Origin: a virus
IMG/VR virus record: IMGVR_UViG_3300045988_169460
DNA: 64,000 nucleotides
Direction: 5' to 3' (one strand)
Positions 1-64,000 of this stretch are shown one piece after another. The position numbers and the translations under genes are program-made. The notes under the pieces are model-generated. The model saw nothing but the letters and a program-made list of their open reading frames with translations, had not been told where the DNA came from and searched no databases. How positions within the stretch are numbered: position 1 is the first letter of the stretch; each line of letters opens with the position of its first letter.

Positions 1-45
1 TGAACGTCCTTATTTCTAAATTTTATTAAATTAGAAGGATAATCA

Positions 46-1062
46 ATGAAAAGAAAAGGAAATTTATGGACTAAAATAATAGACAAAAGCAATTTATATT
101 TGGCTTTTGAGAAAGCTAAAAGACATAAAAGTTGGCAAAGAAAAGTTAAAATTATAGAAGCAAATTTAGATTATTATATTGAAAAGTTACAAAATGATTT
201 GATAACAGGGCAATATAAAACCGCTGAATATAAGTTAAAAACAATTTATGAGCCAAAGAAAAGAGATATTTATATTTTGCCATTTTATCCAGATAGGATA
301 GTTCATCACGCTATTATGAATGTTTTAGAGCCTATATAGGATAATAGATTTATTTATAATAGTTATGCTTGTCGAAAAAATAAAGGACAACATAAAGGTA
401 GTATAAAATGTATGGAATACACTAGAAAATTTAAATATTGTTTGAAATGTGATATAAGTAAGTTTTATCCTTCTATTAATCACAGGCTTCTAAAGAAAGT
501 GATACGTAAAAAAATAAAATGTAAAAAGACTTTAAATTTATTAGATGAGATAATTGATAGCGTTGATACGCCAACAAATGTTCCTATAGGAAATTATTTA
601 AGTCAGTGGTTTGGAAACTTATATTTAAATGAGTTAGATGTTTTTCTAAAGCAAGAGAATTGTGTAAAAAATTATTTAAGATATTGCGATGATTTTTTAT
701 TATTTTCTGATGATAAAACATATTTAAATAAAATGGCTAAAATAATAAATGAATATGTAGTTAATATTTTAGAATTAAAACTTAGCAAATGTGTTTTGTT
801 TCCAACAGCACAAGGAGTTGATTTTTTAGGATATAGACATTTCCATGCTGGTTATGTTTTGGTAAGAAAATCAACAGCTAAAAGAATGAAGCGTAGGATT
901 AAAAGACTAAAATATGAATTATTGAAAAATAAAATAAGTAAAGATAAAGCTTTATCTGTTGTGGCAAGTTTATCTGGATGGTTAAGATGGGTTAATAGTT
1001 ACAATTTAAGAATGTTTTTAGAATTAGAATCATTAAAAAAGGAATTAGGAGGAAACTCTTAG
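46..1062 (+). CDS. DGR-type reverse transcriptase (Brt-like); one in-frame TAG at 337-339 splits it into ORFs 46-339 and 412-1062, which share a frame
   Basis: RT motifs span both ORFs: YEPKKRDI, DRIVHHA, SYACRKNKG, DISKFYPSI, PIGNYLSQWFGNLYL (DGR-type [I/L]GxxxSQ), YLRYCDDFLLF (YxDD), GVDFLGY. 412-46 is divisible by 3. Confidence 0.75.
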
Positions 1063-1341
1063 GTGGACAAGTTTAGTAGTTTTGCAGAAGAAAGATTAGT
1101 TGGAGATAAGGTTAGTGTTTCTGATATTTTAAATAAAGAAATAACAGTTTTATCTTATAAAATAATGAAAAGTAAAATAGAAGATGATAATTATGCTCAA
1201 ATTCAAATTGAAATAAATGGTGAAAAGAAAGTTGTATTTACAAGTTCTAAAGTTTTAAAAGACCAATTAGAAACTTATAAAGACCATATTCCTTTTATTG
1301 CAACAATAATTAAAACAAGAAAATATTTTTCTTTTAGTTAA
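1063..1341 (+). CDS. hypothetical protein
   Basis: GTG start at the base after the RT stop, with GGAGG upstream. No motif recognised. Confidence 0.5.
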   Translation: MDKFSSFAEERLVGDKVSVSDILNKEITVLSYKIMKSKIEDDNYAQIQIEINGEKKVVFTSSKVLKDQLETYKDHIPFIATIIKTRKYFSFS

Positions 1342-1353
1342 GGAGGAAATGTA

Positions 1354-1641
1354 ATGATAGGCTATCCAAAACATTTAAATACAAAAGCAGATTATGAATA
1401 TGTAAGAAACAATTTTCCAAAGGAAATGTGGGAAAAGGATTTTCGTGTTTTATTAGAGACCACACATGATTGGTTTTTTATTAGAGAATTAGAAAAAGGA
1501 GAGGTTCCTGTATTATTAGAAAATCAAAAAATAGAAAAAACGGAAGAAAAAGATTGTTTATTTGAATATAAATATGATGAAAATTGCACATTAAATAGAT
1601 TAGGCTTTACAATAGAAGAAATTGAAGAATATTTAAAATAA
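1354..1641 (+). CDS. hypothetical protein
   Basis: ATG preceded by AAGGAGGAAA. No motif recognised. Confidence 0.5.
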   Translation: MIGYPKHLNTKADYEYVRNNFPKEMWEKDFRVLLETTHDWFFIRELEKGEVPVLLENQKIEKTEEKDCLFEYKYDENCTLNRLGFTIEEIEEYLK

Positions 1642-1644
1642 TAG

Positions 1645-1673
1645 TTGACAATTTTTACATAACATGGTATAAT
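1645..1673 (+). promoter_or_regulatory. sigma-A-type promoter (TTGACA-17-TGgTATAAT)
   Basis: Exact -35 box, 17-nt spacer and extended -10. Followed by two short hairpins and then a second promoter. Confidence 0.6.
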
Positions 1674-1737
1674 ATTTATAGTGTTCAGATAACAGCTATG
1701 ACTGTTAAGTTATTACTTAAAATTTAATAAGTAATGC

Positions 1738-1766
1738 TTGACAGTCTTTTTATTTTATGTTATAAT
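1738..1766 (+). promoter_or_regulatory. sigma-A-type promoter (TTGACA-17-TGtTATAAT)
   Basis: Consensus boxes. It occupies the apparent N-terminus of track ORF 1734-1925. Confidence 0.6.
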
Positions 1767-1787
1767 AGTATTGAGGTGGAGGAAATA

Positions 1788-1985
1788 TTGAAAGGTTTTG
1801 AGAAACGTTTAAGTAAACAAAATTTTATGTTAATTAAAGTAAATGAATATTATTTTATTAGAAAAAGCAGAGCGTTTAATAATAGTTATATGGTATTAGA
1901 TTCAAAAGGGTATTTGATAGATTAGTTACAAGAAAAAATAGTTTGGCAAGTTTTTTTAGGCATAGATTTGGAGGAATGGGAATGA
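1788..1985 (+). CDS. small WE-tail protein interrupted by in-frame TAG (1923-1925)
   Basis: TTG start after GGTGGAGG. After the TAG the same frame continues LQEKIVWQVFLGIDLEEWE then TGA. The stop overlaps the next start (ATGA). Confidence 0.3.
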
Positions 1986-2197
1986 TTAAAAAACCTAATA
2001 ATAATTGTAGATTATGTAAGTGTCTTCATAACTATAGCTATTTTAAAAAAGGTGAATATTATTGGGCTGAATTAGGAGAACGTTTTTTTGCTGGTGCAGT
2101 TATAGTATATTTTGGGGATGAAAGACATGGTATATGCTCTATGGTTTTTCCCGACTTTTTCATTAAATTTCGATGGGAGGAGACACAATGGGAATGA
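1982..2197 (+). CDS. small WE-tail protein (ends TQWE)
   Basis: ATG 7 nt after GGAGG. C-terminus is FFIKFRWEETQWE. The track ORF 1943-2197 is probably over-extended at its 5' end. Confidence 0.5.
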   Translation: MIKKPNNNCRLCKCLHNYSYFKKGEYYWAELGERFFAGAVIVYFGDERHGICSMVFPDFFIKFRWEETQWE

Positions 2198-2394
2198 GGA
2201 TAACAGTAACTCCAAAAAGACAACTTATACATTATAATTTAAATGAACAATATATAGCAGTGTCTGTACTTAGTGTGTATGGAAGCATGGAATATAATAT
2301 TTATAGCAAAAAAGGCAATCTTCTAAATTCTTGGGTATCCTAAGAGGCATTATTTAAGTTTTTTAAAAAGGTGGTGGATAAAGAATGGGAATAA
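2194..2394 (+). pseudogene. small WE-tail gene interrupted by in-frame TAA (2341-2343)
   Basis: MRITVTPK...NSWVS, then TAA, then EALFKFFKKVVDKEWE and TAA in the same frame. A 37-codon remnant ORF (2385-2498) follows. Confidence 0.3.
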
Positions 2395-2481
2395 AATTAG
2401 TAAAGGCAAAAGATAATTCGGCTCATTTTAGTCGTGGAGAATTGTATAAAGTAATAATGGGAATAAAAGGAGGAAATAAAA

Positions 2482-2859
2482 ATGGAACCAATTATTAGTC
2501 CGTGGGTATTTTATTTTATTGATAAGTTAGAGGTAATAGAAATGCTTCCACTATATGTTTTTATTTTGGCAATATTAATAAATGGGGCATTACTTATGAC
2601 TAGTAAAACCGAAGAAGAGTTTGAAAAGGGGTTTTTCCCAAAAGTGTGGATAGCACTTTTCTCATTAGTGTTTATAATTAATTTTATAGTTCCTTCAAAA
2701 GAAACGGCATATAAAATGATTATAGCAAATTATGTAACACCTAACAGTATTTCTATAGTAAAAGAAGCCACAGAAGATAATATTGCTTCTTTATTAGATA
2801 AAATAGCAGTTACTTCACAGGCATTATCAGGAAGGGAGGAAAAAGAAAAATCCAAATGA
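2482..2859 (+). CDS. membrane protein (2 predicted TM segments)
   Basis: AGGAGG before the ATG and hydrophobic segments. Paralogue of the frameshifted gene at 45750-46053. Confidence 0.55.
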   Translation: MEPIISPWVFYFIDKLEVIEMLPLYVFILAILINGALLMTSKTEEEFEKGFFPKVWIALFSLVFIINFIVPSKETAYKMIIANYVTPNSISIVKEATEDNIASLLDKIAVTSQALSGREEKEKSK

Positions 2860-3056
2860 AACAGATAGAAAAAGTAAAGAAATTATATAAACCAAAATTT
2901 GAAATAGTAAGAGCAGAGAAAGTAAAAGATAATTATATATTATTCTTAGATGATAAAAATATTATATTAGAAGAAGATGCTTTTAAATCATTATTTGAGC
3001 TTTATAGTGCTTTAGTTTCTTATTATGATGTAAGAAAGGATGAAACAAATGATTGA
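2856..3056 (+). CDS. hypothetical protein
   Basis: ATGA overlap with the upstream gene. Confidence 0.45.
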   Translation: MKQIEKVKKLYKPKFEIVRAEKVKDNYILFLDDKNIILEEDAFKSLFELYSALVSYYDVRKDETND

Positions 3057-3744
3057 ATTATTCAATGGGAATTGTTTTGAAGTAATCGGGGGGGGGGCAG
3101 TAAAAGATAATAGTATAGATTGTATTATTACAGACCCTCCCTATAATGTTAGCAGAGAAACAAATTTTCATACTTTAAAGGGAGCTTTAAGAAATGGAAT
3201 GGATTTTGGAGAATGGGATAAAGGATTTGACATAACAGGTTATATTAAGTTGTTTCCTAGAATTCTAAAAGAAAATGCAAATGTTGTTATATTTAATGCT
3301 TGGGAAAATTTAGGAGAAATAGCAAAAGTATGTAGAGAATTTAATATAGCTCCTAAAAGATGTTTAGTGTTAAGTAAATCAAATCCCGCTCCATTTAATA
3401 GAGATAGAATGTTTGTTAATGATGTAGAATTTGCAATATGGGGAGTTTACAATTCTAAAAATAAACCTTCTAAATGGACATTTAACAGAGAAAATTTATT
3501 AGAAAAATGTGTGATTCCAACAACAGTGCAGTCTTCTAAATTACATCCAACAATGAAGGATGAGAAAGTAATAAATTATTTGTTGCGAGTTTTAACAAAT
3601 GAAAATGACTCAGTTTTAGATTTATTTATGGGGAGTGGCACTACAGGAGTTGCTTGTCGTAAATTAAAAAGAAATTTTATAGGCATAGAATTAGATACTA
3701 GGTATTTTGAAGTAGCAAAACGTAGAATAGAGGAAATAAAATGA
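3040..3744 (+). CDS. DNA methyltransferase, beta-class N6-adenine/N4-cytosine type
   Basis: Motif IV DCIITDPPYN precedes motif I LDLFMGSGTTGVACRKLKRNFIGIELD. Confidence 0.85.
   Translation: MKQMIELFNGNCFEVIGGGAVKDNSIDCIITDPPYNVSRETNFHTLKGALRNGMDFGEWDKGFDITGYIKLFPRILKENANVVIFNAWENLGEIAKVCREFNIAPKRCLVLSKSNPAPFNRDRMFVNDVEFAIWGVYNSKNKPSKWTFNRENLLEKCVIPTTVQSSKLHPTMKDEKVINYLLRVLTNENDSVLDLFMGSGTTGVACRKLKRNFIGIELDTRYFEVAKRRIEEIK
3088..3097 (+). repeat. G10 homopolymer in codons 17-20 of the methyltransferase
   Basis: atc ggg ggg ggg gca. G9 gives cag taa immediately; G11 gives a stop after 4 codons. Confidence 0.9.
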
Positions 3745-4013
3745 TTATACGCAAAGGTGATTATTTTAAAGTTCATACTTTTTTCAAGTATGATGGTAAT
3801 TCCTTTTTTAAAGGAAATTTATTACGAATAGTAAGTGATTTTTCAGTTGAGGAAGATGGCTTTTGCACAGTTTCTAATAAAGCTTGGCAAGGAACATCAA
3901 TAGGGCATACAAATGCAGGAAATCAATATAGTTTTGGTAAAGGAACACATTGGAATATTCCCATTAATTTTATAGAAGAACAATGTATTCCTGTGAGTCT
4001 TGAATGGGAGTGA
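3741..4013 (+). CDS. WE-tail protein, body family A (ends SLEWE)
   Basis: Paralogous to 4018-4305 and 38245-38508 (shared SNKAW...GH...YSFG...NW). Confidence 0.6.
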   Translation: MIIRKGDYFKVHTFFKYDGNSFFKGNLLRIVSDFSVEEDGFCTVSNKAWQGTSIGHTNAGNQYSFGKGTHWNIPINFIEEQCIPVSLEWE

Positions 4014-4017
4014 AAAC

Positions 4018-4305
4018 GTGAAATATAAGACAGGAGATTTTTTAATAGTTAAATCCCCTTTCAAAAGTGATGGTAATATTTTTCATGGAGAAGATATTCT
4101 TCGTGTGATTACATGTATTGATGATTATGCTGATGCTAATGAGAATGGCTATGTAATATCTAATAAATCTTGGATTTTTAGTCGAGAGGGGCATAGTGTA
4201 TATCGCAATAGTGCATATAGTTTCGGTAGAAATACAAATTGGTTTGTAAGATTTACTGTTTTAGAGGCTCATTGCACTTTATTAAAGAATAGAGAGTGGG
4301 AGTAA
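4018..4305 (+). CDS. WE-tail protein, body family A (ends NREWE)
   Basis: GTG start 7 nt after the GGGAG embedded in the upstream EWE codons. Confidence 0.55.
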   Translation: MKYKTGDFLIVKSPFKSDGNIFHGEDILRVITCIDDYADANENGYVISNKSWIFSREGHSVYRNSAYSFGRNTNWFVRFTVLEAHCTLLKNREWE

Positions 4306-4307
4306 CA

Positions 4308-4412
4308 ATGAGAGCATTTAGAGCACAGCAGTTTTGTAAGGCTTTTAATTTATATAAACAAAGAGGATATAGTATTAGTTATCTTTGGATGTTATTTAGT
4401 AAGAACTTATAG
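4308..4412 (+). CDS. small hypothetical protein (34 aa)
   Basis: ATG 5 nt after the GGGAG-TAA of the upstream gene. Below the track's length cutoff. Confidence 0.3.
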   Translation: MRAFRAQQFCKAFNLYKQRGYSISYLWMLFSKNL

Positions 4413-4435
4413 ATTTTATTAAATGAGGTGTTATT

Positions 4436-4846
4436 TTGAGTGAGTATTTTGAGTTATTTTTAAAGAAAAACAATTTAATGTTTAATCAAAAGTTTCAGGT
4501 TTTGGATTATGATGGAAAATATGCTGTTGGTAATGGGGCAAAATTTTGGATAGCAGATAATAAACTTCATTGTGATAATCCAGAGATGAATACTCGGCTT
4601 ATTATGTTAGAACTATTTGCTGGTAATTGTAGTGTAAAACAACTTCCTTATTATCCCACAAATGGTGATGTATATTTTTATATTTATATGGACGGAAGCA
4701 ATAATCAGGGAGTTGTATCTAAGGGAGTATTTTATGGTAATTTAGTAGACCAGCTTTTGCGAAGTTTAGGAAAATGTTATAGAACTAGAAATGAAGCAGA
4801 AGAGCACTTAAAAGAGGATGTTAATTTTTTATTAAAAGGAAGATGA
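4436..4846 (+). CDS. hypothetical protein; paralogue of 48018-48431 and 57764-58177(-)
   Basis: Shared C-terminal GKCYRTRNEAEEHL motif and overall similarity. TTG start after GAGGTG. Confidence 0.55.
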   Translation: MSEYFELFLKKNNLMFNQKFQVLDYDGKYAVGNGAKFWIADNKLHCDNPEMNTRLIMLELFAGNCSVKQLPYYPTNGDVYFYIYMDGSNNQGVVSKGVFYGNLVDQLLRSLGKCYRTRNEAEEHLKEDVNFLLKGR

Positions 4847-4850
4847 AAAA

Positions 4851-5102
4851 ATGGAAGATAAGCTATTAATTATTTTAGAAAGTTTAGAAAATAAAGGAGA
4901 TATAAATTCTGAAATAGATTTATCTGAAACAGGTTATACTCCAAAAGTTATTAAAGAATTATTACAGTCTTTAGGCTATAAAATGGTTAGTGGTTCTTGG
5001 GATTGTTACGATTTTTCAGAGGAATATGGGAAAGAGGGGGCATCAAATGTGGTGCTATCTTTTAATGCAGAAACTTTTAAATTCACAATAATGGGGGTAT
5101 AA
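4851..5102 (+). CDS. hypothetical protein
   Basis: ORF track; no motif recognised. Confidence 0.45.
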   Translation: MEDKLLIILESLENKGDINSEIDLSETGYTPKVIKELLQSLGYKMVSGSWDCYDFSEEYGKEGASNVVLSFNAETFKFTIMGV

Positions 5103-5104
5103 AA

Positions 5105-5425
5105 ATGACACTAGAAGATATTGCAGTAATGAGTACAAAAGTTCCACAAGAGTTGTTAATTTCTTATATGCAAGATACCTCTTTAATTTATCTTATAGCG
5201 ATTCTTGCTAGCTTCTCTTTATTGATATCTCTTATTATTTTTCTAGGATGGCAAGTATACGATGGAGTAACAGCATTGAATGAGGTGCAGGCAATTAGTG
5301 CCATGATTTTTTTAATAGGTATTTCTCTTTTTACTATTGGAGCTTTTTTTCAGGCTTTTGAAAGTTTTATTTTTTATTTTAATTGCTATTTTAATCCATT
5401 AATTATGATATTACAGGCGGTGTAA
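5105..5425 (+). CDS. membrane protein
   Basis: Two to three long hydrophobic segments. Confidence 0.5.
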   Translation: MTLEDIAVMSTKVPQELLISYMQDTSLIYLIAILASFSLLISLIIFLGWQVYDGVTALNEVQAISAMIFLIGISLFTIGAFFQAFESFIFYFNCYFNPLIMILQAV

Positions 5426-5430
5426 AAATA

Positions 5431-5652
5431 ATGTATAAAGTTTGGGCAGTAATAGATGGGGAAAAATACTGGGTAACAAAATTTATAAATGTTGCAGGGT
5501 TTCTTAAAATTCATTTTACACAAGATGTAACAGATAATGTAGTTATATATCCCAATAAGGATATAGCAAGACGAGCATTAATAGCTACTTTAGACCATAT
5601 ACCAGAAGTTGTAGAAGTGGGAATGTTGGAAATTTCCTATAAAAATAATTAA
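5431..5652 (+). CDS. hypothetical protein
   Basis: ORF track. Confidence 0.45.
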   Translation: MYKVWAVIDGEKYWVTKFINVAGFLKIHFTQDVTDNVVIYPNKDIARRALIATLDHIPEVVEVGMLEISYKNN

Positions 5653-5660
5653 AAAAAAGG

Positions 5661-5689
5661 TTGACAAAAATCCAAAAGTATGCTATAAT
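5661..5689 (+). promoter_or_regulatory. sigma-A-type promoter (TTGACA-17-TGcTATAAT) upstream of the tail fibre
   Basis: Consensus boxes with an A-rich upstream tract. Confidence 0.65.
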
Positions 5690-5719
5690 AGGTATATAAT
5701 TAAAGAGTAAGGAAAATGG

Positions 5720-5745
5720 GGAAGCTCTAAGTGGGCTTCCTTTTT
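5720..5745 (+). terminator. intrinsic-terminator-like hairpin inside the tail-fibre leader
   Basis: GGAAGCT-ctaagtg-GGCTTCC followed by TTTTT. It lies downstream of the predicted transcription start and upstream of the ATG at 5769. Confidence 0.5.
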
Positions 5746-5768
5746 AGCATATTGAATGGAGGTTTATA

Positions 5769-8564
5769 ATGGCTCAAACAAAAATTTGGGATGGAACTAA
5801 ATGGGTTGATTATATAATGTCAAGTCAAATTAAATTGCCATTAGGTTCAATAGGATTTTCGTTAGATGGGATATTACCAGAAGGTGCAATAGCGGCTACA
5901 GGATTAGAACTTAGCAGAGAAGTTTATAAAGATTTATGGGGATTTGCACAAAAAGGTGGAGAAACTCGTTTAATAAGTGAAGAAGCTTGGCAAGCAGAGT
6001 TAGCGGCAAATGAGGGAAGATTTTGTAGATATTATAGCACTGGAAATGGTGCTACTACCTTTAGAATTCCTTATATCGCTTGTTATTTAAGTGGTACAGC
6101 AGAAGCAGAAAAAGTTGGAACTTGTGTAACAGATACACAAAGGAATATCACAGGTTCAATAGGAGAAGTATTTGCTCCTAATCCACCAAATACTACTGGT
6201 GCTTTTACCGAAGAAGTATCAAGAAGAATACATGTTCTAAACGATTCTGTTGAAAATCATATTTGGAAAATAAACTTTGATGCCTCTCGAGTTGTAGGAG
6301 CAGAACATACAGGTGAAGAAGTAAAACCAAAAACGGCATATGTGTTATATTATATACAAGCTTTTAGTACAATCATTAATTCTGGAACATTAGATATTGG
6401 AGAGTTATTAGAGCACGTTGAAACTTTAGAAAAAAGTGTTGGCTATCCATTAGGGGCTATTTATCCTACTTTATATGGAAGTATAGATGTTGGAAGTCTT
6501 CCTTGTTTGGGAGGAGAATATAATAGAGAAACTTATAAAGATTTGTGGGAATTGGTTCAGACAAAAGAAGGGTATGTAGTAACTGAATCTGAATGGCAAG
6601 CATTAAATACAGCAAATGAAGGAAACGTGCCTAAATTTTCTAGTGGTGACGGAAGCACAACTTTTAGATTGCCTAAGATTACTAAATTTTTAAGTGGTGC
6701 AGAATCAATAAGCGAAGTTGGAACTTATGTAACAGACACACAACGAAACATTACAGGTTCTATTGCGATGGGGGTTTGGTCTTCTCCCTCGGGGTGTTTT
6801 TATGCAAATTCTACAAGTAATATGAAGCATGGTCGTGTTCAAGAAACGGCAGGGTCTTGTGCCTTTGATGCTTCTCGTTCAGTAGGCACAGAACATACAG
6901 GTGAAGAAATAGCCCCAAAACATATAAAAGCTTTATATCAAATTAAAGCGTATGGAGTAGTATCAAACACTGGAAATATTGATGTTACTAATTTAGCAAA
7001 AGATGTGGAGCAGTTAAATACTACAGTTCAAACTGAAAAAATTAATCATCAAATTAAACCATTTACAGATTTAAGTCAAATAGGATTAATTAAGGGAACA
7101 GAGACATTAAAATCTATTGGTGAGGCTTTGCCAGAAAATTCTCAAATAAGTTATCAGATAGAAATTGGAAGCGGGCATAATAGTATAGAATATCCTCAAA
7201 TTAAAGGATATTTTAATATGAAAAAGGATACAACATATTGTTATTGTGTTTTTGCAACAGAATCTAATACGAAAATGTTTCAAAGAAGTTTTGATTACCG
7301 AGATGCTTTTTATATTGATGCAAATTGGTCAGTAATGGCAGACAATAATAAATTGAGTATGCCCTCTAATAACAAGATAATTATTAACTTAAAAAATCAG
7401 GGAGATTCCTGGACAGCTCCTTGTGATGGTTATATATGGGGAATGAAAGTTGGAGGTAGTAATGTTGTAAATAGTTGGTTAAATGTTTGGGACTCCACTA
7501 ATGCAGATACAACTAATTATGGCACTTTAATTTATTGTGATTATGGTCAACCATATATTAATTTATGTGGTAATTTAGCTATACGAAAAGGTCAGACTGT
7601 TTATTTTAATTGGAGTAATAATTGTAGAGTATATTTTTATCCAGCTTTAAATGCTAATATGCCTACTTATGGCGAAGATGTAAGAATTTATTTTAAAGCT
7701 GTAGATTCAAATAATAATATTATTAGTGGAGCTTCTTTTAAAATTTCTATAGCAGATAGCAGTGGGGATATTGTTATTCTTTCAGGAAAAACATCCAGTG
7801 ATGGACGTTATTTAGTTCCAGAAGATAAATGGCTATCTTTAACTGGCTTAGAAGATAATCAATTAATCACTTGTACTATGACTAAAGGAAATGCTACTGG
7901 TTCAGCAGAATATAGAATTTCTTTATTTAAAGAAAATATGATTTATGATTTGCCAATAACTCTTGTTGAAGGGGGGGGGGTAATTCATAATATAGATTTA
8001 GAACTTGCAGTAAGTGGTCAGATTAGATGCAATAAAACATCAGGAGATGGTAATACACAAGCATATGCTGGTGATGAAATTATTTTAACTGCTGTACCTG
8101 ATGTGGGTGTTGAGTTTTTAAATTGGCAAATTATTAATCTTACCACATTGGAGAAAGAAATAAAGATAGAGAATCCTCTCACTTATATTATGCCTGATAG
8201 TGATATCAGAGTAGCGGCTGATTTTAATGACGACCCTATTGACATTCCTATAGACCCCTCATCACCTAGTCCTGCGGTTGATGTTTATTTTAAAGTATTA
8301 ACTAATGGAACTACTACAATGGGTTATAATGTAACACTTTATTCCCCAAAAGGTAATGTTATTTGGCAAGGTGTAACAAATTCACAGGGCTATGTACAAT
8401 TAGACCCTACTCTTAGTTTCTATGCAGAAGATGGTATGACACTTCGGGCAATGAAAGGAAGCAAGTTTACTCAGATAACGGTTAATAAAGACAGTTTTAG
8501 CACAGATAAGGCAGATAGTAATAATGCGATTTGGTTTACTCTTACTGTTGGTGAGATGGGATAA
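5769..8564 (+). CDS. tail fibre / receptor-binding protein
   Basis: Two tandem tail-collar-like modules (GDGSTTFRLP..., VTDTQRNITGSI..., FDASR..GxEHTGEE). The C-terminal part has beta-sandwich-like repeats (SSDGRYLV, NSQGYVQL). Confidence 0.7.
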   Translation: MAQTKIWDGTKWVDYIMSSQIKLPLGSIGFSLDGILPEGAIAATGLELSREVYKDLWGFAQKGGETRLISEEAWQAELAANEGRFCRYYSTGNGATTFRIPYIACYLSGTAEAEKVGTCVTDTQRNITGSIGEVFAPNPPNTTGAFTEEVSRRIHVLNDSVENHIWKINFDASRVVGAEHTGEEVKPKTAYVLYYIQAFSTIINSGTLDIGELLEHVETLEKSVGYPLGAIYPTLYGSIDVGSLPCLGGEYNRETYKDLWELVQTKEGYVVTESEWQALNTANEGNVPKFSSGDGSTTFRLPKITKFLSGAESISEVGTYVTDTQRNITGSIAMGVWSSPSGCFYANSTSNMKHGRVQETAGSCAFDASRSVGTEHTGEEIAPKHIKALYQIKAYGVVSNTGNIDVTNLAKDVEQLNTTVQTEKINHQIKPFTDLSQIGLIKGTETLKSIGEALPENSQISYQIEIGSGHNSIEYPQIKGYFNMKKDTTYCYCVFATESNTKMFQRSFDYRDAFYIDANWSVMADNNKLSMPSNNKIIINLKNQGDSWTAPCDGYIWGMKVGGSNVVNSWLNVWDSTNADTTNYGTLIYCDYGQPYINLCGNLAIRKGQTVYFNWSNNCRVYFYPALNANMPTYGEDVRIYFKAVDSNNNIISGASFKISIADSSGDIVILSGKTSSDGRYLVPEDKWLSLTGLEDNQLITCTMTKGNATGSAEYRISLFKENMIYDLPITLVEGGGVIHNIDLELAVSGQIRCNKTSGDGNTQAYAGDEIILTAVPDVGVEFLNWQIINLTTLEKEIKIENPLTYIMPDSDIRVAADFNDDPIDIPIDPSSPSPAVDVYFKVLTNGTTTMGYNVTLYSPKGNVIWQGVTNSQGYVQLDPTLSFYAEDGMTLRAMKGSKFTQITVNKDSFSTDKADSNNAIWFTLTVGEMG
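7971..7980 (+). repeat. G10 homopolymer at tail-fibre codons 735-738
   Basis: gaa ggg ggg ggg gta. G9 gives TAA immediately; G11 gives a stop after 3 codons. Confidence 0.9.
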
Positions 8565-8616
8565 ATCTTTATTCCTGCTGGTACTGTTGGAGCAAATTAA
8601 TTAAAGGAGATAACTA

Positions 8617-9009
8617 ATGTATTATAGGTTAGACAGTAATGGAAATATTATAGATTGTAGTTTAGTTTACTATGGTTCTGGTTGTTTGAAAACTGATAGA
8701 GCTATAATAAGAGATTTAAAAGGTCAATTAGTTTTTGAAGATGAAATTGACATAAAAGCTTTAGAAAAAGAAAAAAAAGCACTAGAATTTGAAAATGATA
8801 GACAAAAATATCTTGGTATAGTTGAAAGTAGGCTACAAGAGTCTGATTATAAGTGTTTAAAATTTGTAGATGGTGCTTTAAGTGAAAGTGAGTATGCTTC
8901 TATTAGGGCAGAACGTGAAAAATTAAGATTATGTTATAATGAATTAGAGATTGTAAAAACTAAAACTAAATTAAAAGAATTGATAGCCACTTACAATTTA
9001 GATAATTAG
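8617..9009 (+). CDS. hypothetical protein, possibly a tail-fibre assembly or accessory protein
   Basis: Position directly after the tail fibre. No firm motif. Confidence 0.3.
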   Translation: MYYRLDSNGNIIDCSLVYYGSGCLKTDRAIIRDLKGQLVFEDEIDIKALEKEKKALEFENDRQKYLGIVESRLQESDYKCLKFVDGALSESEYASIRAEREKLRLCYNELEIVKTKTKLKELIATYNLDN

Positions 9010-9083
9010 TAGGGGGTGTAAAAATGGCTTGTAGTGGAGCAAAGAAAAAGAAGAAAATAAAAAAATAAGGAGGATACTTTATC

Positions 9084-9299
9084 TTGAAAATTGTAGATAA
9101 ATTTTATATTCGGTGTGTTCGTTATTTTGCACAAGAAGAGTGTGAAGAAATGTGTTTACAGTTATTTCAATTAAGCGATGAAGTTTTTGCCTTATCAAAT
9201 GAAGTAAATATAATGTTATTTGATTGTTTTGATTTAAAAAAATCCTATTTAAATCAAAGAGCGTTAAATTGTTTAAGGAAAGCGGAAATTTGTCCGTAA
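9084..9299 (+). CDS. hypothetical protein
   Basis: TTG start after AAGGAGG. Confidence 0.4.
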   Translation: MKIVDKFYIRCVRYFAQEECEEMCLQLFQLSDEVFALSNEVNIMLFDCFDLKKSYLNQRALNCLRKAEICP

Positions 9300-9313
9300 G
9301 AAATGAGGTTAAT

Positions 9314-9652
9314 ATGAAGGAATATCTATATAAGATATTTAAATTAGTTTTTAAAAATCGTTATGATAAAGATGTATTAAAACTAAAAGATGAAATTTAT
9401 GAATTACGCAAAGAAAAGGTAGAAAAAGTTAGAGAATGTGAACAAGTTAGACGTGAATTAATGGGAGTTAAGAAAAGAATGTCAGCTTTAGATAATTCTA
9501 GATTAGAGGATGAAGTAAAGGTAAATGAATTAATAGCCCATTTAAAAGAATGTGAAGAACAAATAGAAGAATTAAATGAAAAAGTAAGGAATCTTCAAAG
9601 TAAAAATAAAGGCTTAACAACACAGATAAAAAACATGAAAGAAGGAAAATAA
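9314..9652 (+). CDS. coiled-coil protein
   Basis: ATG after GAGG; heptad-rich and K/E-rich sequence. Confidence 0.45.
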   Translation: MKEYLYKIFKLVFKNRYDKDVLKLKDEIYELRKEKVEKVRECEQVRRELMGVKKRMSALDNSRLEDEVKVNELIAHLKECEEQIEELNEKVRNLQSKNKGLTTQIKNMKEGK

Positions 9653-9755
9653 TATGGGACTCTACACAAAACTAAAGAATGCGGTAAATAATTTCATAGA
9701 GGTTATGTGTAGAGGTTTGGAACGTCTACACTATCTGTAAGAACGGAGGGGTGTA

Positions 9756-10067
9756 GTGAACAGAGATTTTGAGACAGAATTAAGAGAAGATTTAGCAGTA
9801 ATAAAAACAAAGCAACAAAGTAATTCAGAAAGTCTTGGAGTTTTTTTAGAAAAAACACAAACACAAGAAGTAGAATTAAAGACAGTAGAAAATAATATAA
9901 AGACAATTTTCAAGAGATTAGATGAGATGAGAGCAGAAGCAAAAGAAAACAAAATAGAACTTAATAAAGTTATAGATGATAAATGTTCTGATATATTTAG
10001 ATTAGCAACATTTTTATCAGGAATAATAAGCATGTTTATAAGTATACTTGCGCTTATCTTAAAGTAA
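9756..10067 (+). CDS. XhlA-like lysis-associated membrane protein
   Basis: N-terminal coiled coil plus a single C-terminal TM segment. Sits just before the holin-like and endolysin genes, as in PBSX xhlA. Confidence 0.45.
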   Translation: MNRDFETELREDLAVIKTKQQSNSESLGVFLEKTQTQEVELKTVENNIKTIFKRLDEMRAEAKENKIELNKVIDDKCSDIFRLATFLSGIISMFISILALILK

Positions 10068-10079
10068 TGAGGTTTTATA

Positions 10080-10421
10080 ATGTTTGAGAAGCTAAAAAAT
10101 ATTATTAAATCAAAAATTCTTGTAAAGCCTAAAATTGCTGGCGGGAGTTTAAAGCTTCTCTATATAATGATTATTTTAATAATAACAACTGTTCTAGCTT
10201 ATATATTTGCTTGGGCATATCAAGCAATATTTAAGGGTGTAATAGCATTATCTGATTTACTAGCTTTAACAAAAGTTTTATTCTCCCCAGAAGCGATTGC
10301 CGCTATATTCTTTTATGGAGCATCTATAATAGATAAAGACGGAGATGGGGAAAGTGATAAATTAGAAAAAGAAGTACAGAAGGAAGATAAAAAAGAAGGT
10401 GATTGCAATGTACGAAAGTAA
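10080..10421 (+). CDS. holin-like membrane protein
   Basis: Two TM segments and a charged C-terminus, immediately upstream of the endolysin. Confidence 0.4.
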   Translation: MFEKLKNIIKSKILVKPKIAGGSLKLLYIMIILIITTVLAYIFAWAYQAIFKGVIALSDLLALTKVLFSPEAIAAIFFYGASIIDKDGDGESDKLEKEVQKEDKKEGDCNVRK

Positions 10422-10860
10422 ACATTGGAGCGTAACAGAATGGGATTGTTGGCGCAGAAACAGTAATGAATATGCGTGGGACAATGAAAATGGGAAGTTA
10501 TGCACAAATAATGAAAAAACAGCAAATTTATTTAAAATATTAGATATGTTGAGAGACTGGAATCCTAATTGGGTAGTCAATACAACAAAATATCACTCTG
10601 AATATGGAACAACTTTTAAATCAGGATATAGGACTGTAGATGATGGAGTTAATGCGGCATGTGGTGGAGAATTAGGTAGTTATCACACAAAAGGATGTGC
10701 CGCAGATATTCATATTTCTGGTCAGGATGATACTGATACAGCTTTAGCAGATACTGTTTTAGTGGCGGCAAAAGCGTGGGGGTTAGAAGACCAGTTAGGT
10801 ATAGGTTACTATGGAGATTGGGTTCATATAGATACCAGAGGGGTAACTTCGAGATGGTAA
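10408..10860 (+). CDS. endolysin, peptidase M15A-like (zinc D-Ala-D-Ala carboxypeptidase fold)
   Basis: SGYRT...GSYHTKGCAADIHI...GDWVHIDTR pattern (H-x-D ... H). ATG after GAAGGTGA. Confidence 0.65.
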   Translation: MYESKHWSVTEWDCWRRNSNEYAWDNENGKLCTNNEKTANLFKILDMLRDWNPNWVVNTTKYHSEYGTTFKSGYRTVDDGVNAACGGELGSYHTKGCAADIHISGQDDTDTALADTVLVAAKAWGLEDQLGIGYYGDWVHIDTRGVTSRW

Positions 10861-10898
10861 TAGGAGGAACTGCAAGAATAGTCTTGTAGGAGAGAAAT

Positions 10899-11213
10899 AT
10901 GGTTAGTACAATTACAGTAGATAATTTTAAGTGTAAATGTTGTGGGGCAACGCCTAAAGTGAGTAAACGGCTGTTGAAAATATTGAATGATATACAGACA
11001 AACGTTGGCTCTGAATTAACAATATTATCACCTACTTGTAAAGACCAAGAATTTAAAAAGTTATTAAAAGCTTGTGTCATTTTAGTTCCTAAACTTTATA
11101 CTGTTGATGATTTAGCGGACTTAGCGATACTGTATAACGCAGATGGTATAAGAAGGTTATATAAATATAAAGCAGTATATGTAGATGTTTTAGGAAATAA
11201 AATGGATTATTAA
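10899..11213 (+). CDS. M15A-like N-terminal fragment or degenerate paralogue
   Basis: FKCKCCGAT...L..L..I motif resembles the start of M15A proteins, but the metal-binding His/Asp residues are absent. Confidence 0.3.
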   Translation: MVSTITVDNFKCKCCGATPKVSKRLLKILNDIQTNVGSELTILSPTCKDQEFKKLLKACVILVPKLYTVDDLADLAILYNADGIRRLYKYKAVYVDVLGNKMDY

Positions 11214-11241
11214 TCCCTTACTTAGTAAGGGATTTTTTTTA
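11214..11241 (+). terminator. intrinsic terminator
   Basis: AATCCCTTAC-tt-AGTAAGGGATT followed by T8. Confidence 0.8.
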
Positions 11242-11270
11242 TTGACAAAATTAAAAAAGTGTGGTATAAT
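11242..11270 (+). promoter_or_regulatory. sigma-A-type promoter (TTGACA-17-TGgTATAAT)
   Basis: Consensus boxes. Confidence 0.65.
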
Positions 11271-11290
11271 AGGTTCAACGAGGTGAGAGT

Positions 11291-11527
11291 ATGGTGTTTT
11301 TAAATAATAATATAGAATATGGTAGATTTCAAAAAGCAGTTCAAGGGATTACTGTATTAAACGAAAAACAGATACGAAAATTTTGGCACAAATTTAAAAA
11401 AGGTATTTCTAAAAATGAAATTAATATAAATCTCTTTTTTCCAGAATTTATAGAAACTATATTTGAGGGACAGGAAATATGGATTCTAAAGGAGTGGGTT
11501 ATATTTGAAGAAAATGCTGAAATTTAA
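11291..11527 (+). CDS. small protein, body family D (no WE tail)
   Basis: Paralogous to the next two genes. Confidence 0.5.
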   Translation: MVFLNNNIEYGRFQKAVQGITVLNEKQIRKFWHKFKKGISKNEININLFFPEFIETIFEGQEIWILKEWVIFEENAEI

Positions 11528-11762
11528 AAGCGGCGTAGATTATCGAACGTTTAGGTTTATATTTGGAACTGACAAACTTTCTTATAAAGCTTCTCACAAT
11601 CTTTGGAAAGAGCTTTCTACTGGGGTATCAAAAAAGCGTTTAAATTTAACATCAGTCGAAGGTTCACTACTTTATGAGTTTGAATACCTTAATGAAAAGT
11701 ATTGTTATTTTCCTGAGTTTTGGTTTGAAGAAGTTAGGTATTCTGATATTGAATGGGAGTAA
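11514..11762 (+). CDS. WE-tail protein, family D (ends DIEWE)
   Basis: ORF track; the ATG at 11514 is in frame. Confidence 0.55.
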   Translation: MLKFKSGVDYRTFRFIFGTDKLSYKASHNLWKELSTGVSKKRLNLTSVEGSLLYEFEYLNEKYCYFPEFWFEEVRYSDIEWE

Positions 11763-11765
11763 AAA

Positions 11766-12008
11766 ATGGTAAAATTAAAGGAAGGATTAGGGCATGCTGA
11801 GTGGCTTTGGTTTATGCACAATTCAATACAGTTTAGAAATGCTTGTTATGTAGATGCTAATATATTATGGAATATGTTAAAAGATGGGGTTTCAGAAGAT
11901 GCCTTAAAAATCAGAGATGATAGTACAGGTTATAAAGAAATCTGTTATAAAGAAGTTAAATATGCCTTACCTATAAAGTGGTGTTTGCCAATTTTTGAAT
12001 GGGAATAA
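11766..12008 (+). CDS. WE-tail protein, family D (ends IFEWE)
   Basis: ATG 5 nt after GGGAG-TAA. Confidence 0.55.
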   Translation: MVKLKEGLGHAEWLWFMHNSIQFRNACYVDANILWNMLKDGVSEDALKIRDDSTGYKEICYKEVKYALPIKWCLPIFEWE

Positions 12009-12015
12009 AAAACAC

Positions 12016-12044
12016 TTGACAAAAAGAAAAAAATATGGTATAAT
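12016..12044 (+). promoter_or_regulatory. sigma-A-type promoter (TTGACA-17-TGgTATAAT)
   Basis: Consensus boxes. Confidence 0.65.
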
Positions 12045-12069
12045 AGTATAAAAGATAGGAGATGATTTA

Positions 12070-12387
12070 GTGAGTTTATTAGGGGATATGTATAATTTAA
12101 AAACAGAGGAATATATTAAGACGAGAAAACAAACAGCAAAAGTTATTGAGACTTTAAGAGCATTAAGGGATACAAATACAAATCCTTTATATCGTAAAGC
12201 AATGAATGAGGCTATTAGGGAAATTAAGCAAATTGGATTTGCAAGAAAAGGTAAAATTACAAACTGTTTGGGAAAAATTTTTGAAGAGGAATCCGCAGAA
12301 TATAGACGTAAACTTAGTGATATTGAAACTGAGGATTCTATACGTACATTAGAGTCTATCTCTTGCAGACATTTTCAGGGTTTTTGA
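12070..12387 (+). CDS. hypothetical protein
   Basis: GTG start after TAGGAG. Confidence 0.45.
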   Translation: MSLLGDMYNLKTEEYIKTRKQTAKVIETLRALRDTNTNPLYRKAMNEAIREIKQIGFARKGKITNCLGKIFEEESAEYRRKLSDIETEDSIRTLESISCRHFQGF

Positions 12388-12396
12388 TTAATAAAA

Positions 12397-13887
12397 ATGG
12401 CTATTAAAGTTTTTATAAGTAACTCTCAATTATTAAAAAACTTAACAAATACAGAAAGAGAGCAAATAAAAAAAGATTTAACTTTTAAAAATCCTGAATA
12501 TGAAAGTATTCTTAAATTCTCTAGATGGGGGAGCACTAAAGTTCCAGAATTTCTTTATTATTATAAAGAAATAGGGGATAGCTTAGAAGTTCCTAGAGGA
12601 TATAAGATACCTTTTACTTATGAGGTTATAGAAGATGCCTCAATTAGTTTTAATAATATAGAATATCCATCAGTACAAATCCAGCCTAGAAAAGTACAAC
12701 AGGTAGCAATAGAGCATTTTACTGATAATACTGGAACACTTGTTATAAATACAGGGTTAGGTAAGTCAATAATTGGCTTGATATTGGCAGGGAAGTTAAA
12801 AGAAAGAGCCTTAATTATAGTTAATAAAGACGATTTAATAGATGGTTGGCAAAAAGATGCTCTGTTGTGCTATGGGGAAATAGAAATAGGTTTAGTAAAA
12901 GGCAAGGTTTTCAATATAGGAAAACAAATTACTTTAACTACGATACAAACCCTTTCTAGGCTAGGTGATGAAAAGCTTGATAAATTAAAAGAAAGTATAT
13001 CAATGTTAATTTGTGATGAATGTCATAGGTGTTCTGCTAAGATATACAGTGTTCTGAATGACTTCCCTGCCAAATATCGTTTAGGCTTAACAGCAACTAA
13101 AATGAGAAATGATGGATTAGCAGATGTGTTAGATTTAATTTGTGGGCATACATTGTATGAATACAAAGGGGAATTTGAAACTTCTGATATTATAGATACA
13201 AAAGATATTTTTGTAATAAAGAGGGAAAGTCAGTTAAAGTGGAATCCAGTGATTGATTATTACTGGACGAAAAGCGGAGCAAAAGTAAAAGCATTAGCAT
13301 ATAAAGATAAAGTATTCGCACCACATACACCAGAATGGAGAGCTTTAATAACGCAGTTATTGAGTACAAAGGAAGTTGATAGTTTACCTGTTAATTTGCA
13401 GGAAGCTTATAAAATTGTATCAGAAGATTTAGCGTTTAATAGATTAGTTGTTGAAGATATTATAAAAGAATATAATTTAGGAAAATCTTGTATAGTGTTT
13501 TGTAAAGAGAAAGAGCATATAAATTTATTGTATGATATGTTGGTAGATATATGTCCAAGAATACAAAAATACTATGGAGATATGAAAGAAACAAAAGCAG
13601 AAATAAAAGAGAAAGCAGAAACAAAAGAAGCATTAATTACATTAGCTACTATTTCTATTAGTTGTGAAGGAACTAACGTAAAATCATGGGAGAGAGGATT
13701 TCTTGTATCTACAGTGGCAAACAAGAAAGATTTGATACAGATTTTAGGAAGGTTACGAAGAACTAAAGATGGTAAGACTAATGTATTTTTTTATGATTAC
13801 AGACATCCTTTTATGGCAATTTTTAATAAGCATGGTATAAAGAGGGATAAGTGGTATAGAGAAATAGGAATTACAAAAATTATTTAA
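12397..13887 (+). CDS. superfamily-2 DEAD/DEAH-box helicase
   Basis: Walker A NTGLGKS, Walker B LICDECH, motif III LTAT, motif VI QILGRLRR. Confidence 0.75.
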   Translation: MAIKVFISNSQLLKNLTNTEREQIKKDLTFKNPEYESILKFSRWGSTKVPEFLYYYKEIGDSLEVPRGYKIPFTYEVIEDASISFNNIEYPSVQIQPRKVQQVAIEHFTDNTGTLVINTGLGKSIIGLILAGKLKERALIIVNKDDLIDGWQKDALLCYGEIEIGLVKGKVFNIGKQITLTTIQTLSRLGDEKLDKLKESISMLICDECHRCSAKIYSVLNDFPAKYRLGLTATKMRNDGLADVLDLICGHTLYEYKGEFETSDIIDTKDIFVIKRESQLKWNPVIDYYWTKSGAKVKALAYKDKVFAPHTPEWRALITQLLSTKEVDSLPVNLQEAYKIVSEDLAFNRLVVEDIIKEYNLGKSCIVFCKEKEHINLLYDMLVDICPRIQKYYGDMKETKAEIKEKAETKEALITLATISISCEGTNVKSWERGFLVSTVANKKDLIQILGRLRRTKDGKTNVFFYDYRHPFMAIFNKHGIKRDKWYREIGITKII

Positions 13888-13893
13888 AAATGC

Positions 13894-13922
13894 TTGACAA
13901 AACTAAAAAAGTATGATATAAT
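13894..13922 (+). promoter_or_regulatory. sigma-A-type promoter (TTGACA-17-TGaTATAAT)
   Basis: Consensus boxes. Confidence 0.65.
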
Positions 13923-13937
13923 GTTAAGACTTAAAGA

Positions 13938-14420
13938 ATGGATGATAAAATGGTTGAATGTAAAATTATAGACTTTTCAGAAGCAGAGATAGATGATTCA
14001 CGTTTCAAAGAATTAGCTATGCAGTATGATATGTATAGAAAGACAAAGCTTGAAGCGGAAAAAAGAGTGAAAGAATTAAAAGAACAGCTAGATGCTTATG
14101 TAGAGTCTAATGGCAAAAGTGATTTAAATGGTAATAAGTATTTACCTTTTTTAGATAATAAATATCTAAAAAGAGAGGTAAGAAAAAGCTATGATGTAAT
14201 ACCTTATATGGCTGAAAGTATTTTGAGAGATTATGGTGTTTTAGATAAAGTTTTAAAGTATGAAGCTTATTATGATATGGAAGTATTGGAACATCTTATC
14301 GCAGATGGAGTAATACCATTAGAGGTAGCAGAGAAAATGTTTAAAGAAAAATTAAGTTATTCAACTAAAATAGTAGATTTAAAGGATGTGAGCGAGGATG
14401 CCGAGAAAGAGGAAAGCTAA
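13938..14420 (+). CDS. hypothetical protein (coiled-coil N-terminus)
   Basis: ORF track. Confidence 0.45.
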   Translation: MDDKMVECKIIDFSEAEIDDSRFKELAMQYDMYRKTKLEAEKRVKELKEQLDAYVESNGKSDLNGNKYLPFLDNKYLKREVRKSYDVIPYMAESILRDYGVLDKVLKYEAYYDMEVLEHLIADGVIPLEVAEKMFKEKLSYSTKIVDLKDVSEDAEKEES

Positions 14421-14781
14421 AAGAGGCAGACCCGCAGGGCAAATATTACAGGGAAAATTATTTAAAATAAATGGCAAGATACTACGATTATATACAAGAG
14501 CAAAATTAATAGAAGCTTTTAAATTGGCTGGTATTCCTAGAGGTTCATTAACTTTACGTAATTGGGAAAATACAGGTATTTTACCTCCTGCCCTAGTGAG
14601 AGTAAATAATATTTGTTATTACACACAGGAACAAATAAATGCTATTGTTAGAGTAGCTTTAGAGTGTGGAGTTAGGAGAGGTTTTCCTATTGAAAAGACT
14701 GGATTTTCTGAACGAGTAAAAATTGCTTTACAAAAAGTAAATGAAAGATTGTTTATGCCAGATAAAGAAATGGAGGAATAA
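14398..14781 (+). CDS. putative DNA-binding protein (MerR/excisionase-like HTH)
   Basis: Basic N-terminus. RGSLTLRNWENTGILPP resembles MerR-type HTH. Confidence 0.35.
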   Translation: MPRKRKAKRGRPAGQILQGKLFKINGKILRLYTRAKLIEAFKLAGIPRGSLTLRNWENTGILPPALVRVNNICYYTQEQINAIVRVALECGVRRGFPIEKTGFSERVKIALQKVNERLFMPDKEMEE

Positions 14782-14782
14782 A

Positions 14783-14986
14783 ATGGAAACAATAAAAGTA
14801 GGTTTATCAAAAGGTGTAACATTGAATTTAGGTAATTATGAAAGTGCAAAATTTGATTGTTGGATGGAAGCAGAAGTATTAGAAAAAGAAAGAGATACAA
14901 CATTAGATTTGTTTTCAGAACTTATTGATAATCGTTTAGAACAAGAAGCAAAGGAACTAGAACGTTCCATAGCAAAACGTAAATGA
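14783..14986 (+). CDS. hypothetical protein
   Basis: ATG after GGAGGAA. Confidence 0.45.
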   Translation: METIKVGLSKGVTLNLGNYESAKFDCWMEAEVLEKERDTTLDLFSELIDNRLEQEAKELERSIAKRK

Positions 14987-15426
14987 TAGTAACAAAAGCA
15001 CAGGCAAAGAAGTTATTTGGTGGAGCAATAGTAACTTCTGATAAAAGTGGTATTGTAAAGTCAACAGAAGATTACAGTAAGTTTAAATCTAATGATTGGA
15101 TAAAATATTTTTCAGATAAAGCAAAAGAACATGGCGTAAAATATCAAGTTGTAAAATATAAAGATACCTCTGTAATAAAATCATTAATGGCTACATATCC
15201 AAGTAATGAAATAAAAAAGATAATTGATTTTCTTTGGGATTCAGATTATCGCTTTAAAGTTGGTGGTAGAGAAAAAACTTTTATGGAATATGGCATTTAT
15301 TTAATGTCTAATGCTTGGTTAAGTAGTTATTATAATTTAGCAGTAGCTTATACAGGAGAGAGCTTAACTCCCAAGCGAGGCTGGAAAGAGGAGACTAAGA
15401 ATGGTGGGATAGAAATTGACATCTGA
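14983..15426 (+). CDS. hypothetical protein
   Basis: ATGA overlap with the upstream gene. Confidence 0.45.
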   Translation: MIVTKAQAKKLFGGAIVTSDKSGIVKSTEDYSKFKSNDWIKYFSDKAKEHGVKYQVVKYKDTSVIKSLMATYPSNEIKKIIDFLWDSDYRFKVGGREKTFMEYGIYLMSNAWLSSYYNLAVAYTGESLTPKRGWKEETKNGGIEIDI

Positions 15427-16045
15427 TTTACCAACAAGAGAAGGAAAAATGCGGGAATACATAAGTAAAGAATCCTTGTATTTAATGGGGATACCTAGTG
15501 GATATCAGGGAAAATTTTTATCTGATTATCATTTTGCTGAACCTAAATTAAAGAGTATTATACAAGGTTATGTAACTAATCCTAGAGATATGTTAAATGA
15601 TTGTGTTAATCTTTTATTTAGGGGGCAAAATGGAGCTGGAAAGAGCTTTTTAGCTTCTATTATTCTACAAGAGTTATATATTCGTTATTATTCAGGATAT
15701 TTAACTACTTTTAATGAGATTATAAGAAAAACTTATAGCCAACAAGATGTAAGTTCCGTATATGATTCAGAATTTCTAGTAATAGATGAATTAGGGGCAG
15801 AAGTAGATACAGCAAAGGGAGCAGAAAAAGCTTTATTAGAAAATATATTAAAGATTAGAGATACAAAGGGATTACCAACAATAATCTGTACTAATTTAAA
15901 ATCAGAAGAGTTAACTAATAGATATGGTTATACTATTGATAGTATGCTAAATCTTTTTATTCAGGTTACATTTACTACTAATGATGGTAGAAGAGAAGCC
16001 TTTAGAAATAAAGATGCTATAAAGAAATTAAGACAGGGGGGATAA
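15416..16045 (+). CDS. DnaC/IstB-like AAA+ helicase loader
   Basis: Walker A GQNGAGKSFL, Walker B FLVIDELG. The start codon is uncertain. Confidence 0.6.
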   Translation: MTSDLPTREGKMREYISKESLYLMGIPSGYQGKFLSDYHFAEPKLKSIIQGYVTNPRDMLNDCVNLLFRGQNGAGKSFLASIILQELYIRYYSGYLTTFNEIIRKTYSQQDVSSVYDSEFLVIDELGAEVDTAKGAEKALLENILKIRDTKGLPTIICTNLKSEELTNRYGYTIDSMLNLFIQVTFTTNDGRREAFRNKDAIKKLRQGG

Positions 16046-16046
16046 T

Positions 16047-16226
16047 ATGGATTTAGAAAATGTAAAAAATGATTGTTGCATTAATTGCAGTTCTGTAGAA
16101 GTATTTGCATATGTAGAGCATGACCATTTACCTTTATGTAGGAATTGTTATAAATTATATGATAAAAATGAAATTAATGCTGGACAATTAAGGGAGAAAA
16201 GACGTGAAAAGAGGGCAGTTAACTAA
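16047..16226 (+). CDS. small zinc-ribbon protein (59 aa)
   Basis: CCINC...LCRNC. ATG 2 nt after the upstream stop. Below the track cutoff. Confidence 0.4.
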   Translation: MDLENVKNDCCINCSSVEVFAYVEHDHLPLCRNCYKLYDKNEINAGQLREKRREKRAVN

Positions 16227-16614
16227 TCAATCTCTTCCAATTATCGCCTTTAATTTAGAGAGTTGTTTTTTTAATAATAAAACAACATTCGTTAACGAAT
16301 TATTTAAAGACAAATATGAAATTTTAGGAATGCAGTATAACCCTCAACATTTAGATACTATTATGAAGATTTGGAAAAGTGGGAAATACTCAATTCATTT
16401 AGTAACTTATAAAGACCCTAAAGAGTGGAAAGAACTTGAAGGATTTTTATTTGAAAAGTATTTATATTTTAATAATTTAGAATTCATTGAAGGTTTTAAA
16501 GAATTGAAGAGGTTTTGTGAATTAAAATATCTTTATTATGTAGATGATGGGGATAAATTATTTTTACCTAAGAACGCTGTGTCTATGCAAGAGTTTTTAG
16601 GGGTGATGAAATGA
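16204..16614 (+). CDS. hypothetical protein
   Basis: ORF track. Confidence 0.4.
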   Translation: MKRGQLTNQSLPIIAFNLESCFFNNKTTFVNELFKDKYEILGMQYNPQHLDTIMKIWKSGKYSIHLVTYKDPKEWKELEGFLFEKYLYFNNLEFIEGFKELKRFCELKYLYYVDDGDKLFLPKNAVSMQEFLGVMK

Positions 16615-17162
16615 GTGTAGATTCTAATTTTATTTTAAAATTATTAGAAACTAAGGATTGGAAAACAGTAGCAGAAAAAAGAATATCAGCTAAGTTTTTT
16701 AATCCAGCTTATAAAAGAGTATTTAATTATATTTCAGACTTTAAAATTAAATATGGAGATATTCCTAGCACGGAATCATTAAAATCAAGATTTCCAGAAC
16801 TTGATTTTAATGGAAGGGTAACAGAGCCATTTGAATTTTATTGCGATGAGTTAAGAAATAAAGTTAAACACAATTTGTTAAGGGATACAATACTTTCTGT
16901 GCAAACAGATATAAACTCATTAAATACAGAAGAAGCAGTTAAGAAGTTACAGAAATTAATACAAAATATTGATTCTGAAATTGTTCTTAATGATACCTGT
17001 AAAATAGGTGAAAGAACAGAAGAGCGTTTTGAGCAGTATAAAGAGCGGCAAAAAACAGGGGGCATTTCTGGCATGCCTATAGGCTTATTGCCTATTGATA
17101 AACAAATAGGTGGCGTAAAAGAATTAGACCTTATAACTTTTTTAGGATACACAGGAACTGGT
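16611..17162 (+). CDS. dnaB: DnaB-like replicative helicase, exon 1
   Basis: Ends GYTGTG inside the Walker A motif. The exon ends with U, as expected for a group I 5' splice site. Confidence 0.65.
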
Positions 17163-18177
17163 AAATTAATATGGACTTAAAAGATAAAAAAATAGTAGGA
17201 TTGGAGCTTTATAAAAGTGGGATGTCATTAACAGAAATATCTAAGAAATTAAAAATTAGCAGAAAAACTATTACAAAATATGTAAAAGAGAGTGGTATAA
17301 AGATAGAAAAAAACGTACATAAATATTTTATAAATTCAAGCTATTTTAAAGTTATTGATAGCGAAGCTAAAGCTTATTTTCTTGGGTTATTTATGGCTGA
17401 TGGATGCGTTATCAAAAGAAAATCTTATGTTTTTGAGATTACCTTAAAAAGCGAAGATGCTTATATTTTAGAAGCATTTTTGCAGGATGCTAAAGGAACT
17501 TATTTAATAAAAGATAAGGTTGTTAAATATAGAAATAATAATGTTATATATAAAAGATTAATTATTAGTGATTCAGAATTTTGTCGAAATTTAATTAAGC
17601 AAGGAGTAGTTCCTAATAAAAGCTTAATTGCTAATCCCCCACTTTTAAATGATAAATATAAAAGACATTTTATAAGAGGCTTATTAGATGGGGATGGGCA
17701 TTATTCTAAATCACGAAGAAGAATAACATTAACTACTACTTATAATTTATTAAAGTATGTTTTACAAGCATTTAATGCTGATATTTCTTTAATACATCTC
17801 AAAAATAATATTGCTTATTTTGATATTTCTAAAAACTATTATTTAATTATCATCTATTTATATTTTAATGCACATTATTATATTAATAGAAAACGAGAGT
17901 CTATTCTTGCCGTCTTACATAGATACGGTAAAGATATGTAAGATTACGAGGGGGCAAAATCGGTAAAAGCTGTAAAATGCTAATACCGAGGTAACTGGAT
18001 AATCCAGCACCGTAACGCATAGAGATTGGAATAATATCTCCACGAGTGTCCTCCACATACCGTACACTTTTGTGGAAGTGAAAATATATGCTATACTGGA
18101 ATGGAATTGACCATTCGATGAAAATGAAGGAAACTTCCAGAGCTACAGATAAAAAGCTGTAGGTTAATAACAATTAG
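17163..18177 (+). mobile_element. intron (group-I-like) carrying a homing endonuclease, inserted in the dnaB Walker A codons
   Basis: Joining 17162 to 18178 restores GYTGTG-KTWLLCIIAVAMAK... (GxxGxGKT). The last intron nucleotide is G. About 240 nt of non-coding sequence follows the endonuclease ORF. Confidence 0.6.
17171..17941 (+). CDS. LAGLIDADG homing endonuclease with N-terminal HTH
   Basis: Two LAGLIDADG motifs: FLGLFMADGCV and FIRGLLDGDGHY. It lies in a different frame from the dnaB exons. Confidence 0.8.
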   Translation: MDLKDKKIVGLELYKSGMSLTEISKKLKISRKTITKYVKESGIKIEKNVHKYFINSSYFKVIDSEAKAYFLGLFMADGCVIKRKSYVFEITLKSEDAYILEAFLQDAKGTYLIKDKVVKYRNNNVIYKRLIISDSEFCRNLIKQGVVPNKSLIANPPLLNDKYKRHFIRGLLDGDGHYSKSRRRITLTTTYNLLKYVLQAFNADISLIHLKNNIAYFDISKNYYLIIIYLYFNAHYYINRKRESILAVLHRYGKDM

Positions 18178-18873
18178 AAAACGTGGCTCCTGTGTATTAT
18201 TGCCGTAGCAATGGCGAAAATGGGATATAAAGTTTTATTCCTAACAAAAGAAATGTTGCCATCTCAATTAATAGATAGAATTGATGCTATATGGTCGGGT
18301 ATAAGTTATTCTCGTATTAAAGATGGTCAATTAGCACCACAAGAAGAAGAAAGATATCATAAGTATCTTTTAGAAGAAGCTCCAAAATATAAAGATAAAT
18401 TAATTGTTGAATTAATTGAAGGTGGTGTAATATCTTGTGGAAGTTCTATTGATTTACATAGACCTGATGTTTGTTTAATTGATGGTGGCTACTTAATGGC
18501 AGATGATTCTGAGGATGACGATTGGAGGGGCATTCTAGAAGTATGGCGAGGATTTAAAGCATTAGCCAGAAACAGAAAGGTTCCAATTCTTTGTACTTCA
18601 CAGTTAAAAGGAGAAACTGCAACATTAAGTAATATTTCTTATGTTAAGGCACTTGCCCAAGATTGTGATGCTGTTTATGGATTAGAACAAGATAAAACAG
18701 ATAAAGCGGAAAAAGAAATAAAAATAGTAACTTTAAAAGTACGTGATGGCGAATGGAAACCGCCTTTTAAAATGAGTTGGGATTTTACTGAAATGAAACA
18801 TGATTTATTATATGTAGAAGAAGAGAAGAAGAGAACACCAATAGCGGTAAAACAAATACAAAGGATTGAGTAG
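18178..18873 (+). CDS. dnaB: DnaB-like replicative helicase, exon 2
   Basis: The frame is open from 18178. RecA-like core motifs are present (LIDGGYLM, TSQLKG). Confidence 0.65.
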   Translation, partial: KTWLLCIIAVAMAKMGYKVLFLTKEMLPSQLIDRIDAIWSGISYSRIKDGQLAPQEEERYHKYLLEEAPKYKDKLIVELIEGGVISCGSSIDLHRPDVCLIDGGYLMADDSEDDDWRGILEVWRGFKALARNRKVPILCTSQLKGETATLSNISYVKALAQDCDAVYGLEQDKTDKAEKEIKIVTLKVRDGEWKPPFKMSWDFTEMKHDLLYVEEEKKRTPIAVKQIQRIE

Positions 18874-18874
18874 T

Positions 18875-19846
18875 ATGAGAGTAGAAGAACTTTTAACTGT
18901 ATGCGAAGTATTAAATATAAAGAATATTAAAATAGTAGGTAATGATATTATGGCATCTTGTTGCTTTCATCGAGATACACGTCCTTCTTTTGGTTTAAAT
19001 GCTGAAAAGGGATGTTACCATTGTTTTGGTTGTGGTGAAAGTGGGACAATAGTTGGTTTAATAGCAAAGTGTCTAAATATCTCTTATGCCGAAGCAAGAA
19101 TAAAGCTTGATGAAATAATTGGAGAACAAGCGCAAAAGGTTGAAGAAGTTCCTTTACGAGAATATGAAGAAGTTCCTGAGCAGAAAGAAAGATTTGTTTT
19201 ATCTAATTCTTCATTAGGGGCATTTCAAAGTGGGCAAATATTTCATAAATATTTTATTGACCGAGGATTCAGCCAAGAAGACCAGCAAAGATTTTTATTT
19301 GGCTGGGATGCACAAAAGAAACGAGTTACTATTCCAGTATTTTGGGAAGATAGTTCATTATGTGGTTTTATAGGAAGGGCAGTATTAAATGATAAAACGC
19401 CAGAATATGCAAATGTATATGGCAAAGCTCCTAAATACTATGTATATGACAATTTTCCACGTTCGGGAATTTTATTTCCCTTGAATTTGTTCAGACCTGT
19501 TAATGATTCTGTTATTTTAGTAGAGGGAGTATTAGATGCTTTGTGGTTACAAAAACACGGTTATGCTAATACTTTAGCTATGTTAACTTGCAGTATTTCA
19601 GAGGCTCAAATTTCACTTCTGAGGAGTTTTAATATCAAAAAGGTAATATTAGCCTTAGACGGAGATAAAGCTGGTCAGAGTGGCTGTAAACGCATATATG
19701 ACCTATGTAAAGATGAGTTTATATTCAGTATTGTAAATTACCCTGAAAATTGTAAAGATGTTCAAGATATGAATAAAGAACAATTAGATTATATGTTTAA
19801 TAATTTAGAGATGTATCCAAGATTAAAATTAAGAAAAATAGAATAG
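18875..19846 (+). CDS. dnaG: DNA primase (DnaG-type)
   Basis: CHC2 zinc finger CCFHRDTRPSF...CFGCGESG, and TOPRIM motifs EGVLDALW and DGDKAG. Confidence 0.8.
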   Translation: MRVEELLTVCEVLNIKNIKIVGNDIMASCCFHRDTRPSFGLNAEKGCYHCFGCGESGTIVGLIAKCLNISYAEARIKLDEIIGEQAQKVEEVPLREYEEVPEQKERFVLSNSSLGAFQSGQIFHKYFIDRGFSQEDQQRFLFGWDAQKKRVTIPVFWEDSSLCGFIGRAVLNDKTPEYANVYGKAPKYYVYDNFPRSGILFPLNLFRPVNDSVILVEGVLDALWLQKHGYANTLAMLTCSISEAQISLLRSFNIKKVILALDGDKAGQSGCKRIYDLCKDEFIFSIVNYPENCKDVQDMNKEQLDYMFNNLEMYPRLKLRKIE

Positions 19847-19857
19847 GAGAAAAAAGA

Positions 19858-20586
19858 ATGGTAGCTTCAATTTTTAAAAGAGGATTTCAAGCAAGAACAG
19901 AGGTAGAAAAGACCACTAAAAAAGGTGGCTATATTAAAGATTATTTTTTAACAGTGAGAGATGCCGCAGATGCGCCAGTTAGATTTTTAACTGATGAGCC
20001 AATTAGTTTTTGGAGCCATAATGTCCAAGAAGGTGGTAGATATAATAATTATGCTTGTACATGTGAACCTGATTGTCCATTATGTCAAGCTGGTGTACCT
20101 AGAAGCTTTAAATCAGCTTATTTAGTTGTAGATGGTAGACAAGGTAGCTATATTAGCAAAAAGACAGGTGAAAAAGTAGAGTTTGATAAAGCAGTTGCTG
20201 TTCTTTTAAGAGGAAATGATTGTGGTATTATTGAACGTAATAGACAGCGTTATGGGTTGTTAGATGCACCCTATTATGCAACTCGTATGGGACAGAAACC
20301 TAGTATTTCTTATTTGTTTGACAAAGCAGGAGCAGAGATTTTTACAAAATATCCATATTTAGATAAAGATATTTTTGCTATTGGGGAGTTAAATGAAGCG
20401 GCTAAAGAAAAAATCCAGGAATTAATTCCTGATAAATATAGAGGACTTGATTATTACGAAATTATTGAAAAGAAATTCCCATTTTACGGTGTTGAAGACA
20501 CCTCTTTTGATACAACAACACTTGTAGAGCCTGAGCCTATTCGTCCAGCAGGGCTTAATAGAGTTTTGGTAAGGGAAGTGGATTAA
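19858..20586 (+). CDS. ssDNA-binding protein, T4 gp32-like
   Basis: VRFLTDEP...H...YACTCEPDCPLCQ...SAYLVVD parallels gp32 IRFLPS...H...C...CPVCQ...ANILVV. Confidence 0.55.
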   Translation: MVASIFKRGFQARTEVEKTTKKGGYIKDYFLTVRDAADAPVRFLTDEPISFWSHNVQEGGRYNNYACTCEPDCPLCQAGVPRSFKSAYLVVDGRQGSYISKKTGEKVEFDKAVAVLLRGNDCGIIERNRQRYGLLDAPYYATRMGQKPSISYLFDKAGAEIFTKYPYLDKDIFAIGELNEAAKEKIQELIPDKYRGLDYYEIIEKKFPFYGVEDTSFDTTTLVEPEPIRPAGLNRVLVREVD

Positions 20587-20987
20587 TGGATAAATGGTCT
20601 CAAAAAGCATTAGATTCTTGTATGAAGTATTGGCAGAAAATTTTAGGACTTAGTCATTGGGATATAGTTATTACATATGCAAATAATAGGGATATTGAAT
20701 ATTTATTGGGCTACCCAGCATTAGCAAGTATTTCTTCTAGCCCTTCTATGGAGAGGGCAATAATTCGGATAAACAGTAATCCTGAGCTTGACGAAGATGC
20801 TATTATAAATGGCAGTGATGATGTTGAGTGGAGTATACTTCACGAATTATTGCATCTTTATTACCTAGATTTACATATAAATAAAGAAGATAAAGCACAA
20901 ACAGAATTGATAGAAAAAATTATCAATAAGACTTGTAAGGCATTATTGACTACAGGAAGGTTTAGAAATGGGCGCAATAGCAGATAG
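20586..20987 (+). CDS. putative zinc metallopeptidase-like protein
   Basis: HExxH motif (ILHELLH). Confidence 0.3.
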   Translation: MDKWSQKALDSCMKYWQKILGLSHWDIVITYANNRDIEYLLGYPALASISSSPSMERAIIRINSNPELDEDAIINGSDDVEWSILHELLHLYYLDLHINKEDKAQTELIEKIINKTCKALLTTGRFRNGRNSR

Positions 20988-21258
20988 ACAAACTTTAATT
21001 AATAAAATAGCAGAACAAAATAATATTACTTCAACAGAGGCAAATAATATTATTAAGATGTTTTGTAAAGGTGTAGAAGGAGTTTTAGAAGAATATGCTG
21101 GATTAGTTTTGCCTAGATATTTTTCTTTAGTATCTAGACAACAAGATATAAAAACTTCTTATAACATTCATACTAAGACTTTTCAAGATAGAAAACCTTT
21201 TAACAGGTTTATTTTTAAGCCAAGTAAAAAATGGAAGAAGTTAATTAATAAGGAGTGA
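20968..21258 (+). CDS. HU/IHF-like DNA-binding protein
   Basis: N-terminal ...QTLINKIAEQNNITSTEANNIIKMF... and a length typical of the HU family. Confidence 0.5.
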   Translation: MGAIADRQTLINKIAEQNNITSTEANNIIKMFCKGVEGVLEEYAGLVLPRYFSLVSRQQDIKTSYNIHTKTFQDRKPFNRFIFKPSKKWKKLINKE

Positions 21259-21262
21259 TTAT

Positions 21263-22927
21263 TTGTTTCATCAAAGATTCTTTAAATTAACTATTGTCAA
21301 TAAAGAGAATGTTGATAGATTTTTTGAGGAATATGAACGAGCGAAACAAATTTTCTTTGACTTTGAAACTTCTGGATTAGATGTAAGATATAAGGGGAAA
21401 GATTATGCAGTAGGATTAACAATAGCCTTTGAAGATAGTGTCAGTAAGGAAGTATATTATATTCCTTTCAGGCACTATTTTGAAGGTAGCTATATTGGTT
21501 GTGGGAGACTTGATTACCGTAAAAACACTGCGGTTTTTGATGATGCCAAAAATTTTCCTGATTTTTTACCAGAAAAGTTTTCAGGAGAATATTATAATAT
21601 GGATATTGTTGATTTTATGGAACGATTGAAGCCTTTAATGGAAAATGGTGGGAAAGAGTATATAGCCCATCATATTTCATTTGACTTACATTTATTTGCA
21701 AATGAAGGTGTAGATATAGTAAAAGTGTTTGAAACAAATACTTTTACTGATACACAAATAGCTGTACATACTTTAGATGAAGAACAAGAGAAGAATTTAG
21801 AAGCAGTAACTGAAACAATTTTCTCTGTAAAAAAATCTCATTTTAAAGATACTATTATGACAGTTACTAAAGAGGAAAAGAAACTTTTGGGATTAGCTTC
21901 TAATAGTAATGCTAGTTTTCAACACGTTCAGATTCCAATAGGAGCACAATATTCAGCAGAAGATGTATATTTTATGAAAGAAATGTATGAACCAATTCTT
22001 AATGCGTTAAGAGAAGATGGTGGTTACGAATATTTTAGAGAAGTACGAATGCCATATATGAAAGTTTTGTGGAAAATGGAACGTAATGGAATCAAAGTTG
22101 ACATAGAAAAACTTGAAGGTATGATAAAATTAGCAGAAGAAAAATTGGAAGAATTAACATACAAAATATATGAAGTAGTAGGAGCTAAATTTAATATTAA
22201 TAGTGGTCAACAACTGTTTGAAATATTATATGGTTTTAAAAAGAAATTAAAGGATAGGAAAACAGGGGAATATAGAGAATCTTTTAATGAGGATTTAGTA
22301 GCATTAAATTTTGGTTTTCAGCCTATAGCATGGACAGATGGTGGAAAATCAAGAGATATAGCATTAAGAACGCCAAAGACAGATAAAGATGCATTAAAAA
22401 AATTATTAAGACAAACTCCTAAAAGAGAAGATGGGCATAAATTAATTAAACTTCTACAAGATTATTTTAAATTAACAAAATTGTATACAGCATTTATGCT
22501 AGGTATAAAAGAAAAAATGTATTGTGATGGAAAAGTACATCCAAGCTTCAACCAAAATGGAACATCATCATTTAGGTTAAGTTGTTCTGAACCGAACTAC
22601 CAACAGCTTCCTAAGCCTTTAGAAGAGCCTAAAGATGGTGAAGATAGAAGTTACTATGATTTTTGGATACAATTTGAAATAAGAAGTTTAATGATAGCTG
22701 ATAATGAAGATGAAGTAATTGTTGCGGCAGATTATCATGCTCTGGAAAAGTTTTTAACAGCACATTTTTCAAAAGACCCATTGTTGATTAAAATGCTAAA
22801 AGAGAAACTTGACCCACATGGGACAGTAGCAACTATTATTTTTCCAGAATTAGCAGATGCAGACCCAAATTCAATTAAGAAATTAGCACCACATAAAAGA
22901 AATGTGGCTAAGACTGTAGGTTTCGCT
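21263..22927 (+). CDS. polA: family-A DNA polymerase, exon 1 (3'-5' exonuclease domain and N-terminal half of the polymerase domain)
   Basis: ExoI FDFETSGL and motif A-region ADYHALE. It ends KRNVAKTVGFA within motif B. TTG start after AAGGAG. Confidence 0.75.
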
Positions 22928-23135
22928 CAAATCTAGGGTGAAGTAAAATCCCTCTCAAAACGGTGAAAGCCTAACAGGTCAATACCGTGCCGAACTCTGT
23001 GAAAACAGCGGTGTAGAGACTTATAATGTATCGGCTATGTTTAAACATAAATCAATCGAATACATTTAATGGGGGATAGGAGCAAGCTCCTAAAGGTATA
23101 GTCCGACACTCTTGGCAACAGGAGAAAACAGAATG
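22928..23135 (+). mobile_element. small group-I-like intron 1 in polA
   Basis: Splicing 22927 to 23136 gives AKTVGFA-VDYGGSK (motif B K..NFG..YG). The core-like element AAGGUAUAGUCCGAC is present. U precedes the 5' splice site and the 3' terminal nucleotide is G. Confidence 0.6.
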
Positions 23136-23495
23136 GTAGATTATGGCGGTTCAAAAATAGCGGTAGCAAGAAATCTAGAAATAGATGAAAAGACCGCACA
23201 AGAATATATAGATAGGTATTTTGAAGGTTTTGCAGGATTAAAAAAATATGATAGAGATTTAATTCAATTTGCTAGAAAGAATGGTTATATAGAAACACTA
23301 TTTTCTGGGCATAAACGTCACTTGTGGGGGATAAATTCCCAAGATGGTAGAACACGCTCATACTATGAACGATTAGCAGTTAATTCAAAATCACAAGGGG
23401 CGGCGGCAGATTGCACAACATTAGCACAGATAGATGTGGATAATGATGTAGTATTAAAATCTATTGGTGCAAGACAAATACTTAATGTACACGAT
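23136..23495 (+). CDS. polA: family-A DNA polymerase, exon 2
   Basis: YGGSKIAVARNL...YIETLFSGHKRH...NSKSQGAAAD...ILNVHD. The last motif is motif C, interrupted after HD. Confidence 0.75.
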
Positions 23496-23812
23496 AAACT
23501 TTAGTCAAATAACTTGTCGTGTTTAAACTCTTCGATATGCTGGAACGCAAAAATACAGTATTACCAAAGAGTGACAATATACTGTATATCACGAAAGTGT
23601 GTAGCCAATCAGCAGGGAGGAAATGAGAGCATTTCACCCTCACAGACTAACAAAAGCATAGAATAGTAGGAACTGCACATTACTACTATTTGAGAAGTGA
23701 GTAGAGTACGGCTTTGTTGAGATACAAAGTGGGTTGACATCCTTAAATGGAAGCGGGGAGGCATAGTGCAGATGTATGATATAGTCGAGTGTGTTTTTAA
23801 GCATACGTTATG
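23496..23812 (+). mobile_element. group-I-like intron 2 in polA
   Basis: Splicing 23495 to 23813 gives NVHD-EIVMVCPK (HDE motif). GAUAUAGUCGAG element is present. U precedes the 5' splice site and the 3' terminal nucleotide is G. Confidence 0.6.
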
Positions 23813-23968
23813 GAGATAGTCATGGTATGTCCTAAAAAGTTTGCAAAATTATGCAAGCAGAGATTAACTTTTCATATGGAAAATTGTTTACCAAGTAGGG
23901 GCATAAATTTAACAATTCCATTGGAAGCAGTAGGAGATATAGGTAGAACTTATAGTGAAGCAAAATAA
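23813..23968 (+). CDS. polA: family-A DNA polymerase, exon 3
   Basis: Frame EIVMVCPKKFAKL...GRTYSEAK then stop. Confidence 0.65.
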   Translation, partial: EIVMVCPKKFAKLCKQRLTFHMENCLPSRGINLTIPLEAVGDIGRTYSEAK

Positions 23969-23971
23969 TGC

Positions 23972-24000
23972 TTGACAAAAATAAGATTATGTGGTATAAT
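23972..24000 (+). promoter_or_regulatory. sigma-A-type promoter (TTGACA-17-TGgTATAAT)
   Basis: Consensus boxes. It occupies the false N-terminus of track ORF 23968. Confidence 0.65.
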
Positions 24001-24015
24001 AAGGAGGTAAAGAAT

Positions 24016-24348
24016 ATGACAATTAAAGTGGGCGGACAGATGGTAGATGATTTAGTTTACAGAGGAGATGCTTCTGTTTCTAAAACATCTTTAGGTGAAT
24101 ATGAAGAAGTTTTAAAACTTTTAGAAGCACAAGTAGGGATGCTTGAAGACATAAATAATCGTTTACAAAAGTGTGTTGTTGGGGAGACCATTTCAGTTGA
24201 AAGTGTAGCCCCAGAAGGTTTAGTGCCAAATGTTCTTGGTATACGTTTAAGTAGATTAGAGGATAAGTTAGGTGCTGTTATTAGAGATTACTCTGATTGT
24301 GTTGATGTAATTGAAGAGAAACTAGGAAATATGACATTACAGGGGTGA
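24016..24348 (+). CDS. hypothetical protein
   Basis: ATG after AAGGAGG. Confidence 0.5.
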   Translation: MTIKVGGQMVDDLVYRGDASVSKTSLGEYEEVLKLLEAQVGMLEDINNRLQKCVVGETISVESVAPEGLVPNVLGIRLSRLEDKLGAVIRDYSDCVDVIEEKLGNMTLQG

Positions 24349-24352
24349 TACT

Positions 24353-25444
24353 TTGCCAGATTTAAAGCAATTAGTAAAGACTATAAATAAAGCGCATGGT
24401 AAGAACGCTATACGTTTAGGGGCAACTATTAAAGAGCAGATGTCCTATAAGATTTCAACAGGTAGTGTAGCTTTAGATTATGTAATTGGTGGTGGAGTAC
24501 CTTCTGGAAGATTAATAACTATTGCAGGAGCTTATTCTACTGGTAAATCGTTATTAGCTTATAAGATGATTGCTAATGCTCAAAAAATGAAAAAGAAACT
24601 TGTTACAGTTGATGGTGAAGATATAGAAATTGTAGCAGAAGATGGTGATATTCCTTTAACTTGTGCTTTGATACAAACAGAACAAGGTAGTCTTACAAAA
24701 GAATGGGCAATAGAAAATGGTATAGATTTAGAGTCACTTTTATTTTGTCAACCTGATGGAATGGAAGAAGCTTTAGATATAGCTATAGCCTTGCAGAGAG
24801 CAGGAGTAGAATTGATTGTTATTGATTCTTATGCCGCTTTACTACCTACTAAAGTATTAACTTCTGACTTTGATGAAAGCTATCAAATGGGAATCAAGCC
24901 TAAAATGTTAGGTGAGTATCATGGTAAATTTCAGTTGTTTAATAATGCATTAGAGCGAGAAGGAAAACTTCCTTCTACGGTTGTTGCAATTAATCAGTTG
25001 AGAGAGAAAATTGGCGTGATGTATGGAAGTCCAGAGTATACAACAGGTGGTAGAAGCACTGGATTTACAAATACTTTAGAGATTAGATTACGTATGGGTG
25101 ATACTATTGCAGTAGGTAGTGGAGAAACAAAAAGAATTGTAGGTAAGACAATCAAATTTAGAATCGAGAAAAATAAAGCTGGCGTTCCTTATGGAACAGG
25201 TGAGTATGATATTTATACAGACACTTGTGACTATATTCAAAGAGGGGATATTGATAACGAAAAAGCATTAATTATGATTGCAGTATTGTTAGGAATAGTT
25301 GAGCGCAGAGGTGGCTGGTATTACTATAATGGTGAGCAGTTATCACAGGGGCAAGATAATTTAATTAAATTATTGCGTTCTAACAGAGCTTTATTTGAAG
25401 AGATAAGGGAAAAGGTGTTAACATCAGATGAGCATATACAATAG
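24353..25444 (+). CDS. recA: RecA-family recombinase
   Basis: Walker A GAYSTGKS, VIDSYAALLP, NQLREKIGVMYGSPEYTTGG. Confidence 0.8.
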   Translation: MPDLKQLVKTINKAHGKNAIRLGATIKEQMSYKISTGSVALDYVIGGGVPSGRLITIAGAYSTGKSLLAYKMIANAQKMKKKLVTVDGEDIEIVAEDGDIPLTCALIQTEQGSLTKEWAIENGIDLESLLFCQPDGMEEALDIAIALQRAGVELIVIDSYAALLPTKVLTSDFDESYQMGIKPKMLGEYHGKFQLFNNALEREGKLPSTVVAINQLREKIGVMYGSPEYTTGGRSTGFTNTLEIRLRMGDTIAVGSGETKRIVGKTIKFRIEKNKAGVPYGTGEYDIYTDTCDYIQRGDIDNEKALIMIAVLLGIVERRGGWYYYNGEQLSQGQDNLIKLLRSNRALFEEIREKVLTSDEHIQ

Positions 25445-25628
25445 AGGCTATAACTCTTTTTTATATGATATTCTGGTAAGGCGAGGGTATTATACAGCTT
25501 CTTGTCATAATTGTTGGTTTTATGACAGAGGCTGTATTAATACAGATGTTACAGAGTATGATTTAATTAAGGGTGAAGAAACATATTGTATCTTTTGGAA
25601 GCCGCCACCAGTACAAGGGAATAGGTGA
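25428..25628 (+). CDS. small Cys-containing protein
   Basis: ORF track. Confidence 0.4.
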   Translation: MSIYNRGYNSFLYDILVRRGYYTASCHNCWFYDRGCINTDVTEYDLIKGEETYCIFWKPPPVQGNR

Positions 25629-26161
25629 TAAAAAGCATGGCGAGAAAAGGAACAACAAAGTACAAAAGTAATAAACAAGAAAAAGATGTAGCAAAAGTAT
25701 TAGGTGGAAAAACAGTAATGGCTAGCGGCTCTTTATGGCAAGCTAAGGGTGATGTAAGAACATCAAGATACTTAGTTGAGTGTAAGACTACTGATAAAGA
25801 TTTTTATAAGCTGGAACAAAAGATTTTAGCTAAAATTGCAAAAGAAGCTATAAAGGATGGACTAAGAAGCCCTTTATTAGTTTTTGATTGCAAGAATGAG
25901 AGATTTGTAGTCTTTAGAATAAAGGACTGTTCGTTAAAAGCCTCTTTAATCTTTAAATTATTTAAAGTAAAGATTATTGATACTTTAGTAAAAGGTAGAA
26001 GTATTTCTTTATCTTATAAAGAAGATTTAAAGAGTTTAAATAAAAATGAGAATGCTATAGGATTTAGTGTTCATAACTATAGATTAGTTCCTGAAACTTG
26101 GTTTTTAGTTTCAGAAGAAGTATTCTTAAAAAATGAAAGAGTATTATACGAGGTTATGTAA
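25625..26161 (+). CDS. PD-(D/E)xK nuclease, Holliday-junction-resolvase-like
   Basis: E...SGS...GDV...VECK pattern. Paralogous core to 28270-28800. Confidence 0.45.
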   Translation: MIKSMARKGTTKYKSNKQEKDVAKVLGGKTVMASGSLWQAKGDVRTSRYLVECKTTDKDFYKLEQKILAKIAKEAIKDGLRSPLLVFDCKNERFVVFRIKDCSLKASLIFKLFKVKIIDTLVKGRSISLSYKEDLKSLNKNENAIGFSVHNYRLVPETWFLVSEEVFLKNERVLYEVM

Positions 26162-27027
26162 TGAAGCGGTTAAAAGTAAGAGGTTCAGCTACTAGCCTGT
26201 TTTCTATTATGAAGGGGTCAAATTGCCCTTTAACAACAGCAATAGACTCTTATTTATTAACTGAAAAAGATGATGAAGGAAGAAAACATGGCTTTAATAG
26301 TCCTAGTGGGATAAAAGATTGTGTAAGGTCTCTTTATTATGTTAGAAAGTTTTATGACTGCACAAATGTAATAAAACCAAGAACAAAACGAGTATTTCAT
26401 AATGGTAAAGATGTTCATACTAGGATACAAAATTGTTTAATAAAATCTGGTTTATTATTACAAGAAGAGCCACCAGTATTTAATGCAGAACTACAAATAT
26501 TAGGGAATGCGGATGGATTGGCTTTAATCAATGGACATTTAGGTGTGTTAGAGATAAAGTCAATTAATCATTGTGAATATGTAGGATTAATAGAACCTAA
26601 GCCAGAACATATAAAACAAGCTTCAATTTATATGTATTGTTTTGAAACGATAAGGCAAGCAATGCAGAGTGAGGACTTTTGTGGTGAAGAACTTGCTAAT
26701 AAATATTACTTATCTTTAGATAAATCTTTAAAAGTAAAAGAGCGAAAAAGCAGAAAACAAGGCTTTTTAAAAATGTTAAATCTTATAGAAGACTACAAAA
26801 CCACTCCAATAGATAGCATTGATTTTTTGTATGAAAATAAAAATACACAAGAGATTAAAGAATTTATTGTTTATTGGGATGAGAGTATAATGCAAGAGAT
26901 AAAAAGTAAATATACTTTTTTGAATGAATGTATAGCAAAAAACAAAATACCTGATAGACCAGAGGGCAGTACAAAAAGTGGTAGTTGTAAAAATTGTAAA
27001 TATAAAGGAGTGTGTTATAGTGAATAA
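26161..27027 (+). CDS. Cas4/RecB-like PD-(D/E)xK exonuclease with a Cys cluster
   Basis: GNADGL...LEIKS, an N-terminal Cys, and C-terminal CKNCKYKGVC. Confidence 0.6.
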   Translation: MKRLKVRGSATSLFSIMKGSNCPLTTAIDSYLLTEKDDEGRKHGFNSPSGIKDCVRSLYYVRKFYDCTNVIKPRTKRVFHNGKDVHTRIQNCLIKSGLLLQEEPPVFNAELQILGNADGLALINGHLGVLEIKSINHCEYVGLIEPKPEHIKQASIYMYCFETIRQAMQSEDFCGEELANKYYLSLDKSLKVKERKSRKQGFLKMLNLIEDYKTTPIDSIDFLYENKNTQEIKEFIVYWDESIMQEIKSKYTFLNECIAKNKIPDRPEGSTKSGSCKNCKYKGVCYSE

Positions 27028-27259
27028 AATTCTTTCTAAGGTATTTTATGGATTAGGTATGTTATTAGGCGTAATAGTAATGTCTATTGTTTGTGTGGCT
27101 TTCAGTTTTTGTTTCTGTGTAGTGCCTTATTTAATATATACTTTTTTGCCAGTAACACTTAGTCCAGTTTTAATTTGGTTATTTGGCGCAATTTATTTAG
27201 TTACTGCTTTTTTATGCCTTTATAACTTTATGGTTCGGGGCAAAGCTTTTAACTTATGA
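27020..27259 (+). CDS. small membrane protein
   Basis: GTG after AAAGGAG; two TM segments. Confidence 0.45.
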   Translation: MNKILSKVFYGLGMLLGVIVMSIVCVAFSFCFCVVPYLIYTFLPVTLSPVLIWLFGAIYLVTAFLCLYNFMVRGKAFNL

Positions 27260-27807
27260 AAGTATGGCAAATATTTAAAGAGTATGCTTGGATATTATGC
27301 ATTTTTTTAAGTGTAGCGTGTTTTTATTTTTATAACAAACCGCCAGAGATTATTTATAAATCAGCAGTAAATATTGATAATGGCGAATTAACAGTTGAGG
27401 ATATAAAACGTCCTCAAATTACATTAGATTCAAGTATTAAGGAACAAGCGAAAGTTCAAGTAATAGAAAAAAAAGATGAAACAGAAGCGGATTTAAATAT
27501 AAAAGATAACTATAAATTTAAAGCTAATATAAATGGTAAAGAGATTGAAATTGTTCCTGATACTAAAGAAAATTTTGAGTTTAAAAAAGATGCTGTTAAT
27601 ATAGATAGAGATATAGAGATAGAATATAAAATTAAGACAACAACATTACAGCCTAATTTTGGTTTAGGATTGGGAATTGATTTTAATGGGAATCCAGCAA
27701 TGAGTGCAAACGTGAAGCTTAAAAAAGCACCAGTATACTTTTGGGGAGCATCAAACTTCAAAGATTCGCATATGATAGGAGTAGGTATTTATGGTGACTT
27801 TAATTGA
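27256..27807 (+). CDS. membrane-anchored hypothetical protein
   Basis: N-terminal TM segment. Confidence 0.45.
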   Translation: MKVWQIFKEYAWILCIFLSVACFYFYNKPPEIIYKSAVNIDNGELTVEDIKRPQITLDSSIKEQAKVQVIEKKDETEADLNIKDNYKFKANINGKEIEIVPDTKENFEFKKDAVNIDRDIEIEYKIKTTTLQPNFGLGLGIDFNGNPAMSANVKLKKAPVYFWGASNFKDSHMIGVGIYGDFN

Positions 27808-28273
27808 CAAGATTGAAAGTCAACTTTCACAAGAAGGTGTAACCCCTTTCTCCAATGAGAATATTGAAAGAGACTATTTAAAATTGCCAAGATATTTAGA
27901 TGAGTTACCTGCCGCTGAAATAGGAAGGTATCTCCATGCTACAGTACAGCAAAGGGTATATGTAAGAACGCTTATATCTCAAACAAGAGCGTATTTAAGG
28001 GAAGCACAGAGTCAGTTAAATATGGAAAAAGCTTTAATTTATAAAAGTTTTCCAGTAAAAATGAGTCTTACAGAAAAAGAATTAAAACTTGCAGAATATC
28101 CTTCCGCTAAAGAGGCAATGGAAAGGGTGATATATTTGCAAGAAAGACTTGATTATTTAAAAGATGTATTAGATAGCTTAGAAGATTTAAAATTTAATAT
28201 TAGTAGAGAGTTGTCTAGACGTGGAGTAGACTTTACAGATGCCAACAGAAGTGCTAGGGTTGGTGTAGAGTGA
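27791..28273 (+). CDS. hypothetical protein
   Basis: ORF track. Confidence 0.45.
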   Translation: MVTLIDKIESQLSQEGVTPFSNENIERDYLKLPRYLDELPAAEIGRYLHATVQQRVYVRTLISQTRAYLREAQSQLNMEKALIYKSFPVKMSLTEKELKLAEYPSAKEAMERVIYLQERLDYLKDVLDSLEDLKFNISRELSRRGVDFTDANRSARVGVE

Positions 28274-28800
28274 AGCAAGTAGATGTTCTTAAAGAACGGT
28301 TAGAACTTTTAAAAAGATATGAACCTGATTCGAAAGAAATAGTAGAGTTAGAAAATCGGATTAAATTAAGCAAAAAAGCTAAATCCAGTAGGAGAAAAGG
28401 GGCATCTTATGAATCAAAGGTAAGGAAGCTTTTGGGCGAAAGATTTCCTGATTTAGATTTTTCAAGAGTTCCTTCCAGTGGTGGATTTCAAAAATCCTCA
28501 GCTAATACTTTGTTAAGAGGAGACTTAGTTAATCTAAATGAAGATTATGATTTCAAATTACATTTAGAACTAAAAAATCAAAATAGATGGCAAGTTAATA
28601 CATGGTTTGAGCAAGCTGAAAGTGATTGTATTGAAGGTAAATTGCCTATAGTCATTATGCATAGAACGCAGAAAAATGAAAATGGCAAGCGAATAGCAGA
28701 AGCAGATGATTTTGTATTTTTACGTTTAAAAGATTTTTTAGATATTCTAGATGATGGAAAAATAATCAAAAAATGTCTTGACAAAAAGACAAAAATGTGA
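28270..28800 (+). CDS. PD-(D/E)xK nuclease-like protein
   Basis: GASYESKVRKLL...SGG...GDLV...LELKNQ pattern. Confidence 0.4.
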   Translation: MKQVDVLKERLELLKRYEPDSKEIVELENRIKLSKKAKSSRRKGASYESKVRKLLGERFPDLDFSRVPSSGGFQKSSANTLLRGDLVNLNEDYDFKLHLELKNQNRWQVNTWFEQAESDCIEGKLPIVIMHRTQKNENGKRIAEADDFVFLRLKDFLDILDDGKIIKKCLDKKTKM

Positions 28801-28806
28801 TATAAT
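28778..28806 (+). promoter_or_regulatory. sigma-A-type promoter embedded in the 3' end of the upstream gene
   Basis: TTGACA-17-TGaTATAAT. It drives the SpoVS-like gene. Confidence 0.6.
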
Positions 28807-28867
28807 AACATTTGTAATAATTTTAAAAAAGCCTATAAAGGGCTATAAAAGGAAAGAGGAAGATAGA

Positions 28868-29152
28868 ATGGAAAAAACAGCTTTATTTAAAGTTTCTTCA
28901 ACAAGTAATGCAAAAAGTGTAGCAGGCTCAATCAGCCACACATTGAAAGGTGACGGAGATACGGCACCAAAAGATGTAGTATTGCAAGCAATCGGAGCTA
29001 GTGCCATTAATCAAACATGTAAAGCTATTGCTATTTCAAGAGGGCATTTAGCTGTGGCAGGATACGATGTAGTTACTAGAATTGGATTTGACGTTGTTGA
29101 AATTGATGGTGAAGAACGTACAATTTTGAAATTCTTCGTATCATTGAGATAA
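28868..29152 (+). CDS. spoVS: SpoVS-like protein
   Basis: KVSSTSNAKSVAGSI...LQAIGASAINQTCKAIAISRG...IDGEERTILKF closely matches the stage V sporulation protein S family. Confidence 0.8.
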   Translation: MEKTALFKVSSTSNAKSVAGSISHTLKGDGDTAPKDVVLQAIGASAINQTCKAIAISRGHLAVAGYDVVTRIGFDVVEIDGEERTILKFFVSLR

Positions 29153-29176
29153 CTCTGACTAGAGTATAACAGTCAT

Positions 29177-29204
29177 AGCCCACCATTTAGGTGGGCTTTT
29201 ATTT
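29177..29204 (+). terminator. intrinsic terminator
   Basis: AGCCCACC-attta-GGTGGGCT followed by a T-run. Confidence 0.8.
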
Positions 29205-29218
29205 TAAGGGGGCATACT

Positions 29219-29602
29219 ATGAACCAAGAACTCACATTAGCAGTTAGCAGTAGTTTTGAAGCCGCTCATCATTTAGTAAATCCAACAGCATTTAATGAGA
29301 AATGCCTTAAACTACATGGACATTCTTATAAGTATACTATCTTTTTAAAAGGAGAAGTACAAGATGGTGGTATGGTAGAAGATTTTGGAGCTATAAAGAG
29401 GTATATTATAAATGAAATAACAAAGCTCTATGACCATTCAGATTTAAACAGATTTTTTTATAATCCTACCGCAGAAATGTTAGTTTTAGATATGGCATGG
29501 AGAGTAGAAGCCTTAATAGAGGATAATAGTTTAAAAGTTAAACTGACCAAAATAGAATTAGCCGAAACGGATAATAATAGGGTAATATGGGAGTCACAGT
29601 AA
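29219..29602 (+). CDS. queD: 6-carboxy-5,6,7,8-tetrahydropterin synthase
   Basis: FEAAHHL...CLKLHGHSYKY motif and about 125 aa length. Confidence 0.8.
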   Translation: MNQELTLAVSSSFEAAHHLVNPTAFNEKCLKLHGHSYKYTIFLKGEVQDGGMVEDFGAIKRYIINEITKLYDHSDLNRFFYNPTAEMLVLDMAWRVEALIEDNSLKVKLTKIELAETDNNRVIWESQ

Positions 29603-30259
29603 ATGTATATTACAGAGATTTTTAGTAGTATTCAAGGTGAGGGGAAGTATACAGGCTATCCTACTACCTTTGTTAGATTATTTGGTTGCAATTTATTTGA
29701 GATGTCTCCTAGCTATGCTTGTAAGTATTGTGATGAGAAACATTCAATGACAGGCAAACGAATAAAGATGCATTTAGGATTGGTAATGGATAAGATAGGG
29801 GCATTAGGAAATAAATATGTTTGTATCACAGGTGGAGAACCTTTAATGCAGGAAGAAACTATGCCTTTAGTTTATGAATTATTGTATAATGATTATATTG
29901 TTACAGTAGAAACAAATGGGACAATTCCTATAGAGCATTGTGAATATGTAAGAAGTTATTCATATTGTATGGATGTTAAATTACCTAGTAGCAGAACAGT
30001 ATTAGCACCAGATTTAAATTGTTATAAGAATTTAGGAGAGCTAAAAGTAAATGATGAAGTTAAGTTTGTTATTTCTAATATCCATGATTATGAAGAAGCA
30101 AAACGGATTTTAAAGAAATATAAAACTAAAGCAAGCCTTATTTTTTCTCCTGTAAATTGTGATTTAGAATTAGCAAGAGAAATAATGGGCTGGTTAATGA
30201 AAGATAAATTAAAAGCTAAATTAGGATTACAAATACACAAATTATTAGAAATTAAATAG
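29603..30259 (+). CDS. queE: 7-carboxy-7-deazaguanine synthase (radical SAM)
   Basis: EIFSSIQGEG, Cys motif GCNL-x14-CKYCD, GGEPL. Confidence 0.8.
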   Translation: MYITEIFSSIQGEGKYTGYPTTFVRLFGCNLFEMSPSYACKYCDEKHSMTGKRIKMHLGLVMDKIGALGNKYVCITGGEPLMQEETMPLVYELLYNDYIVTVETNGTIPIEHCEYVRSYSYCMDVKLPSSRTVLAPDLNCYKNLGELKVNDEVKFVISNIHDYEEAKRILKKYKTKASLIFSPVNCDLELAREIMGWLMKDKLKAKLGLQIHKLLEIK

Positions 30260-30269
30260 TAAAAATCTA

Positions 30270-30298
30270 TTGACAAATATGGATTTTTATGGTATAAT
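30270..30298 (+). promoter_or_regulatory. sigma-A-type promoter (TTGACA-17-TGgTATAAT)
   Basis: Consensus boxes. Confidence 0.65.
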
Positions 30299-30309
30299 AG
30301 GAGTATAAT

Positions 30310-30921
30310 ATGAAGATAGAAAATGTTAGAATATATGGTTTGCCAGAGAGCTTAATAGCCTCTGGCTATCCCATGTTATCTACAGAATTAAATGAAAAGG
30401 AATTTTTAAAGGAAGTAGAAGCGACAGAAAGAATAATTAAAAATAAATCTGGTAGTAATAAACATATAGAAAGAGGTATTAGATTAGGCAATTCTCCTTT
30501 AGGTAGCGGACATAATTGTGCTTTAAAGGGAATTACAGTACAATTTGATTTAACTTTTCCTCAGTATACATGGCAACAGTTACAAAGATATCACTATATT
30601 GATTTTATAAGTTCAATGAGCAAAATGCATCGTATTACAATGCTTGATTTAGATAAACATTGTCCTTTAGTGGATAATGAATTATTAAAAATTTCACAAA
30701 GATATGTAAATGCTTATAAAAAAGGTGAGATTGGCATAGATGCTTGTTTATCTAATATTCCTATGGGATTACAGATGACAGCACGAATGACTACAAATTA
30801 TTTACAATTATTATCTATTTATCATCAAAGAAATACTCATCGTTCAGATGAATGGAAAGAGTTTTGTTCTTGGGTAAAAACACTGCCTATGTTTAAAGAG
30901 TTGTGTTTAAAAGGAGAATAA
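30310..30921 (+). CDS. divergent ThyX-fold-like protein (catalytic motifs not conserved)
   Basis: By-eye alignment to ThyX: GHNCALKGITVQFDLTFPQYTWQQLQRYHYIDFISSMSKMH versus HETPFEH..F.F....P.FV.RQ..RHR..S.NE.S.RY. Also a C-terminal NYLQLLSIYHQR...W segment. Confidence 0.3.
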   Translation: MKIENVRIYGLPESLIASGYPMLSTELNEKEFLKEVEATERIIKNKSGSNKHIERGIRLGNSPLGSGHNCALKGITVQFDLTFPQYTWQQLQRYHYIDFISSMSKMHRITMLDLDKHCPLVDNELLKISQRYVNAYKKGEIGIDACLSNIPMGLQMTARMTTNYLQLLSIYHQRNTHRSDEWKEFCSWVKTLPMFKELCLKGE

Positions 30922-30925
30922 ATGT

Positions 30926-31345
30926 ATGGATTTAAACTCTGTTAATATAACAGCTACACAAGTAGCTAAAAATTATTTTTCAGCTTATGTTGAAAATGGC
31001 TTTATTTATTCTTATAGTGTATATGGTGAAAGACAACAAGTTGGTGTTACAAACGATGCTTATACTGCTTTACAGAAGACAGCGCAAGAAGCTTTAGATA
31101 AAGCTGAAAAGTATTATCAACGATTAGTGGAGTTAGGAGATATAGTACCTCCTAAAACATCAGAAGAAACTATTGCAGAATTGATGTCTGTAGTTAGTGA
31201 ATTACGTAATGAGATAAGAGAAATGAAGACAGTTCAACATAAGGGGGATTCAAATGAATCTATTAAGTATACTGAAAGCTCTGGGGATAAAAATTTCCCC
31301 ACAAATAGAGGAAGCTATAGCAAAGGCACAGCAACTGGCAAATAA
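30926..31345 (+). CDS. hypothetical protein
   Basis: ORF track. The 3' end overlaps the next ORF by 92 nt. Confidence 0.4.
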   Translation: MDLNSVNITATQVAKNYFSAYVENGFIYSYSVYGERQQVGVTNDAYTALQKTAQEALDKAEKYYQRLVELGDIVPPKTSEETIAELMSVVSELRNEIREMKTVQHKGDSNESIKYTESSGDKNFPTNRGSYSKGTATGK

Positions 31346-31604
31346 CTATGGCAATTCTAAAGAGGGCTTTATAAAAGCAGTTAATGAAAATGGTGGAACA
31401 GAATCTTTAACAAAAGCCTTAGCAACATTAGATAATCCAAATGTTGCTAGAGTTTTAACAGCGTTAGGGCACCCGCCAGAGTCTATAAAACAAGCAGTTA
31501 ATAGTCTTGGAGCAATAGCTCCTACGCCACAACAAACTCCTAATAATCAAAATATTTCTAATGAGATTAGGTCTTTTGAAGAAAGGCTTAAAAGATTAAA
31601 GTAG
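31254..31604 (+). CDS. hypothetical protein
   Basis: ATG after AAGGGGGA. Confidence 0.4.
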   Translation: MNLLSILKALGIKISPQIEEAIAKAQQLANNYGNSKEGFIKAVNENGGTESLTKALATLDNPNVARVLTALGHPPESIKQAVNSLGAIAPTPQQTPNNQNISNEIRSFEERLKRLK

Positions 31605-31641
31605 TAATACTTTAGTTATGTATTTTAAGGAGTGATTTTAA

Positions 31642-32139
31642 GTGGATGAAAAAATAAATTGGGGCTTTATCATTCTTATCTTCTTGTTCTTTATGATTTT
31701 TGGAGGATGGGGTAATGGTGGTCTGTTTGGTGGCAGAGGTGGAGAATGCGCTGGTTGTGGTGTAGTTTCTAACTGTCAAGTAGAAAAACAGCAAATCATT
31801 GATACAGCTAGAACTCAATACATGATTGAAAACACTGCAAAACAAACCCAAGAACAGGCAATGGCTTTAGCTAATGCTCTTGGAACTAAAATTGATTTCT
31901 ATGAATATCAAAATCTGCGTGACCAACTGGCACAAGAAAGAACTAAAAATGTGGTTCTGGAAAATCGTGTCTATAGTGATGCTAAATTTAATGCACTGGA
32001 AAGACAGAACGAAGCTATGTTTGGCGTATTAAAATCTGAAATTGCAGACTTGTCTTGCAATGTTCCGAAACGTCCTCCATACTATGCACAAGGTTTTGTA
32101 GCTTGTGGTTCTCCGATTCCCAATGGATGTTGCAACTAA
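31642..32139 (+). CDS. membrane-anchored Gly/Cys-rich protein
   Basis: GTG after TTAAGGAGTGATT. N-terminal TM, GGWGNGGLFGGRGGECAGCG, C-terminal GCCN. Locally atypical codon use (CTG, CGT). Confidence 0.5.
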   Translation: MDEKINWGFIILIFLFFMIFGGWGNGGLFGGRGGECAGCGVVSNCQVEKQQIIDTARTQYMIENTAKQTQEQAMALANALGTKIDFYEYQNLRDQLAQERTKNVVLENRVYSDAKFNALERQNEAMFGVLKSEIADLSCNVPKRPPYYAQGFVACGSPIPNGCCN

Positions 32140-32169
32140 TCTTTTGAAGTTCCGCTTATTTGCGTGATT

Positions 32170-32201
32170 GAGGGGTAGGCGGTATGCCTACCTCTCTTTT
32201 T
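32170..32201 (+). terminator. intrinsic terminator
   Basis: GAGGGGTAGGC-ggtat-GCCTACCTCTC followed by a T-run. Confidence 0.8.
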
Positions 32202-32221
32202 ATATTAAGGAGTGATTATTA

Positions 32222-32602
32222 ATGAATTGTAATTGTACAAATATTTTAGCCTCTACTTCTATTACATCCGAAGCTAATGATATTGATATCGTGGTTCCAA
32301 GTAGAACTATTTATAATGGTCAATGTGAGAAGTTATTAATACAACAGGCAATTCCTGTAAGTACAAATGGAAATGCAGTTCCTGTAAAATTAACTATTGG
32401 TGATGCTTCTGTCTTATTATTAGACCGTTGTGGAAACGCTGTTTTTTCTGACCAATTAAAATCAAGAAAAATCTATGATATTAGATTTCATACAACAGCT
32501 TTAACAGCTACTATTCTGTGTTCTATTCCAAACTGTACTAGTGGAGTAAATACTGTATTTAATCCTGCAACACCTCCTTCTGAGCCTGTTCCAAGTAATT
32601 AA
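32222..32602 (+). CDS. hypothetical Cys-containing protein
   Basis: ATG after TTAAGGAGTGATT, the same leader as 31642. Confidence 0.5.
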   Translation: MNCNCTNILASTSITSEANDIDIVVPSRTIYNGQCEKLLIQQAIPVSTNGNAVPVKLTIGDASVLLLDRCGNAVFSDQLKSRKIYDIRFHTTALTATILCSIPNCTSGVNTVFNPATPPSEPVPSN

Positions 32603-32620
32603 TAGACAGGAGGATTAGCT

Positions 32621-32791
32621 ATGAAACTAGATTTAGTGTCCTTAATGTTAGGTTTTGGTGTTGGTTATCTAGCATTAACAGAATCAGGTAGAAAACAGTT
32701 AATAAAAGTAAGCAATCAAGGTGGGGAATTAGTAAATAAGCTTACAGATAAGTATATAGGCGAGCCTATCAGTAAAGCATTAGGGGAATAG
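32621..32791 (+). CDS. small membrane-associated protein (56 aa)
   Basis: ATG after AGGAGGA. Below the track cutoff. Confidence 0.4.
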   Translation: MKLDLVSLMLGFGVGYLALTESGRKQLIKVSNQGGELVNKLTDKYIGEPISKALGE

Positions 32792-32794
32792 AAA

Positions 32795-33250
32795 GTGTCA
32801 CACATGAAGAAGTCGTTAATGCACCTGACGAAGAAGCAAAACTGGATTGATGATTTAGTTGAAATATTAAAATGTAGATTAAAATATCCTACAACAGATT
32901 TAAAAGAAGTTTATGAAGATATAGAAGAAGACATTTATTTATGTGTTAATGGCGAGCATTTTGATGAGGACTTAGCGAAACAAGCCGTTAGTGAGATGAT
33001 AAATGCAGGTGGTACAACTGGCGAGAAATGGAGCAAGGAACGTACTGATGAGGCTGCTCGGATTGTCGGCATCACTGAAAACCTCTGGGATTTTTACTAT
33101 GTTATTAATATGTACTACAGCGATTACAACACAGTTATCGGTGAAGATATTACAATGGCGGCGAAACTCTCTAAAGCGTTCATTGAGGATGTAGATGTTC
33201 CAGAAGGAAAGGCTTATAGATACTACAAATATGTAGTTAAAGATGAATAA
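32795..33250 (+). CDS. hypothetical protein
   Basis: ORF track; start at GTG 32795 or ATG 32804. Confidence 0.45.
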   Translation: MSHMKKSLMHLTKKQNWIDDLVEILKCRLKYPTTDLKEVYEDIEEDIYLCVNGEHFDEDLAKQAVSEMINAGGTTGEKWSKERTDEAARIVGITENLWDFYYVINMYYSDYNTVIGEDITMAAKLSKAFIEDVDVPEGKAYRYYKYVVKDE

Positions 33251-33461
33251 TAACGGAAATAATAATAGTCTTCTGGATACTTTAGGGGCTTTAGGTGATT
33301 TATTAGGCATATTAAACTACATAGAAAATTTACAACAAACTAAAAATGATGTTATAATGAAAGAATTAAGAAAGCAAGATAGTGTATATTTTAAGCAAAT
33401 ATTAGAAAATCAAGCAAGAATTGAAGAAAAGTTAGATAAGTTACTTGACAAGCAAGAGTAG
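33243..33461 (+). CDS. small coiled-coil protein
   Basis: ORF track. Confidence 0.45.
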   Translation: MNNNGNNNSLLDTLGALGDLLGILNYIENLQQTKNDVIMKELRKQDSVYFKQILENQARIEEKLDKLLDKQE

Positions 33462-33473
33462 TTATGATATAAT
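33445..33473 (+). promoter_or_regulatory. sigma-A-type promoter overlapping the end of the upstream gene
   Basis: TTGACA-17-TGaTATAAT. Confidence 0.6.
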
Positions 33474-33503
33474 AGAGGTGTAGTCAAGGCTACGCCTCTA
33501 TTT
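33474..33503 (+). terminator. terminator hairpin abutting the -10 box
   Basis: AGAGGTGTAG-tcaagg-CTACGCCTCT-ATTTT. The predicted start of the adjacent promoter falls inside the 5' arm. Confidence 0.55.
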
Positions 33504-33523
33504 TAATTATAAGGAAGGTTAAA

Positions 33524-33781
33524 ATGCAGAAATTTAAGTTGAGAAATAAAGACCTAGATACTTTAATGGGGATTTATAGAAACAGTTCAATGATTTTTAT
33601 AAAAATAAATCAGTTAACACTACATCAATTTTTCTACGCACATATATCACAAGAAGCAATGGAAAGAAATGAGCCTATTCCTGTTAGAGAAGCTAATATT
33701 ATGACTAGTCGAGTATTGTTTTGGATGCTAGCAAGGGATTTTCTATATTTTTTTAAAAATATTGATGAGGAATGGGAATGA
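33524..33781 (+). CDS. WE-tail protein (ends DEEWE)
   Basis: ORF track. Confidence 0.55.
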   Translation: MQKFKLRNKDLDTLMGIYRNSSMIFIKINQLTLHQFFYAHISQEAMERNEPIPVREANIMTSRVLFWMLARDFLYFFKNIDEEWE

Positions 33782-34029
33782 GAAAAAAATATAGTTTTAG
33801 AAGTTATGTAACAATAAATTTTTTACAAAATATATTTCCTTTAACTGCTAATGAATGTAGAAAAGTATTAAAATGTGAATATTTTGAAGCAGAAGAAATA
33901 AGGATTAATTTACATAATTGTTTATTTATATATTTAGAGATAGATAATAAGGTAAGAAGATTTGTGGTTACAGAAAAAGAATTAAAATATTTTAGCAAAG
34001 AATTTAAAGGATTTTATGGATGGGAGTAA
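33778..34029 (+). CDS. WE-tail protein (ends YGWE)
   Basis: ATGA overlap with the upstream stop. Confidence 0.55.
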   Translation: MRKKYSFRSYVTINFLQNIFPLTANECRKVLKCEYFEAEEIRINLHNCLFIYLEIDNKVRRFVVTEKELKYFSKEFKGFYGWE

Positions 34030-34034
34030 GAAAC

Positions 34035-34523
34035 ATGAAAATTATAGCAGTAGATTTTGATGGAACATTATGTGAAAATAAGTACCCAGAAATAGGTGAG
34101 CCTGTTATTGGGTATTATCGAGGGTGGAAAGGTGATAAATACTTTTCTTGTCGCTTTCATTTTATTAAGCTTTTAATAGCTTTGCAAGAAATGGGGAATA
34201 AAATAATTCTTTTTACTTGCAGAGGTGGGGAACAATTAGAAGAAGCTGTAAGTTGGTGCGATAATCTATTTGGATTAAAGTTTGATGCAGTTAATAATGA
34301 TGTAGAAGAAACTTTACAAAGGTATGCTCCAACTCTTGAATTAAGAAATCAATTATCTGCTACAAGAAAGATTTATGCAGATGTTTATATAGATGACAGA
34401 AATTTAAATGCAGATGAATATTTAGAGAAGAATTTAATTTTATTAGATGCAAAATCTTTATATGATATGGGGATAACAGAAAATGCTACAGAATTTTTAA
34501 TTGAAAGGGTGTTGAATAAATGA
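34035..34523 (+). CDS. HAD-superfamily phosphatase / nucleotidase-like
   Basis: MKIIAVDFDGTL (DxDGT motif I). ATG 8 nt after GGGAG. Confidence 0.6.
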   Translation: MKIIAVDFDGTLCENKYPEIGEPVIGYYRGWKGDKYFSCRFHFIKLLIALQEMGNKIILFTCRGGEQLEEAVSWCDNLFGLKFDAVNNDVEETLQRYAPTLELRNQLSATRKIYADVYIDDRNLNADEYLEKNLILLDAKSLYDMGITENATEFLIERVLNK

Positions 34524-34882
34524 GAAAAATAGTTGTGGCTGGTACAAGAGAATTTAATGATTATAGATTATTATGTGATGTTTTAGATTTTCATATAAAT
34601 GGTGAACAAGTAATTATAATTAGTGGTAATGCTAAAGGGGCAGATTCAATGGGAGAGGTTTATGCTTCTTCTCATAATTTGAAATGTGTAAAATTTCCCC
34701 CTGATTATGAGACTTATCCTTCTAAAGTAGCCCCATTAAAAAGAAACGAGGAAATGGCAAAGGAAGCTACAGAAGGAATTATATTTTGGGACGGTGTTTC
34801 AAGAGGTACTTGGAATATGATTCAGCAATTAAGAAAATATAAGAAAAAAGTAACTATTATTAACTATAGGAAGTTAGTGTAA
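34520..34882 (+). CDS. SLOG-family protein (DUF2493-like)
   Basis: MRKIVVAGTREFND...IIISGNAKGADSMGE...PLKRNEEM pattern. Confidence 0.65.
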   Translation: MRKIVVAGTREFNDYRLLCDVLDFHINGEQVIIISGNAKGADSMGEVYASSHNLKCVKFPPDYETYPSKVAPLKRNEEMAKEATEGIIFWDGVSRGTWNMIQQLRKYKKKVTIINYRKLV

Positions 34883-34883
34883 A

Positions 34884-35492
34884 ATGGATAATTGCGAATT
34901 TTATTTATTATATAGCGGCGGGTATGATAGCACTGTGTTGCTTTATGATTTTATTGATAAATTACCTAATAAATTGACAGTAATACATATTGTTACTCAG
35001 TATAATCAAGAAGAAACAAAAGCGGCAAGAGAGATAATTGAATTAGTAAAAGACAAAATTCTTAACTATATTGAATTAGAAATGCCTGTTTATAAAACAG
35101 AAATAGAATATATTCCATACAGAAATGCTCAATTTATATTAAGAGCACTTTCAACCTTGACAATTAAAGCAGGATGTGCTATAATATTATTAGGGTTGAT
35201 AAGAGTAGAAGAACCTTTTCCTGATTGCACACAGTATTGGTTAAAAACAATGGAGAAATTAGTTCAAGTAGAAAATCCTCATATTGGATTAGAAGCACCT
35301 TATATTAACAATACTAAAGATGAAATTTATACTGTAGGATGTAAGTTTAAGGTTCCTTTAAGAAATACTTTTAGTTGTAACTTTCCTGTAGATGGTGCAG
35401 AATGCGGGGAATGTGGAAACTGTAAATGGAAAGCAAAACATAAATATCCTAATTATTTTAGAGTTATAGAAGGAGGTAGAAACAATGTTTAA
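34884..35492 (+). CDS. queC: 7-cyano-7-deazaguanine synthase
   Basis: PP-loop LLYSGGYDST and C-terminal zinc motif CGECGNCKWK. Confidence 0.8.
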   Translation: MDNCEFYLLYSGGYDSTVLLYDFIDKLPNKLTVIHIVTQYNQEETKAAREIIELVKDKILNYIELEMPVYKTEIEYIPYRNAQFILRALSTLTIKAGCAIILLGLIRVEEPFPDCTQYWLKTMEKLVQVENPHIGLEAPYINNTKDEIYTVGCKFKVPLRNTFSCNFPVDGAECGECGNCKWKAKHKYPNYFRVIEGGRNNV

Positions 35493-35685
35493 AATTATTA
35501 ATGGTAAGGGAACAGGTTCTAACACACAAAAGAGTGCAGTGAATACCTCCCCACAAGTGAAGATTACTAGCCCAGCAACAAGAAGAAGTTTATCTTGGCT
35601 TAGAAGGGTGCAAACAAGTTTAACTCCAAGAACAAAAAAAGCTTTAGATTGGTTAGAAGCCAATAGTGTTAGATTACCTAAATAA
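35485..35685 (+). CDS. small basic protein
   Basis: ATG after GGAGG; K/R/S/T-rich. Confidence 0.4.
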   Translation: MFKIINGKGTGSNTQKSAVNTSPQVKITSPATRRSLSWLRRVQTSLTPRTKKALDWLEANSVRLPK

Positions 35686-35700
35686 TAGGAGAATTAGTTA

Positions 35701-37542
35701 ATGAAAAATGGATATACGTTATTTCTTTCTGGTGTTGAACCAGAAGAAAATTTCTATACTGCAATAGATGTTACCTCTAGTCTATTGCAGTCTTATTGGT
35801 ATATAAAGCGGCGTGGAAAAGATAAAATTGTAGAGCGTTTTGATAAAGTTAAGAAAAATTCTTTGTTAATTGATAGTGGAGCACATACTTTTCTCACCTT
35901 AGCAGAATATCAAGATAAGACAGTAGATTATTGGGAAGAGTATATAAAAGGATATATAGCTTTTGTAAGAAAACATAGAGAAAAAGTATTTGCTTGTGTT
36001 GAAATGGATATAGATACTTTAGTAGGAACAGAACAAGTAAATAAATGGAGAGAAGAATACTTTCATTCTTTAGAGGAAGAGGGCATTTCTGTTATTTATG
36101 TTTATCATGCAGAAAAGGGATTGGAAGAGTGGGAAAGAATGTGTAAAACATATTCCTATGTTGGGTTCTCTTACAATGAATTTGAAGATGCTATTTTAAT
36201 TGATAAATTATTTGAAATAGCAATGGAATATAAAACTAAAGTACATGGTTTTGCAGTATCGGGATATAGAGAATTATTAAAACATGAGTATTATACAAGT
36301 GACAGTACAAGTTGGATTACAGGAGCTCAATATGGAGAATTAAACTATTTTGAAGGTGGGAAATTAAAACGGCTCACAAAAGAAAAATGGAAAAATGAAT
36401 ATTATGCAAAAATACTTGATTTATGTACAAGTAAAAAGTTATTAGAAGCAGAAGCTCCTTATGAATTAATGCGTATTAGTGCTTTAAGTTATAAGAAATT
36501 AGAAGAGCATGTAAATGATATATTTAGAGGCAAAAGATATTGGATTGGAAGAAAGGAAGTGTCTAAAGTAGCGAGTAAGGGAAATTTACCGCCAGTAGAG
36601 TGGTTTTCAACTGATATGGAAGATTGGCAAGAATGGGCACAGAAATTAAATATAGACACGAATCTTCCTGATGAAGCAGGTAAATCATTAATTGTTGCTT
36701 GTTACAATTTTGTGACAGATAATCCTATTATAAATGAGTATCCTCTCGAAGAATTAATTGACTTATGTGGACTTTTTGGTGATAAGAAGTCGAATACTCT
36801 TACTAAGTGCCGAAAAGCCCTTAAAGAGCACTTTACAGCTCTCTTAAAGGGTAGTATGGATTTATCCACTTTGACAGAAGAAGAAGTAGAAGAGAAAAAA
36901 AATGTAGTTCCAAAAGAGCGGGAAGAGTATGTTCAAGAAAAAGAGTATGTAGAATGTACTGTTAGCAAGGAAGAGTGTCAAGGTTTATTAAAAGGGTTAT
37001 TAACTTCTGGTGTGACAGATGAAGCAGAGAAAGCTTTAATTGAACAGGGAATAGAGCCTATTTATGATGAGAATGGAAACATTAAAGCAGGTATTAAACG
37101 AATAAAGAAAAGAAAATCTTTAAGTTCAAGTGTGATGCCAGAGTTAAGTTGCAATATTTGTACTAAAGCACGGAGATGTCCTTTATATGAAGAAGGAATG
37201 CTTTGTGCTTATAATAAAATGTTTAAGCAATTTGATACAAGAAATCCCGAAGATGTAGTAGATGCTATGAGCAGTATTGCAAATTTAAGTTTAGAAAGAT
37301 TATCAAGGGCTGTGACATTTGAAAAATTAGATGGTGGCTTAAATACTAAAGAGGTAACAGAGACAATGGCAGAAGCATGGAAATATCTTGAAAAGATACA
37401 AGAAATTCAAACAAAGAGTGATAAAGTTATAGCAGAGCGTAGAGTTGTAACTTCTTCTAACGGCGATGTAGAAGTAAGAGAAAGTGTAACAGGAAATCCG
37501 CAAGGTTTATTGTCTGAGATTCTAAAAACAAAAAAAAGTTGA
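35701..37542 (+). CDS. dpdA: DpdA-like (TGT-superfamily) DNA guanine transglycosylase fused to a ~350-aa C-terminal region of unknown function
   Basis: N-terminal LLIDSGAHTF and VHGFAVSG resemble the TGT/DpdA catalytic regions. Adjacent to queC. The C-terminal part has a Cys cluster, SCNICTKARRCPLYEEGMLC. Confidence 0.45.
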   Translation: MKNGYTLFLSGVEPEENFYTAIDVTSSLLQSYWYIKRRGKDKIVERFDKVKKNSLLIDSGAHTFLTLAEYQDKTVDYWEEYIKGYIAFVRKHREKVFACVEMDIDTLVGTEQVNKWREEYFHSLEEEGISVIYVYHAEKGLEEWERMCKTYSYVGFSYNEFEDAILIDKLFEIAMEYKTKVHGFAVSGYRELLKHEYYTSDSTSWITGAQYGELNYFEGGKLKRLTKEKWKNEYYAKILDLCTSKKLLEAEAPYELMRISALSYKKLEEHVNDIFRGKRYWIGRKEVSKVASKGNLPPVEWFSTDMEDWQEWAQKLNIDTNLPDEAGKSLIVACYNFVTDNPIINEYPLEELIDLCGLFGDKKSNTLTKCRKALKEHFTALLKGSMDLSTLTEEEVEEKKNVVPKEREEYVQEKEYVECTVSKEECQGLLKGLLTSGVTDEAEKALIEQGIEPIYDENGNIKAGIKRIKKRKSLSSSVMPELSCNICTKARRCPLYEEGMLCAYNKMFKQFDTRNPEDVVDAMSSIANLSLERLSRAVTFEKLDGGLNTKEVTETMAEAWKYLEKIQEIQTKSDKVIAERRVVTSSNGDVEVRESVTGNPQGLLSEILKTKKS

Positions 37543-37567
37543 CAATAATCCCTTAATATGGTATAAT
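37539..37567 (+). promoter_or_regulatory. sigma-A-type promoter (TTGACA-17-TGgTATAAT); the -35 box overlaps the upstream stop codon
   Basis: Consensus boxes. Confidence 0.65.
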
Positions 37568-37592
37568 AAAACTATATTAAGGGATTTTTTTT
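37547..37592 (+). terminator. terminator hairpin whose loop contains the -10 box
   Basis: AATCCCTTAATAT (in the promoter spacer), loop with TATAAT, ATATTAAGGGATT, then T8. Confidence 0.65.
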
Positions 37593-37607
37593 AAGAGGTG
37601 GCAATAA

Positions 37608-37925
37608 ATGAAGAGAATTAGTTATGGAAAAAGATTTAGATTATTAGAAGAAGGGTATATTGGATACAAGTGGTTTTCTAAAGGGTCAATATTTATGGCT
37701 ACAGGATTAATTAGTTTTATGGGTAATAATATATTCCGTGTTTATAATCCTGATGGCAGTTTAAGACAAGATTTGCATACTGGTAATGGACATGTAAATT
37801 TTTTTTTAAGTTTATCTCCTATATCAAAAGATGAGCTTTTAGCATCAGAAGAATGTTATTGGTTTTTAAATGATATAGAATTAAGAACTTATTTTAAAGA
37901 AATTGTCTATGAGGAATGGGAGTAA
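37608..37925 (+). CDS. WE-tail protein, body family B (ends YEEWE)
   Basis: Paralogue of 37931-38239. Confidence 0.6.
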   Translation: MKRISYGKRFRLLEEGYIGYKWFSKGSIFMATGLISFMGNNIFRVYNPDGSLRQDLHTGNGHVNFFLSLSPISKDELLASEECYWFLNDIELRTYFKEIVYEEWE

Positions 37926-37930
37926 GAGTT

Positions 37931-38239
37931 ATGAAAAAATACAAAGAAACTTTTATAGTAAAAAGTCAGTTTTCTGATGGATTAAGGACTTTTCCTAAAG
38001 GAACAATATTTGAAAGCACAGGAGTTTTTTTTGGCATTGAAACACTTTTTTGTGTTTACTATCCCGATGGAGTTCCTTATGCTTGTTTACATGATGGCAA
38101 TAGTGCTCAAATAATGCTTTTAAATAGAACACCTTTAACATTAGCTGAAATTCGAGCACAAGGTGATTGTCATTGGTGGGTTAGAAATTCTGATATTGAT
38201 GAATATTTTATACCAAAATCATCTTTAGAATGGGAGTGA
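37931..38239 (+). CDS. WE-tail protein, body family B (ends SLEWE)
   Basis: ATG 8 nt after GGGAG. Confidence 0.6.
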   Translation: MKKYKETFIVKSQFSDGLRTFPKGTIFESTGVFFGIETLFCVYYPDGVPYACLHDGNSAQIMLLNRTPLTLAEIRAQGDCHWWVRNSDIDEYFIPKSSLEWE

Positions 38240-38244
38240 AAAAA

Positions 38245-38508
38245 TTGAACATAATACTAGGAGAATATTTTATAGTTACTAGACCTTTTAGATATGAGGG
38301 CAATGTATTTCATAAAGATGATTTATTACGTGTAGCTAAAATATATAGTTGGTCTAAAGTTTTAGTTTCCAATAGAGCTTGGATATCAACTAAAGTAGGA
38401 CACACAGACCCAAAAAATCAATATAGTTTTGGTGAAGAAACAAATTGGAATATTGATACAGAATATTTATTTAAAAATTGTGTTCCTTATAGGTCAGAAT
38501 GGGAGTAG
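38245..38508 (+). CDS. WE-tail protein, body family A (ends RSEWE)
   Basis: TTG 8 nt after GGGAG. Confidence 0.55.
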   Translation: MNIILGEYFIVTRPFRYEGNVFHKDDLLRVAKIYSWSKVLVSNRAWISTKVGHTDPKNQYSFGEETNWNIDTEYLFKNCVPYRSEWE

Positions 38509-38513
38509 TGGAG

Positions 38514-38870
38514 ATGAAATATAAAGCAGGAGATGTAGTAAAAATTGACAAAACAAGATTTGTTATAGAAAGAGTTACTAAAAAAGGCTATATTTTATTT
38601 CCTCATATAGGATTTTTCGTAAAGGATTGCCAAATAAATAAAAAAATTAAAGTGAAGAAATCTTATGAATTAGGAGATAAATTCAAATGTCTATGTGACT
38701 TTAGTTCAGGGACTTCTGTGGCGAAAAAAGACAAACATTATATTTGTACACAGAAATTTTCAGATGGCACATATATGCTTACAAGAATAAAAAATAAAGA
38801 AGAGAAATTAAGAGTGAATACAAATCAGATTCATGCTTATTTTAGACATTATTTTGGAGGTTGGGAATAG
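38514..38870 (+). CDS. WE-tail protein (ends GGWE)
   Basis: ATG after GTGGAG. Confidence 0.55.
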   Translation: MKYKAGDVVKIDKTRFVIERVTKKGYILFPHIGFFVKDCQINKKIKVKKSYELGDKFKCLCDFSSGTSVAKKDKHYICTQKFSDGTYMLTRIKNKEEKLRVNTNQIHAYFRHYFGGWE

Positions 38871-39073
38871 TGCCAATAGGAACAAGAGTAAGAATAAGAG
38901 AAGATTTAAAAACTACAGAAACTTATGGTGGCGTAAGAGTTATAGAAGATATGCTAGTTTATGCAGGTAAAGAAACAACAATAATTTGGCATGAAGCTAA
39001 TGTATATCATATACTTTTAGATGATGGTTTTTACTATTGGACAGATGAAATGTTTATTAGTGAATGGGAATAA
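38870..39073 (+). CDS. WE-tail protein, body family C (ends ISEWE)
   Basis: GTG overlaps the upstream TAG, with GGAGG 9 nt upstream. Paralogue of 42037 and 46893. Confidence 0.55.
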   Translation: MPIGTRVRIREDLKTTETYGGVRVIEDMLVYAGKETTIIWHEANVYHILLDDGFYYWTDEMFISEWE

Positions 39074-39080
39074 AAAAGTC

Positions 39081-39109
39081 TTGACAAAATAAAATAGTTG
39101 TGGTATAAT
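39081..39109 (+). promoter_or_regulatory. sigma-A-type promoter; 37-bp block identical to 39934-39970
   Basis: AAAAGTCTTGACAAAATAAAATAGTTGTGGTATAATA. Confidence 0.65.
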
Positions 39110-39142
39110 AAGTGCATAAGATATTGAAAGAGAGGTTATAAC

Positions 39143-39934
39143 ATGTGTATTATAATTTATAAACCAGCAAAAGCTACACTAAAAAAAGAAACATTAAAAA
39201 CAGCATTTGAAAACAATCCTGATGGTGCAGGATTTATGTACCAATCTGATTTACTTGAAGCTCCTAAAATGCAAAAGGGATTTTTTGATTTTGATAAATT
39301 TTATGAGGCATATGAGAAAGTGGCTGAAAGTGATAAAGGTTATAATATTGCTGTTCATTTTAGAATTGCAACGCATGGAGCTGTTAATAGTTTAAACTGT
39401 CATCCTTTTATTGTTAAAGAAAGTGTTGAAAAAACTATTAGCGAAAAAGGACAGTATAGTTCTTTATTTATGCAAAATGGTGTTATTAAAAGTATTTCTG
39501 TAAATAAGAAAGATAAATATAGCGATACTTGTAATTTCACCTATAAAATTATGTCTAAAATTAAAACATTAACAAGCATGAAGATAAAAGATATTCTGGA
39601 AACTATTGAATCTCCAAGTAGATTTTGTTTAATGCAAGAAGGGCGAAAACCTTTATTGATTGGTAGTTTCAAAAAAGATGGTGGAGTAAGCTTTAGTAAT
39701 GAATCCTATAAAGAAATAAAAATTGTTACTTCTTATCCTACTACTTTTGAAACTTATTTACTTGCATTCGAAGATTGCGATGCAAAAGATATTAGAGATA
39801 TTGAAACAGAACTTAAAGATGACCAATGTGGAATTATTGATGCTTATAATGTAGGAGATGTGACTTTCTTTGAAACGAACTATCTCCCTATTAGAGAAAA
39901 GATTGCAGGTAAAGAATTTCGATGTTATCGTTGA
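39143..39934 (+). CDS. Ntn-type (class II) glutamine amidotransferase-like protein, copy 1
   Basis: Met-Cys N-terminus (MCIIIYKP), NPDGAGFM, HFRIATHG...NCHPF. Confidence 0.65.
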   Translation: MCIIIYKPAKATLKKETLKTAFENNPDGAGFMYQSDLLEAPKMQKGFFDFDKFYEAYEKVAESDKGYNIAVHFRIATHGAVNSLNCHPFIVKESVEKTISEKGQYSSLFMQNGVIKSISVNKKDKYSDTCNFTYKIMSKIKTLTSMKIKDILETIESPSRFCLMQEGRKPLLIGSFKKDGGVSFSNESYKEIKIVTSYPTTFETYLLAFEDCDAKDIRDIETELKDDQCGIIDAYNVGDVTFFETNYLPIREKIAGKEFRCYR

Positions 39935-39940
39935 AAAGTC

Positions 39941-39969
39941 TTGACAAAATAAAATAGTTGTGGTATAAT
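39941..39969 (+). promoter_or_regulatory. sigma-A-type promoter; duplicate of the one at 39081
   Basis: Identical 37-bp block. Confidence 0.65.
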
Positions 39970-40001
39970 ATAAATACACTAAAAATAAAGGAGATAATAG
40001 T

Positions 40002-40394
40002 ATGAATTTTCGCATTAACGATGTAGTAACATTAAAACAAGGATTGACAGGTGAAAAAGAAAAGTATAGTGGCAAGACTTTAATGATTCGAGCGATTTCT
40101 GATGGTAATTACATTATGAAAGTACCAAATAAAACTGCACCAAAAGACAATCGTGAACTTATGGATGTAAGTTTTAATGACACTGATATTCAATTAAATC
40201 CTTTAGAAGTAAAGGTAGAAACTGATTCTGATGGGATAATTGATATTATGGCTAAAAATTCAAAAGATGAATGGATTGCAATTTTACGGTTACAGGATGG
40301 AGAATTATTGCGTAAAAAAGATTTAGCAAAACAAGGTTTTTCTGGCTTGAAGTTAGACTTTAAAGGAAGACTTCGGTTAGTAACCAGTTATTAA
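40002..40394 (+). CDS. hypothetical protein
   Basis: ATG after AAGGAG. Confidence 0.45.
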   Translation: MNFRINDVVTLKQGLTGEKEKYSGKTLMIRAISDGNYIMKVPNKTAPKDNRELMDVSFNDTDIQLNPLEVKVETDSDGIIDIMAKNSKDEWIAILRLQDGELLRKKDLAKQGFSGLKLDFKGRLRLVTSY

Positions 40395-40702
40395 TGTTAC
40401 CTGAATATATAAGTGCTGAAAATGGAATAAAGTATGTGCCTTTTACTGGCAATATTTTATTCCTTAAAAGTATATTATATGAACACAATAATTTTCCAAT
40501 AAGATTACTTTTAGAAGAAGAACAATTATCCGCTTTTATCATTGTTTACGTAACAGCAAAGAACTTAATTTGTGTGGATACAAGTTCAGAAGGTAAATTG
40601 TTTGAAAGTATTTTAAAAATACCTGTTAGCACTTTAAAAGAGCGTGTGTTTGAGGGAATAAATTATGAAATTTACATTAAACAAACTGCTTTAGGAGAGT
40701 AG
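40394..40702 (+). CDS. hypothetical protein
   Basis: TAATG overlap. Confidence 0.45.
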   Translation: MLPEYISAENGIKYVPFTGNILFLKSILYEHNNFPIRLLLEEEQLSAFIIVYVTAKNLICVDTSSEGKLFESILKIPVSTLKERVFEGINYEIYIKQTALGE

Positions 40703-40705
40703 CCA

Positions 40706-41041
40706 ATGAAAAGATATCACATAGCAGTAAAATTTGATAAAGAAAAGATAGCAAATATAGATTTCTGTAAATTACATTTAATATTTACTAAACATTTTAA
40801 ACAAAGAGCATGTTTAAAAAGGATTCCTAAGCCTTATAAAGCTCTGTTAAAAAGGGGCAAGATTTTTGAATATTATACAGATGATAATGAAAATTTGCTT
40901 AAATTTGTCATACGTTGTAAATACAATGAAAATTGTGATGTTTGTTATGTGTTAACTCCTACTGGCAGGGTTATTACTGGTTGGTGGCAAGATACAAATG
41001 ATAGTCATTCAACATTAAAAATAAATTTATATGAAAGGTGA
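40706..41041 (+). CDS. hypothetical protein
   Basis: ORF track. Weak resemblance (H..QR...R.I) to small RelE-fold/DUF4258-type proteins; not firm. Confidence 0.4.
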   Translation: MKRYHIAVKFDKEKIANIDFCKLHLIFTKHFKQRACLKRIPKPYKALLKRGKIFEYYTDDNENLLKFVIRCKYNENCDVCYVLTPTGRVITGWWQDTNDSHSTLKINLYER

Positions 41042-41048
41042 TAAGAAT

Positions 41049-41567
41049 ATGAATAAGAAAACTGATGAAATTAAAAAAAGTGGAGATGAAGATTTTCAAG
41101 CATTTGTAGACCTTTGTTCTGCTATTTTGCTTGGTGAGGATAAGAGAGCAGAATCAGTAAAGAAAGCAACTAAAGAACCTGATAATGCTGGTATCCCTAA
41201 AGGTTATACTATTGACACTAAATATTGGAAGCAATTTCCTCAATTAAAATCAGGAATGCTAGTTTTAGTTTCAAATGGTTGCTGGGGCAAAATTTCCGAA
41301 GATTGGGAAACTGGTCGTCTTTATTTTTATCATAAAGGAGAAGCTACTTCTTTAGATGAATTGCAAAAACAAACTGGAAAAGGTTTAGAAAAATTATTTA
41401 TAGAAGTATATGTTCCTAAGAATCAGTATGCAATTCATTCATACAATCCTGAGAATTTTAATTTGCATTATACTTGTTTGAAAAAGAAACCTGAAAAAGT
41501 GCGTATTTCTTTAGCAGAATTGCTGAAAAGAGCGGGGTTAGAAGGAAAGGAAGTTGAAATTCATTAA
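41049..41567 (+). CDS. hypothetical protein
   Basis: In-frame ATG after GAAAGGTGA. Confidence 0.45.
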   Translation: MNKKTDEIKKSGDEDFQAFVDLCSAILLGEDKRAESVKKATKEPDNAGIPKGYTIDTKYWKQFPQLKSGMLVLVSNGCWGKISEDWETGRLYFYHKGEATSLDELQKQTGKGLEKLFIEVYVPKNQYAIHSYNPENFNLHYTCLKKKPEKVRISLAELLKRAGLEGKEVEIH

Positions 41568-41791
41568 TGTTTGGATGTGCGGCTTGTTTAACGATTTTTT
41601 TATTCACTATTAACTTATTAGGCTATGTCTCTTTAAGTTATTGGATTATTTTCGCTCCAGTTATGTTTGCCTTTGGCATTACAGCTCTTTTTGGACTATT
41701 TGCAGTAGGTATTATAGCGACAATGGATTATATTGTTACATCAGAAAGGTTTAAAGAATGGAAGGACTTACACAAACAAGAAAAGAATTAA
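41567..41791 (+). CDS. small membrane protein
   Basis: Two TM segments. Confidence 0.45.
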   Translation: MFGCAACLTIFLFTINLLGYVSLSYWIIFAPVMFAFGITALFGLFAVGIIATMDYIVTSERFKEWKDLHKQEKN

Positions 41792-41970
41792 TAGAATCTG
41801 CTATTAAGCTTCTTTTAGATTGCGATGATTATGAAGGTTTAAATTTTAAAGAATACGATACGACACAAGAAATAGTAGAAATTCCAAGTAAAGAATTTGA
41901 GCTTTTACACAAACTTTCCCGAATTGGAAGTTTGTTTGTACTTTCTATTTTAGAGAGTGAGCAAAAATAG
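41758..41970 (+). CDS. hypothetical protein
   Basis: ORF track. Confidence 0.4.
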   Translation: MEGLTQTRKELIESAIKLLLDCDDYEGLNFKEYDTTQEIVEIPSKEFELLHKLSRIGSLFVLSILESEQK

Positions 41971-41971
41971 T

Positions 41972-42000
41972 TTGACAAAATCCCTTACATGTGATATAAT
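41972..42000 (+). promoter_or_regulatory. sigma-A-type promoter (TTGACA-17-TGaTATAAT)
   Basis: Consensus boxes. Confidence 0.65.
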
Positions 42001-42019
42001 GCATATGTAAGGGATTTTT
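41978..42019 (+). terminator. terminator hairpin whose loop contains the -10 box
   Basis: AAATCCCTTACAT, loop gtgaTATAATgc, ATGTAAGGGATTT, then TT. Confidence 0.6.
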
Positions 42020-42036
42020 ACTAAGGAGGCTTGCAA

Positions 42037-42255
42037 ATGATACCAATAGGAACAAGAGTAAGAATAAGAGAAGATTTAAAATTAGGTGTACTTTATAAAA
42101 ACAGAAATAATAAACGTGCTATGCATGCTTGTAGAGGCATGTTATTATTGGCTGGTAAAAAAGCGTACATAACAAATAATGTTAATAATATTTACTCTAT
42201 AGATAATGGTTTTTATTATTGGACAGATGGAATGTTTGAAACTGAATGGGAATAA
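42037..42255 (+). CDS. WE-tail protein, body family C (ends ETEWE)
   Basis: ATG after AAGGAGG. The N-terminus IPIGTRVRIREDLK is identical to that of 38870. Confidence 0.6.
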   Translation: MIPIGTRVRIREDLKLGVLYKNRNNKRAMHACRGMLLLAGKKAYITNNVNNIYSIDNGFYYWTDGMFETEWE

Positions 42256-42263
42256 AAAAAGTC

Positions 42264-42292
42264 TTGACAAAATAAAAAGAAAATGATATAAT
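42264..42292 (+). promoter_or_regulatory. sigma-A-type promoter (TTGACA-17-TGaTATAAT)
   Basis: Consensus boxes. Confidence 0.65.
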
Positions 42293-42322
42293 ACATTTAT
42301 CAAATCAAAAGGAGATGTAAAA

Positions 42323-43492
42323 ATGTTAAATTGCAAAATTTGCGGTAATGAAATTAGTGGAGCTTATACAATTTATCAAAAAGACGGAGTAGAATATCCA
42401 GCACACATTGAATGTGTCGAAGAAAACAAGCAACATTGTGATGAGTGCAATAAGTTTTTTGATAGAGAAGATTTAAAAACTACAACATTAGGAAACCATT
42501 ATTGCCCAGATTGTTTGTCTGAAAAAACTGTAGTTTGTGGAAAATGCGGTAAACACGTAGAAAATGCACCATTGAAAAGAGTAAATAGTGTATCTTATTG
42601 TCAAGAGTGCTTTGAACAGAAATGGGTATATTGTGTAAAATGTGGTAAAAGGGTTTTAAGAAGCAGAGCAAAAAATTTAAATAATACACATTATTGCGCT
42701 TCATGTGCTAGTTCTGTTGTTAAGGTAGAAAATTATAGTTACAAACCTACCCCTATATTTTGTGGTGTAGATAGTTCTCGTTATTTTGGTATTGAAGTCG
42801 AAACTGAGGGCAGAAAAAGTAATCTTTATGCAGAAGAAATTATTGGAGGTTCAAAAATTTTCTATGCAAAACATGATGGCAGTTTAAATAATGGAATTGA
42901 ATTTGTAAGTCATCCTTGCACTCTTAACTATTGGAGAGAGGAATCCAAGCTTGATGAATTTTGTAAAAGAGCGATTGGTTTAGGATTTAACTCTCATAAA
43001 ACTACTTCTTGTGGATTGCATGTTCATATTACTAAATCTACAGTAGAAAGGGAAGCTTTTGAAAAAGTGCTTCTGTTTTTAAGCAATAACTGGGATGATG
43101 TGGTGAAATTTACACGCCGTAAAAGTTCCAGCATTAATAGATGGGCGGCTAATAATTTAGGGGATGCACCAATGATTAAAACTTGTACTCTTGCACAAAA
43201 AATGAAATTAGTAAAAGAGTATTCTTCTGGCAGTCGTTATGTAGCAGTAAATGAAACATCTAAGACATATGAATTCCGTATTTTTAGAGGAACTTTAAAA
43301 CCTGAAACTATTTTAGCTTGCATTGAGTTTTGTGATGCTCTTATCAATTTATGTGCTAGTTTGCCTTTTGCAAACATTGAAACAGCTAATTTTAATACTT
43401 TAATAGAATTTGCAAAACCTAAAGGATGCTATAAAGAGCTTGTAGAATATTGGGAAACTCGAACAATGAAGAAGAATGTTGTTATTGAATAA
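42323..43492 (+). CDS. amidoligase (glutamine-synthetase-like COOH-NH2 ligase, Amidoligase_2-type) with an N-terminal array of about four zinc ribbons, copy 1
   Basis: Eight CxxC pairs in the first ~130 aa. Then FGIEVETEG, HDGSLNNGIEFVSHP, CGLHVHI, YEFRIFRGTL. Confidence 0.65.
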   Translation: MLNCKICGNEISGAYTIYQKDGVEYPAHIECVEENKQHCDECNKFFDREDLKTTTLGNHYCPDCLSEKTVVCGKCGKHVENAPLKRVNSVSYCQECFEQKWVYCVKCGKRVLRSRAKNLNNTHYCASCASSVVKVENYSYKPTPIFCGVDSSRYFGIEVETEGRKSNLYAEEIIGGSKIFYAKHDGSLNNGIEFVSHPCTLNYWREESKLDEFCKRAIGLGFNSHKTTSCGLHVHITKSTVEREAFEKVLLFLSNNWDDVVKFTRRKSSSINRWAANNLGDAPMIKTCTLAQKMKLVKEYSSGSRYVAVNETSKTYEFRIFRGTLKPETILACIEFCDALINLCASLPFANIETANFNTLIEFAKPKGCYKELVEYWETRTMKKNVVIE

Positions 43493-43528
43493 AAAACTTT
43501 TATACTTAAAGAAAGCAGAGTGATATAA

Positions 43529-44137
43529 ATGTGTATTGTAATTTACCAACCTAAAGGAAAGCAAGTGCAAAAAGCAATTTTACAGAAAGCATTTGAAAAC
43601 AATCCTGATGGTGCAGGATTTATGGTTCAAAAAGATAAAGAAGCACCATATATGATGAAGGGATTTTTTGATTTTGATAAATTTTATAAATCATATCTTC
43701 CATTTTCTAAAGGGGATTATAACGTAGCAATTCATTTTAGAATTGCTACACATGGAACAGTAAACAAAGATAACTGTCATCCATTTAAAATTTCTTCTGA
43801 TATTGCTGATACTGTTTTATTTAATGGCAGGGCAGATTCGCTGATAATGCATAATGGCATTATTAGTAGCATTATGACACCAAGAAATCTGCCATATAGT
43901 GATACAATGAATTTTATTGCAAAGATTTTATGTTGGATGAAAGACCTTAAATCTAAAGATTTGACAGAAGTATTAAAAAACCTCGAAAGTTATTCAAAGT
44001 TTTGTATAATGAGAAAAGGATTTGACCCCATTCTAGCGGGGCTTTTTATTGAAGATAGAGGTATTTTTTATAGCAATTCAACTTATAAATATAGTTATGT
44101 TAATACTTTTCAAAATTGTAAAACTTATTTAAATTAA
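43529..44137 (+). CDS. Ntn-type (class II) glutamine amidotransferase-like protein, copy 2
   Basis: MCIVIYQP, NPDGAGFM, HFRIATHG...NCHPF. Lies 37 nt after the amidoligase. Confidence 0.65.
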   Translation: MCIVIYQPKGKQVQKAILQKAFENNPDGAGFMVQKDKEAPYMMKGFFDFDKFYKSYLPFSKGDYNVAIHFRIATHGTVNKDNCHPFKISSDIADTVLFNGRADSLIMHNGIISSIMTPRNLPYSDTMNFIAKILCWMKDLKSKDLTEVLKNLESYSKFCIMRKGFDPILAGLFIEDRGIFYSNSTYKYSYVNTFQNCKTYLN

Positions 44138-44148
44138 GGAGGGTAAAA

Positions 44149-44451
44149 ATGGAAACGAGAAATTATATAAGCGAAGAGCTTTTTCAAAAAATGAAAGAAG
44201 CTTTAACTAAAAATGATGATACATTTTGTGATTTTTCCAGTGATGTAACTGTTATGTTAACTGTTCCAAAAACTTTAAGTAAATTTACAGTTTCCAAGAA
44301 AGTATTTCGTATTCGTATTAAAGATAATTGGTTTAGTGTAGATGCAAAAAGATTAAAAAGTCTCTCCTATGCGATACTAAATAAAAGATTAAATAGAACA
44401 ATATTAGCGGCAGAAGATGCTCCTGATGAAATCATTGCTTTTTGCGAATGA
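44149..44451 (+). CDS. hypothetical protein
   Basis: ATG after AAGGAGGG. Confidence 0.45.
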   Translation: METRNYISEELFQKMKEALTKNDDTFCDFSSDVTVMLTVPKTLSKFTVSKKVFRIRIKDNWFSVDAKRLKSLSYAILNKRLNRTILAAEDAPDEIIAFCE

Positions 44452-44894
44452 AAACATTTAGAGGAATAATGGAAGTATCGTCACAAGTGTGCATAGGGGA
44501 TATTTTTAATCCAAATCTTGTATTTGATACTTCCAAAGGTATTTATAAATGTTATGTAGAAGAAGAAAATGCTGAAATTATAGCAATATATCTAATAAAA
44601 GAAGGATATAAAAATCCTGAAATAACAAATAACTATTCTATCATTCTTAGTCCTTCAACTTTTATTGGATTTTTTAACAACGACTACAGTACAAAAAAAG
44701 CACAAAATATCAAAGAAGCAAGTCAATATGAATTACCTAAAGAATATGTAATAGAAAACGCATTAAAAAATTCAATTATAAATTTGCCTATTGTAACTTT
44801 AAAATATTTTGTAGCCTGTTTAAAAACAAAAAATTATGTATTATATAGAGGCAAGCATGGATTTAAAATAGCGAAATTGGAGGAGTGCTTATGA
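44448..44894 (+). CDS. hypothetical protein
   Basis: ATGA overlap. Confidence 0.45.
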   Translation: MKTFRGIMEVSSQVCIGDIFNPNLVFDTSKGIYKCYVEEENAEIIAIYLIKEGYKNPEITNNYSIILSPSTFIGFFNNDYSTKKAQNIKEASQYELPKEYVIENALKNSIINLPIVTLKYFVACLKTKNYVLYRGKHGFKIAKLEECL

Positions 44895-45298
44895 TAGAAA
44901 CTTATCAAAGCTCAAATGACATTAGTTTTGGAGATGTATTTAAATTTGTAAAAGATTGCTATTATAAAGGCATGAGAATTCCTAAAGGGACTTTAGCTAC
45001 AGTAACTTTTTCTATACCTTATAAGGGTTATTGGACAGTAAAAGTAAATGAAGTAATGGTTCAAGTCAGAGAAGATGATATAGTTTTCCATGCTTCTTTG
45101 AAGGATTGTTTAAAAGTAGGGACAGTAGTATCATTTTACAATATGGGTAAAAAAGTAAAAGGAGTAATTGAGAATTTAGAAAATACTAAAGAGGCTAAGA
45201 TTATTACAGGACATAATTGTTATGTCGTTTTACCTCTTACAAGACTTTCTTTACTTCTACCAAGAACTAAAGATTGGTCTTACGTAAAAAAAGATTAA
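44891..45298 (+). CDS. hypothetical protein
   Basis: ATG after GGAGGAG. Confidence 0.45.
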   Translation: MIETYQSSNDISFGDVFKFVKDCYYKGMRIPKGTLATVTFSIPYKGYWTVKVNEVMVQVREDDIVFHASLKDCLKVGTVVSFYNMGKKVKGVIENLENTKEAKIITGHNCYVVLPLTRLSLLLPRTKDWSYVKKD

Positions 45299-45302
45299 TT
45301 AT

Positions 45303-45400
45303 ACAGCAAATAAAGATTATTATTAAAGTATCTAATACACATTATAGACGTGTATTTTAAAACTTAATAAATTTAATCTTTATTTGCTGTTTTTATTTTT
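45303..45400 (+). terminator. long compound hairpin followed by a T-run
   Basis: 17-bp stem ACAGCAAATAAAGATTA / TAATCTTTATTTGCTGT encloses an inner hairpin (AATACAC/GTGTATT) and is followed by TTTTTATTTTT. Confidence 0.6.
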
Positions 45401-45558
45401 ATTAAAATGGAGCAGAAAATAACAAATGCACATTATTTTAAACATACCTTTCAGACGCATATATTTGACCTCTGAGGAGTTTTATAGAGTTTTAGGGAGG
45501 ATTACTCTTGCGAAGAATAAAACTCCTCAGAAGTGAAATTTGAGCATTAAATTAAAAG

Positions 45559-45587
45559 TTGACAATAGAAATTGAGTATGGTATAAT
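45559..45587 (+). promoter_or_regulatory. sigma-A-type promoter (TTGACA-17-TGgTATAAT)
   Basis: Consensus boxes. Confidence 0.65.
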
Positions 45588-45604
45588 AAAGGCGAGGTGA
45601 AGAT

Positions 45605-45763
45605 ATGGAAAAATTAACAAAAGTAATGAAAAATGGAAAGCTTTATAGAATTTTATTAAATGTTAGTGGTTATTGTATTATTCAAGATTTAGAAACAAAT
45701 GCGATTGAATTTGCAGATGAAAAAGAATTGGATTTTAAAGAAGGAGTGAATGAAAATGATTAG
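45605..45763 (+). CDS. small hypothetical protein (52 aa)
   Basis: ATG after GAGGTGA. Below the track cutoff. Confidence 0.4.
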   Translation: MEKLTKVMKNGKLYRILLNVSGYCIIQDLETNAIEFADEKELDFKEGVNEND

Positions 45764-46053
45764 TCCGTGGACAATTTATTGGTTAGGAGTTTTAGAGTCT
45801 TTACAGAGCACTATTTTTATAATTTTAAGTGTATTTACTATAGTGCTTGTTATACATGGAATAAATGAACTTACAAAAGATTCAGAAGAAAGAAAGGACA
45901 TCAACATATTAAAAAAAAGGCATTATAATTTGGTTGGTTATGATATTTGTGATAAGCTTTATTCCATCAAAAGAGACAGTAAAGAAAATGTATTTGATTG
46001 ATAACCCAACAAGTAAAATGACTCTTGAAGTATTGGAGGCTGTAAAAGAATGA
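45750..46053 (+). pseudogene. membrane protein paralogue of 2482-2859, frameshifted at an A8 run (45911-45918)
   Basis: Frame 0 gives MKMISPWTIYW...ILKK. The +1 frame after the A-run gives GIIIWLVMIFVISFIPSKETVKKMYL..., which matches the paralogue (PSKETAYKMII). Loss of one A restores a single ORF. Confidence 0.5.
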
Positions 46054-46301
46054 TTTTGACTATAATGATTCCTTTTAATATTGGAGATAAAGTAAAGGCT
46101 TCAGAAGTATATTTTCTAAAGCCTTTTTGTACTGTAAGTGACATTCAAAACGCTGATTCTTTCAGGGAAGTATTAGTTATAGATGTTAAAAATAATATCA
46201 AAGGTAATTTGCAAGTTTTAGTTGAACTTTCTGATTTAACGAGGAGATGGATTCCGATTTGGATTATTCGTTTATGGGGGCAACTATATGATGAAATTTA
46301 A
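46050..46301 (+). CDS. hypothetical protein
   Basis: ORF track. Confidence 0.45.
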   Translation: MILTIMIPFNIGDKVKASEVYFLKPFCTVSDIQNADSFREVLVIDVKNNIKGNLQVLVELSDLTRRWIPIWIIRLWGQLYDEI

Positions 46302-46548
46302 ATATGAGAAAGCAACAGATATTTTACCTATCAATGGTGTTTTAGCTTGTACTATTAATGGATTATTAGAGAAAGATTTATTTAAGAAGCTTATAGAGAA
46401 ATCGTCATTAGAATATACAGAGCAGGAAGTAGATAAAAGTTATATTTATCGCATTAGTGTCACTACTTCTAAAGATTTAGAAAAGACATATTCTTTAGTT
46501 CATTCATTTGGGCTTTATTTAGGCGAATTTAATACTTTAAGGATGTGA
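46288..46548 (+). CDS. hypothetical protein
   Basis: ORF track. Confidence 0.45.
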   Translation: MMKFKYEKATDILPINGVLACTINGLLEKDLFKKLIEKSSLEYTEQEVDKSYIYRISVTTSKDLEKTYSLVHSFGLYLGEFNTLRM

Positions 46549-46554
46549 AATAAT

Positions 46555-46722
46555 TTGATAAAAGAATTTAAAGTAACAATTAAAAAAACAGTTGAATATA
46601 CTACTTATTTAACTCTTAATCATTTACAAGATGCTTATGAAGAAGCCGAGCGGGAAATGGATAGATTAGATATTAGTGAATATGAAGAAGTAGATAGTGA
46701 AATAACAGTGGAGGAGCAATAA
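46555..46722 (+). CDS. small acidic protein, PcfM/DpnD-like (55 aa)
   Basis: TTG start. The pattern KEFKVTIKKTVEYTTYL...AYEEAERE resembles 56726-56905(-) and 57329-57526(-). Confidence 0.35.
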   Translation: MIKEFKVTIKKTVEYTTYLTLNHLQDAYEEAEREMDRLDISEYEEVDSEITVEEQ

Positions 46723-46723
46723 A

Positions 46724-46906
46724 ATGTTGTGCTATAAAGATATGTCATTTTGTTCTGCTAGCTACAAAGAAGCAGAAAAACCTTGTATTTGCACTGAATG
46801 TTTTAGGCATTTAAGCAAAGTTCCTGAAAATTTGCCTGATTATATGCCAGTAGCTGTATCTGATTTCTCTAAAGAATGTGAGGAATACAAATATGCGAGA
46901 ATTTAA
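46724..46906 (+). CDS. small Cys-rich protein
   Basis: ORF track. Confidence 0.45.
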   Translation: MLCYKDMSFCSASYKEAEKPCICTECFRHLSKVPENLPDYMPVAVSDFSKECEEYKYARI

Positions 46907-47132
46907 AATAGGAGACAGTGTTTTAATAAGAACAGATTTAGTAGTAAATCATGTATATAGGACTAATAATGGTGCTCAACGTGCTTATTTTGCAAAACAA
47001 ATGACAAAGTATAAAGGGAAGAAATTATTAATAGTAGGCAAGGATTATAAAGGTTATATATGTTCTTATAACGAAGAAGTTCTTGGTTGGACTTTTGTAA
47101 ATGAAATGTTTGAAGATATTGAATGGGAATAA
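46893..47132 (+). CDS. WE-tail protein, body family C (ends DIEWE)
   Basis: ATG after GAGGAA. Confidence 0.55.
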   Translation: MREFKIGDSVLIRTDLVVNHVYRTNNGAQRAYFAKQMTKYKGKKLLIVGKDYKGYICSYNEEVLGWTFVNEMFEDIEWE

Positions 47133-47138
47133 GAGGTA

Positions 47139-47167
47139 TTGACTTTTAAGCTTTATTGTGGTATAAT
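47139..47167 (+). promoter_or_regulatory. sigma-A-type promoter (TTGACT-17-TGgTATAAT)
   Basis: Near-consensus boxes. Confidence 0.6.
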
Positions 47168-47187
47168 AAATTCATAGGAGAAATGAA

Positions 47188-47394
47188 ATGACAAAAGTTG
47201 AATTATTTAATAAATTTTTAGAGGATAGTGATGCAACAATAACAATATCTTTCTTATTCTGTAAAGAAAATTATGGTTTATTTTTCAAACATAGAAATTT
47301 AGCTTGTATCTTATCTTTATGGCATTTTCAAATTTTAATTCATAAAGGAGATTTATTAAAATATTGTTCAGAAAAATTAAAGGAGCGTAAATAG
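47188..47394 (+). CDS. hypothetical protein
   Basis: ATG after TAGGAG. Confidence 0.45.
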   Translation: MTKVELFNKFLEDSDATITISFLFCKENYGLFFKHRNLACILSLWHFQILIHKGDLLKYCSEKLKERK

Positions 47395-47396
47395 AA

Positions 47397-47723
47397 ATGG
47401 AAACAGTACAATTAGAGCAAATAGCAAATAACTTAATAGCTAAATTAGAACCAGCATGTGTAGAAGTATTAAATCAAGGAGCAAATTTTGTAGCAACAGA
47501 AGCTTTATATTTAGTTATTATAAACATTGTATTTTTTATGGTTTGTTTTATTGGCATTTGGCTTGCTTCAAATATAAGAGATACAGATATTCAAGAAGTT
47601 ACAATAGCCGTACTTTTAGTAGGTGCTCTTTTATCAGCGGCTAATTTTCTCTTAACTTTTTCGCATAATATGGCTACAATTCAATATCCTATGGGGTATT
47701 TAATAGTAAATGTATTAAAATGA
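47397..47723 (+). CDS. membrane protein
   Basis: Two TM segments. Confidence 0.45.
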   Translation: METVQLEQIANNLIAKLEPACVEVLNQGANFVATEALYLVIINIVFFMVCFIGIWLASNIRDTDIQEVTIAVLLVGALLSAANFLLTFSHNMATIQYPMGYLIVNVLK

Positions 47724-47724
47724 G

Positions 47725-48018
47725 GTGATAAAAATGAATTTTGAAAAAGCGTTAAAAAAAGTAAAAGACATCGTATGGAAATGGCAGTTTTCTGAAAAGA
47801 GAGAGGCATTTATTCAGGTTATAGTAGCCGCTCAAAAACAAATTCCAAAATTAGCAAAAGTAAGTGTAGTACCTCAATATATTGAAGGAAGGGAAATGCC
47901 TAAATTAGTTCCTGTAGATGTACGTTGTCCTGAATGCGATTCTATAGTATCCATAAGAGATAATTATTGTTCAGATTGTGGGCAAGCTCTTAGTTTTGAT
48001 TTTAAGGAGGGGCATTAA
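47725..48018 (+). CDS. zinc-ribbon protein
   Basis: CPECDS...NYCSDCG. Confidence 0.45.
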   Translation: MIKMNFEKALKKVKDIVWKWQFSEKREAFIQVIVAAQKQIPKLAKVSVVPQYIEGREMPKLVPVDVRCPECDSIVSIRDNYCSDCGQALSFDFKEGH

Positions 48019-48431
48019 TGTATAGCAAGTATATCCAACAATTTTTAGAAGATAATGATTTACAAGCAGGTGAAAAATTTTATATTTTGGGAGAAGATGG
48101 TGAGGAATTAAATGGCAAAAGTAACTATTATTTTAAAATAAATCCAGAGAGCACACTTGATATTTTAAAATGTGATAGTGATAGAACTTGTCAGGATTTT
48201 GTTTTATTAAGATTATTGACTGAAAAGTATAAAGTGAAGAAAACACCTTTTCATCCTAAAAAACATGAAACGTTTTATTATGTAACTGTTCAAGGAGATA
48301 TTGAAGAAGAAGACTTTTATGAGGGATATACATTTCATTATTTATTATGTAAACTAGGAAAATGCTATAAGACTTATAAGGAAGCAGAAAAACATGTAGA
48401 AGAAGATGTTAAATTTTATAAAAATATGTAA
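48018..48431 (+). CDS. hypothetical protein; paralogue of 4436-4846 and 57764-58177(-)
   Basis: The N-terminal 53 nt are identical, in inverted orientation, to 58107-58159. Confidence 0.55.
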   Translation: MYSKYIQQFLEDNDLQAGEKFYILGEDGEELNGKSNYYFKINPESTLDILKCDSDRTCQDFVLLRLLTEKYKVKKTPFHPKKHETFYYVTVQGDIEEEDFYEGYTFHYLLCKLGKCYKTYKEAEKHVEEDVKFYKNM

Positions 48432-48445
48432 AAAGGGTGAAGAAT

Positions 48446-48604
48446 ATGACAAAACAAGAAATTATAGACTTTATTAGAGAAGCTATTGAGTTAAAAAATA
48501 AAACAGAAGGTGTATTAACTACCACTCAATATAGACATGTAGAAGAATTTGTTGATATGTGTGAAGATTGGGTAAATTATCTAAATAGAATTGAAAGGAA
48601 CTAA
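48446..48604 (+). CDS. small hypothetical protein (52 aa)
   Basis: ATG after AGGGTGA. Below the track cutoff. Confidence 0.4.
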   Translation: MTKQEIIDFIREAIELKNKTEGVLTTTQYRHVEEFVDMCEDWVNYLNRIERN

Positions 48605-48607
48605 GAT

Positions 48608-48961
48608 ATGTGGTTTTCATTTTTTAAAAAAGACAAAGAAATAGAAGAACATGCAGAAAAATTAAATACATTATTTAAACATACGTGTCATTATGAAAGA
48701 ATTGGAGTATATTTTAAAGAAATAGAATCTATAAGTACAGATTTAGTAGTTGTATATGTTATAGAGATTTTAAAGTGTCATTTTTGCGGTAATATGGTAG
48801 AAAATGTTTTAACAAAATCTATATATAAAGTTGATAAAGAACGTGAAGATTTAATAAATTATATAAACTCATTAACAAAACATAAAATACCTTCTGAATT
48901 AAAATACAAACTTGACAATGAGGGGAAATATCTTTATGGACAATATAACTCTATTAAATGA
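48608..48961 (+). CDS. hypothetical protein
   Basis: ORF track. Confidence 0.45.
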   Translation: MWFSFFKKDKEIEEHAEKLNTLFKHTCHYERIGVYFKEIESISTDLVVVYVIEILKCHFCGNMVENVLTKSIYKVDKEREDLINYINSLTKHKIPSELKYKLDNEGKYLYGQYNSIK

Positions 48962-49310
48962 ATTTAGAAATCTTATAAAAGAAGTAAAGCAATTAGAAAG
49001 TATATATGAAGCGGAAATAAATGAAATGGACAAAGCCTTTGGTGATATAAGGCACTTTTGTGAGCTAGATTACCCTGTAGAACGTAAGGGAAAAACGAAA
49101 GTAGTAAAACTTATCAAAGAGTGTAGTGATAAGCGTAGAAAGGCAAAAGACAATTTAGAAATATTAAAGCCACTTATAGCATATATTGATGCACACCCTA
49201 AATTTGTGCAAGATATAGGAGTGGTGGCAAATGAAATGAAAAATATAGAAAGAAAACAACATGGGAGAATATATAGACCGAGGATATTAAAAGAATTATT
49301 TAGTGAGTGA
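48936..49310 (+). CDS. hypothetical protein
   Basis: In-frame ATG after GAGGGGA. Confidence 0.45.
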   Translation: MDNITLLNEFRNLIKEVKQLESIYEAEINEMDKAFGDIRHFCELDYPVERKGKTKVVKLIKECSDKRRKAKDNLEILKPLIAYIDAHPKFVQDIGVVANEMKNIERKQHGRIYRPRILKELFSE

Positions 49311-49316
49311 TAATAA

Positions 49317-49781
49317 ATGATAATATTAAAGAAAACGGAAAGAATAATAAAAGTTCCTACAATGCTTTCTACATCACAACAAAGAAAAAATGATATATTA
49401 GTTGATTTATTACATCGTGCATACCCTTCAATAATACAAGGAGTATTATTACAGCGGTTAAAGAAATCTGAATTAGGAATAATAATGATGTCTCTAACAT
49501 GGAGAGTGGCAGGGGTAAGATATGTACAGCTATCAACAAATTATGGAGCCTCTTTAGTAAAGAGAGAGCAAGCATATAGAAGTATATGCAAAGTAGAGAT
49601 AAATAGAGAATTAATGAGAGATTTATTTTATAGTTTCGCAAATTTTTTTATTTATGATTTTTCTATAAGTGATTATAATAGAATATTTAAGGATTTTCTT
49701 TATACAGGCGATTGGTTTGAAGATTTACATACTTATTTAGGTTATTATATTCGTTATATGAATTTAAAGGAATGGGAGTAA
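49317..49781 (+). CDS. WE-tail protein (ends LKEWE)
   Basis: ORF track. Confidence 0.55.
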   Translation: MIILKKTERIIKVPTMLSTSQQRKNDILVDLLHRAYPSIIQGVLLQRLKKSELGIIMMSLTWRVAGVRYVQLSTNYGASLVKREQAYRSICKVEINRELMRDLFYSFANFFIYDFSISDYNRIFKDFLYTGDWFEDLHTYLGYYIRYMNLKEWE

Positions 49782-49786
49782 GAAAA

Positions 49787-50266
49787 ATGCAACTAACAAA
49801 ATTAGATACTGAACATTTATTGAATTATTTAGTAGGAGAAACTAGAGATGTACAGCTCGTTAACTTACAAATAGTATGTGATATTTTAGAGAGGTTTACA
49901 GGGATAGAAGAGCATATGCCAGGGTTTTTATCTAATTATTTTATGGCTAAGGTAAAACTAGCATTTAGAAGACCTTTAAAAAAGGGTGATTTAGTAATAG
50001 CTAGAAGACGATTTTTAGGAAAAAATAATATTGCTCTATGTGAAGGGGCTGTATGTGAAGTTTTAGAGATATTAGAAGGGCGTAAATTAGCTGTAAGGAA
50101 TATTCATACTAAAATGCCAATAGAAGCTCCAGAAGATTGTTTTAAGCTTTTAGGTGTAAAAGAGGAATGCTGGTCAGAAGAAGAAGAGATAATAGCAAAA
50201 TATGCTAAGGCATTTCCAGATTGGGGATTAATGGCAGAAATAGCGAGAGAAAAAAGGGGTGACTAA
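49787..50266 (+). CDS. hypothetical protein
   Basis: ATG 8 nt after GGGAG. Confidence 0.5.
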   Translation: MQLTKLDTEHLLNYLVGETRDVQLVNLQIVCDILERFTGIEEHMPGFLSNYFMAKVKLAFRRPLKKGDLVIARRRFLGKNNIALCEGAVCEVLEILEGRKLAVRNIHTKMPIEAPEDCFKLLGVKEECWSEEEEIIAKYAKAFPDWGLMAEIAREKRGD

Positions 50267-50268
50267 AA

Positions 50269-50451
50269 ATGAGATATATGGAAATAGAAGAAAAATATAT
50301 GAATAGACTGACAAAAGAGATAAATGTGGCGGCAAAATATGGGTGGGAAGTAGTAACTACAATTTTCAATGGAGAAAAGTATATAGCATTATTAAGAACA
50401 GAATCGAATGAAAGTGTATATAAACCAGAAACATTTAAGTTTAGAGTTTAG
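50269..50451 (+). CDS. small protein (DUF4177-like, tentative)
   Basis: The ...AAKYGWEVVT... motif is shared with 56431-56559(-). Confidence 0.35.
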   Translation: MRYMEIEEKYMNRLTKEINVAAKYGWEVVTTIFNGEKYIALLRTESNESVYKPETFKFRV

Positions 50452-50482
50452 AAAAAAGGGCGGGAAAGAATAAATAAAATAC

Positions 50483-50511
50483 TTGACAATGAGAATAATA
50501 AGTGATATAAT
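50483..50511 (+). promoter_or_regulatory. sigma-A-type promoter (TTGACA-17-TGaTATAAT)
   Basis: Consensus boxes. Confidence 0.65.
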
Positions 50512-50545
50512 ATAGACAAGAGGTAAGGAAAAGGAGATTGATATT

Positions 50546-50728
50546 ATGAAAAAATCATATCAAGTATTTTATTGGATTAAAGCTAATAGACAAGAAACAT
50601 TAAATCACATTTTTATCATGGCGAATAACGCAAAAGAAGCATGCAGAAAATGTAAAGAATTAGTATTAGAAAGAACAGGAAGAGATGCTTTTAGACCCAC
50701 AGTTAATAGTCCATATCCTTATAAATAA
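50546..50728 (+). CDS. small hypothetical protein
   Basis: ATG after AAGGAG. Confidence 0.45.
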   Translation: MKKSYQVFYWIKANRQETLNHIFIMANNAKEACRKCKELVLERTGRDAFRPTVNSPYPYK

Positions 50729-50968
50729 TGAGGGGAAACACAAGGGCGGGAAAATAGGTGAAAATAAGAGCGGGAAGAATATATAAGAAGTATATAGCTA
50801 AGAATAGTATTGATATAGAACATATAGTAGTAAGAGGGTAAAAGAAATAATATTTTATCTGTAACTATAGAAGAAATAAGATATGATTATAAGAACAAAG
50901 AGTTATAATTTGTATAATGCAATTCTGTGCTTACAAAAAAGAAATATTATATAATACACATTTGTATT

Positions 50969-51008
50969 TTTGTATAATACTTATTCATAAATTTGTATAA
51001 TACTTATT
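50969..51008 (+). repeat. direct repeats TTTGTATAATACTTATT x2, plus a degenerate copy at 50909-50920
   Basis: Two 17-nt copies 23 nt apart in a 430-nt non-coding region. Each contains TATAAT. Confidence 0.7.
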
Positions 51009-51162
51009 TGTATTCAAGAAACCTCCCTTTAAAGGCGAATTTGAAAAGCGATTTCAAATTTTGTTGTAAAAACAACAGAATGGTAATTAAAGGTACACAC
51101 GTATGGAGGTAAAAGGGCATAAAGCTAGGTGTAGCAAGGGTTGAAGGGTGTGAGAATAAAAA

Positions 51163-51651
51163 ATGTGGATACAGTATAATCTTGTAGATGTAAGAAATTT
51201 AGACACTATTGAAAAAGAGTATTACGATGTTGAGACTGATGTTAAAATGCACAAACTTATAATGAATCAATGGCAAGAATTAATAAAACATAATGAATAT
51301 TTAGGAGTAACTCCAAAAGAGATATCTGTACTTATAAGGTGGGCAATTTCATATTCTTTAGGTAGAAGAATATATATAAAAACAGGATTCAACTATACAA
51401 GAGAAATAGGCTATACAGGTGTTCCACAGATATATGAGTATCTTTTAAATGAAACACAGCCATCAATAAGAGGGACTACTAAATGGGTAGATTTTATTAT
51501 ATGTCTTATTAGAGTAGTAGAGAAACTGACAGGTAGAAGGAATTTAGGTAGCTTGCTTCCTTGCAGGTCAGCAACTTATAGAGAACAAATAGAGTGGTTA
51601 ATAAAATTTTATCTTAGATTTTATAATAGCAGAAGCGATGAATGGGAATAA
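51163..51651 (+). CDS. WE-tail protein (ends SDEWE); last gene of the rightward arm
   Basis: ORF track. Confidence 0.55.
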   Translation: MWIQYNLVDVRNLDTIEKEYYDVETDVKMHKLIMNQWQELIKHNEYLGVTPKEISVLIRWAISYSLGRRIYIKTGFNYTREIGYTGVPQIYEYLLNETQPSIRGTTKWVDFIICLIRVVEKLTGRRNLGSLLPCRSATYREQIEWLIKFYLRFYNSRSDEWE

Positions 51652-51678
51652 CCTTTTAAGCGAATAACTTAAAAGGTT
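51650..51678 (+). terminator. hairpin after the last rightward gene
   Basis: AACCTTTTAAG-cgaataa-CTTAAAAGGTT followed by a weak T-run. Confidence 0.45.
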
Positions 51679-51795
51679 ATTTGCATTTATGGACTTAAAT
51701 GCAGGAAGATGCTTAAAGGGAAAATAAAAATTGCAGTCATATTAAAAATTGCAAAATGCAACTTAATACTTAAAAGGAGAAAAATGTGGGGAGAA

Positions 51796-52017
51796 ATAGG
51801 TACACAGTCCCTTTAAAAGAGGTGCAAATGCTGTCTTAAATAGTAACAGTTATTAATAACAGTACAATATATAGTAAAAAATTATTATTTATTAGGACAT
51901 TGTACAAAATATAGGTACTCACTAATTAAGAAATTGTACCAATATAACAAACAAGTGTTTGTAGATAGGTACACATAGTGTAGTGAACATTAGTTTGTAT
52001 TTAGATATAGGTACGCA
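51796..52017. repeat. four direct copies of ATAGGTACNCA (iteron-like)
   Basis: Copies at about 51796, 51911, 51965 and 52007. A related GGTACACA lies near 51093. Confidence 0.6.
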
Positions 52018-52285
52018 TATATGTTTGCAGTAATTATAGTGTCTACTCCACACGCACACAAAAAGGCAAATTGATTACTTTTTCTAGAGGTGGAGATAAA
52101 GAATTTTAGCAATTTTGCCTTATTTTAGCAAAAAACAGCCTATTTTGTCTACTGGTAGGAGACACTTATATAAAAGCATAAAAAAATAGCCCAAAAGGGC
52201 TAAAATTTGGGCATAAAAATAGGGGTAAGAGTGGGTTTATCCTCTACCCCTATAGAAAGTATATTAATTTATCCGCCGCTTTGCT

Positions 52286-52417
52286 TTAGCAACCATAATG
52301 GTAAGCATATATAAGGGCTGTGGCTATGGATATAGCTACCATTTCCCCCGCCATTTTTTCCCACAGCCATTTAATGCCGAAGAGTGTTACATAGAAAGTT
52401 CCTAATAAATATCTCAT
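52286..52417 (-). CDS. small hydrophobic peptide (43 aa)
   Basis: ATG after AGGAGAAATAACA. Below the track cutoff. Confidence 0.35.
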   Translation of the reverse strand: MRYLLGTFYVTLFGIKWLWEKMAGEMVAISIATALIYAYHYGC

Positions 52418-52448
52418 TGTTATTTCTCCTTATTAGTAAAAATTATTA

Positions 52449-52643
52449 TTAAGCTCTTAGTATCTTATGTGGGTCATACGGGTTTAGGATATATTCGCTT
52501 TTTCTATCAGCATAAACCTGACTAACTACTAATTCGCCTAATCCGTCTACTGTAGTGATGTAGTCAGTCCTAATCTTTCCCCGCTTGCTTACCTTTACGA
52601 CTTTGAAATCGCCTAAAGATTGCCCCAATTTAAACCTTTGCAC
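52449..52643 (-). CDS. hypothetical protein
   Basis: Track ORF 52449-52664. The GTG at 52643 follows AAGGGAGGAG, and the predicted transcription start lies downstream of the track ATG. Confidence 0.45.
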   Translation of the reverse strand: MQRFKLGQSLGDFKVVKVSKRGKIRTDYITTVDGLGELVVSQVYADRKSEYILNPYDPHKILRA

Positions 52644-52664
52644 TTTATCTCCTCCCTTATACAT

Positions 52665-52693
52665 AGTGTATTAGAAGTAGATAGCAATGTCAA
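52665..52693 (-). promoter_or_regulatory. leftward promoter (TTGACA-17-TACACT)
   Basis: Divergent partner of the promoter at 52717. Confidence 0.45.
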
Positions 52694-52716
52694 GCTTTTT
52701 TTTTAAAAAATAATCA

Positions 52717-52745
52717 TTGACATTGATTACCATTTTTGGTAAACT
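52717..52745 (+). promoter_or_regulatory. rightward promoter (TTGACA-17-TGgTAAACT)
   Basis: Precedes GTGGAGGTGG and the ATG at 52764. Confidence 0.5.
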
Positions 52746-52763
52746 AATAGTGGAGGTGGTTTT

Positions 52764-53120
52764 ATGAATTTTAACAAATTTAAAAAAATAATGAGCTACT
52801 GTAAGCAGTATGGCGGGGCTACTCTTGACGGATTTGGCAGAGTAGTTAAATTTGATAGTGGCTATCAAGTGGCGTATACTGACCATGCAGTTAAGGGCAG
52901 AAAAGCGGTAAGAGGTGTGCTATCTAATATTGTTGATACTGCTTTAACTTCTGCCCACTATGCGGGACTGTGGGTTGAAAACGGCTATACTTATATTGAT
53001 AATAGTATACACGTTGATAGCTTAGACTTAGCTTTATCCTTAGCACGTAAATATAACCAATTATTTATTTGGGATTGGGCAAACAGTAAATGTATCTATG
53101 TGGAGGCGAAAAATGAATAA
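52764..53120 (+). CDS. hypothetical protein
   Basis: ORF track. Confidence 0.5.
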   Translation: MNFNKFKKIMSYCKQYGGATLDGFGRVVKFDSGYQVAYTDHAVKGRKAVRGVLSNIVDTALTSAHYAGLWVENGYTYIDNSIHVDSLDLALSLARKYNQLFIWDWANSKCIYVEAKNE

Positions 53121-53316
53121 AGAATTATTATTAAATAACATCCGTATCATTAAGAGAGGATACTTATATGATATATACGCTTATATGTCATATATGACTG
53201 ATTTCGAGTTGCAGTATAAAGGATTAGATTTTTTTAAGCTAATAGATGTTATTAGGAATGATTACGAATTAGAGGATACTATTATTAAAGAAGTTATAGA
53301 GTTTACTAAATACTAG
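53113..53316 (+). CDS. hypothetical protein
   Basis: In-frame ATG after GGAGG. Confidence 0.45.
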   Translation: MNKELLLNNIRIIKRGYLYDIYAYMSYMTDFELQYKGLDFFKLIDVIRNDYELEDTIIKEVIEFTKY

Positions 53317-53342
53317 CGGGAAATATTCCCGCTTTTCTTTTT
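53315..53342 (+). terminator. intrinsic terminator
   Basis: AGCGGGAA-atat-TTCCCGCT followed by a T-run. Confidence 0.8.
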
Positions 53343-53355
53343 TACCATTTTATGT

Positions 53356-53368
53356 GAACATATGTTCG
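53356..53368. promoter_or_regulatory. Cheo-box-like LexA operator (GAACATATGTTCG)
   Basis: Perfect GAAC-N4-GTTC palindrome matching the Gram-positive SOS box consensus CGAACnnnnGTTCG. Confidence 0.45.
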
Positions 53369-53767
53369 TAAAACTCAATCACAAATATTTTGATTTGTCA
53401 AGTTTCTTAATTGTAGTAAAATAAAGAATATTTAATTTGTTAGTAGTATTCTTATAGGATAAAATGCCCCTTAGACGCTCATATTTGCCTTGTGAGCGTT
53501 TTTATATCAATATAGGATTAACTATAAGCACATATAAAATAAAACTTAATAGCGGTCATTTTCGTTCTCCACAATACACATATACTATATTTATAGTATT
53601 GACAAATTTAATATACTATGCATATTTACAATATTGAAATAAAATATTTATTTTTGTATCTTGACAAAACTATTATTTTATGCTTGTCACTTTTTACCGC
53701 ACTTTTTTAACATCCCCTATATAATATAATGGAAGGAAAAAAATTGATAAATTTTTTAAAAAAAGTG

Positions 53768-53796
53768 TTGACAATGATATTAGGATTTGTTAAGAT
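53768..53796 (+). promoter_or_regulatory. promoter (TTGACA-17-TGtTAAGAT) upstream of amidoligase copy 2
   Basis: Good -35 box and extended -10. Confidence 0.5.
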
Positions 53797-53830
53797 ATAA
53801 GCATAGAGAGATACACAAGGGGGCAAGAAA

Positions 53831-55285
53831 ATGCAAGAATTTGAATTTGTCGATAATGGAGTATTTGAAAAAGACGGTGTAGAATATAGGAATAAAGGGC
53901 AGGTTGAAATTGAAGATAAACTGTTCTACCTTTTCGTCACTTCTGATGTGCCGAATTTCGCCCCTCTTTATTTAAAAGACACCAAAAGATTTGTCGTTCT
54001 TGTTGTAACTGGCGATAAAGCTAGAGAGGCTACAGAAGAAGAACGTGTAATACTACAATATAAATGCAGAAGATGCATAAATTGTGGAGAAGTAATCACT
54101 AAAGAAGATTGGATTTGGATAGACGGAAATATCTTATGCGCTGATTGTTTTGAAAATTTATTGGGTGAAGAAATTGAAATATGTGATATTTGTGGATGCG
54201 CCCATTTTTCTGATAATGATAGAATGATATACATTCAAGAAGAAGAGCAATTAATTTGTGATGAATGCGCTGAACGTCATTACTTTCAATGTAGTAATTG
54301 CGGAACATGGACTAGAAATCCGTTACAAATGACTGATGGAGATTACATATGTAACGAATGCTTCGAAACAGAGGACTATTATATATGTGACGATTGCGGA
54401 AATGTTATAGACCCTGATACTGACGGTGTAATAATACGTAGTGACAGTGTTTATTGTGAGGATTGTGCTTCTGAACACGCAGACCCTAATGAAGAATATA
54501 TACACGAATATGGCTATTCCCCACGCATACTGTTTAATGAAGGAGAGGAATTGAATAGCTATCCGAAAAAAGGGGAAAGATATTTCGGCTTGGAAATTGA
54601 AACAGAATGTACTGGAGATATTACAGAAGTGATAGAAGATGAAGATTACTATTGGGCAACGGATGATAGTAGTATTCAATGTTTAAATGAGGGCTGTGCC
54701 GCTGAAATAGTAACGCAACCGACAACATTTAAAGCATGGCAGAATTACAGTGATACATTTTTTGATGCTTTAGAAAACAACTGCGTTACTAATAGTTCTT
54801 GCGGATTACATATTCACGTCAATAGGGATAGTGTATCAGATGAAACGATTGAAAAAGCAATATTATTTATTAGTAAACATTATGAAAAAGTAAGAATATT
54901 TGCAGATAGGTTGATGTGCAATATATGCAGTTATGCAGGGAATAATTTAGAGCGTTATAAAGACTACTATCCTAATAGCAAATCTATTAAGGAAGAAATA
55001 AATATTGTAAAAAAGGGGAAAGATAATGTACGGTATAAATATTTAGCTATAAATATCTTGCATAAAAATACATATGAATTTCGCATATTTAATAGCACTG
55101 TAAATAAGGATAGAATACTGGCATATATAGAATTTGTGGATGCATTGCTTGAGTACTGTTCAGAGAGTAACTTTTTACAAATTTATAAGTCTAATTTTTG
55201 GGACTTAGCGGAATACGCAAAGGGGAAAAAGAAATATAAACATTTAATGCATAGATTTTATGATATAATAAGTGAAGTATACTAG
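53831..55285 (+). CDS. amidoligase (Amidoligase_2-type) with an N-terminal zinc-ribbon array, copy 2
   Basis: Eight CxxC pairs. Then FGLEIETE, DDSSI...AEIVTQP, CGLHIHV, YEFRIFNST. Paralogue of 42323-43492. Confidence 0.65.
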   Translation: MQEFEFVDNGVFEKDGVEYRNKGQVEIEDKLFYLFVTSDVPNFAPLYLKDTKRFVVLVVTGDKAREATEEERVILQYKCRRCINCGEVITKEDWIWIDGNILCADCFENLLGEEIEICDICGCAHFSDNDRMIYIQEEEQLICDECAERHYFQCSNCGTWTRNPLQMTDGDYICNECFETEDYYICDDCGNVIDPDTDGVIIRSDSVYCEDCASEHADPNEEYIHEYGYSPRILFNEGEELNSYPKKGERYFGLEIETECTGDITEVIEDEDYYWATDDSSIQCLNEGCAAEIVTQPTTFKAWQNYSDTFFDALENNCVTNSSCGLHIHVNRDSVSDETIEKAILFISKHYEKVRIFADRLMCNICSYAGNNLERYKDYYPNSKSIKEEINIVKKGKDNVRYKYLAINILHKNTYEFRIFNSTVNKDRILAYIEFVDALLEYCSESNFLQIYKSNFWDLAEYAKGKKKYKHLMHRFYDIISEVY

Positions 55286-55298
55286 GAGGCTAAAAAAA

Positions 55299-55469
55299 AT
55301 GGAAATTTCAGAATTAAAATTTAGAAAATTTAATGGTGAGCGCATCCGCTACACTACAGCAGAACGGCTGATGTCATATGAAAATGTGCTAGTAGTAGAG
55401 GAACACTACGGAGCGTATACGCTTATAAATATTAATAACGGCGATATTATCACAGTTTACACAAATTAA
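55299..55469 (+). CDS. small hypothetical protein
   Basis: ATG 9 nt after TAGGAGG. Confidence 0.45.
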   Translation: MEISELKFRKFNGERIRYTTAERLMSYENVLVVEEHYGAYTLININNGDIITVYTN

Positions 55470-55482
55470 AGGAGGTTATATA

Positions 55483-55950
55483 ATGAGTACATCAGCTTAC
55501 ATTATTACTAAACACAATGGCTACTATTGGGGTGCTATGTGTAATTGGGATGGATACCCCGACGGTTTGGGAAGTGATTTGCTTAATATGACTATGGCGG
55601 ATAAGAATAATGATACTATTGAGAAACAGATATTTGATACTATTAAGGATGGGGATATGTCATATTTAGGCGAGCCCTATATGGAGGAAGACAGCGAAGC
55701 ATATAAATTTAAGTCATTAAAAACTATGCTACGTAATGTAGTAGGATGTTTTGTCGATTATATCTATCTGTATAACTGTGGGCAATGGTATGTAGCACGT
55801 GCACAGTATGACGTTGATGTTATTGACTTCTATAGATTATCTTTATTCTTTAAGAATAATAATCCGCAAGAGTTTAAGGGTGAAGATTATCAAGAACATA
55901 TCTTTAGGGATAAAACGCCTGATAGCATTGTTACAATAAGGAGTAAATAA
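55483..55950 (+). CDS. hypothetical protein
   Basis: ATG after AAGGAGG. Has a CNWDGYPDGLG motif of unknown meaning. Confidence 0.5.
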   Translation: MSTSAYIITKHNGYYWGAMCNWDGYPDGLGSDLLNMTMADKNNDTIEKQIFDTIKDGDMSYLGEPYMEEDSEAYKFKSLKTMLRNVVGCFVDYIYLYNCGQWYVARAQYDVDVIDFYRLSLFFKNNNPQEFKGEDYQEHIFRDKTPDSIVTIRSK

Positions 55951-55971
55951 GAATGAATACTATTATAGTGT

Positions 55972-55980
55972 GGGGGGGGG
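55972..55980 (+). repeat. G9 homopolymer between genes
   Basis: Lies within a 13-codon mini-ORF (ATG 55953), 10 nt upstream of the GTG at 55991. Confidence 0.85.
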
Positions 55981-55990
55981 TAGCCTATGA

Positions 55991-56197
55991 GTGATAGATA
56001 AATATTATCAATTAGACAACATGGCTATTTATGTAAAATCATTAGTAGTATATAATAGTATTAAGTATTATATATTAGATATATTTATTGATAATATTTA
56101 TACAAAACAATATAATATAAAAACTAATGATATATTATTGACAGAAGAACATATTGTTATTAATGAAGTAAAGTTTATTAGAAACTATTATCAATAA
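55991..56197 (+). CDS. hypothetical protein
   Basis: ORF track; an alternative ATG lies at 56021. Confidence 0.4.
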   Translation: MIDKYYQLDNMAIYVKSLVVYNSIKYYILDIFIDNIYTKQYNIKTNDILLTEEHIVINEVKFIRNYYQ

Positions 56198-56198
56198 G

Positions 56199-56249
56199 AA
56201 ACAGTAACCACATGAAAATACATCCGTTTTCATAATGGTTACTGTTTTT
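56199..56249. terminator. hairpin between convergent transcription units (possibly bidirectional)
   Basis: AAACAGTAACCA ... TGGTTACTGTTT with an inner ATGAAAA/TTTTCAT stem, followed by a T-run. Confidence 0.65.
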
Positions 56250-56430
56250 GTAACCGTGTGCCTAGTTACAATTTTTTTTTTACAAATTTTTTATCTCACA
56301 AAAATCTGGGGTAACTTCAAGAATAATAATAAAAGCAATAATACAATAGTGAATTTTTTTCAAAAAAATAAGCCTTTTTCAAGGCTTAAAAGAATCGGTC
56401 TTTTGTATCTGGATATCTATTACCGCCTGT

Positions 56431-56559
56431 TTAGACAGCACAATATTTTTTGTCAGCATGAAAGACATTTACTATTTCCCATCCATAGGGAACGTATCTT
56501 TTTTCAATCTCTGCTATTAACATATCTAAGGATGGTTTAATTACTTGGGTATATTTCAT
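56431..56559 (-). CDS. small protein (DUF4177-like, tentative; 42 aa)
   Basis: ATG after AAAGGAGGTAAACAA. YGWEIVN motif. The track ORF 56431-56694 is probably over-extended. Confidence 0.35.
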   Translation of the reverse strand: MKYTQVIKPSLDMLIAEIEKRYVPYGWEIVNVFHADKKYCAV

Positions 56560-56575
56560 TTGTTTACCTCCTTTT

Positions 56576-56719
56576 TCAAATATCCATTGGGTTACAGTCT
56601 TCACAATTTGGCGTAACTTCACCATGTAACCAACGACAATATTTACAGCAGTATTTACTGTCCCAGTAATCACAGTCATTAAAAAAGCAATCATTACAAG
56701 GGCATTGTTCTTCTTCCAC
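56576..56719 (-). CDS. small Cys-rich protein (47 aa)
   Basis: GTG after TAGGTGA. CPCNDC...CCKYC...CEDC. Lies in a different frame from the overlapping track ORF. Confidence 0.35.
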   Translation of the reverse strand: MEEEQCPCNDCFFNDCDYWDSKYCCKYCRWLHGEVTPNCEDCNPMDI

Positions 56720-56725
56720 TTCTAT

Positions 56726-56905
56726 TCACCTACTATTTTTTATCTTTATATCATAAGTATTACTAACTATACCCATATTACAGTCATCTTCCAAGTAGGC
56801 TTCTTCTATAATATCTCGAATTTCGTCTTCTGTAGCACCATCTTCTACGTCTATTTTTACTTTATATTCATTTGTCTCAATAATTGTCGCTACTACTGTT
56901 TTCAT
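56726..56905 (-). CDS. small acidic protein, PcfM/DpnD-like (59 aa)
   Basis: MKTVVATIIETNEYKVKIDVEDGATEDEIRDIIEEAY... Below the track cutoff. Confidence 0.35.
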   Translation of the reverse strand: MKTVVATIIETNEYKVKIDVEDGATEDEIRDIIEEAYLEDDCNMGIVSNTYDIKIKNSR

Positions 56906-56912
56906 AATTTAT

Positions 56913-57332
56913 TCACTGCTCCTTTATTAGCTCAGAATTATCATAAATATTTCCGACAACTTCTACATCTTCTGGCGATTCTATGACGTTAAGAATGTTA
57001 TCAGACACGCCGTTAGAAGTGCATTTAAGGACATATTGATTACCGTTCCACTCTACGGCGAAAAGAAAAGCTTTAGAGTTGTAGATACTGACTATATCGC
57101 CCTCAAATATTTTTTTACCATTTTTATCGACAAAGCCTGTATATTGTCCTACTGTTTTAGGGTCAACTCTGTGTGCTACAGTTTGAATGATACTCTCATC
57201 TTTTTCAAAACAGAATATATCTGTATTATTAGGCACTATTCTTGCTCTGCCATCCTCGTATTTTAATAAATGACCAGTTATCCACTCTCCGTTATCAAGC
57301 CTTTTACCTATAAATAATATTTCACGCATCAT
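56913..57332 (-). CDS. YopX-family protein
   Basis: REILFIGKRLDNGEW..G...TVGQYTGFVDKNGKKIFEGDIV...VVGNIYDNSELI. Confidence 0.7.
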   Translation of the reverse strand: MMREILFIGKRLDNGEWITGHLLKYEDGRARIVPNNTDIFCFEKDESIIQTVAHRVDPKTVGQYTGFVDKNGKKIFEGDIVSIYNSKAFLFAVEWNGNQYVLKCTSNGVSDNILNVIESPEDVEVVGNIYDNSELIKEQ

Positions 57333-57526
57333 TCGTCACCGTCCGTTTTAGAAATAATTTTAAATACATCTTTTACATGAGAGTTAGCTGAACAAGCAAA
57401 GTAATCGTCATCAGTATAATTATCAACGTAATTTTTAGCTTTTTCTTCTGCTTCCGCTCTGTTTTCTGCTTCTACTTCAAAGTCAAAAGCATATGTTTCA
57501 ATTAACTGCACTTTATATTTTTTCAT
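57329..57526 (-). CDS. small acidic protein, PcfM/DpnD-like
   Basis: MKKYKVQLIETYAFDFEVEAENRAEAEEKAKNY... Confidence 0.4.
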   Translation of the reverse strand: MKKYKVQLIETYAFDFEVEAENRAEAEEKAKNYVDNYTDDDYFACSANSHVKDVFKIISKTDGDE

Positions 57527-57738
57527 TTTTTTATACGCTCTCTTATCTCAATTAATGGGCAGTCTGCATGTCTGCCACTTTTTAAAACCTTAAAATTTTC
57601 TCGTACCCCTTCGATATCTACACAAAGAATATTAGGCACTAAGACTTTGCCATCAACTTGACAATACTGCCCACTTTCATCTATAAAAGGACATAGCATA
57701 CAATTAACAGGCATTTCCATTCCTTTAATTATTATCAT
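57523..57738 (-). CDS. hypothetical Cys-containing protein
   Basis: Internal ATG after AAGGAG. The track start at 57792 overlaps the upstream gene. Confidence 0.45.
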   Translation of the reverse strand: MIIIKGMEMPVNCMLCPFIDESGQYCQVDGKVLVPNILCVDIEGVRENFKVLKSGRHADCPLIEIRERIKK

Positions 57739-57763
57739 GTTTACTCCTTTTTTATTAGTTTCC

Positions 57764-58177
57764 TTACATTTCCCGCAATTTTTTATAATCATCTATCAAA
57801 TGCTTTTCTGCTTCATTTCTAGTTCTATAACATTTTCCTGCTTTGCGTAAAAAGCAATGTAACGTATTGGCATCATCAAAAAATAATACTTTTTCAATCT
57901 CTCCTAGAGCAGTTACGTAATAATAAGTGTCACCGTTTTGAGGATAAAAAGGTATTTTCTTTACAAAAAAGTTACTAACCAACAACTTCAATAAAGTATA
58001 AGAATAACCGTTCTTTCCACCATCACATTTTAAAATATCTTCTGGTTTTTCAAAATCTTTATTGATATAAAATGTTTTATCATATAACTTCTCTTTGTTA
58101 CTGTTTAAAATATAAAATTTTTCACCTGCTTGTAAATCATTATCTTCTAAAAATTGTTGTATATATTTATTTAACAA
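57764..58177 (-). CDS. hypothetical protein; paralogue of 48018-48431 and 4436-4846
   Basis: Shared N-terminus (KYIQQFLEDNDLQAGEKFYIL) and C-terminus (GKCYRTRNEAEKHL). Confidence 0.55.
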   Translation of the reverse strand: MLNKYIQQFLEDNDLQAGEKFYILNSNKEKLYDKTFYINKDFEKPEDILKCDGGKNGYSYTLLKLLVSNFFVKKIPFYPQNGDTYYYVTALGEIEKVLFFDDANTLHCFLRKAGKCYRTRNEAEKHLIDDYKKLREM

Positions 58178-58565
58178 TTTTGTCCCTCATTTCAGCCCCG
58201 CAATTCCAGCAATATTTCTGTTCTTCCTCGGATAAATAGTCAATAGGTCCATCAGTTGCCGCAGATTCACCGCACACAGTACAACAGCCATTTTTCCAAC
58301 GTCCTTGCTTACGTTCCTCTACTATAGGGGCTTCGTCTATAAGCCGTCCACATCTATCGCAGTAGTTATTGTCGTGGTATTGTACTAAATGACAGTGTTT
58401 ACACACTTTAGGCAAACACGCTTCCGTACTCTTAATAACATGTATAGCATGATATACCCCACTCACATATCCCTGCCCAAACTCCCCCTTACTTAAATCT
58501 TTATCTTCGGCTTGTGCTATTTTTCTTAGTACGTATGTTATCCATTCAGCATCTATCAATCTCAT
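58167..58565 (-). CDS. zinc-ribbon protein
   Basis: CKHC...NYCDRCG...CCTVCG...CWNCG. Confidence 0.45.
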   Translation of the reverse strand: MRLIDAEWITYVLRKIAQAEDKDLSKGEFGQGYVSGVYHAIHVIKSTEACLPKVCKHCHLVQYHDNNYCDRCGRLIDEAPIVEERKQGRWKNGCCTVCGESAATDGPIDYLSEEEQKYCWNCGAEMRDKIVK

Positions 58566-58568
58566 AAT

Positions 58569-58754
58569 CTATTCACTCTCACTTTCAAGCCAATGTTTTA
58601 TACCAGTTTCACATGGCATTTTTTTACAGTTTTCGCCGCCTCGTCTGTAAACACATATTTTATGACACGTATTTCTGCCTGCTACCTCAACAAATGCTAC
58701 CATTTCTTCAAGGCTCATAGCTTTAATTCTTTCGTAGTTAGTCATTTCAACCAT
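58569..58754 (-). CDS. small Cys-containing phage protein
   Basis: MTNYERIKAMSLEEMVAF...C..C...C pattern. Confidence 0.45.
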   Translation of the reverse strand: MVEMTNYERIKAMSLEEMVAFVEVAGRNTCHKICVYRRGGENCKKMPCETGIKHWLESESE

Positions 58755-58942
58755 CCTGTGAGCAATGCTATTCCAAATAATACAAGTGTTATAGCCCCTA
58801 TAGTGTGAGTAATGACATATAAGCGGCTATGTCTGTCACTGCTGTCAGTCAGAAGTACCAATATAGACCAAAAAGCTGACACTGTAATCACAATAATAGA
58901 TGCTATAACAACACAATTCATTAGTAAATAAATAAAATCCAT
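58742..58942 (-). CDS. small membrane protein
   Basis: Two TM segments. Confidence 0.45.
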   Translation of the reverse strand: MDFIYLLMNCVVIASIIVITVSAFWSILVLLTDSSDRHSRLYVITHTIGAITLVLFGIALLTGWLK

Positions 58943-58997
58943 GCTATTTATTCTCCCTCACTTTTTTCAATAATTATTGCTATTACTTTTTTATAAT

Positions 58998-59375
58998 CTA
59001 GTCACCGTTCCGTCTGTTCCATGCCGCTATAGCTTCTTTCTGTTTGGAAAAATATTTCATAGTGGAAGCACCACATTCTCGGCACTTTACAAAATAATCA
59101 TCTTGGTTAATTCTAGACTCTGTGATTACTGCTTGTAGTCTTCCTTCGCCGCCGCAGAAGGGACAAGGCTTTATTTTTTGCGTTATCTTTTCACCTTCTG
59201 CTATCATTTTTATCTCCGTTTCAAAAAAATCCTCTAAATTTTTGATAGAATAAGTAATGCCATTAATAGTTCCTTTTAAAATATAGGCATACTCTTTTTC
59301 ATTATTTTCATGTTCAAGACCTTTAAAGTATTTCAATAAACATGCTAATCTGTCTAATATTTGTTCTTTCATCAT
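58998..59375 (-). CDS. protein with a Lar-like (restriction alleviation family) C-terminal zinc-ribbon domain
   Basis: KPCPFCGGEG...VKCRECGAST...KEAIAAWNRR. Confidence 0.5.
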   Translation of the reverse strand: MMKEQILDRLACLLKYFKGLEHENNEKEYAYILKGTINGITYSIKNLEDFFETEIKMIAEGEKITQKIKPCPFCGGEGRLQAVITESRINQDDYFVKCRECGASTMKYFSKQKEAIAAWNRRNGD

Positions 59376-59582
59376 TTACTCCTTTGTATATTTTTGGCAA
59401 TAAATATGACCATTCATAAAAACAAAATTACAACAATTACATTTATAATTATCTTTGTAGGCGCATTTGGCATCATTATAATGCTTACAATTAACCCACG
59501 GACAGTACAATACTCTTTGCCATGAGTATTCATCTCTAACGTGCATTTGTATTATTACATCTGCTAATTTAATTGTTCTCAT
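59376..59582 (-). CDS. small Cys-rich protein
   Basis: ORF track. Confidence 0.4.
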   Translation of the reverse strand: MRTIKLADVIIQMHVRDEYSWQRVLYCPWVNCKHYNDAKCAYKDNYKCNCCNFVFMNGHIYCQKYTKE

Positions 59583-59593
59583 ATATTAATCTC

Positions 59594-59737
59594 CTAACAT
59601 CCTTTTACAAAAATTGCATAAAACACGTCATTTGATTCAGTAAAACTATGCAAGGAATATCCTAAAATTGAGGCTTTATTTATAAATTCCATTAGTTCAT
59701 AAAAATCTTTTTTCTTCGTTCCTCGATACTGTTTCAT
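59594..59737 (-). CDS. small hypothetical protein (47 aa)
   Basis: ATG after GAGGATGA. Below the track cutoff. Confidence 0.3.
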   Translation of the reverse strand: MKQYRGTKKKDFYELMEFINKASILGYSLHSFTESNDVFYAIFVKGC

Positions 59738-59867
59738 AATAATTCATCCTCGTTGTATAATAAAATCGTTGCGGTGTATACTTGGAAGGAACCTGTGTAG
59801 TATTGAACTGTTTGCACTGTTCACAATTAGCTTTTATGCAATAGGGGCAATAGTTAAGATACTTCAT
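59697..59867 (-). CDS. small zinc-ribbon-like protein (56 aa)
   Basis: ATG after GGTGA. CPYC...CEQC. Overlaps its neighbours, so uncertain. Confidence 0.25.
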   Translation of the reverse strand: MKYLNYCPYCIKANCEQCKQFNTTQVPSKYTPQRFYYTTRMNYYETVSRNEEKRFL

Positions 59868-60102
59868 TTAATTCACCTAACTCTTTAAGTGTTAGTGATT
59901 TTTCCCCTAATGCTTCTCTAACTGCATTATAGGTGCATAAAGAATTACGTAAGTCCCAATAAAAACTTGAAATAATTTCTTCCTTAGTTCCAGAGCATAA
60001 ATATTGGTCAGAATCCCCACAAGTTTCACAATACAAATCTTCGTAAGATACTTCATTTTCTGTGATAAAATAGCCTCCTAAATGGCTTTCATATAAATAC
60101 AT
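59854..60102 (-). CDS. hypothetical protein
   Basis: ATG after TAGGAGGG. Confidence 0.45.
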   Translation of the reverse strand: MYLYESHLGGYFITENEVSYEDLYCETCGDSDQYLCSGTKEEIISSFYWDLRNSLCTYNAVREALGEKSLTLKELGELNEVS

Positions 60103-60129
60103 TATAACCCTCCTAGCATAAAAATTATT

Positions 60130-60447
60130 TTACCATGTTTTTAACTCAAAATTTGTTTTACAAGTCCCTTGTTCTAAAAGTTTTTTTACAGTCTCTCCTA
60201 AATCTTCTTCTGTACACGCTTTGAGTGTTTCTAGATTTGACAAAAATATTTTCATTACTGTTCCTAAAGATAAAGCAAAACTATACATTTGAGAAATTGA
60301 AATAGTGTGTGTGTATTTGGAACAAATTAAAGTAATAGTATTAATATATTCTGAGTTATAATTACATGTGGGGCACCCATCATAACTTTCTTCGTCTGAT
60401 TCTATATCAAGTAAATAACCATCTTTTAATTGCAATAAATATTCCAT
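60130..60447 (-). CDS. hypothetical protein
   Basis: ATG after AGGAGGAAG. Confidence 0.45.
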   Translation of the reverse strand: MEYLLQLKDGYLLDIESDEESYDGCPTCNYNSEYINTITLICSKYTHTISISQMYSFALSLGTVMKIFLSNLETLKACTEEDLGETVKKLLEQGTCKTNFELKTW

Positions 60448-60591
60448 AATCTTCCTCCTAAAATAAACTTAAAATAGCTGTTATTGCTAATAGTATAGCA
60501 CCAATAGATGCACAATACATTGTAGTAAAAAGTAGAGCGAAAGCTATAAGCTTAGTAGCTGTTTTTTGAAACAATTTAAAACCTTTTATAA

Positions 60592-60783
60592 TCAATCACC
60601 TCTATTTTTATATTGATTTCTCCACAATTTGCTATGAAATAAAGGTTTATTCGGACCTATATTAACAATAGCTCCAATAATAACCAACGGAAGCATAATT
60701 GGGAAAGCAAAAATAAATAAACATAACCAACCTAAACCTGATACAAAATCATCTGCTGAGTCTCTTTTCTGCGTTTGTTTCAT
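60592..60783 (-). CDS. small membrane protein
   Basis: One long hydrophobic segment. Confidence 0.45.
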   Translation of the reverse strand: MKQTQKRDSADDFVSGLGWLCLFIFAFPIMLPLVIIGAIVNIGPNKPLFHSKLWRNQYKNRGD

Positions 60784-60806
60784 AATACCAAATCCTTTCT
60801 AAATAA

Positions 60807-60850
60807 AAATCACCTTTCTATGCTTTTATTATAACATGAAAAGGTGATTT
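60807..60850 (-). terminator. terminator hairpin whose loop contains the -10 box (leftward)
   Basis: On the minus strand: AAATCACCTTT, loop with TGtTATAAT, AAAGGTGATTT, then TTATTT. Confidence 0.55.
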
Positions 60851-60856
60851 TGTCAA
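60828..60856 (-). promoter_or_regulatory. sigma-A-type promoter (minus strand TTGACA-17-TGtTATAAT)
   Basis: The -35 box overlaps the stop codon of 60853-61122. Confidence 0.6.
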
Positions 60857-61122
60857 GGTGTTATCCAACAAGTTTTTATATCTTTTATATCTAAGTCAAG
60901 TATAGCTTTTTTATTCATTTGATATGGGTGTAAAGGCTTCCTACTTGAAATAAATTTAGGTTTAAAATCAGTATAACTAACTCTTATTTTTGGATAATTT
61001 ATACTAATTACTTCTAAAGGCATATCAGGAGTAATTAAAACTGTGTAAGGAACTCTTACATTAAATAGGACTACTGGGCATTGTGTAGAATCTTTTAAAT
61101 ATACTGTATCTCCTATTTTCAT
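60853..61122 (-). CDS. hypothetical protein
   Basis: ATG after AGGAGGAAA. Confidence 0.45.
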   Translation of the reverse strand: MKIGDTVYLKDSTQCPVVLFNVRVPYTVLITPDMPLEVISINYPKIRVSYTDFKPKFISSRKPLHPYQMNKKAILDLDIKDIKTCWITP

Positions 61123-61134
61123 AGCTATTTCCTC

Positions 61135-61584
61135 CTACATTAGTTTCTTTAATTCTTGCAAAAATGGACAATTAAATAAAGGTTCTACAATACTTAGTTT
61201 TTTTGCGTGTTCGATTGCATCATCAGCATTTCCAAAGGTTTCTATAACCTCTTTATCCTTATTTAATACATGATATTCATAAACAGGATAATATTGACCT
61301 AGATTCTTGTTCCAGAAAATAACCTGACGTGCTATTGAATATGGAGCTAATTCAAAGTCACAATAAACAATTTGAAATTTAAAACATTCAATTATAAATT
61401 GTTCAAGCCATTTTTTAAACATATCCCCTAAAATCATTTCTGGTGGATAACTCTTTTTTGAAAAAATACGTTCTTCTGCTCTACCACATTTAGCACATAT
61501 TACCTTGATTTTATACTCTTCTAATGTTTCTGTATATTGCATTTTTAAATATTTGTAACAATCGTGGTCTAATAATTTACGCAT
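61135..61584 (-). CDS. hypothetical protein
   Basis: ATG overlaps the upstream TAA (TAATG). The track start at 61638 is probably over-extended. Confidence 0.45.
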   Translation of the reverse strand: MRKLLDHDCYKYLKMQYTETLEEYKIKVICAKCGRAEERIFSKKSYPPEMILGDMFKKWLEQFIIECFKFQIVYCDFELAPYSIARQVIFWNKNLGQYYPVYEYHVLNKDKEVIETFGNADDAIEHAKKLSIVEPLFNCPFLQELKKLM

Positions 61585-61844
61585 TAAAAAATGATTGCAA
61601 GAATAGCAATAACGCCTAGAGTGATTAAAAACCTCCATAAATTTACGCCATATTTTGCAATAAATCCTTCTCTAAATTCTTTAATGTTATCAAGAGTATC
61701 TTCAAGGTCTTCTTTTATTTCTTGCAGTTTATCTTTAAATTCTGCTAATTCCTCATCAGTCATTTTTCTAATAACATCTCTAAGCTCTTTATGAGCTTTC
61801 TTTACATTTTGAATTTTTGTATCAAGCAATTCTTTATTAGTCAT
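61584..61844 (-). CDS. coiled-coil protein with a C-terminal TM segment
   Basis: ORF track. Confidence 0.45.
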   Translation of the reverse strand: MTNKELLDTKIQNVKKAHKELRDVIRKMTDEELAEFKDKLQEIKEDLEDTLDNIKEFREGFIAKYGVNLWRFLITLGVIAILAIIF

Positions 61845-62332
61845 TTTTTAAATTCTCCCTTCCAACAAACTTCTCTTGTAATTTCATTAAGTGAAATGGG
61901 TCTATATCCCATTTCTTCTAAAGCCACATTAAAATGTTTGCAAATAGATTCTATTTTAGCCAAATTATGTAAATGTCCGTGAACGTTTATATCGTAATAA
62001 TGAAAAATTTTTGGTTCATGGCTAAAAATAAAATTTATTCCTTGATGTTTTAAAACATACTCTTTGCAAACAATATCAAAGTATTTCTGATATATTTTTT
62101 TAGAAAATATATCATGGTTTCCTAATGTTAATATTTTCTTACCTTTTAATTCTTTAAAGATTCTTAAATCTATTATTGACCAAGCAACATCACCTAAGCA
62201 AATAATAGTATCTTCTTCTGCAACTAAATCATTCCAGTTAGTAATAATTTGCAATTCATAATCATCAGGTCTATTGCATAATTTTTTAATTTCTTTATGA
62301 CCAAAATGAGTATCAGCTATTACCCAAATCAT
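61841..62332 (-). CDS. calcineurin-like metallophosphoesterase
   Basis: IADTHFGH, LGDV, GNHD, HGHLH motifs. Confidence 0.75.
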   Translation of the reverse strand: MIWVIADTHFGHKEIKKLCNRPDDYELQIITNWNDLVAEEDTIICLGDVAWSIIDLRIFKELKGKKILTLGNHDIFSKKIYQKYFDIVCKEYVLKHQGINFIFSHEPKIFHYYDINVHGHLHNLAKIESICKHFNVALEEMGYRPISLNEITREVCWKGEFKK

Positions 62333-62556
62333 TATACTCTCCTTTGGCTTTTTTTGTGATTTAATATTGCTTTATTCCAACAAATTAAACAATTCTGTTT
62401 AGAGCATAAATCTGTGCTATTTTTCATACCAAGTGTTTTAGGGCAAAAGTTTCTTGCTAAATATGAAAAATTTAAAGCAGAAGTATAAGTATAAACGTAT
62501 TTATACTCACTATTACCTTCTCTTCCAACAACTCTTTCGTGAATAATATTTGACAT
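62332..62556 (-). CDS. hypothetical protein
   Basis: ORF track. Confidence 0.4.
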   Translation of the reverse strand: MSNIIHERVVGREGNSEYKYVYTYTSALNFSYLARNFCPKTLGMKNSTDLCSKQNCLICWNKAILNHKKSQRRV

Positions 62557-62567
62557 GATTATTACCT

Positions 62568-63779
62568 CTATTCTCCAGCTTTAAAATTATATACTGGTTT
62601 AACTATTTTTACTATTTCAACTGTTTCTTGAATTTGATTTATAATTTCATCCATAGGTTTATAAACCATAGGAGATTCATCAATCGTTGATTGATTTATG
62701 CTAGATGAATAAATGTTTCTCATGCTGTATTTATATTCATCTAAATTAACAAGCTCTTTAGCCTGCCCTCTGCTCATTAATCTACCTGCTCCATGTGGAG
62801 CTGAGTAATTCCATTCAGGATTACCTTTTCCTATGCAAATTAAGCTACCATCACGCATATTCATAGGAATTATACATAATTGGTTTTTAAGGGCAGAAAT
62901 AGCTCCCTTTCTAACAAAAATTCCTGTAAATACATCAGCTTTGTCTCTATACTCAATGTAATTATGCACAGACTCAAATTGTTTTTGAGGATTATAAGAA
63001 ACAAATAAATGCCCTAGAATTTTAAGTGCAATTTCTTTTCTGTTTAATTTTGCCCAATTAACACAATAGTCCATATCATGTAAATAATCCATTACAGATT
63101 TTCTATCTTTTAAGCTTTCCAAGCCAGTTTTAATAATAGGTGTTTGCGCTTTAAAATCTCTTAATACTCTTTCTCTATCTTTTGGAGGAGTGTTTTTTAT
63201 CAGCTCTGCTATATCATCCTTTCTGTTATGTAAATCATCATAAGCTTGTTTTTGATATATGTCACATACTTGTTTTCCTAAGTTTCTAGAACCGCTATGA
63301 ATAATTAAATATTTATTATCGCTAGCATCAACATCAATCTCAATGAAGTGATTTCCTCCACCTAAAGTACCTAAACTATTCTCAATTCTTTGAGTATTTA
63401 TTAATTTTGAATAACATTTTAAAACACTTAAATCATATTTTGTAGATACTTTGTTATTAACAGACATTCCAGATGGAATATTATTGCGAATAAATTCGTC
63501 TAATTTAATATAGTCTATATCAATTTTACCTAAACGATAAACAAATACTCCGCATCCAATATCTACGCCAATAATATTAGGGATAACTTCCAGTCTAGAT
63601 AAATTAGCAGTAAATCCTACTACACATCCTTTTCCTGCATGATAATCTGGCATGATTCTAATTTTTGAATCTTTAAATGAGTTGTTATTACATAGTTCAA
63701 TAATTTGTGAATAAGCATTTTCATCAAATCTATCAGAGTATATTTTTGCTTCGTTATATTTTCCCTTAGCTAATAGCAT
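62568..63779 (-). CDS. rtcB: RNA ligase RtcB
   Basis: MPDYHAGKG, DIGCG, GGGNHFIE, HSGSRNLG, SAPHGAGR motifs. Confidence 0.9.
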   Translation of the reverse strand: MLLAKGKYNEAKIYSDRFDENAYSQIIELCNNNSFKDSKIRIMPDYHAGKGCVVGFTANLSRLEVIPNIIGVDIGCGVFVYRLGKIDIDYIKLDEFIRNNIPSGMSVNNKVSTKYDLSVLKCYSKLINTQRIENSLGTLGGGNHFIEIDVDASDNKYLIIHSGSRNLGKQVCDIYQKQAYDDLHNRKDDIAELIKNTPPKDRERVLRDFKAQTPIIKTGLESLKDRKSVMDYLHDMDYCVNWAKLNRKEIALKILGHLFVSYNPQKQFESVHNYIEYRDKADVFTGIFVRKGAISALKNQLCIIPMNMRDGSLICIGKGNPEWNYSAPHGAGRLMSRGQAKELVNLDEYKYSMRNIYSSSINQSTIDESPMVYKPMDEIINQIQETVEIVKIVKPVYNFKAGE

Positions 63780-63813
63780 TTTTTATTCCCTCGTTTCTTT
63801 TTAGTATGTGTAT

Positions 63814-63842
63814 ATTATACCACATTTTTTTCTTTATGTCAA
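63814..63842 (-). promoter_or_regulatory. sigma-A-type promoter (minus strand TTGACA-17-TGgTATAAT) for the rtcB operon
   Basis: Consensus boxes. Confidence 0.65.
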
Positions 63843-63883
63843 TACTTTTTTAAAAGTTTTAAAAAGAAAGAAGCAAAGAAAAA

Positions 63884-63910
63884 ATATTATATAACTTCGT
63901 TATATAATAT
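63884..63910. repeat. perfect 12-bp inverted repeat ATATTATATAAC-ttc-GTTATATAATAT
   Basis: Read directly from the sequence. Confidence 0.8.
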
Positions 63911-63919
63911 CTCATTATT

Positions 63920-64000
63920 AATATAATAATATAATAATATAATAATATAATAATATAATAATATAATAATATAATAATATAATAATATAATAATATAATA
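63920..64000. repeat. tandem 8-bp repeat (AATATAAT)n, at least 10 copies, running off the window end
   Basis: Period 8 verified by eye. Truncated by the window edge. Confidence 0.85.

Follow-up and report, generated by a model that had tools for sequence, protein, structure and literature searches.

An amidoligase and class-II amidotransferase module, present in two copies in a phage genome, that is probably separate from the adjoining 7-deazaguanine pathway

The window, i.e. the whole stretch of 64,000 nucleotides of viral DNA analysed here (IMG/VR record IMGVR_UViG_3300045988_169460), encodes two amidoligases and two class-II (Ntn) glutamine amidotransferase (GATase)-fold proteins that start with Met-Cys. 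All four open reading frames had been named, with their motifs, in a preliminary description made from the sequence; coordinates and motifs were confirmed, the enzyme families assigned to them proved right, and all four lie on the plus strand. The genes and the features around them are as follows.

38861-39073, SH3-like paralogue, 5' of GATase copy 1
39081..39109, plus strand, perfect sigma-70 promoter of GATase copy 1 (TTGACA, 17 nt, TATAAT, TG extension; 12/12 consensus, upstream regions also aligned)
39143..39934, plus strand, class-II (Ntn) GATase-fold protein, copy 1 (263 aa)
39941-39969, perfect promoter 3' of GATase copy 1
41972-42000, perfect promoter of the 74-aa SH3-like ORF
42031..42255, plus strand, small SH3-like ORF (74 aa, C-terminus EWE), directly 5' of amidoligase 1
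42264..42292, plus strand, perfect sigma-70 promoter of the amidoligase 1-GATase copy 2 operon (12/12 consensus)
42323..43492, plus strand, amidoligase 1 (389 aa)
43529..44137, plus strand, class-II (Ntn) GATase-fold protein, copy 2 (202 aa, minimal domain)
46878-47132, SH3-like paralogue
53768..53796, plus strand, promoter-like site 5' of amidoligase 2 (TTGACA, 17 nt, TAAGAT, TG; 10/12 consensus)
53831..55285, plus strand, amidoligase 2 (484 aa)

The four genes make up one module in duplicate. In the intact copy, amidoligase 1 is followed by GATase copy 2 after a gap of 36 nt (first given as 37 nt); the other copy is split across 14 kb into GATase copy 1, which has no adjoining amidoligase, and amidoligase 2, which has no adjoining GATase and whose partner is presumed to be GATase copy 1. 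GATase copy 1 is apparently monocistronic, since a further perfect promoter follows it, and the -35 context TCTTGACAAAATAAAA is repeated exactly at 39079, 39939 and 42262. The module genes thus lie behind their own promoters and outside any que operon. Expression from perfect sigma-70 promoters suggests that the module acts early in infection.

Both amidoligases match Amidoligase_2 (PF12224) above the Pfam gathering score (4e-9 for amidoligase 1, 1e-11 for amidoligase 2) and are 32% identical to each other. Amidoligase 1 consists of a tandem LIM-like zinc-finger array (residues ~4-128) and a glutamine synthetase (GS)-fold carboxylate-amine ligase core (residues ~150-389). Its CxxC motifs at residues 4, 39, 61, 72, 93, 104 and 125 make up three full CxxC...CxxC ribbons, preceded by a degenerate one; nine CxxC motifs lie N-terminal to the core in amidoligase 2, so that the original estimate of about four ribbons per protein was a fair one. 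In amidoligase 2, the ribbons (~79-212) follow an extra N-terminal region of ~75 residues, and the ligase core starts at ~245. G156xE158xE160, D185, E193, H233, E317 and R319 (amidoligase 1 numbering) are invariant among 62 divergent members. The AF2 model of amidoligase 1 matches YbdK/GCS2, the gamma-glutamylmethylamide synthetase GmaS, GS, PafA/Dop (weakly, TM about 0.3) and LIM proteins. Sequence and model thus show a large subunit that is a predicted ATP-dependent carboxylate-amine ligase of GS fold, with LIM-like zinc fingers attached to it in tandem.

The Met-Cys proteins do not reach the Pfam GATase_4 threshold of 23 bits, scoring 12.8 and 16.2. Despite this, their predicted membership in the class-II GATase family is solid: the family profile matches the GlmS glutaminase domain at 1.5e-8, hhalign gives a probability of 95% against GlmS with the Arg and the Asn-Gly aligned, and the AF2 model (pLDDT 92) matches GlmS, GFAT, EgtC and PurF. 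The family keeps Cys2, Arg71, Asn109-Gly110, Asp125 and further residues; Asp125, which lies outside the hhalign alignment, is probably the equivalent of the glutamine-binding Asp. Catalytic residues are therefore conserved across divergent homologues of both families, a point on which the preliminary description had made its proposal depend. Copy 1 is 49% identical to copy 2 and retains Cys2, NPDGAG, HFRIATHG, CHPF and SD; its HNG motif reads QNG, and the oxyanion Asn-Gly is kept. Nearest to the family in sequence and fold are the glutaminase domains that deliver ammonia in GlmS, GFAT and PurF, with EgtC weaker. By profile and modelled fold, the small subunit is thus shown to be a putative Cys-Ntn class-II glutamine amidohydrolase.

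Thousands of phages and small mobile elements carry the two-gene module, and they do so irrespective of DNA-modification genes and of odd protein tails. We surveyed 69 distant viral or mobile-element loci, which fall into 55 non-redundant groups, and 47 loci from bacterial genomes. A self-contained amidoligase-GATase cassette was found in 50 of the 55 groups, and the amidoligase is immediately 5' on the same strand in 56/69 loci; of the 47 genome loci, 40 have an amidoligase on the same strand, and for 29 of these the distance falls between -300 and +200 nt when maximal ORFs are measured. Amidoligase and GATase genes are co-transcribed and usually translationally coupled: the GATase start lies -20 to +60 nt from the amidoligase stop in 59 of the 78 genes with a recognisable Met-Cys start, and many overlap. 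The GATase is always a separate downstream gene because the Ntn protein must begin with Met-Cys. Among the 55 groups there is no conserved third gene, the next commonest neighbour family occurring in only 8. The commonest other neighbours are generic replication or packaging genes and the pair usually lies in replication or nucleotide-metabolism regions; in gut-bacterial integrative elements, where an integrase and a primase are its neighbours, it forms the cargo.

The module is the phage amidoligase and GAT-II neighbourhood predicted from phages and prophages by Iyer, Abhiman, Burroughs & Aravind 2009 (Mol Biosyst 5:1636), so that the preliminary description was right in stating that such neighbourhoods are known from phages, with no substrate assigned. 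It is annotated in many phages, among them Mycobacterium phage Marvin (gp105/gp106), LUZ24-like Pseudomonas phages, phiEco32 and Methylophilales phage MEP401 (gp05/gp06), with the same two families, gene order and adjacency as here; LUZ24-like phages add ATP-grasp, COOH-NH2 ligase and AIG2 genes that are absent from our phage. Unlike the neighbourhood of 2009, the module is duplicated here, with one copy split, and it adjoins a que/dpdA cluster among ORFs with W-[D/E] tails. Published roles (cell-wall modification, superinfection exclusion or secondary metabolites) are predictions only, and no experimentally shown function was found in the literature.

Altogether, this phage has in duplicate a self-contained module of two enzymes that is horizontally mobile. 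Our preferred reading, a tentative one set above a gamma-glutamyl alternative that is nearly as likely, is that amidoligase and Ntn protein would form a heteromeric glutamine-dependent amidoligase that acts on a macromolecule. The Ntn subunit would hydrolyse glutamine and release ammonia, the ligase would make an acyl-phosphate on the target carboxylate, and the ammonia would attack it to convert -COOH to -CONH2. The zinc-finger array would hold the target, most likely a host or phage macromolecule and not a free metabolite. The full class-II catalytic set is shared with GlmS, PurF and AsnB, and murT-gatD likewise encodes a glutaminase and an ATP-dependent ligase in coupled neighbouring genes. 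The synthase partner is GS-fold here, in contrast to the Mur-ligase, AANH or PRT partners of MurT/GatD, GlmS, PurF and AsnB; GatD is class I, and class-II domains usually form the N-terminal part of the synthase polypeptide and are not encoded separately downstream. To our knowledge, no GS-fold ligase has so far been described with a class-II GATase as its subunit. Also against the heteromeric reading are the variable C-terminal extensions, sometimes zinc-ribbon, on many GATase partners, which a pure ammonia donor would not need.

A possible, if somewhat doubtful, alternative is that the two enzymes write and process gamma-glutamyl bonds. The ligase would activate glutamate, either free or within a peptide, at its gamma-carboxylate and join this to a target amine, and the Ntn protein (GGACT in other elements) would cleave gamma-glutamyl amide bonds as an eraser, a deprotecting enzyme or a Dop-like deamidase that prepares the substrate. 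All closest fold relatives of the ligase (YbdK/GCS2, GmaS, GS, glutamate-cysteine ligase, PafA) activate this carboxylate, and the Ntn fold also has among its matches EgtC, a hydrolase of gamma-glutamyl bonds that is one of the known stand-alone class-II GATase-fold proteins and so counts against the preferred reading. Phage C75C1 encodes, downstream of an amidoligase, a fusion of the Ntn domain with a GGACT gamma-glutamylamine cyclotransferase, and in clostridial prophages other amidoligases are paired with GGCT instead of GATase; both point to cleavage of gamma-glutamyl amides and not to ammonia supply. The Pfam description of PF12224 names the partner a 'glutamine amidotransferase-like thiol peptidase'. 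Precedents are EgtA/EgtC, PuuA/PuuD, BtrJ/BtrG and PafA/Dop. EgtA/EgtC (ergothioneine) and PuuA/PuuD (putrescine) combine a GS/GCS-fold gamma-glutamyl ligase and a GATase-fold gamma-glutamyl hydrolase, EgtC being a stand-alone class-II Ntn protein, but in pathways with intervening enzymes and small-molecule substrates and without a zinc-finger array or a tight two-gene cassette. PafA, a GS-fold ligase, acts on the C-terminal Glu of the small protein Pup and works alongside an amidase that also belongs to the pupylation system; the second enzyme of the phage module, however, is not a PafA paralogue but an Ntn GATase, and there is neither a Pup-like disordered GG[QE] protein nor a proteasome gene. 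Glutaminase plus synthase is favoured because a coupled ligase and same-bond hydrolase, with no intervening enzyme or conserved third gene, would be futile, and the Ntn family is nearer to GlmS and PurF than to EgtC.

It is improbable that the pair amidates or aminoacylates a hypermodified DNA base, in this phage by turning DNA-borne 7-carboxy-7-deazaguanine (CDG) into its amide, as the preliminary description had suggested, or by placing an acyl group on preQ1, with the zinc fingers binding DNA. The window does contain queD, queE and queC (confirmed by Pfam) and a DpdA-like gene (confirmed by tblastn with annotated DpdA proteins), and members of this lineage carry the pair 1.6-6 kb downstream of queC-dpdA. 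The pair's usual location in replication or nucleotide-metabolism regions would also fit, and some thymidine-hypermodification clusters include functionally uncharacterised genes of amidoligase and amidotransferase Pfam families (Lee et al. 2021, PMC8989533). Against this, QueC, QueD, QueE and DpdA were found within 8-10 kb of the pair in 0/55 viral groups and 0/47 genome loci, and minimal integrase/primase elements carry the pair without base-modifying genes. Relatives of the M6-type aGPT-Pplase, 5-HMUDK, PLP and rSAM proteins are in no pair-bearing locus, and GenBank phages with DpdA (43 records) share no record with pair-bearing phages among the matches listed (40/43). CDG to ADG to preQ0 is QueC's own reaction, the module has separate promoters, and LIM-like zinc fingers are typically protein-binding. 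In the Gat-QueC of phage 9g and Crenarchaeota (archaeosine formation), a GATase domain does work with a 7-deazaguanine enzyme, and phage 9g also has DpdA, but the QueC of the window is a plain 202-aa protein and the Ntn family is not similar to the N-terminal domain of 9g Gat-QueC (hhalign probability 3.6%, BLASTP E 12). The module is probably not part of the neighbouring que/dpdA pathway.

A second proposed substrate, the C-terminal Glu of the WE-tailed proteins, rests on 16 such ORFs in the window (18 in the first count; 0.13 expected by chance), with WE or WD tails in relatives of the phage, two WE-tailed SH3-like ORFs directly 5' of GATase copy 1 and amidoligase 1, and the likeness of the ligase fold to PafA. 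That the ligases modify the acidic last residue of such small proteins by Pup/PafA-, RimK- or TTL-like logic is nevertheless very unlikely, as W[DE] tails are essentially absent from unrelated pair-bearing loci (5/2802 genes), the last residue may be Asp or Glu, so that gamma-carboxylate chemistry is not conserved, many of the tails overlap a Shine-Dalgarno or coupling signal, TGGGA, and promoters separate the small upstream ORFs from the enzymes. QueC/DpdA and WE-tailed ORFs stand beside the pair only in close relatives of this phage; pair-bearing relatives with neither que genes nor WE tails therefore exist. The preliminary description had named such relatives as telling against it if they also had a demonstrated unrelated substrate, and no such substrate was found. 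As a function of the whole family, the que and WE-tail substrates are not supported; lineage-specific co-option of the pair for either is a slight possibility.

The SH3-like ORF is homologous to two N-terminal domains fused to the amidoligase P0111 (pairwise E 2e-6 and 5e-11), a fusion that would favour a link between tails and ligases; the SH3-like family is mostly stand-alone and generally not adjoining amidoligases, and the ORF only possibly belongs with the module.

The module consists of an amidoligase gene followed by a gene for a Met-Cys amidotransferase (GATase); the window holds one intact and one split copy. The four reading frames proved to be exactly as given in the preliminary description, with all coordinates confirmed:

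39143-39934, plus strand: GATase 1, 263 aa, Met-Cys start
42323-43492, plus strand: amidoligase 1, 389 aa, Pfam Amidoligase_2 at 4e-9
43529-44137, plus strand: GATase 2, 202 aa, Met-Cys start
53831-55285, plus strand: amidoligase 2, 484 aa, Pfam Amidoligase_2 at 1e-11

In the Pfam profile search both amidoligases, which are 32% identical, scored above the cutoff of 22 bits for Amidoligase_2 (PF12224; 37.2 and 45.6 bits). Three matching PHROGs (16683, 2443, 7469) are annotated 'amidoligase', the others as unknown. In a viral structure library, dozens of matching proteins already bear the name 'amidoligase enzyme'; besides those of Pseudomonas phage tf, Mycobacterium phage Tesla and crAss-like phages, there are proteins from Cellulophaga, Cronobacter, Vibrio and Agrobacterium phages, and even from giant viruses. 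The family is large, with 1,162 matches among 90% clusters and, at 50% identity, at least 22,106 clusters at E ≤ 0.001 and at least 6,367 at E ≤ 1e-30. Three CxxC...CxxC ribbons and a YxYKPxPxF linker are invariant in 31 aligned close-to-moderate homologues. Among 62 very divergent amidoligases, including both window copies, G156, E158, E160, D185, E193, G231, H233, E317 and R319 are invariant and the core-proximal ribbon is invariant or nearly so. The core of the AF2 model (pLDDT 86) matches YbdK/GCS2 (1r8g, 1tt4), GmaS (9qur), GS, PafA/Dop and glutamate-cysteine ligase with a probability of ~1.0, but with modest TM scores (0.3-0.44). Its N-terminus matches tandem LIM domains, a likeness also detected by profile (PINCH LIM4-5, 2.6e-5). 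Alignments and models show the amidoligases as predicted GS-fold, ATP-dependent carboxylate-amine ligases with a LIM-like array. This array suggests that the target is a protein, or at least a macromolecule.

The two GATases are 49% identical and stayed below the Pfam gathering thresholds of GATase_4, GATase_6 and GATase_7 (12.8 and 16.2 bits vs 23 for GATase_4). Homologues in other elements do pass GATase_6 or GATase_4, and several of the 91 homologues in a large protein database reach GATase_4 or GATase_6. The family profile matched the glutaminase domain of GlmS (1.5e-8), PurF and the stand-alone class-II domains 3mdn and 1te5. In an alignment of 32 sequences, M1, C2, N25-P-D-G-A-G30, H69, R71, T74, H75, G76, H84, P85, F86, H108, N109, G110, D125, K157, S182 and N183 are invariant or nearly so; at least 90% begin with M1-C2, as do both window copies and also a fusion protein of phage C75C1, and R71, N109 and G110 are invariant. 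According to hhalign against GlmS (95% probability), R71 aligns with the Arg of HTRWATHG and N109-G110 with HNG. The GlmS profile alignments end before D125, which is invariant in an S-D-T motif and is presumably equivalent to the Asp of GlmS that binds the α-amino group of the substrate. The AF2 model (pLDDT 92) has the four-layer Ntn fold and matches the GlmS glutaminase domain, GFAT-1, EgtC and PurF (E down to 6e-7, TM ~0.6). Based on the conserved residues, the matches to GlmS and the modelled fold, the Met-Cys protein is a predicted, catalytically intact class-II Ntn amidohydrolase for a glutamine-type (γ-glutamyl amide) substrate. The assignments of the preliminary description hold for both families, by profile (Amidoligase_2 directly; GATase_4 below threshold, with the family profile hitting GlmS) and by conservation of Cys2 and of the catalytic Glu/His set.

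The genes are served by their own promoters. The four perfect sites listed here match the sigma-70 consensus at 12/12 positions and have a 17-nt spacer and a TG extension:

39081-39109, plus strand: perfect sigma-70 promoter
39941-39969, plus strand: perfect sigma-70 promoter
41972-42000, plus strand: perfect sigma-70 promoter
42264-42292, plus strand: perfect sigma-70 promoter
53768, plus strand: promoter-like site before amidoligase 2, 10/12 consensus

At three of the four perfect promoters, the 16-nt −35 context TCTTGACAAAATAAAA is present as exact copies. GATase 1 is apparently monocistronic, a small SH3-like ORF (42031-42255) forms a unit of its own, and amidoligase 1 and GATase 2 form a promoter-led operon. 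Since they have sigma-70 promoters of their own, the enzymes lie outside any que operon. They look like genes that depend on the host RNA polymerase and, judging from the promoters, the pair is probably expressed early. The four extended −10 promoters lie within 3.3 kb, which they divide into very short units, some of them monocistronic; similar sites also follow 12008 and 47132.

The distant comparison set comprised 69 loci (62 from IMG/VR, the cultured carriers MEP401 and Marvin, and five integrative elements of gut bacteria), de-replicated to 55 groups. Close relatives of the window phage were not counted as independent evidence because they are too closely related. The amidoligase is directly upstream on the same strand at 56 of the 69 loci, and 50 of the 55 groups have an amidoligase and 48 a GATase. 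Terminase, SNF2 and DnaB helicases, 5'-3' exonuclease and a MazZ-like dNTP diphosphohydrolase recur as neighbours. Yet the commonest other family was found in just 8 of the 55 groups, and this neighbour clustering found no conserved third partner gene. Bacterial genomes gave a similar picture: a same-strand amidoligase is present at 40 of 47 loci (from Coriobacteriia, Victivallaceae, Clostridia, Bacilli, Bacteroidota and one gammaproteobacterium), in 29 of these 40 within −300 to +200 nt (maximal-ORF measure). In the small elements of gut bacteria the pair is cargo, and the remainder consists of integrase, D5_N/DUF5906 primase and excisionase-like HTH proteins; plasmid carriage is rare (only 8 records). 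The spacing is narrow: of the 78 GATase genes in which a Met-Cys start could be recognised, 59 begin −20 to +60 nt from the amidoligase stop, and the surveyed loci contained no credible fusion of the two. The absence of fusions fits the fact that an Ntn enzyme must have its Cys free at the N-terminus, which also explains the fixed gene order. The pair is a closed, self-sufficient two-gene unit. An apparent amidoligase-GATase fusion at one locus (L098) comes from a high-GC genome and is probably an artefact of ORF extension, and the longest amidoligases and GATases carry no informative extra domains beyond the zinc ribbons, the C75C1 fusion excepted.

Tandem double pairs recur at loci L030, L048, L052 and L089. 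The extreme is a 440-kb contig, IMGVR_UViG_3300001528_000580 (L038 and L068), where about five GATase and at least five amidoligase paralogues are arranged in two arrays. The duplication in the window is thus typical; what is unusual is the 14 kb that separate the two genes of the second pair. Close relatives keep the order QueC, DpdA-like protein, small ORFs, GATase 1, more ORFs, amidoligase and GATase 2.

What, then, is the reaction? We tentatively prefer a heteromeric glutamine-dependent amidoligase, by which a target carboxylate would be converted to an amide. This model is preferred because the nearest relatives of the Ntn protein are glutaminase domains that deliver ammonia, because the genes are coupled like subunits of one enzyme and because ligating and hydrolysing one bond would be futile in a system that lacks a third gene. 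The same futility weighs against a γ-glutamyl chemistry of ligation and hydrolysis, as in EgtA/EgtC, PuuA/PuuD, BtrJ/BtrG or PafA/Dop, which is nevertheless possible and nearly as likely. In its favour, every structural relative of the amidoligase activates the γ-carboxylate of Glu, some amidoligases are partnered by GGCT instead, and many GATase partners have variable C-terminal extensions of their own. A further case is downstream of an amidoligase in phage C75C1, where the Ntn domain, with Cys2 kept, is fused to a γ-glutamylamine cyclotransferase:

L086:4001-4897 (phage C75C1, OQ984151): annotated gamma-glutamyl cyclotransferase; class-II Ntn half plus GGACT/AIG2 domain

One may speculate that both types of partner free an amine (NH3 or R-NH2) from a γ-glutamyl donor for use by the ligase, which would unify the two chemistries.

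The preliminary description had proposed two candidate substrates encoded in the window. Its first candidate was 7-carboxy-7-deazaguanine or its DNA-borne form. The window does encode queD (PTPS), queE (radical SAM) and queC, all confirmed by Pfam, and a DpdA-like protein of 613 aa (35701-37542) whose first ~270 residues resemble phage DpdA proteins, e.g. those of 9g and Iggy. Its only full-length match is in Bacillus phage BCD7, and the long C-terminal part matches BCD7 alone, without a Pfam hit. However, QueC and DpdA occur near the pair solely in close relatives of the window phage: QueC, QueD, QueE and DpdA were found at none of the 69 distant loci (0/55 groups) and at none of the 47 bacterial-genome loci. 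Conversely, 43 GenBank phage records have a DpdA match, and of those listed (40 of 43) none is among the listed pair-bearing phages. QueC itself catalyses the ATP- and ammonia-dependent steps from CDG via ADG to preQ0. With this activity already assigned, separate promoters and no co-occurrence outside the lineage, deazaguanine is not supported as the substrate. A split Gat-QueC with GATase 1 as the orphan Gat part was also considered and rejected, GATase 1 having no similarity to the Gat domain of 9g Gat-QueC. Directly upstream of queC, and kept there in the relatives L003-L005, lies a gene for a YAcAr/SLOG-family protein (34520-34882; 5e-15), and queE is followed by a weakly ThyX-like ORF (30310-30921; E 0.008). 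Both could be accessory to the deazaguanine cluster.

The second candidate was the C-terminal Glu of small proteins ending in Trp-Glu, to be used by Pup/PafA- or RimK-like chemistry. These tails are real and far above chance, although the count is 16 and not 18: among ORFs of 50 aa or more, 16 on the plus strand terminate in -WE versus 0.13 expected, and none on the minus strand of the window. They span 1943-51651 (e.g. 37608-37925, 38230-38508, 42031-42255 and 49317-49781). In L006 and L007, relatives of ~55% identity that keep both GATases and an amidoligase, 22 of 50 plus-strand genes end in -WD. At unrelated pair-bearing loci W[DE] tails were found on just 5 of 2,802 genes; the tails are lineage-specific, and outside this lineage the co-occurrence survey that had been proposed links neither them nor the que/dpdA genes to the pair. 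The nucleotide sequence of the tail is TGGGA(G/A/T)T(A/G)(A/G), with TGGGA plus stop codon as common core. Eight of the 16 ORFs use GAG (giving GGGAG), mostly where a start codon lies 5-10 nt downstream or overlaps, so the signal may in part be an element for coupling or a Shine-Dalgarno sequence. This can account for the tail only in part because it is kept before promoters without a coupled gene; the other eight ORFs have GAA, and a promoter comes next after four of them. The system also differs from Pup/PafA/Dop, in which the modifier is small, disordered and GG[QE]-terminated, PafA and Dop are paralogues and there is a proteasome linkage, whereas the window has W[DE] tails on diverse small ORFs, an Ntn GATase partner and no recurrent third gene. 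On present evidence, que/dpdA genes and W-[D/E] tails beside the pair are a lineage-specific coincidence. It is very improbable that the duplicated module was co-opted in this lineage such that one copy tailors DNA-borne 7-deazaguanine (amide or aminoacyl forms beyond dPreQ0, dADG and dG+) and the other caps C-terminal Trp-Asp/Glu tails. W-[D/E] tails are found on 20-45% of the small early proteins of the phage, and a tail-capping copy, if true, would be a new viral post-translational tagging system.

Some thymidine-hypermodification clusters contain Pfam amidoligase and amidotransferase genes of unknown function (Lee et al. 2021, PMC8989533). A link to this pathway was rejected, as relatives of M6 gp51-54 and gp58 were found at no pair-bearing locus in single-sequence searches of limited sensitivity; aGPT-Pplase3 gave one weak match (E 7e-4) among the 62 amidoligases. 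Most simply, the pair has a tendency to lie in replication and nucleotide-metabolism modules, which are also the home of base-modification clusters. A MazZ-like dATP/dGTP diphosphohydrolase N-terminal domain (4.7e-26; e.g. L027:19505-19870) lies near the pair in 6 of 55 groups, including those of L027 and L082, and hints that some carriers remodel dNTP pools. A known anti-phage defence system was rejected, as none of the four proteins matched a PADLOC-DB v2 model.

A small SH3-like protein was considered and rejected as an obligate partner; one amidoligase (P0111) carries such domains:

38861-39073, plus strand: SH3-like family (weak Pfam SH3_15)
42031-42255, plus strand: SH3-like family (weak Pfam SH3_15)
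46878-47132: SH3-like family (weak Pfam SH3_15)
L089:8001-9680: P0111, zinc-ribbon amidoligase with tandem N-terminal SH3-like fusion, in a double amidoligase-GATase locus

The ORFs at 42031-42255 and 46878-47132 are homologous to the two N-terminal domains of P0111 (pairwise E 2e-6 and 5e-11). The fusion is real but rare: the 286 database relatives are overwhelmingly stand-alone proteins of 60-146 aa that do not adjoin amidoligases, and a distant member that was examined has no amidoligase nearby.

The amidoligase + GAT-II neighbourhood was reportedly defined by Iyer et al. in 2009, and the window module, duplicated and partly split, belongs to it. Annotated examples are found in Marvin-cluster, LUZ24-like and OM43 phages, and our literature search found no experimental characterisation of the module. 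The zinc-finger amidoligase/class-II GATase cassette, which is often duplicated and whose carriers include phages of many phyla, crAss-like phages, jumbo phages and the small integrative elements of gut bacteria, is among the larger 'known unknowns' of mobile-element biology. To this the survey adds a closed unit with no third partner, probable early expression and a predicted macromolecule-binding LIM-like array, which together narrow the hypotheses to an enzyme that would modify a host or phage macromolecule. It also argues against assigning the module to an adjoining pathway, be it deazaguanine or thymidine hypermodification. For experiments, the window locus is no better an entry point than the cultured carriers Marvin, the LUZ24-like phages and MEP401.

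Some further features of the window deserve mention. At its start, a reverse-transcriptase region (RVT_1, 5e-13) is apparently split in two ORFs (46-339 and 412-1062), near a 931-aa tail-fibre-like gene (5769-8564). A LAGLIDADG homing-endonuclease ORF (17171-17941; Pfam 8.6e-14) lies between ORFs 16611-17180 and 18211-18873, whose translations look like a DnaB-type helicase in two pieces, which points to the insertion of an intron or intein. A similar interruption seems to affect the putative DNA polymerase gene (21263-22936, then 23112-23504), which was identified from its translations.
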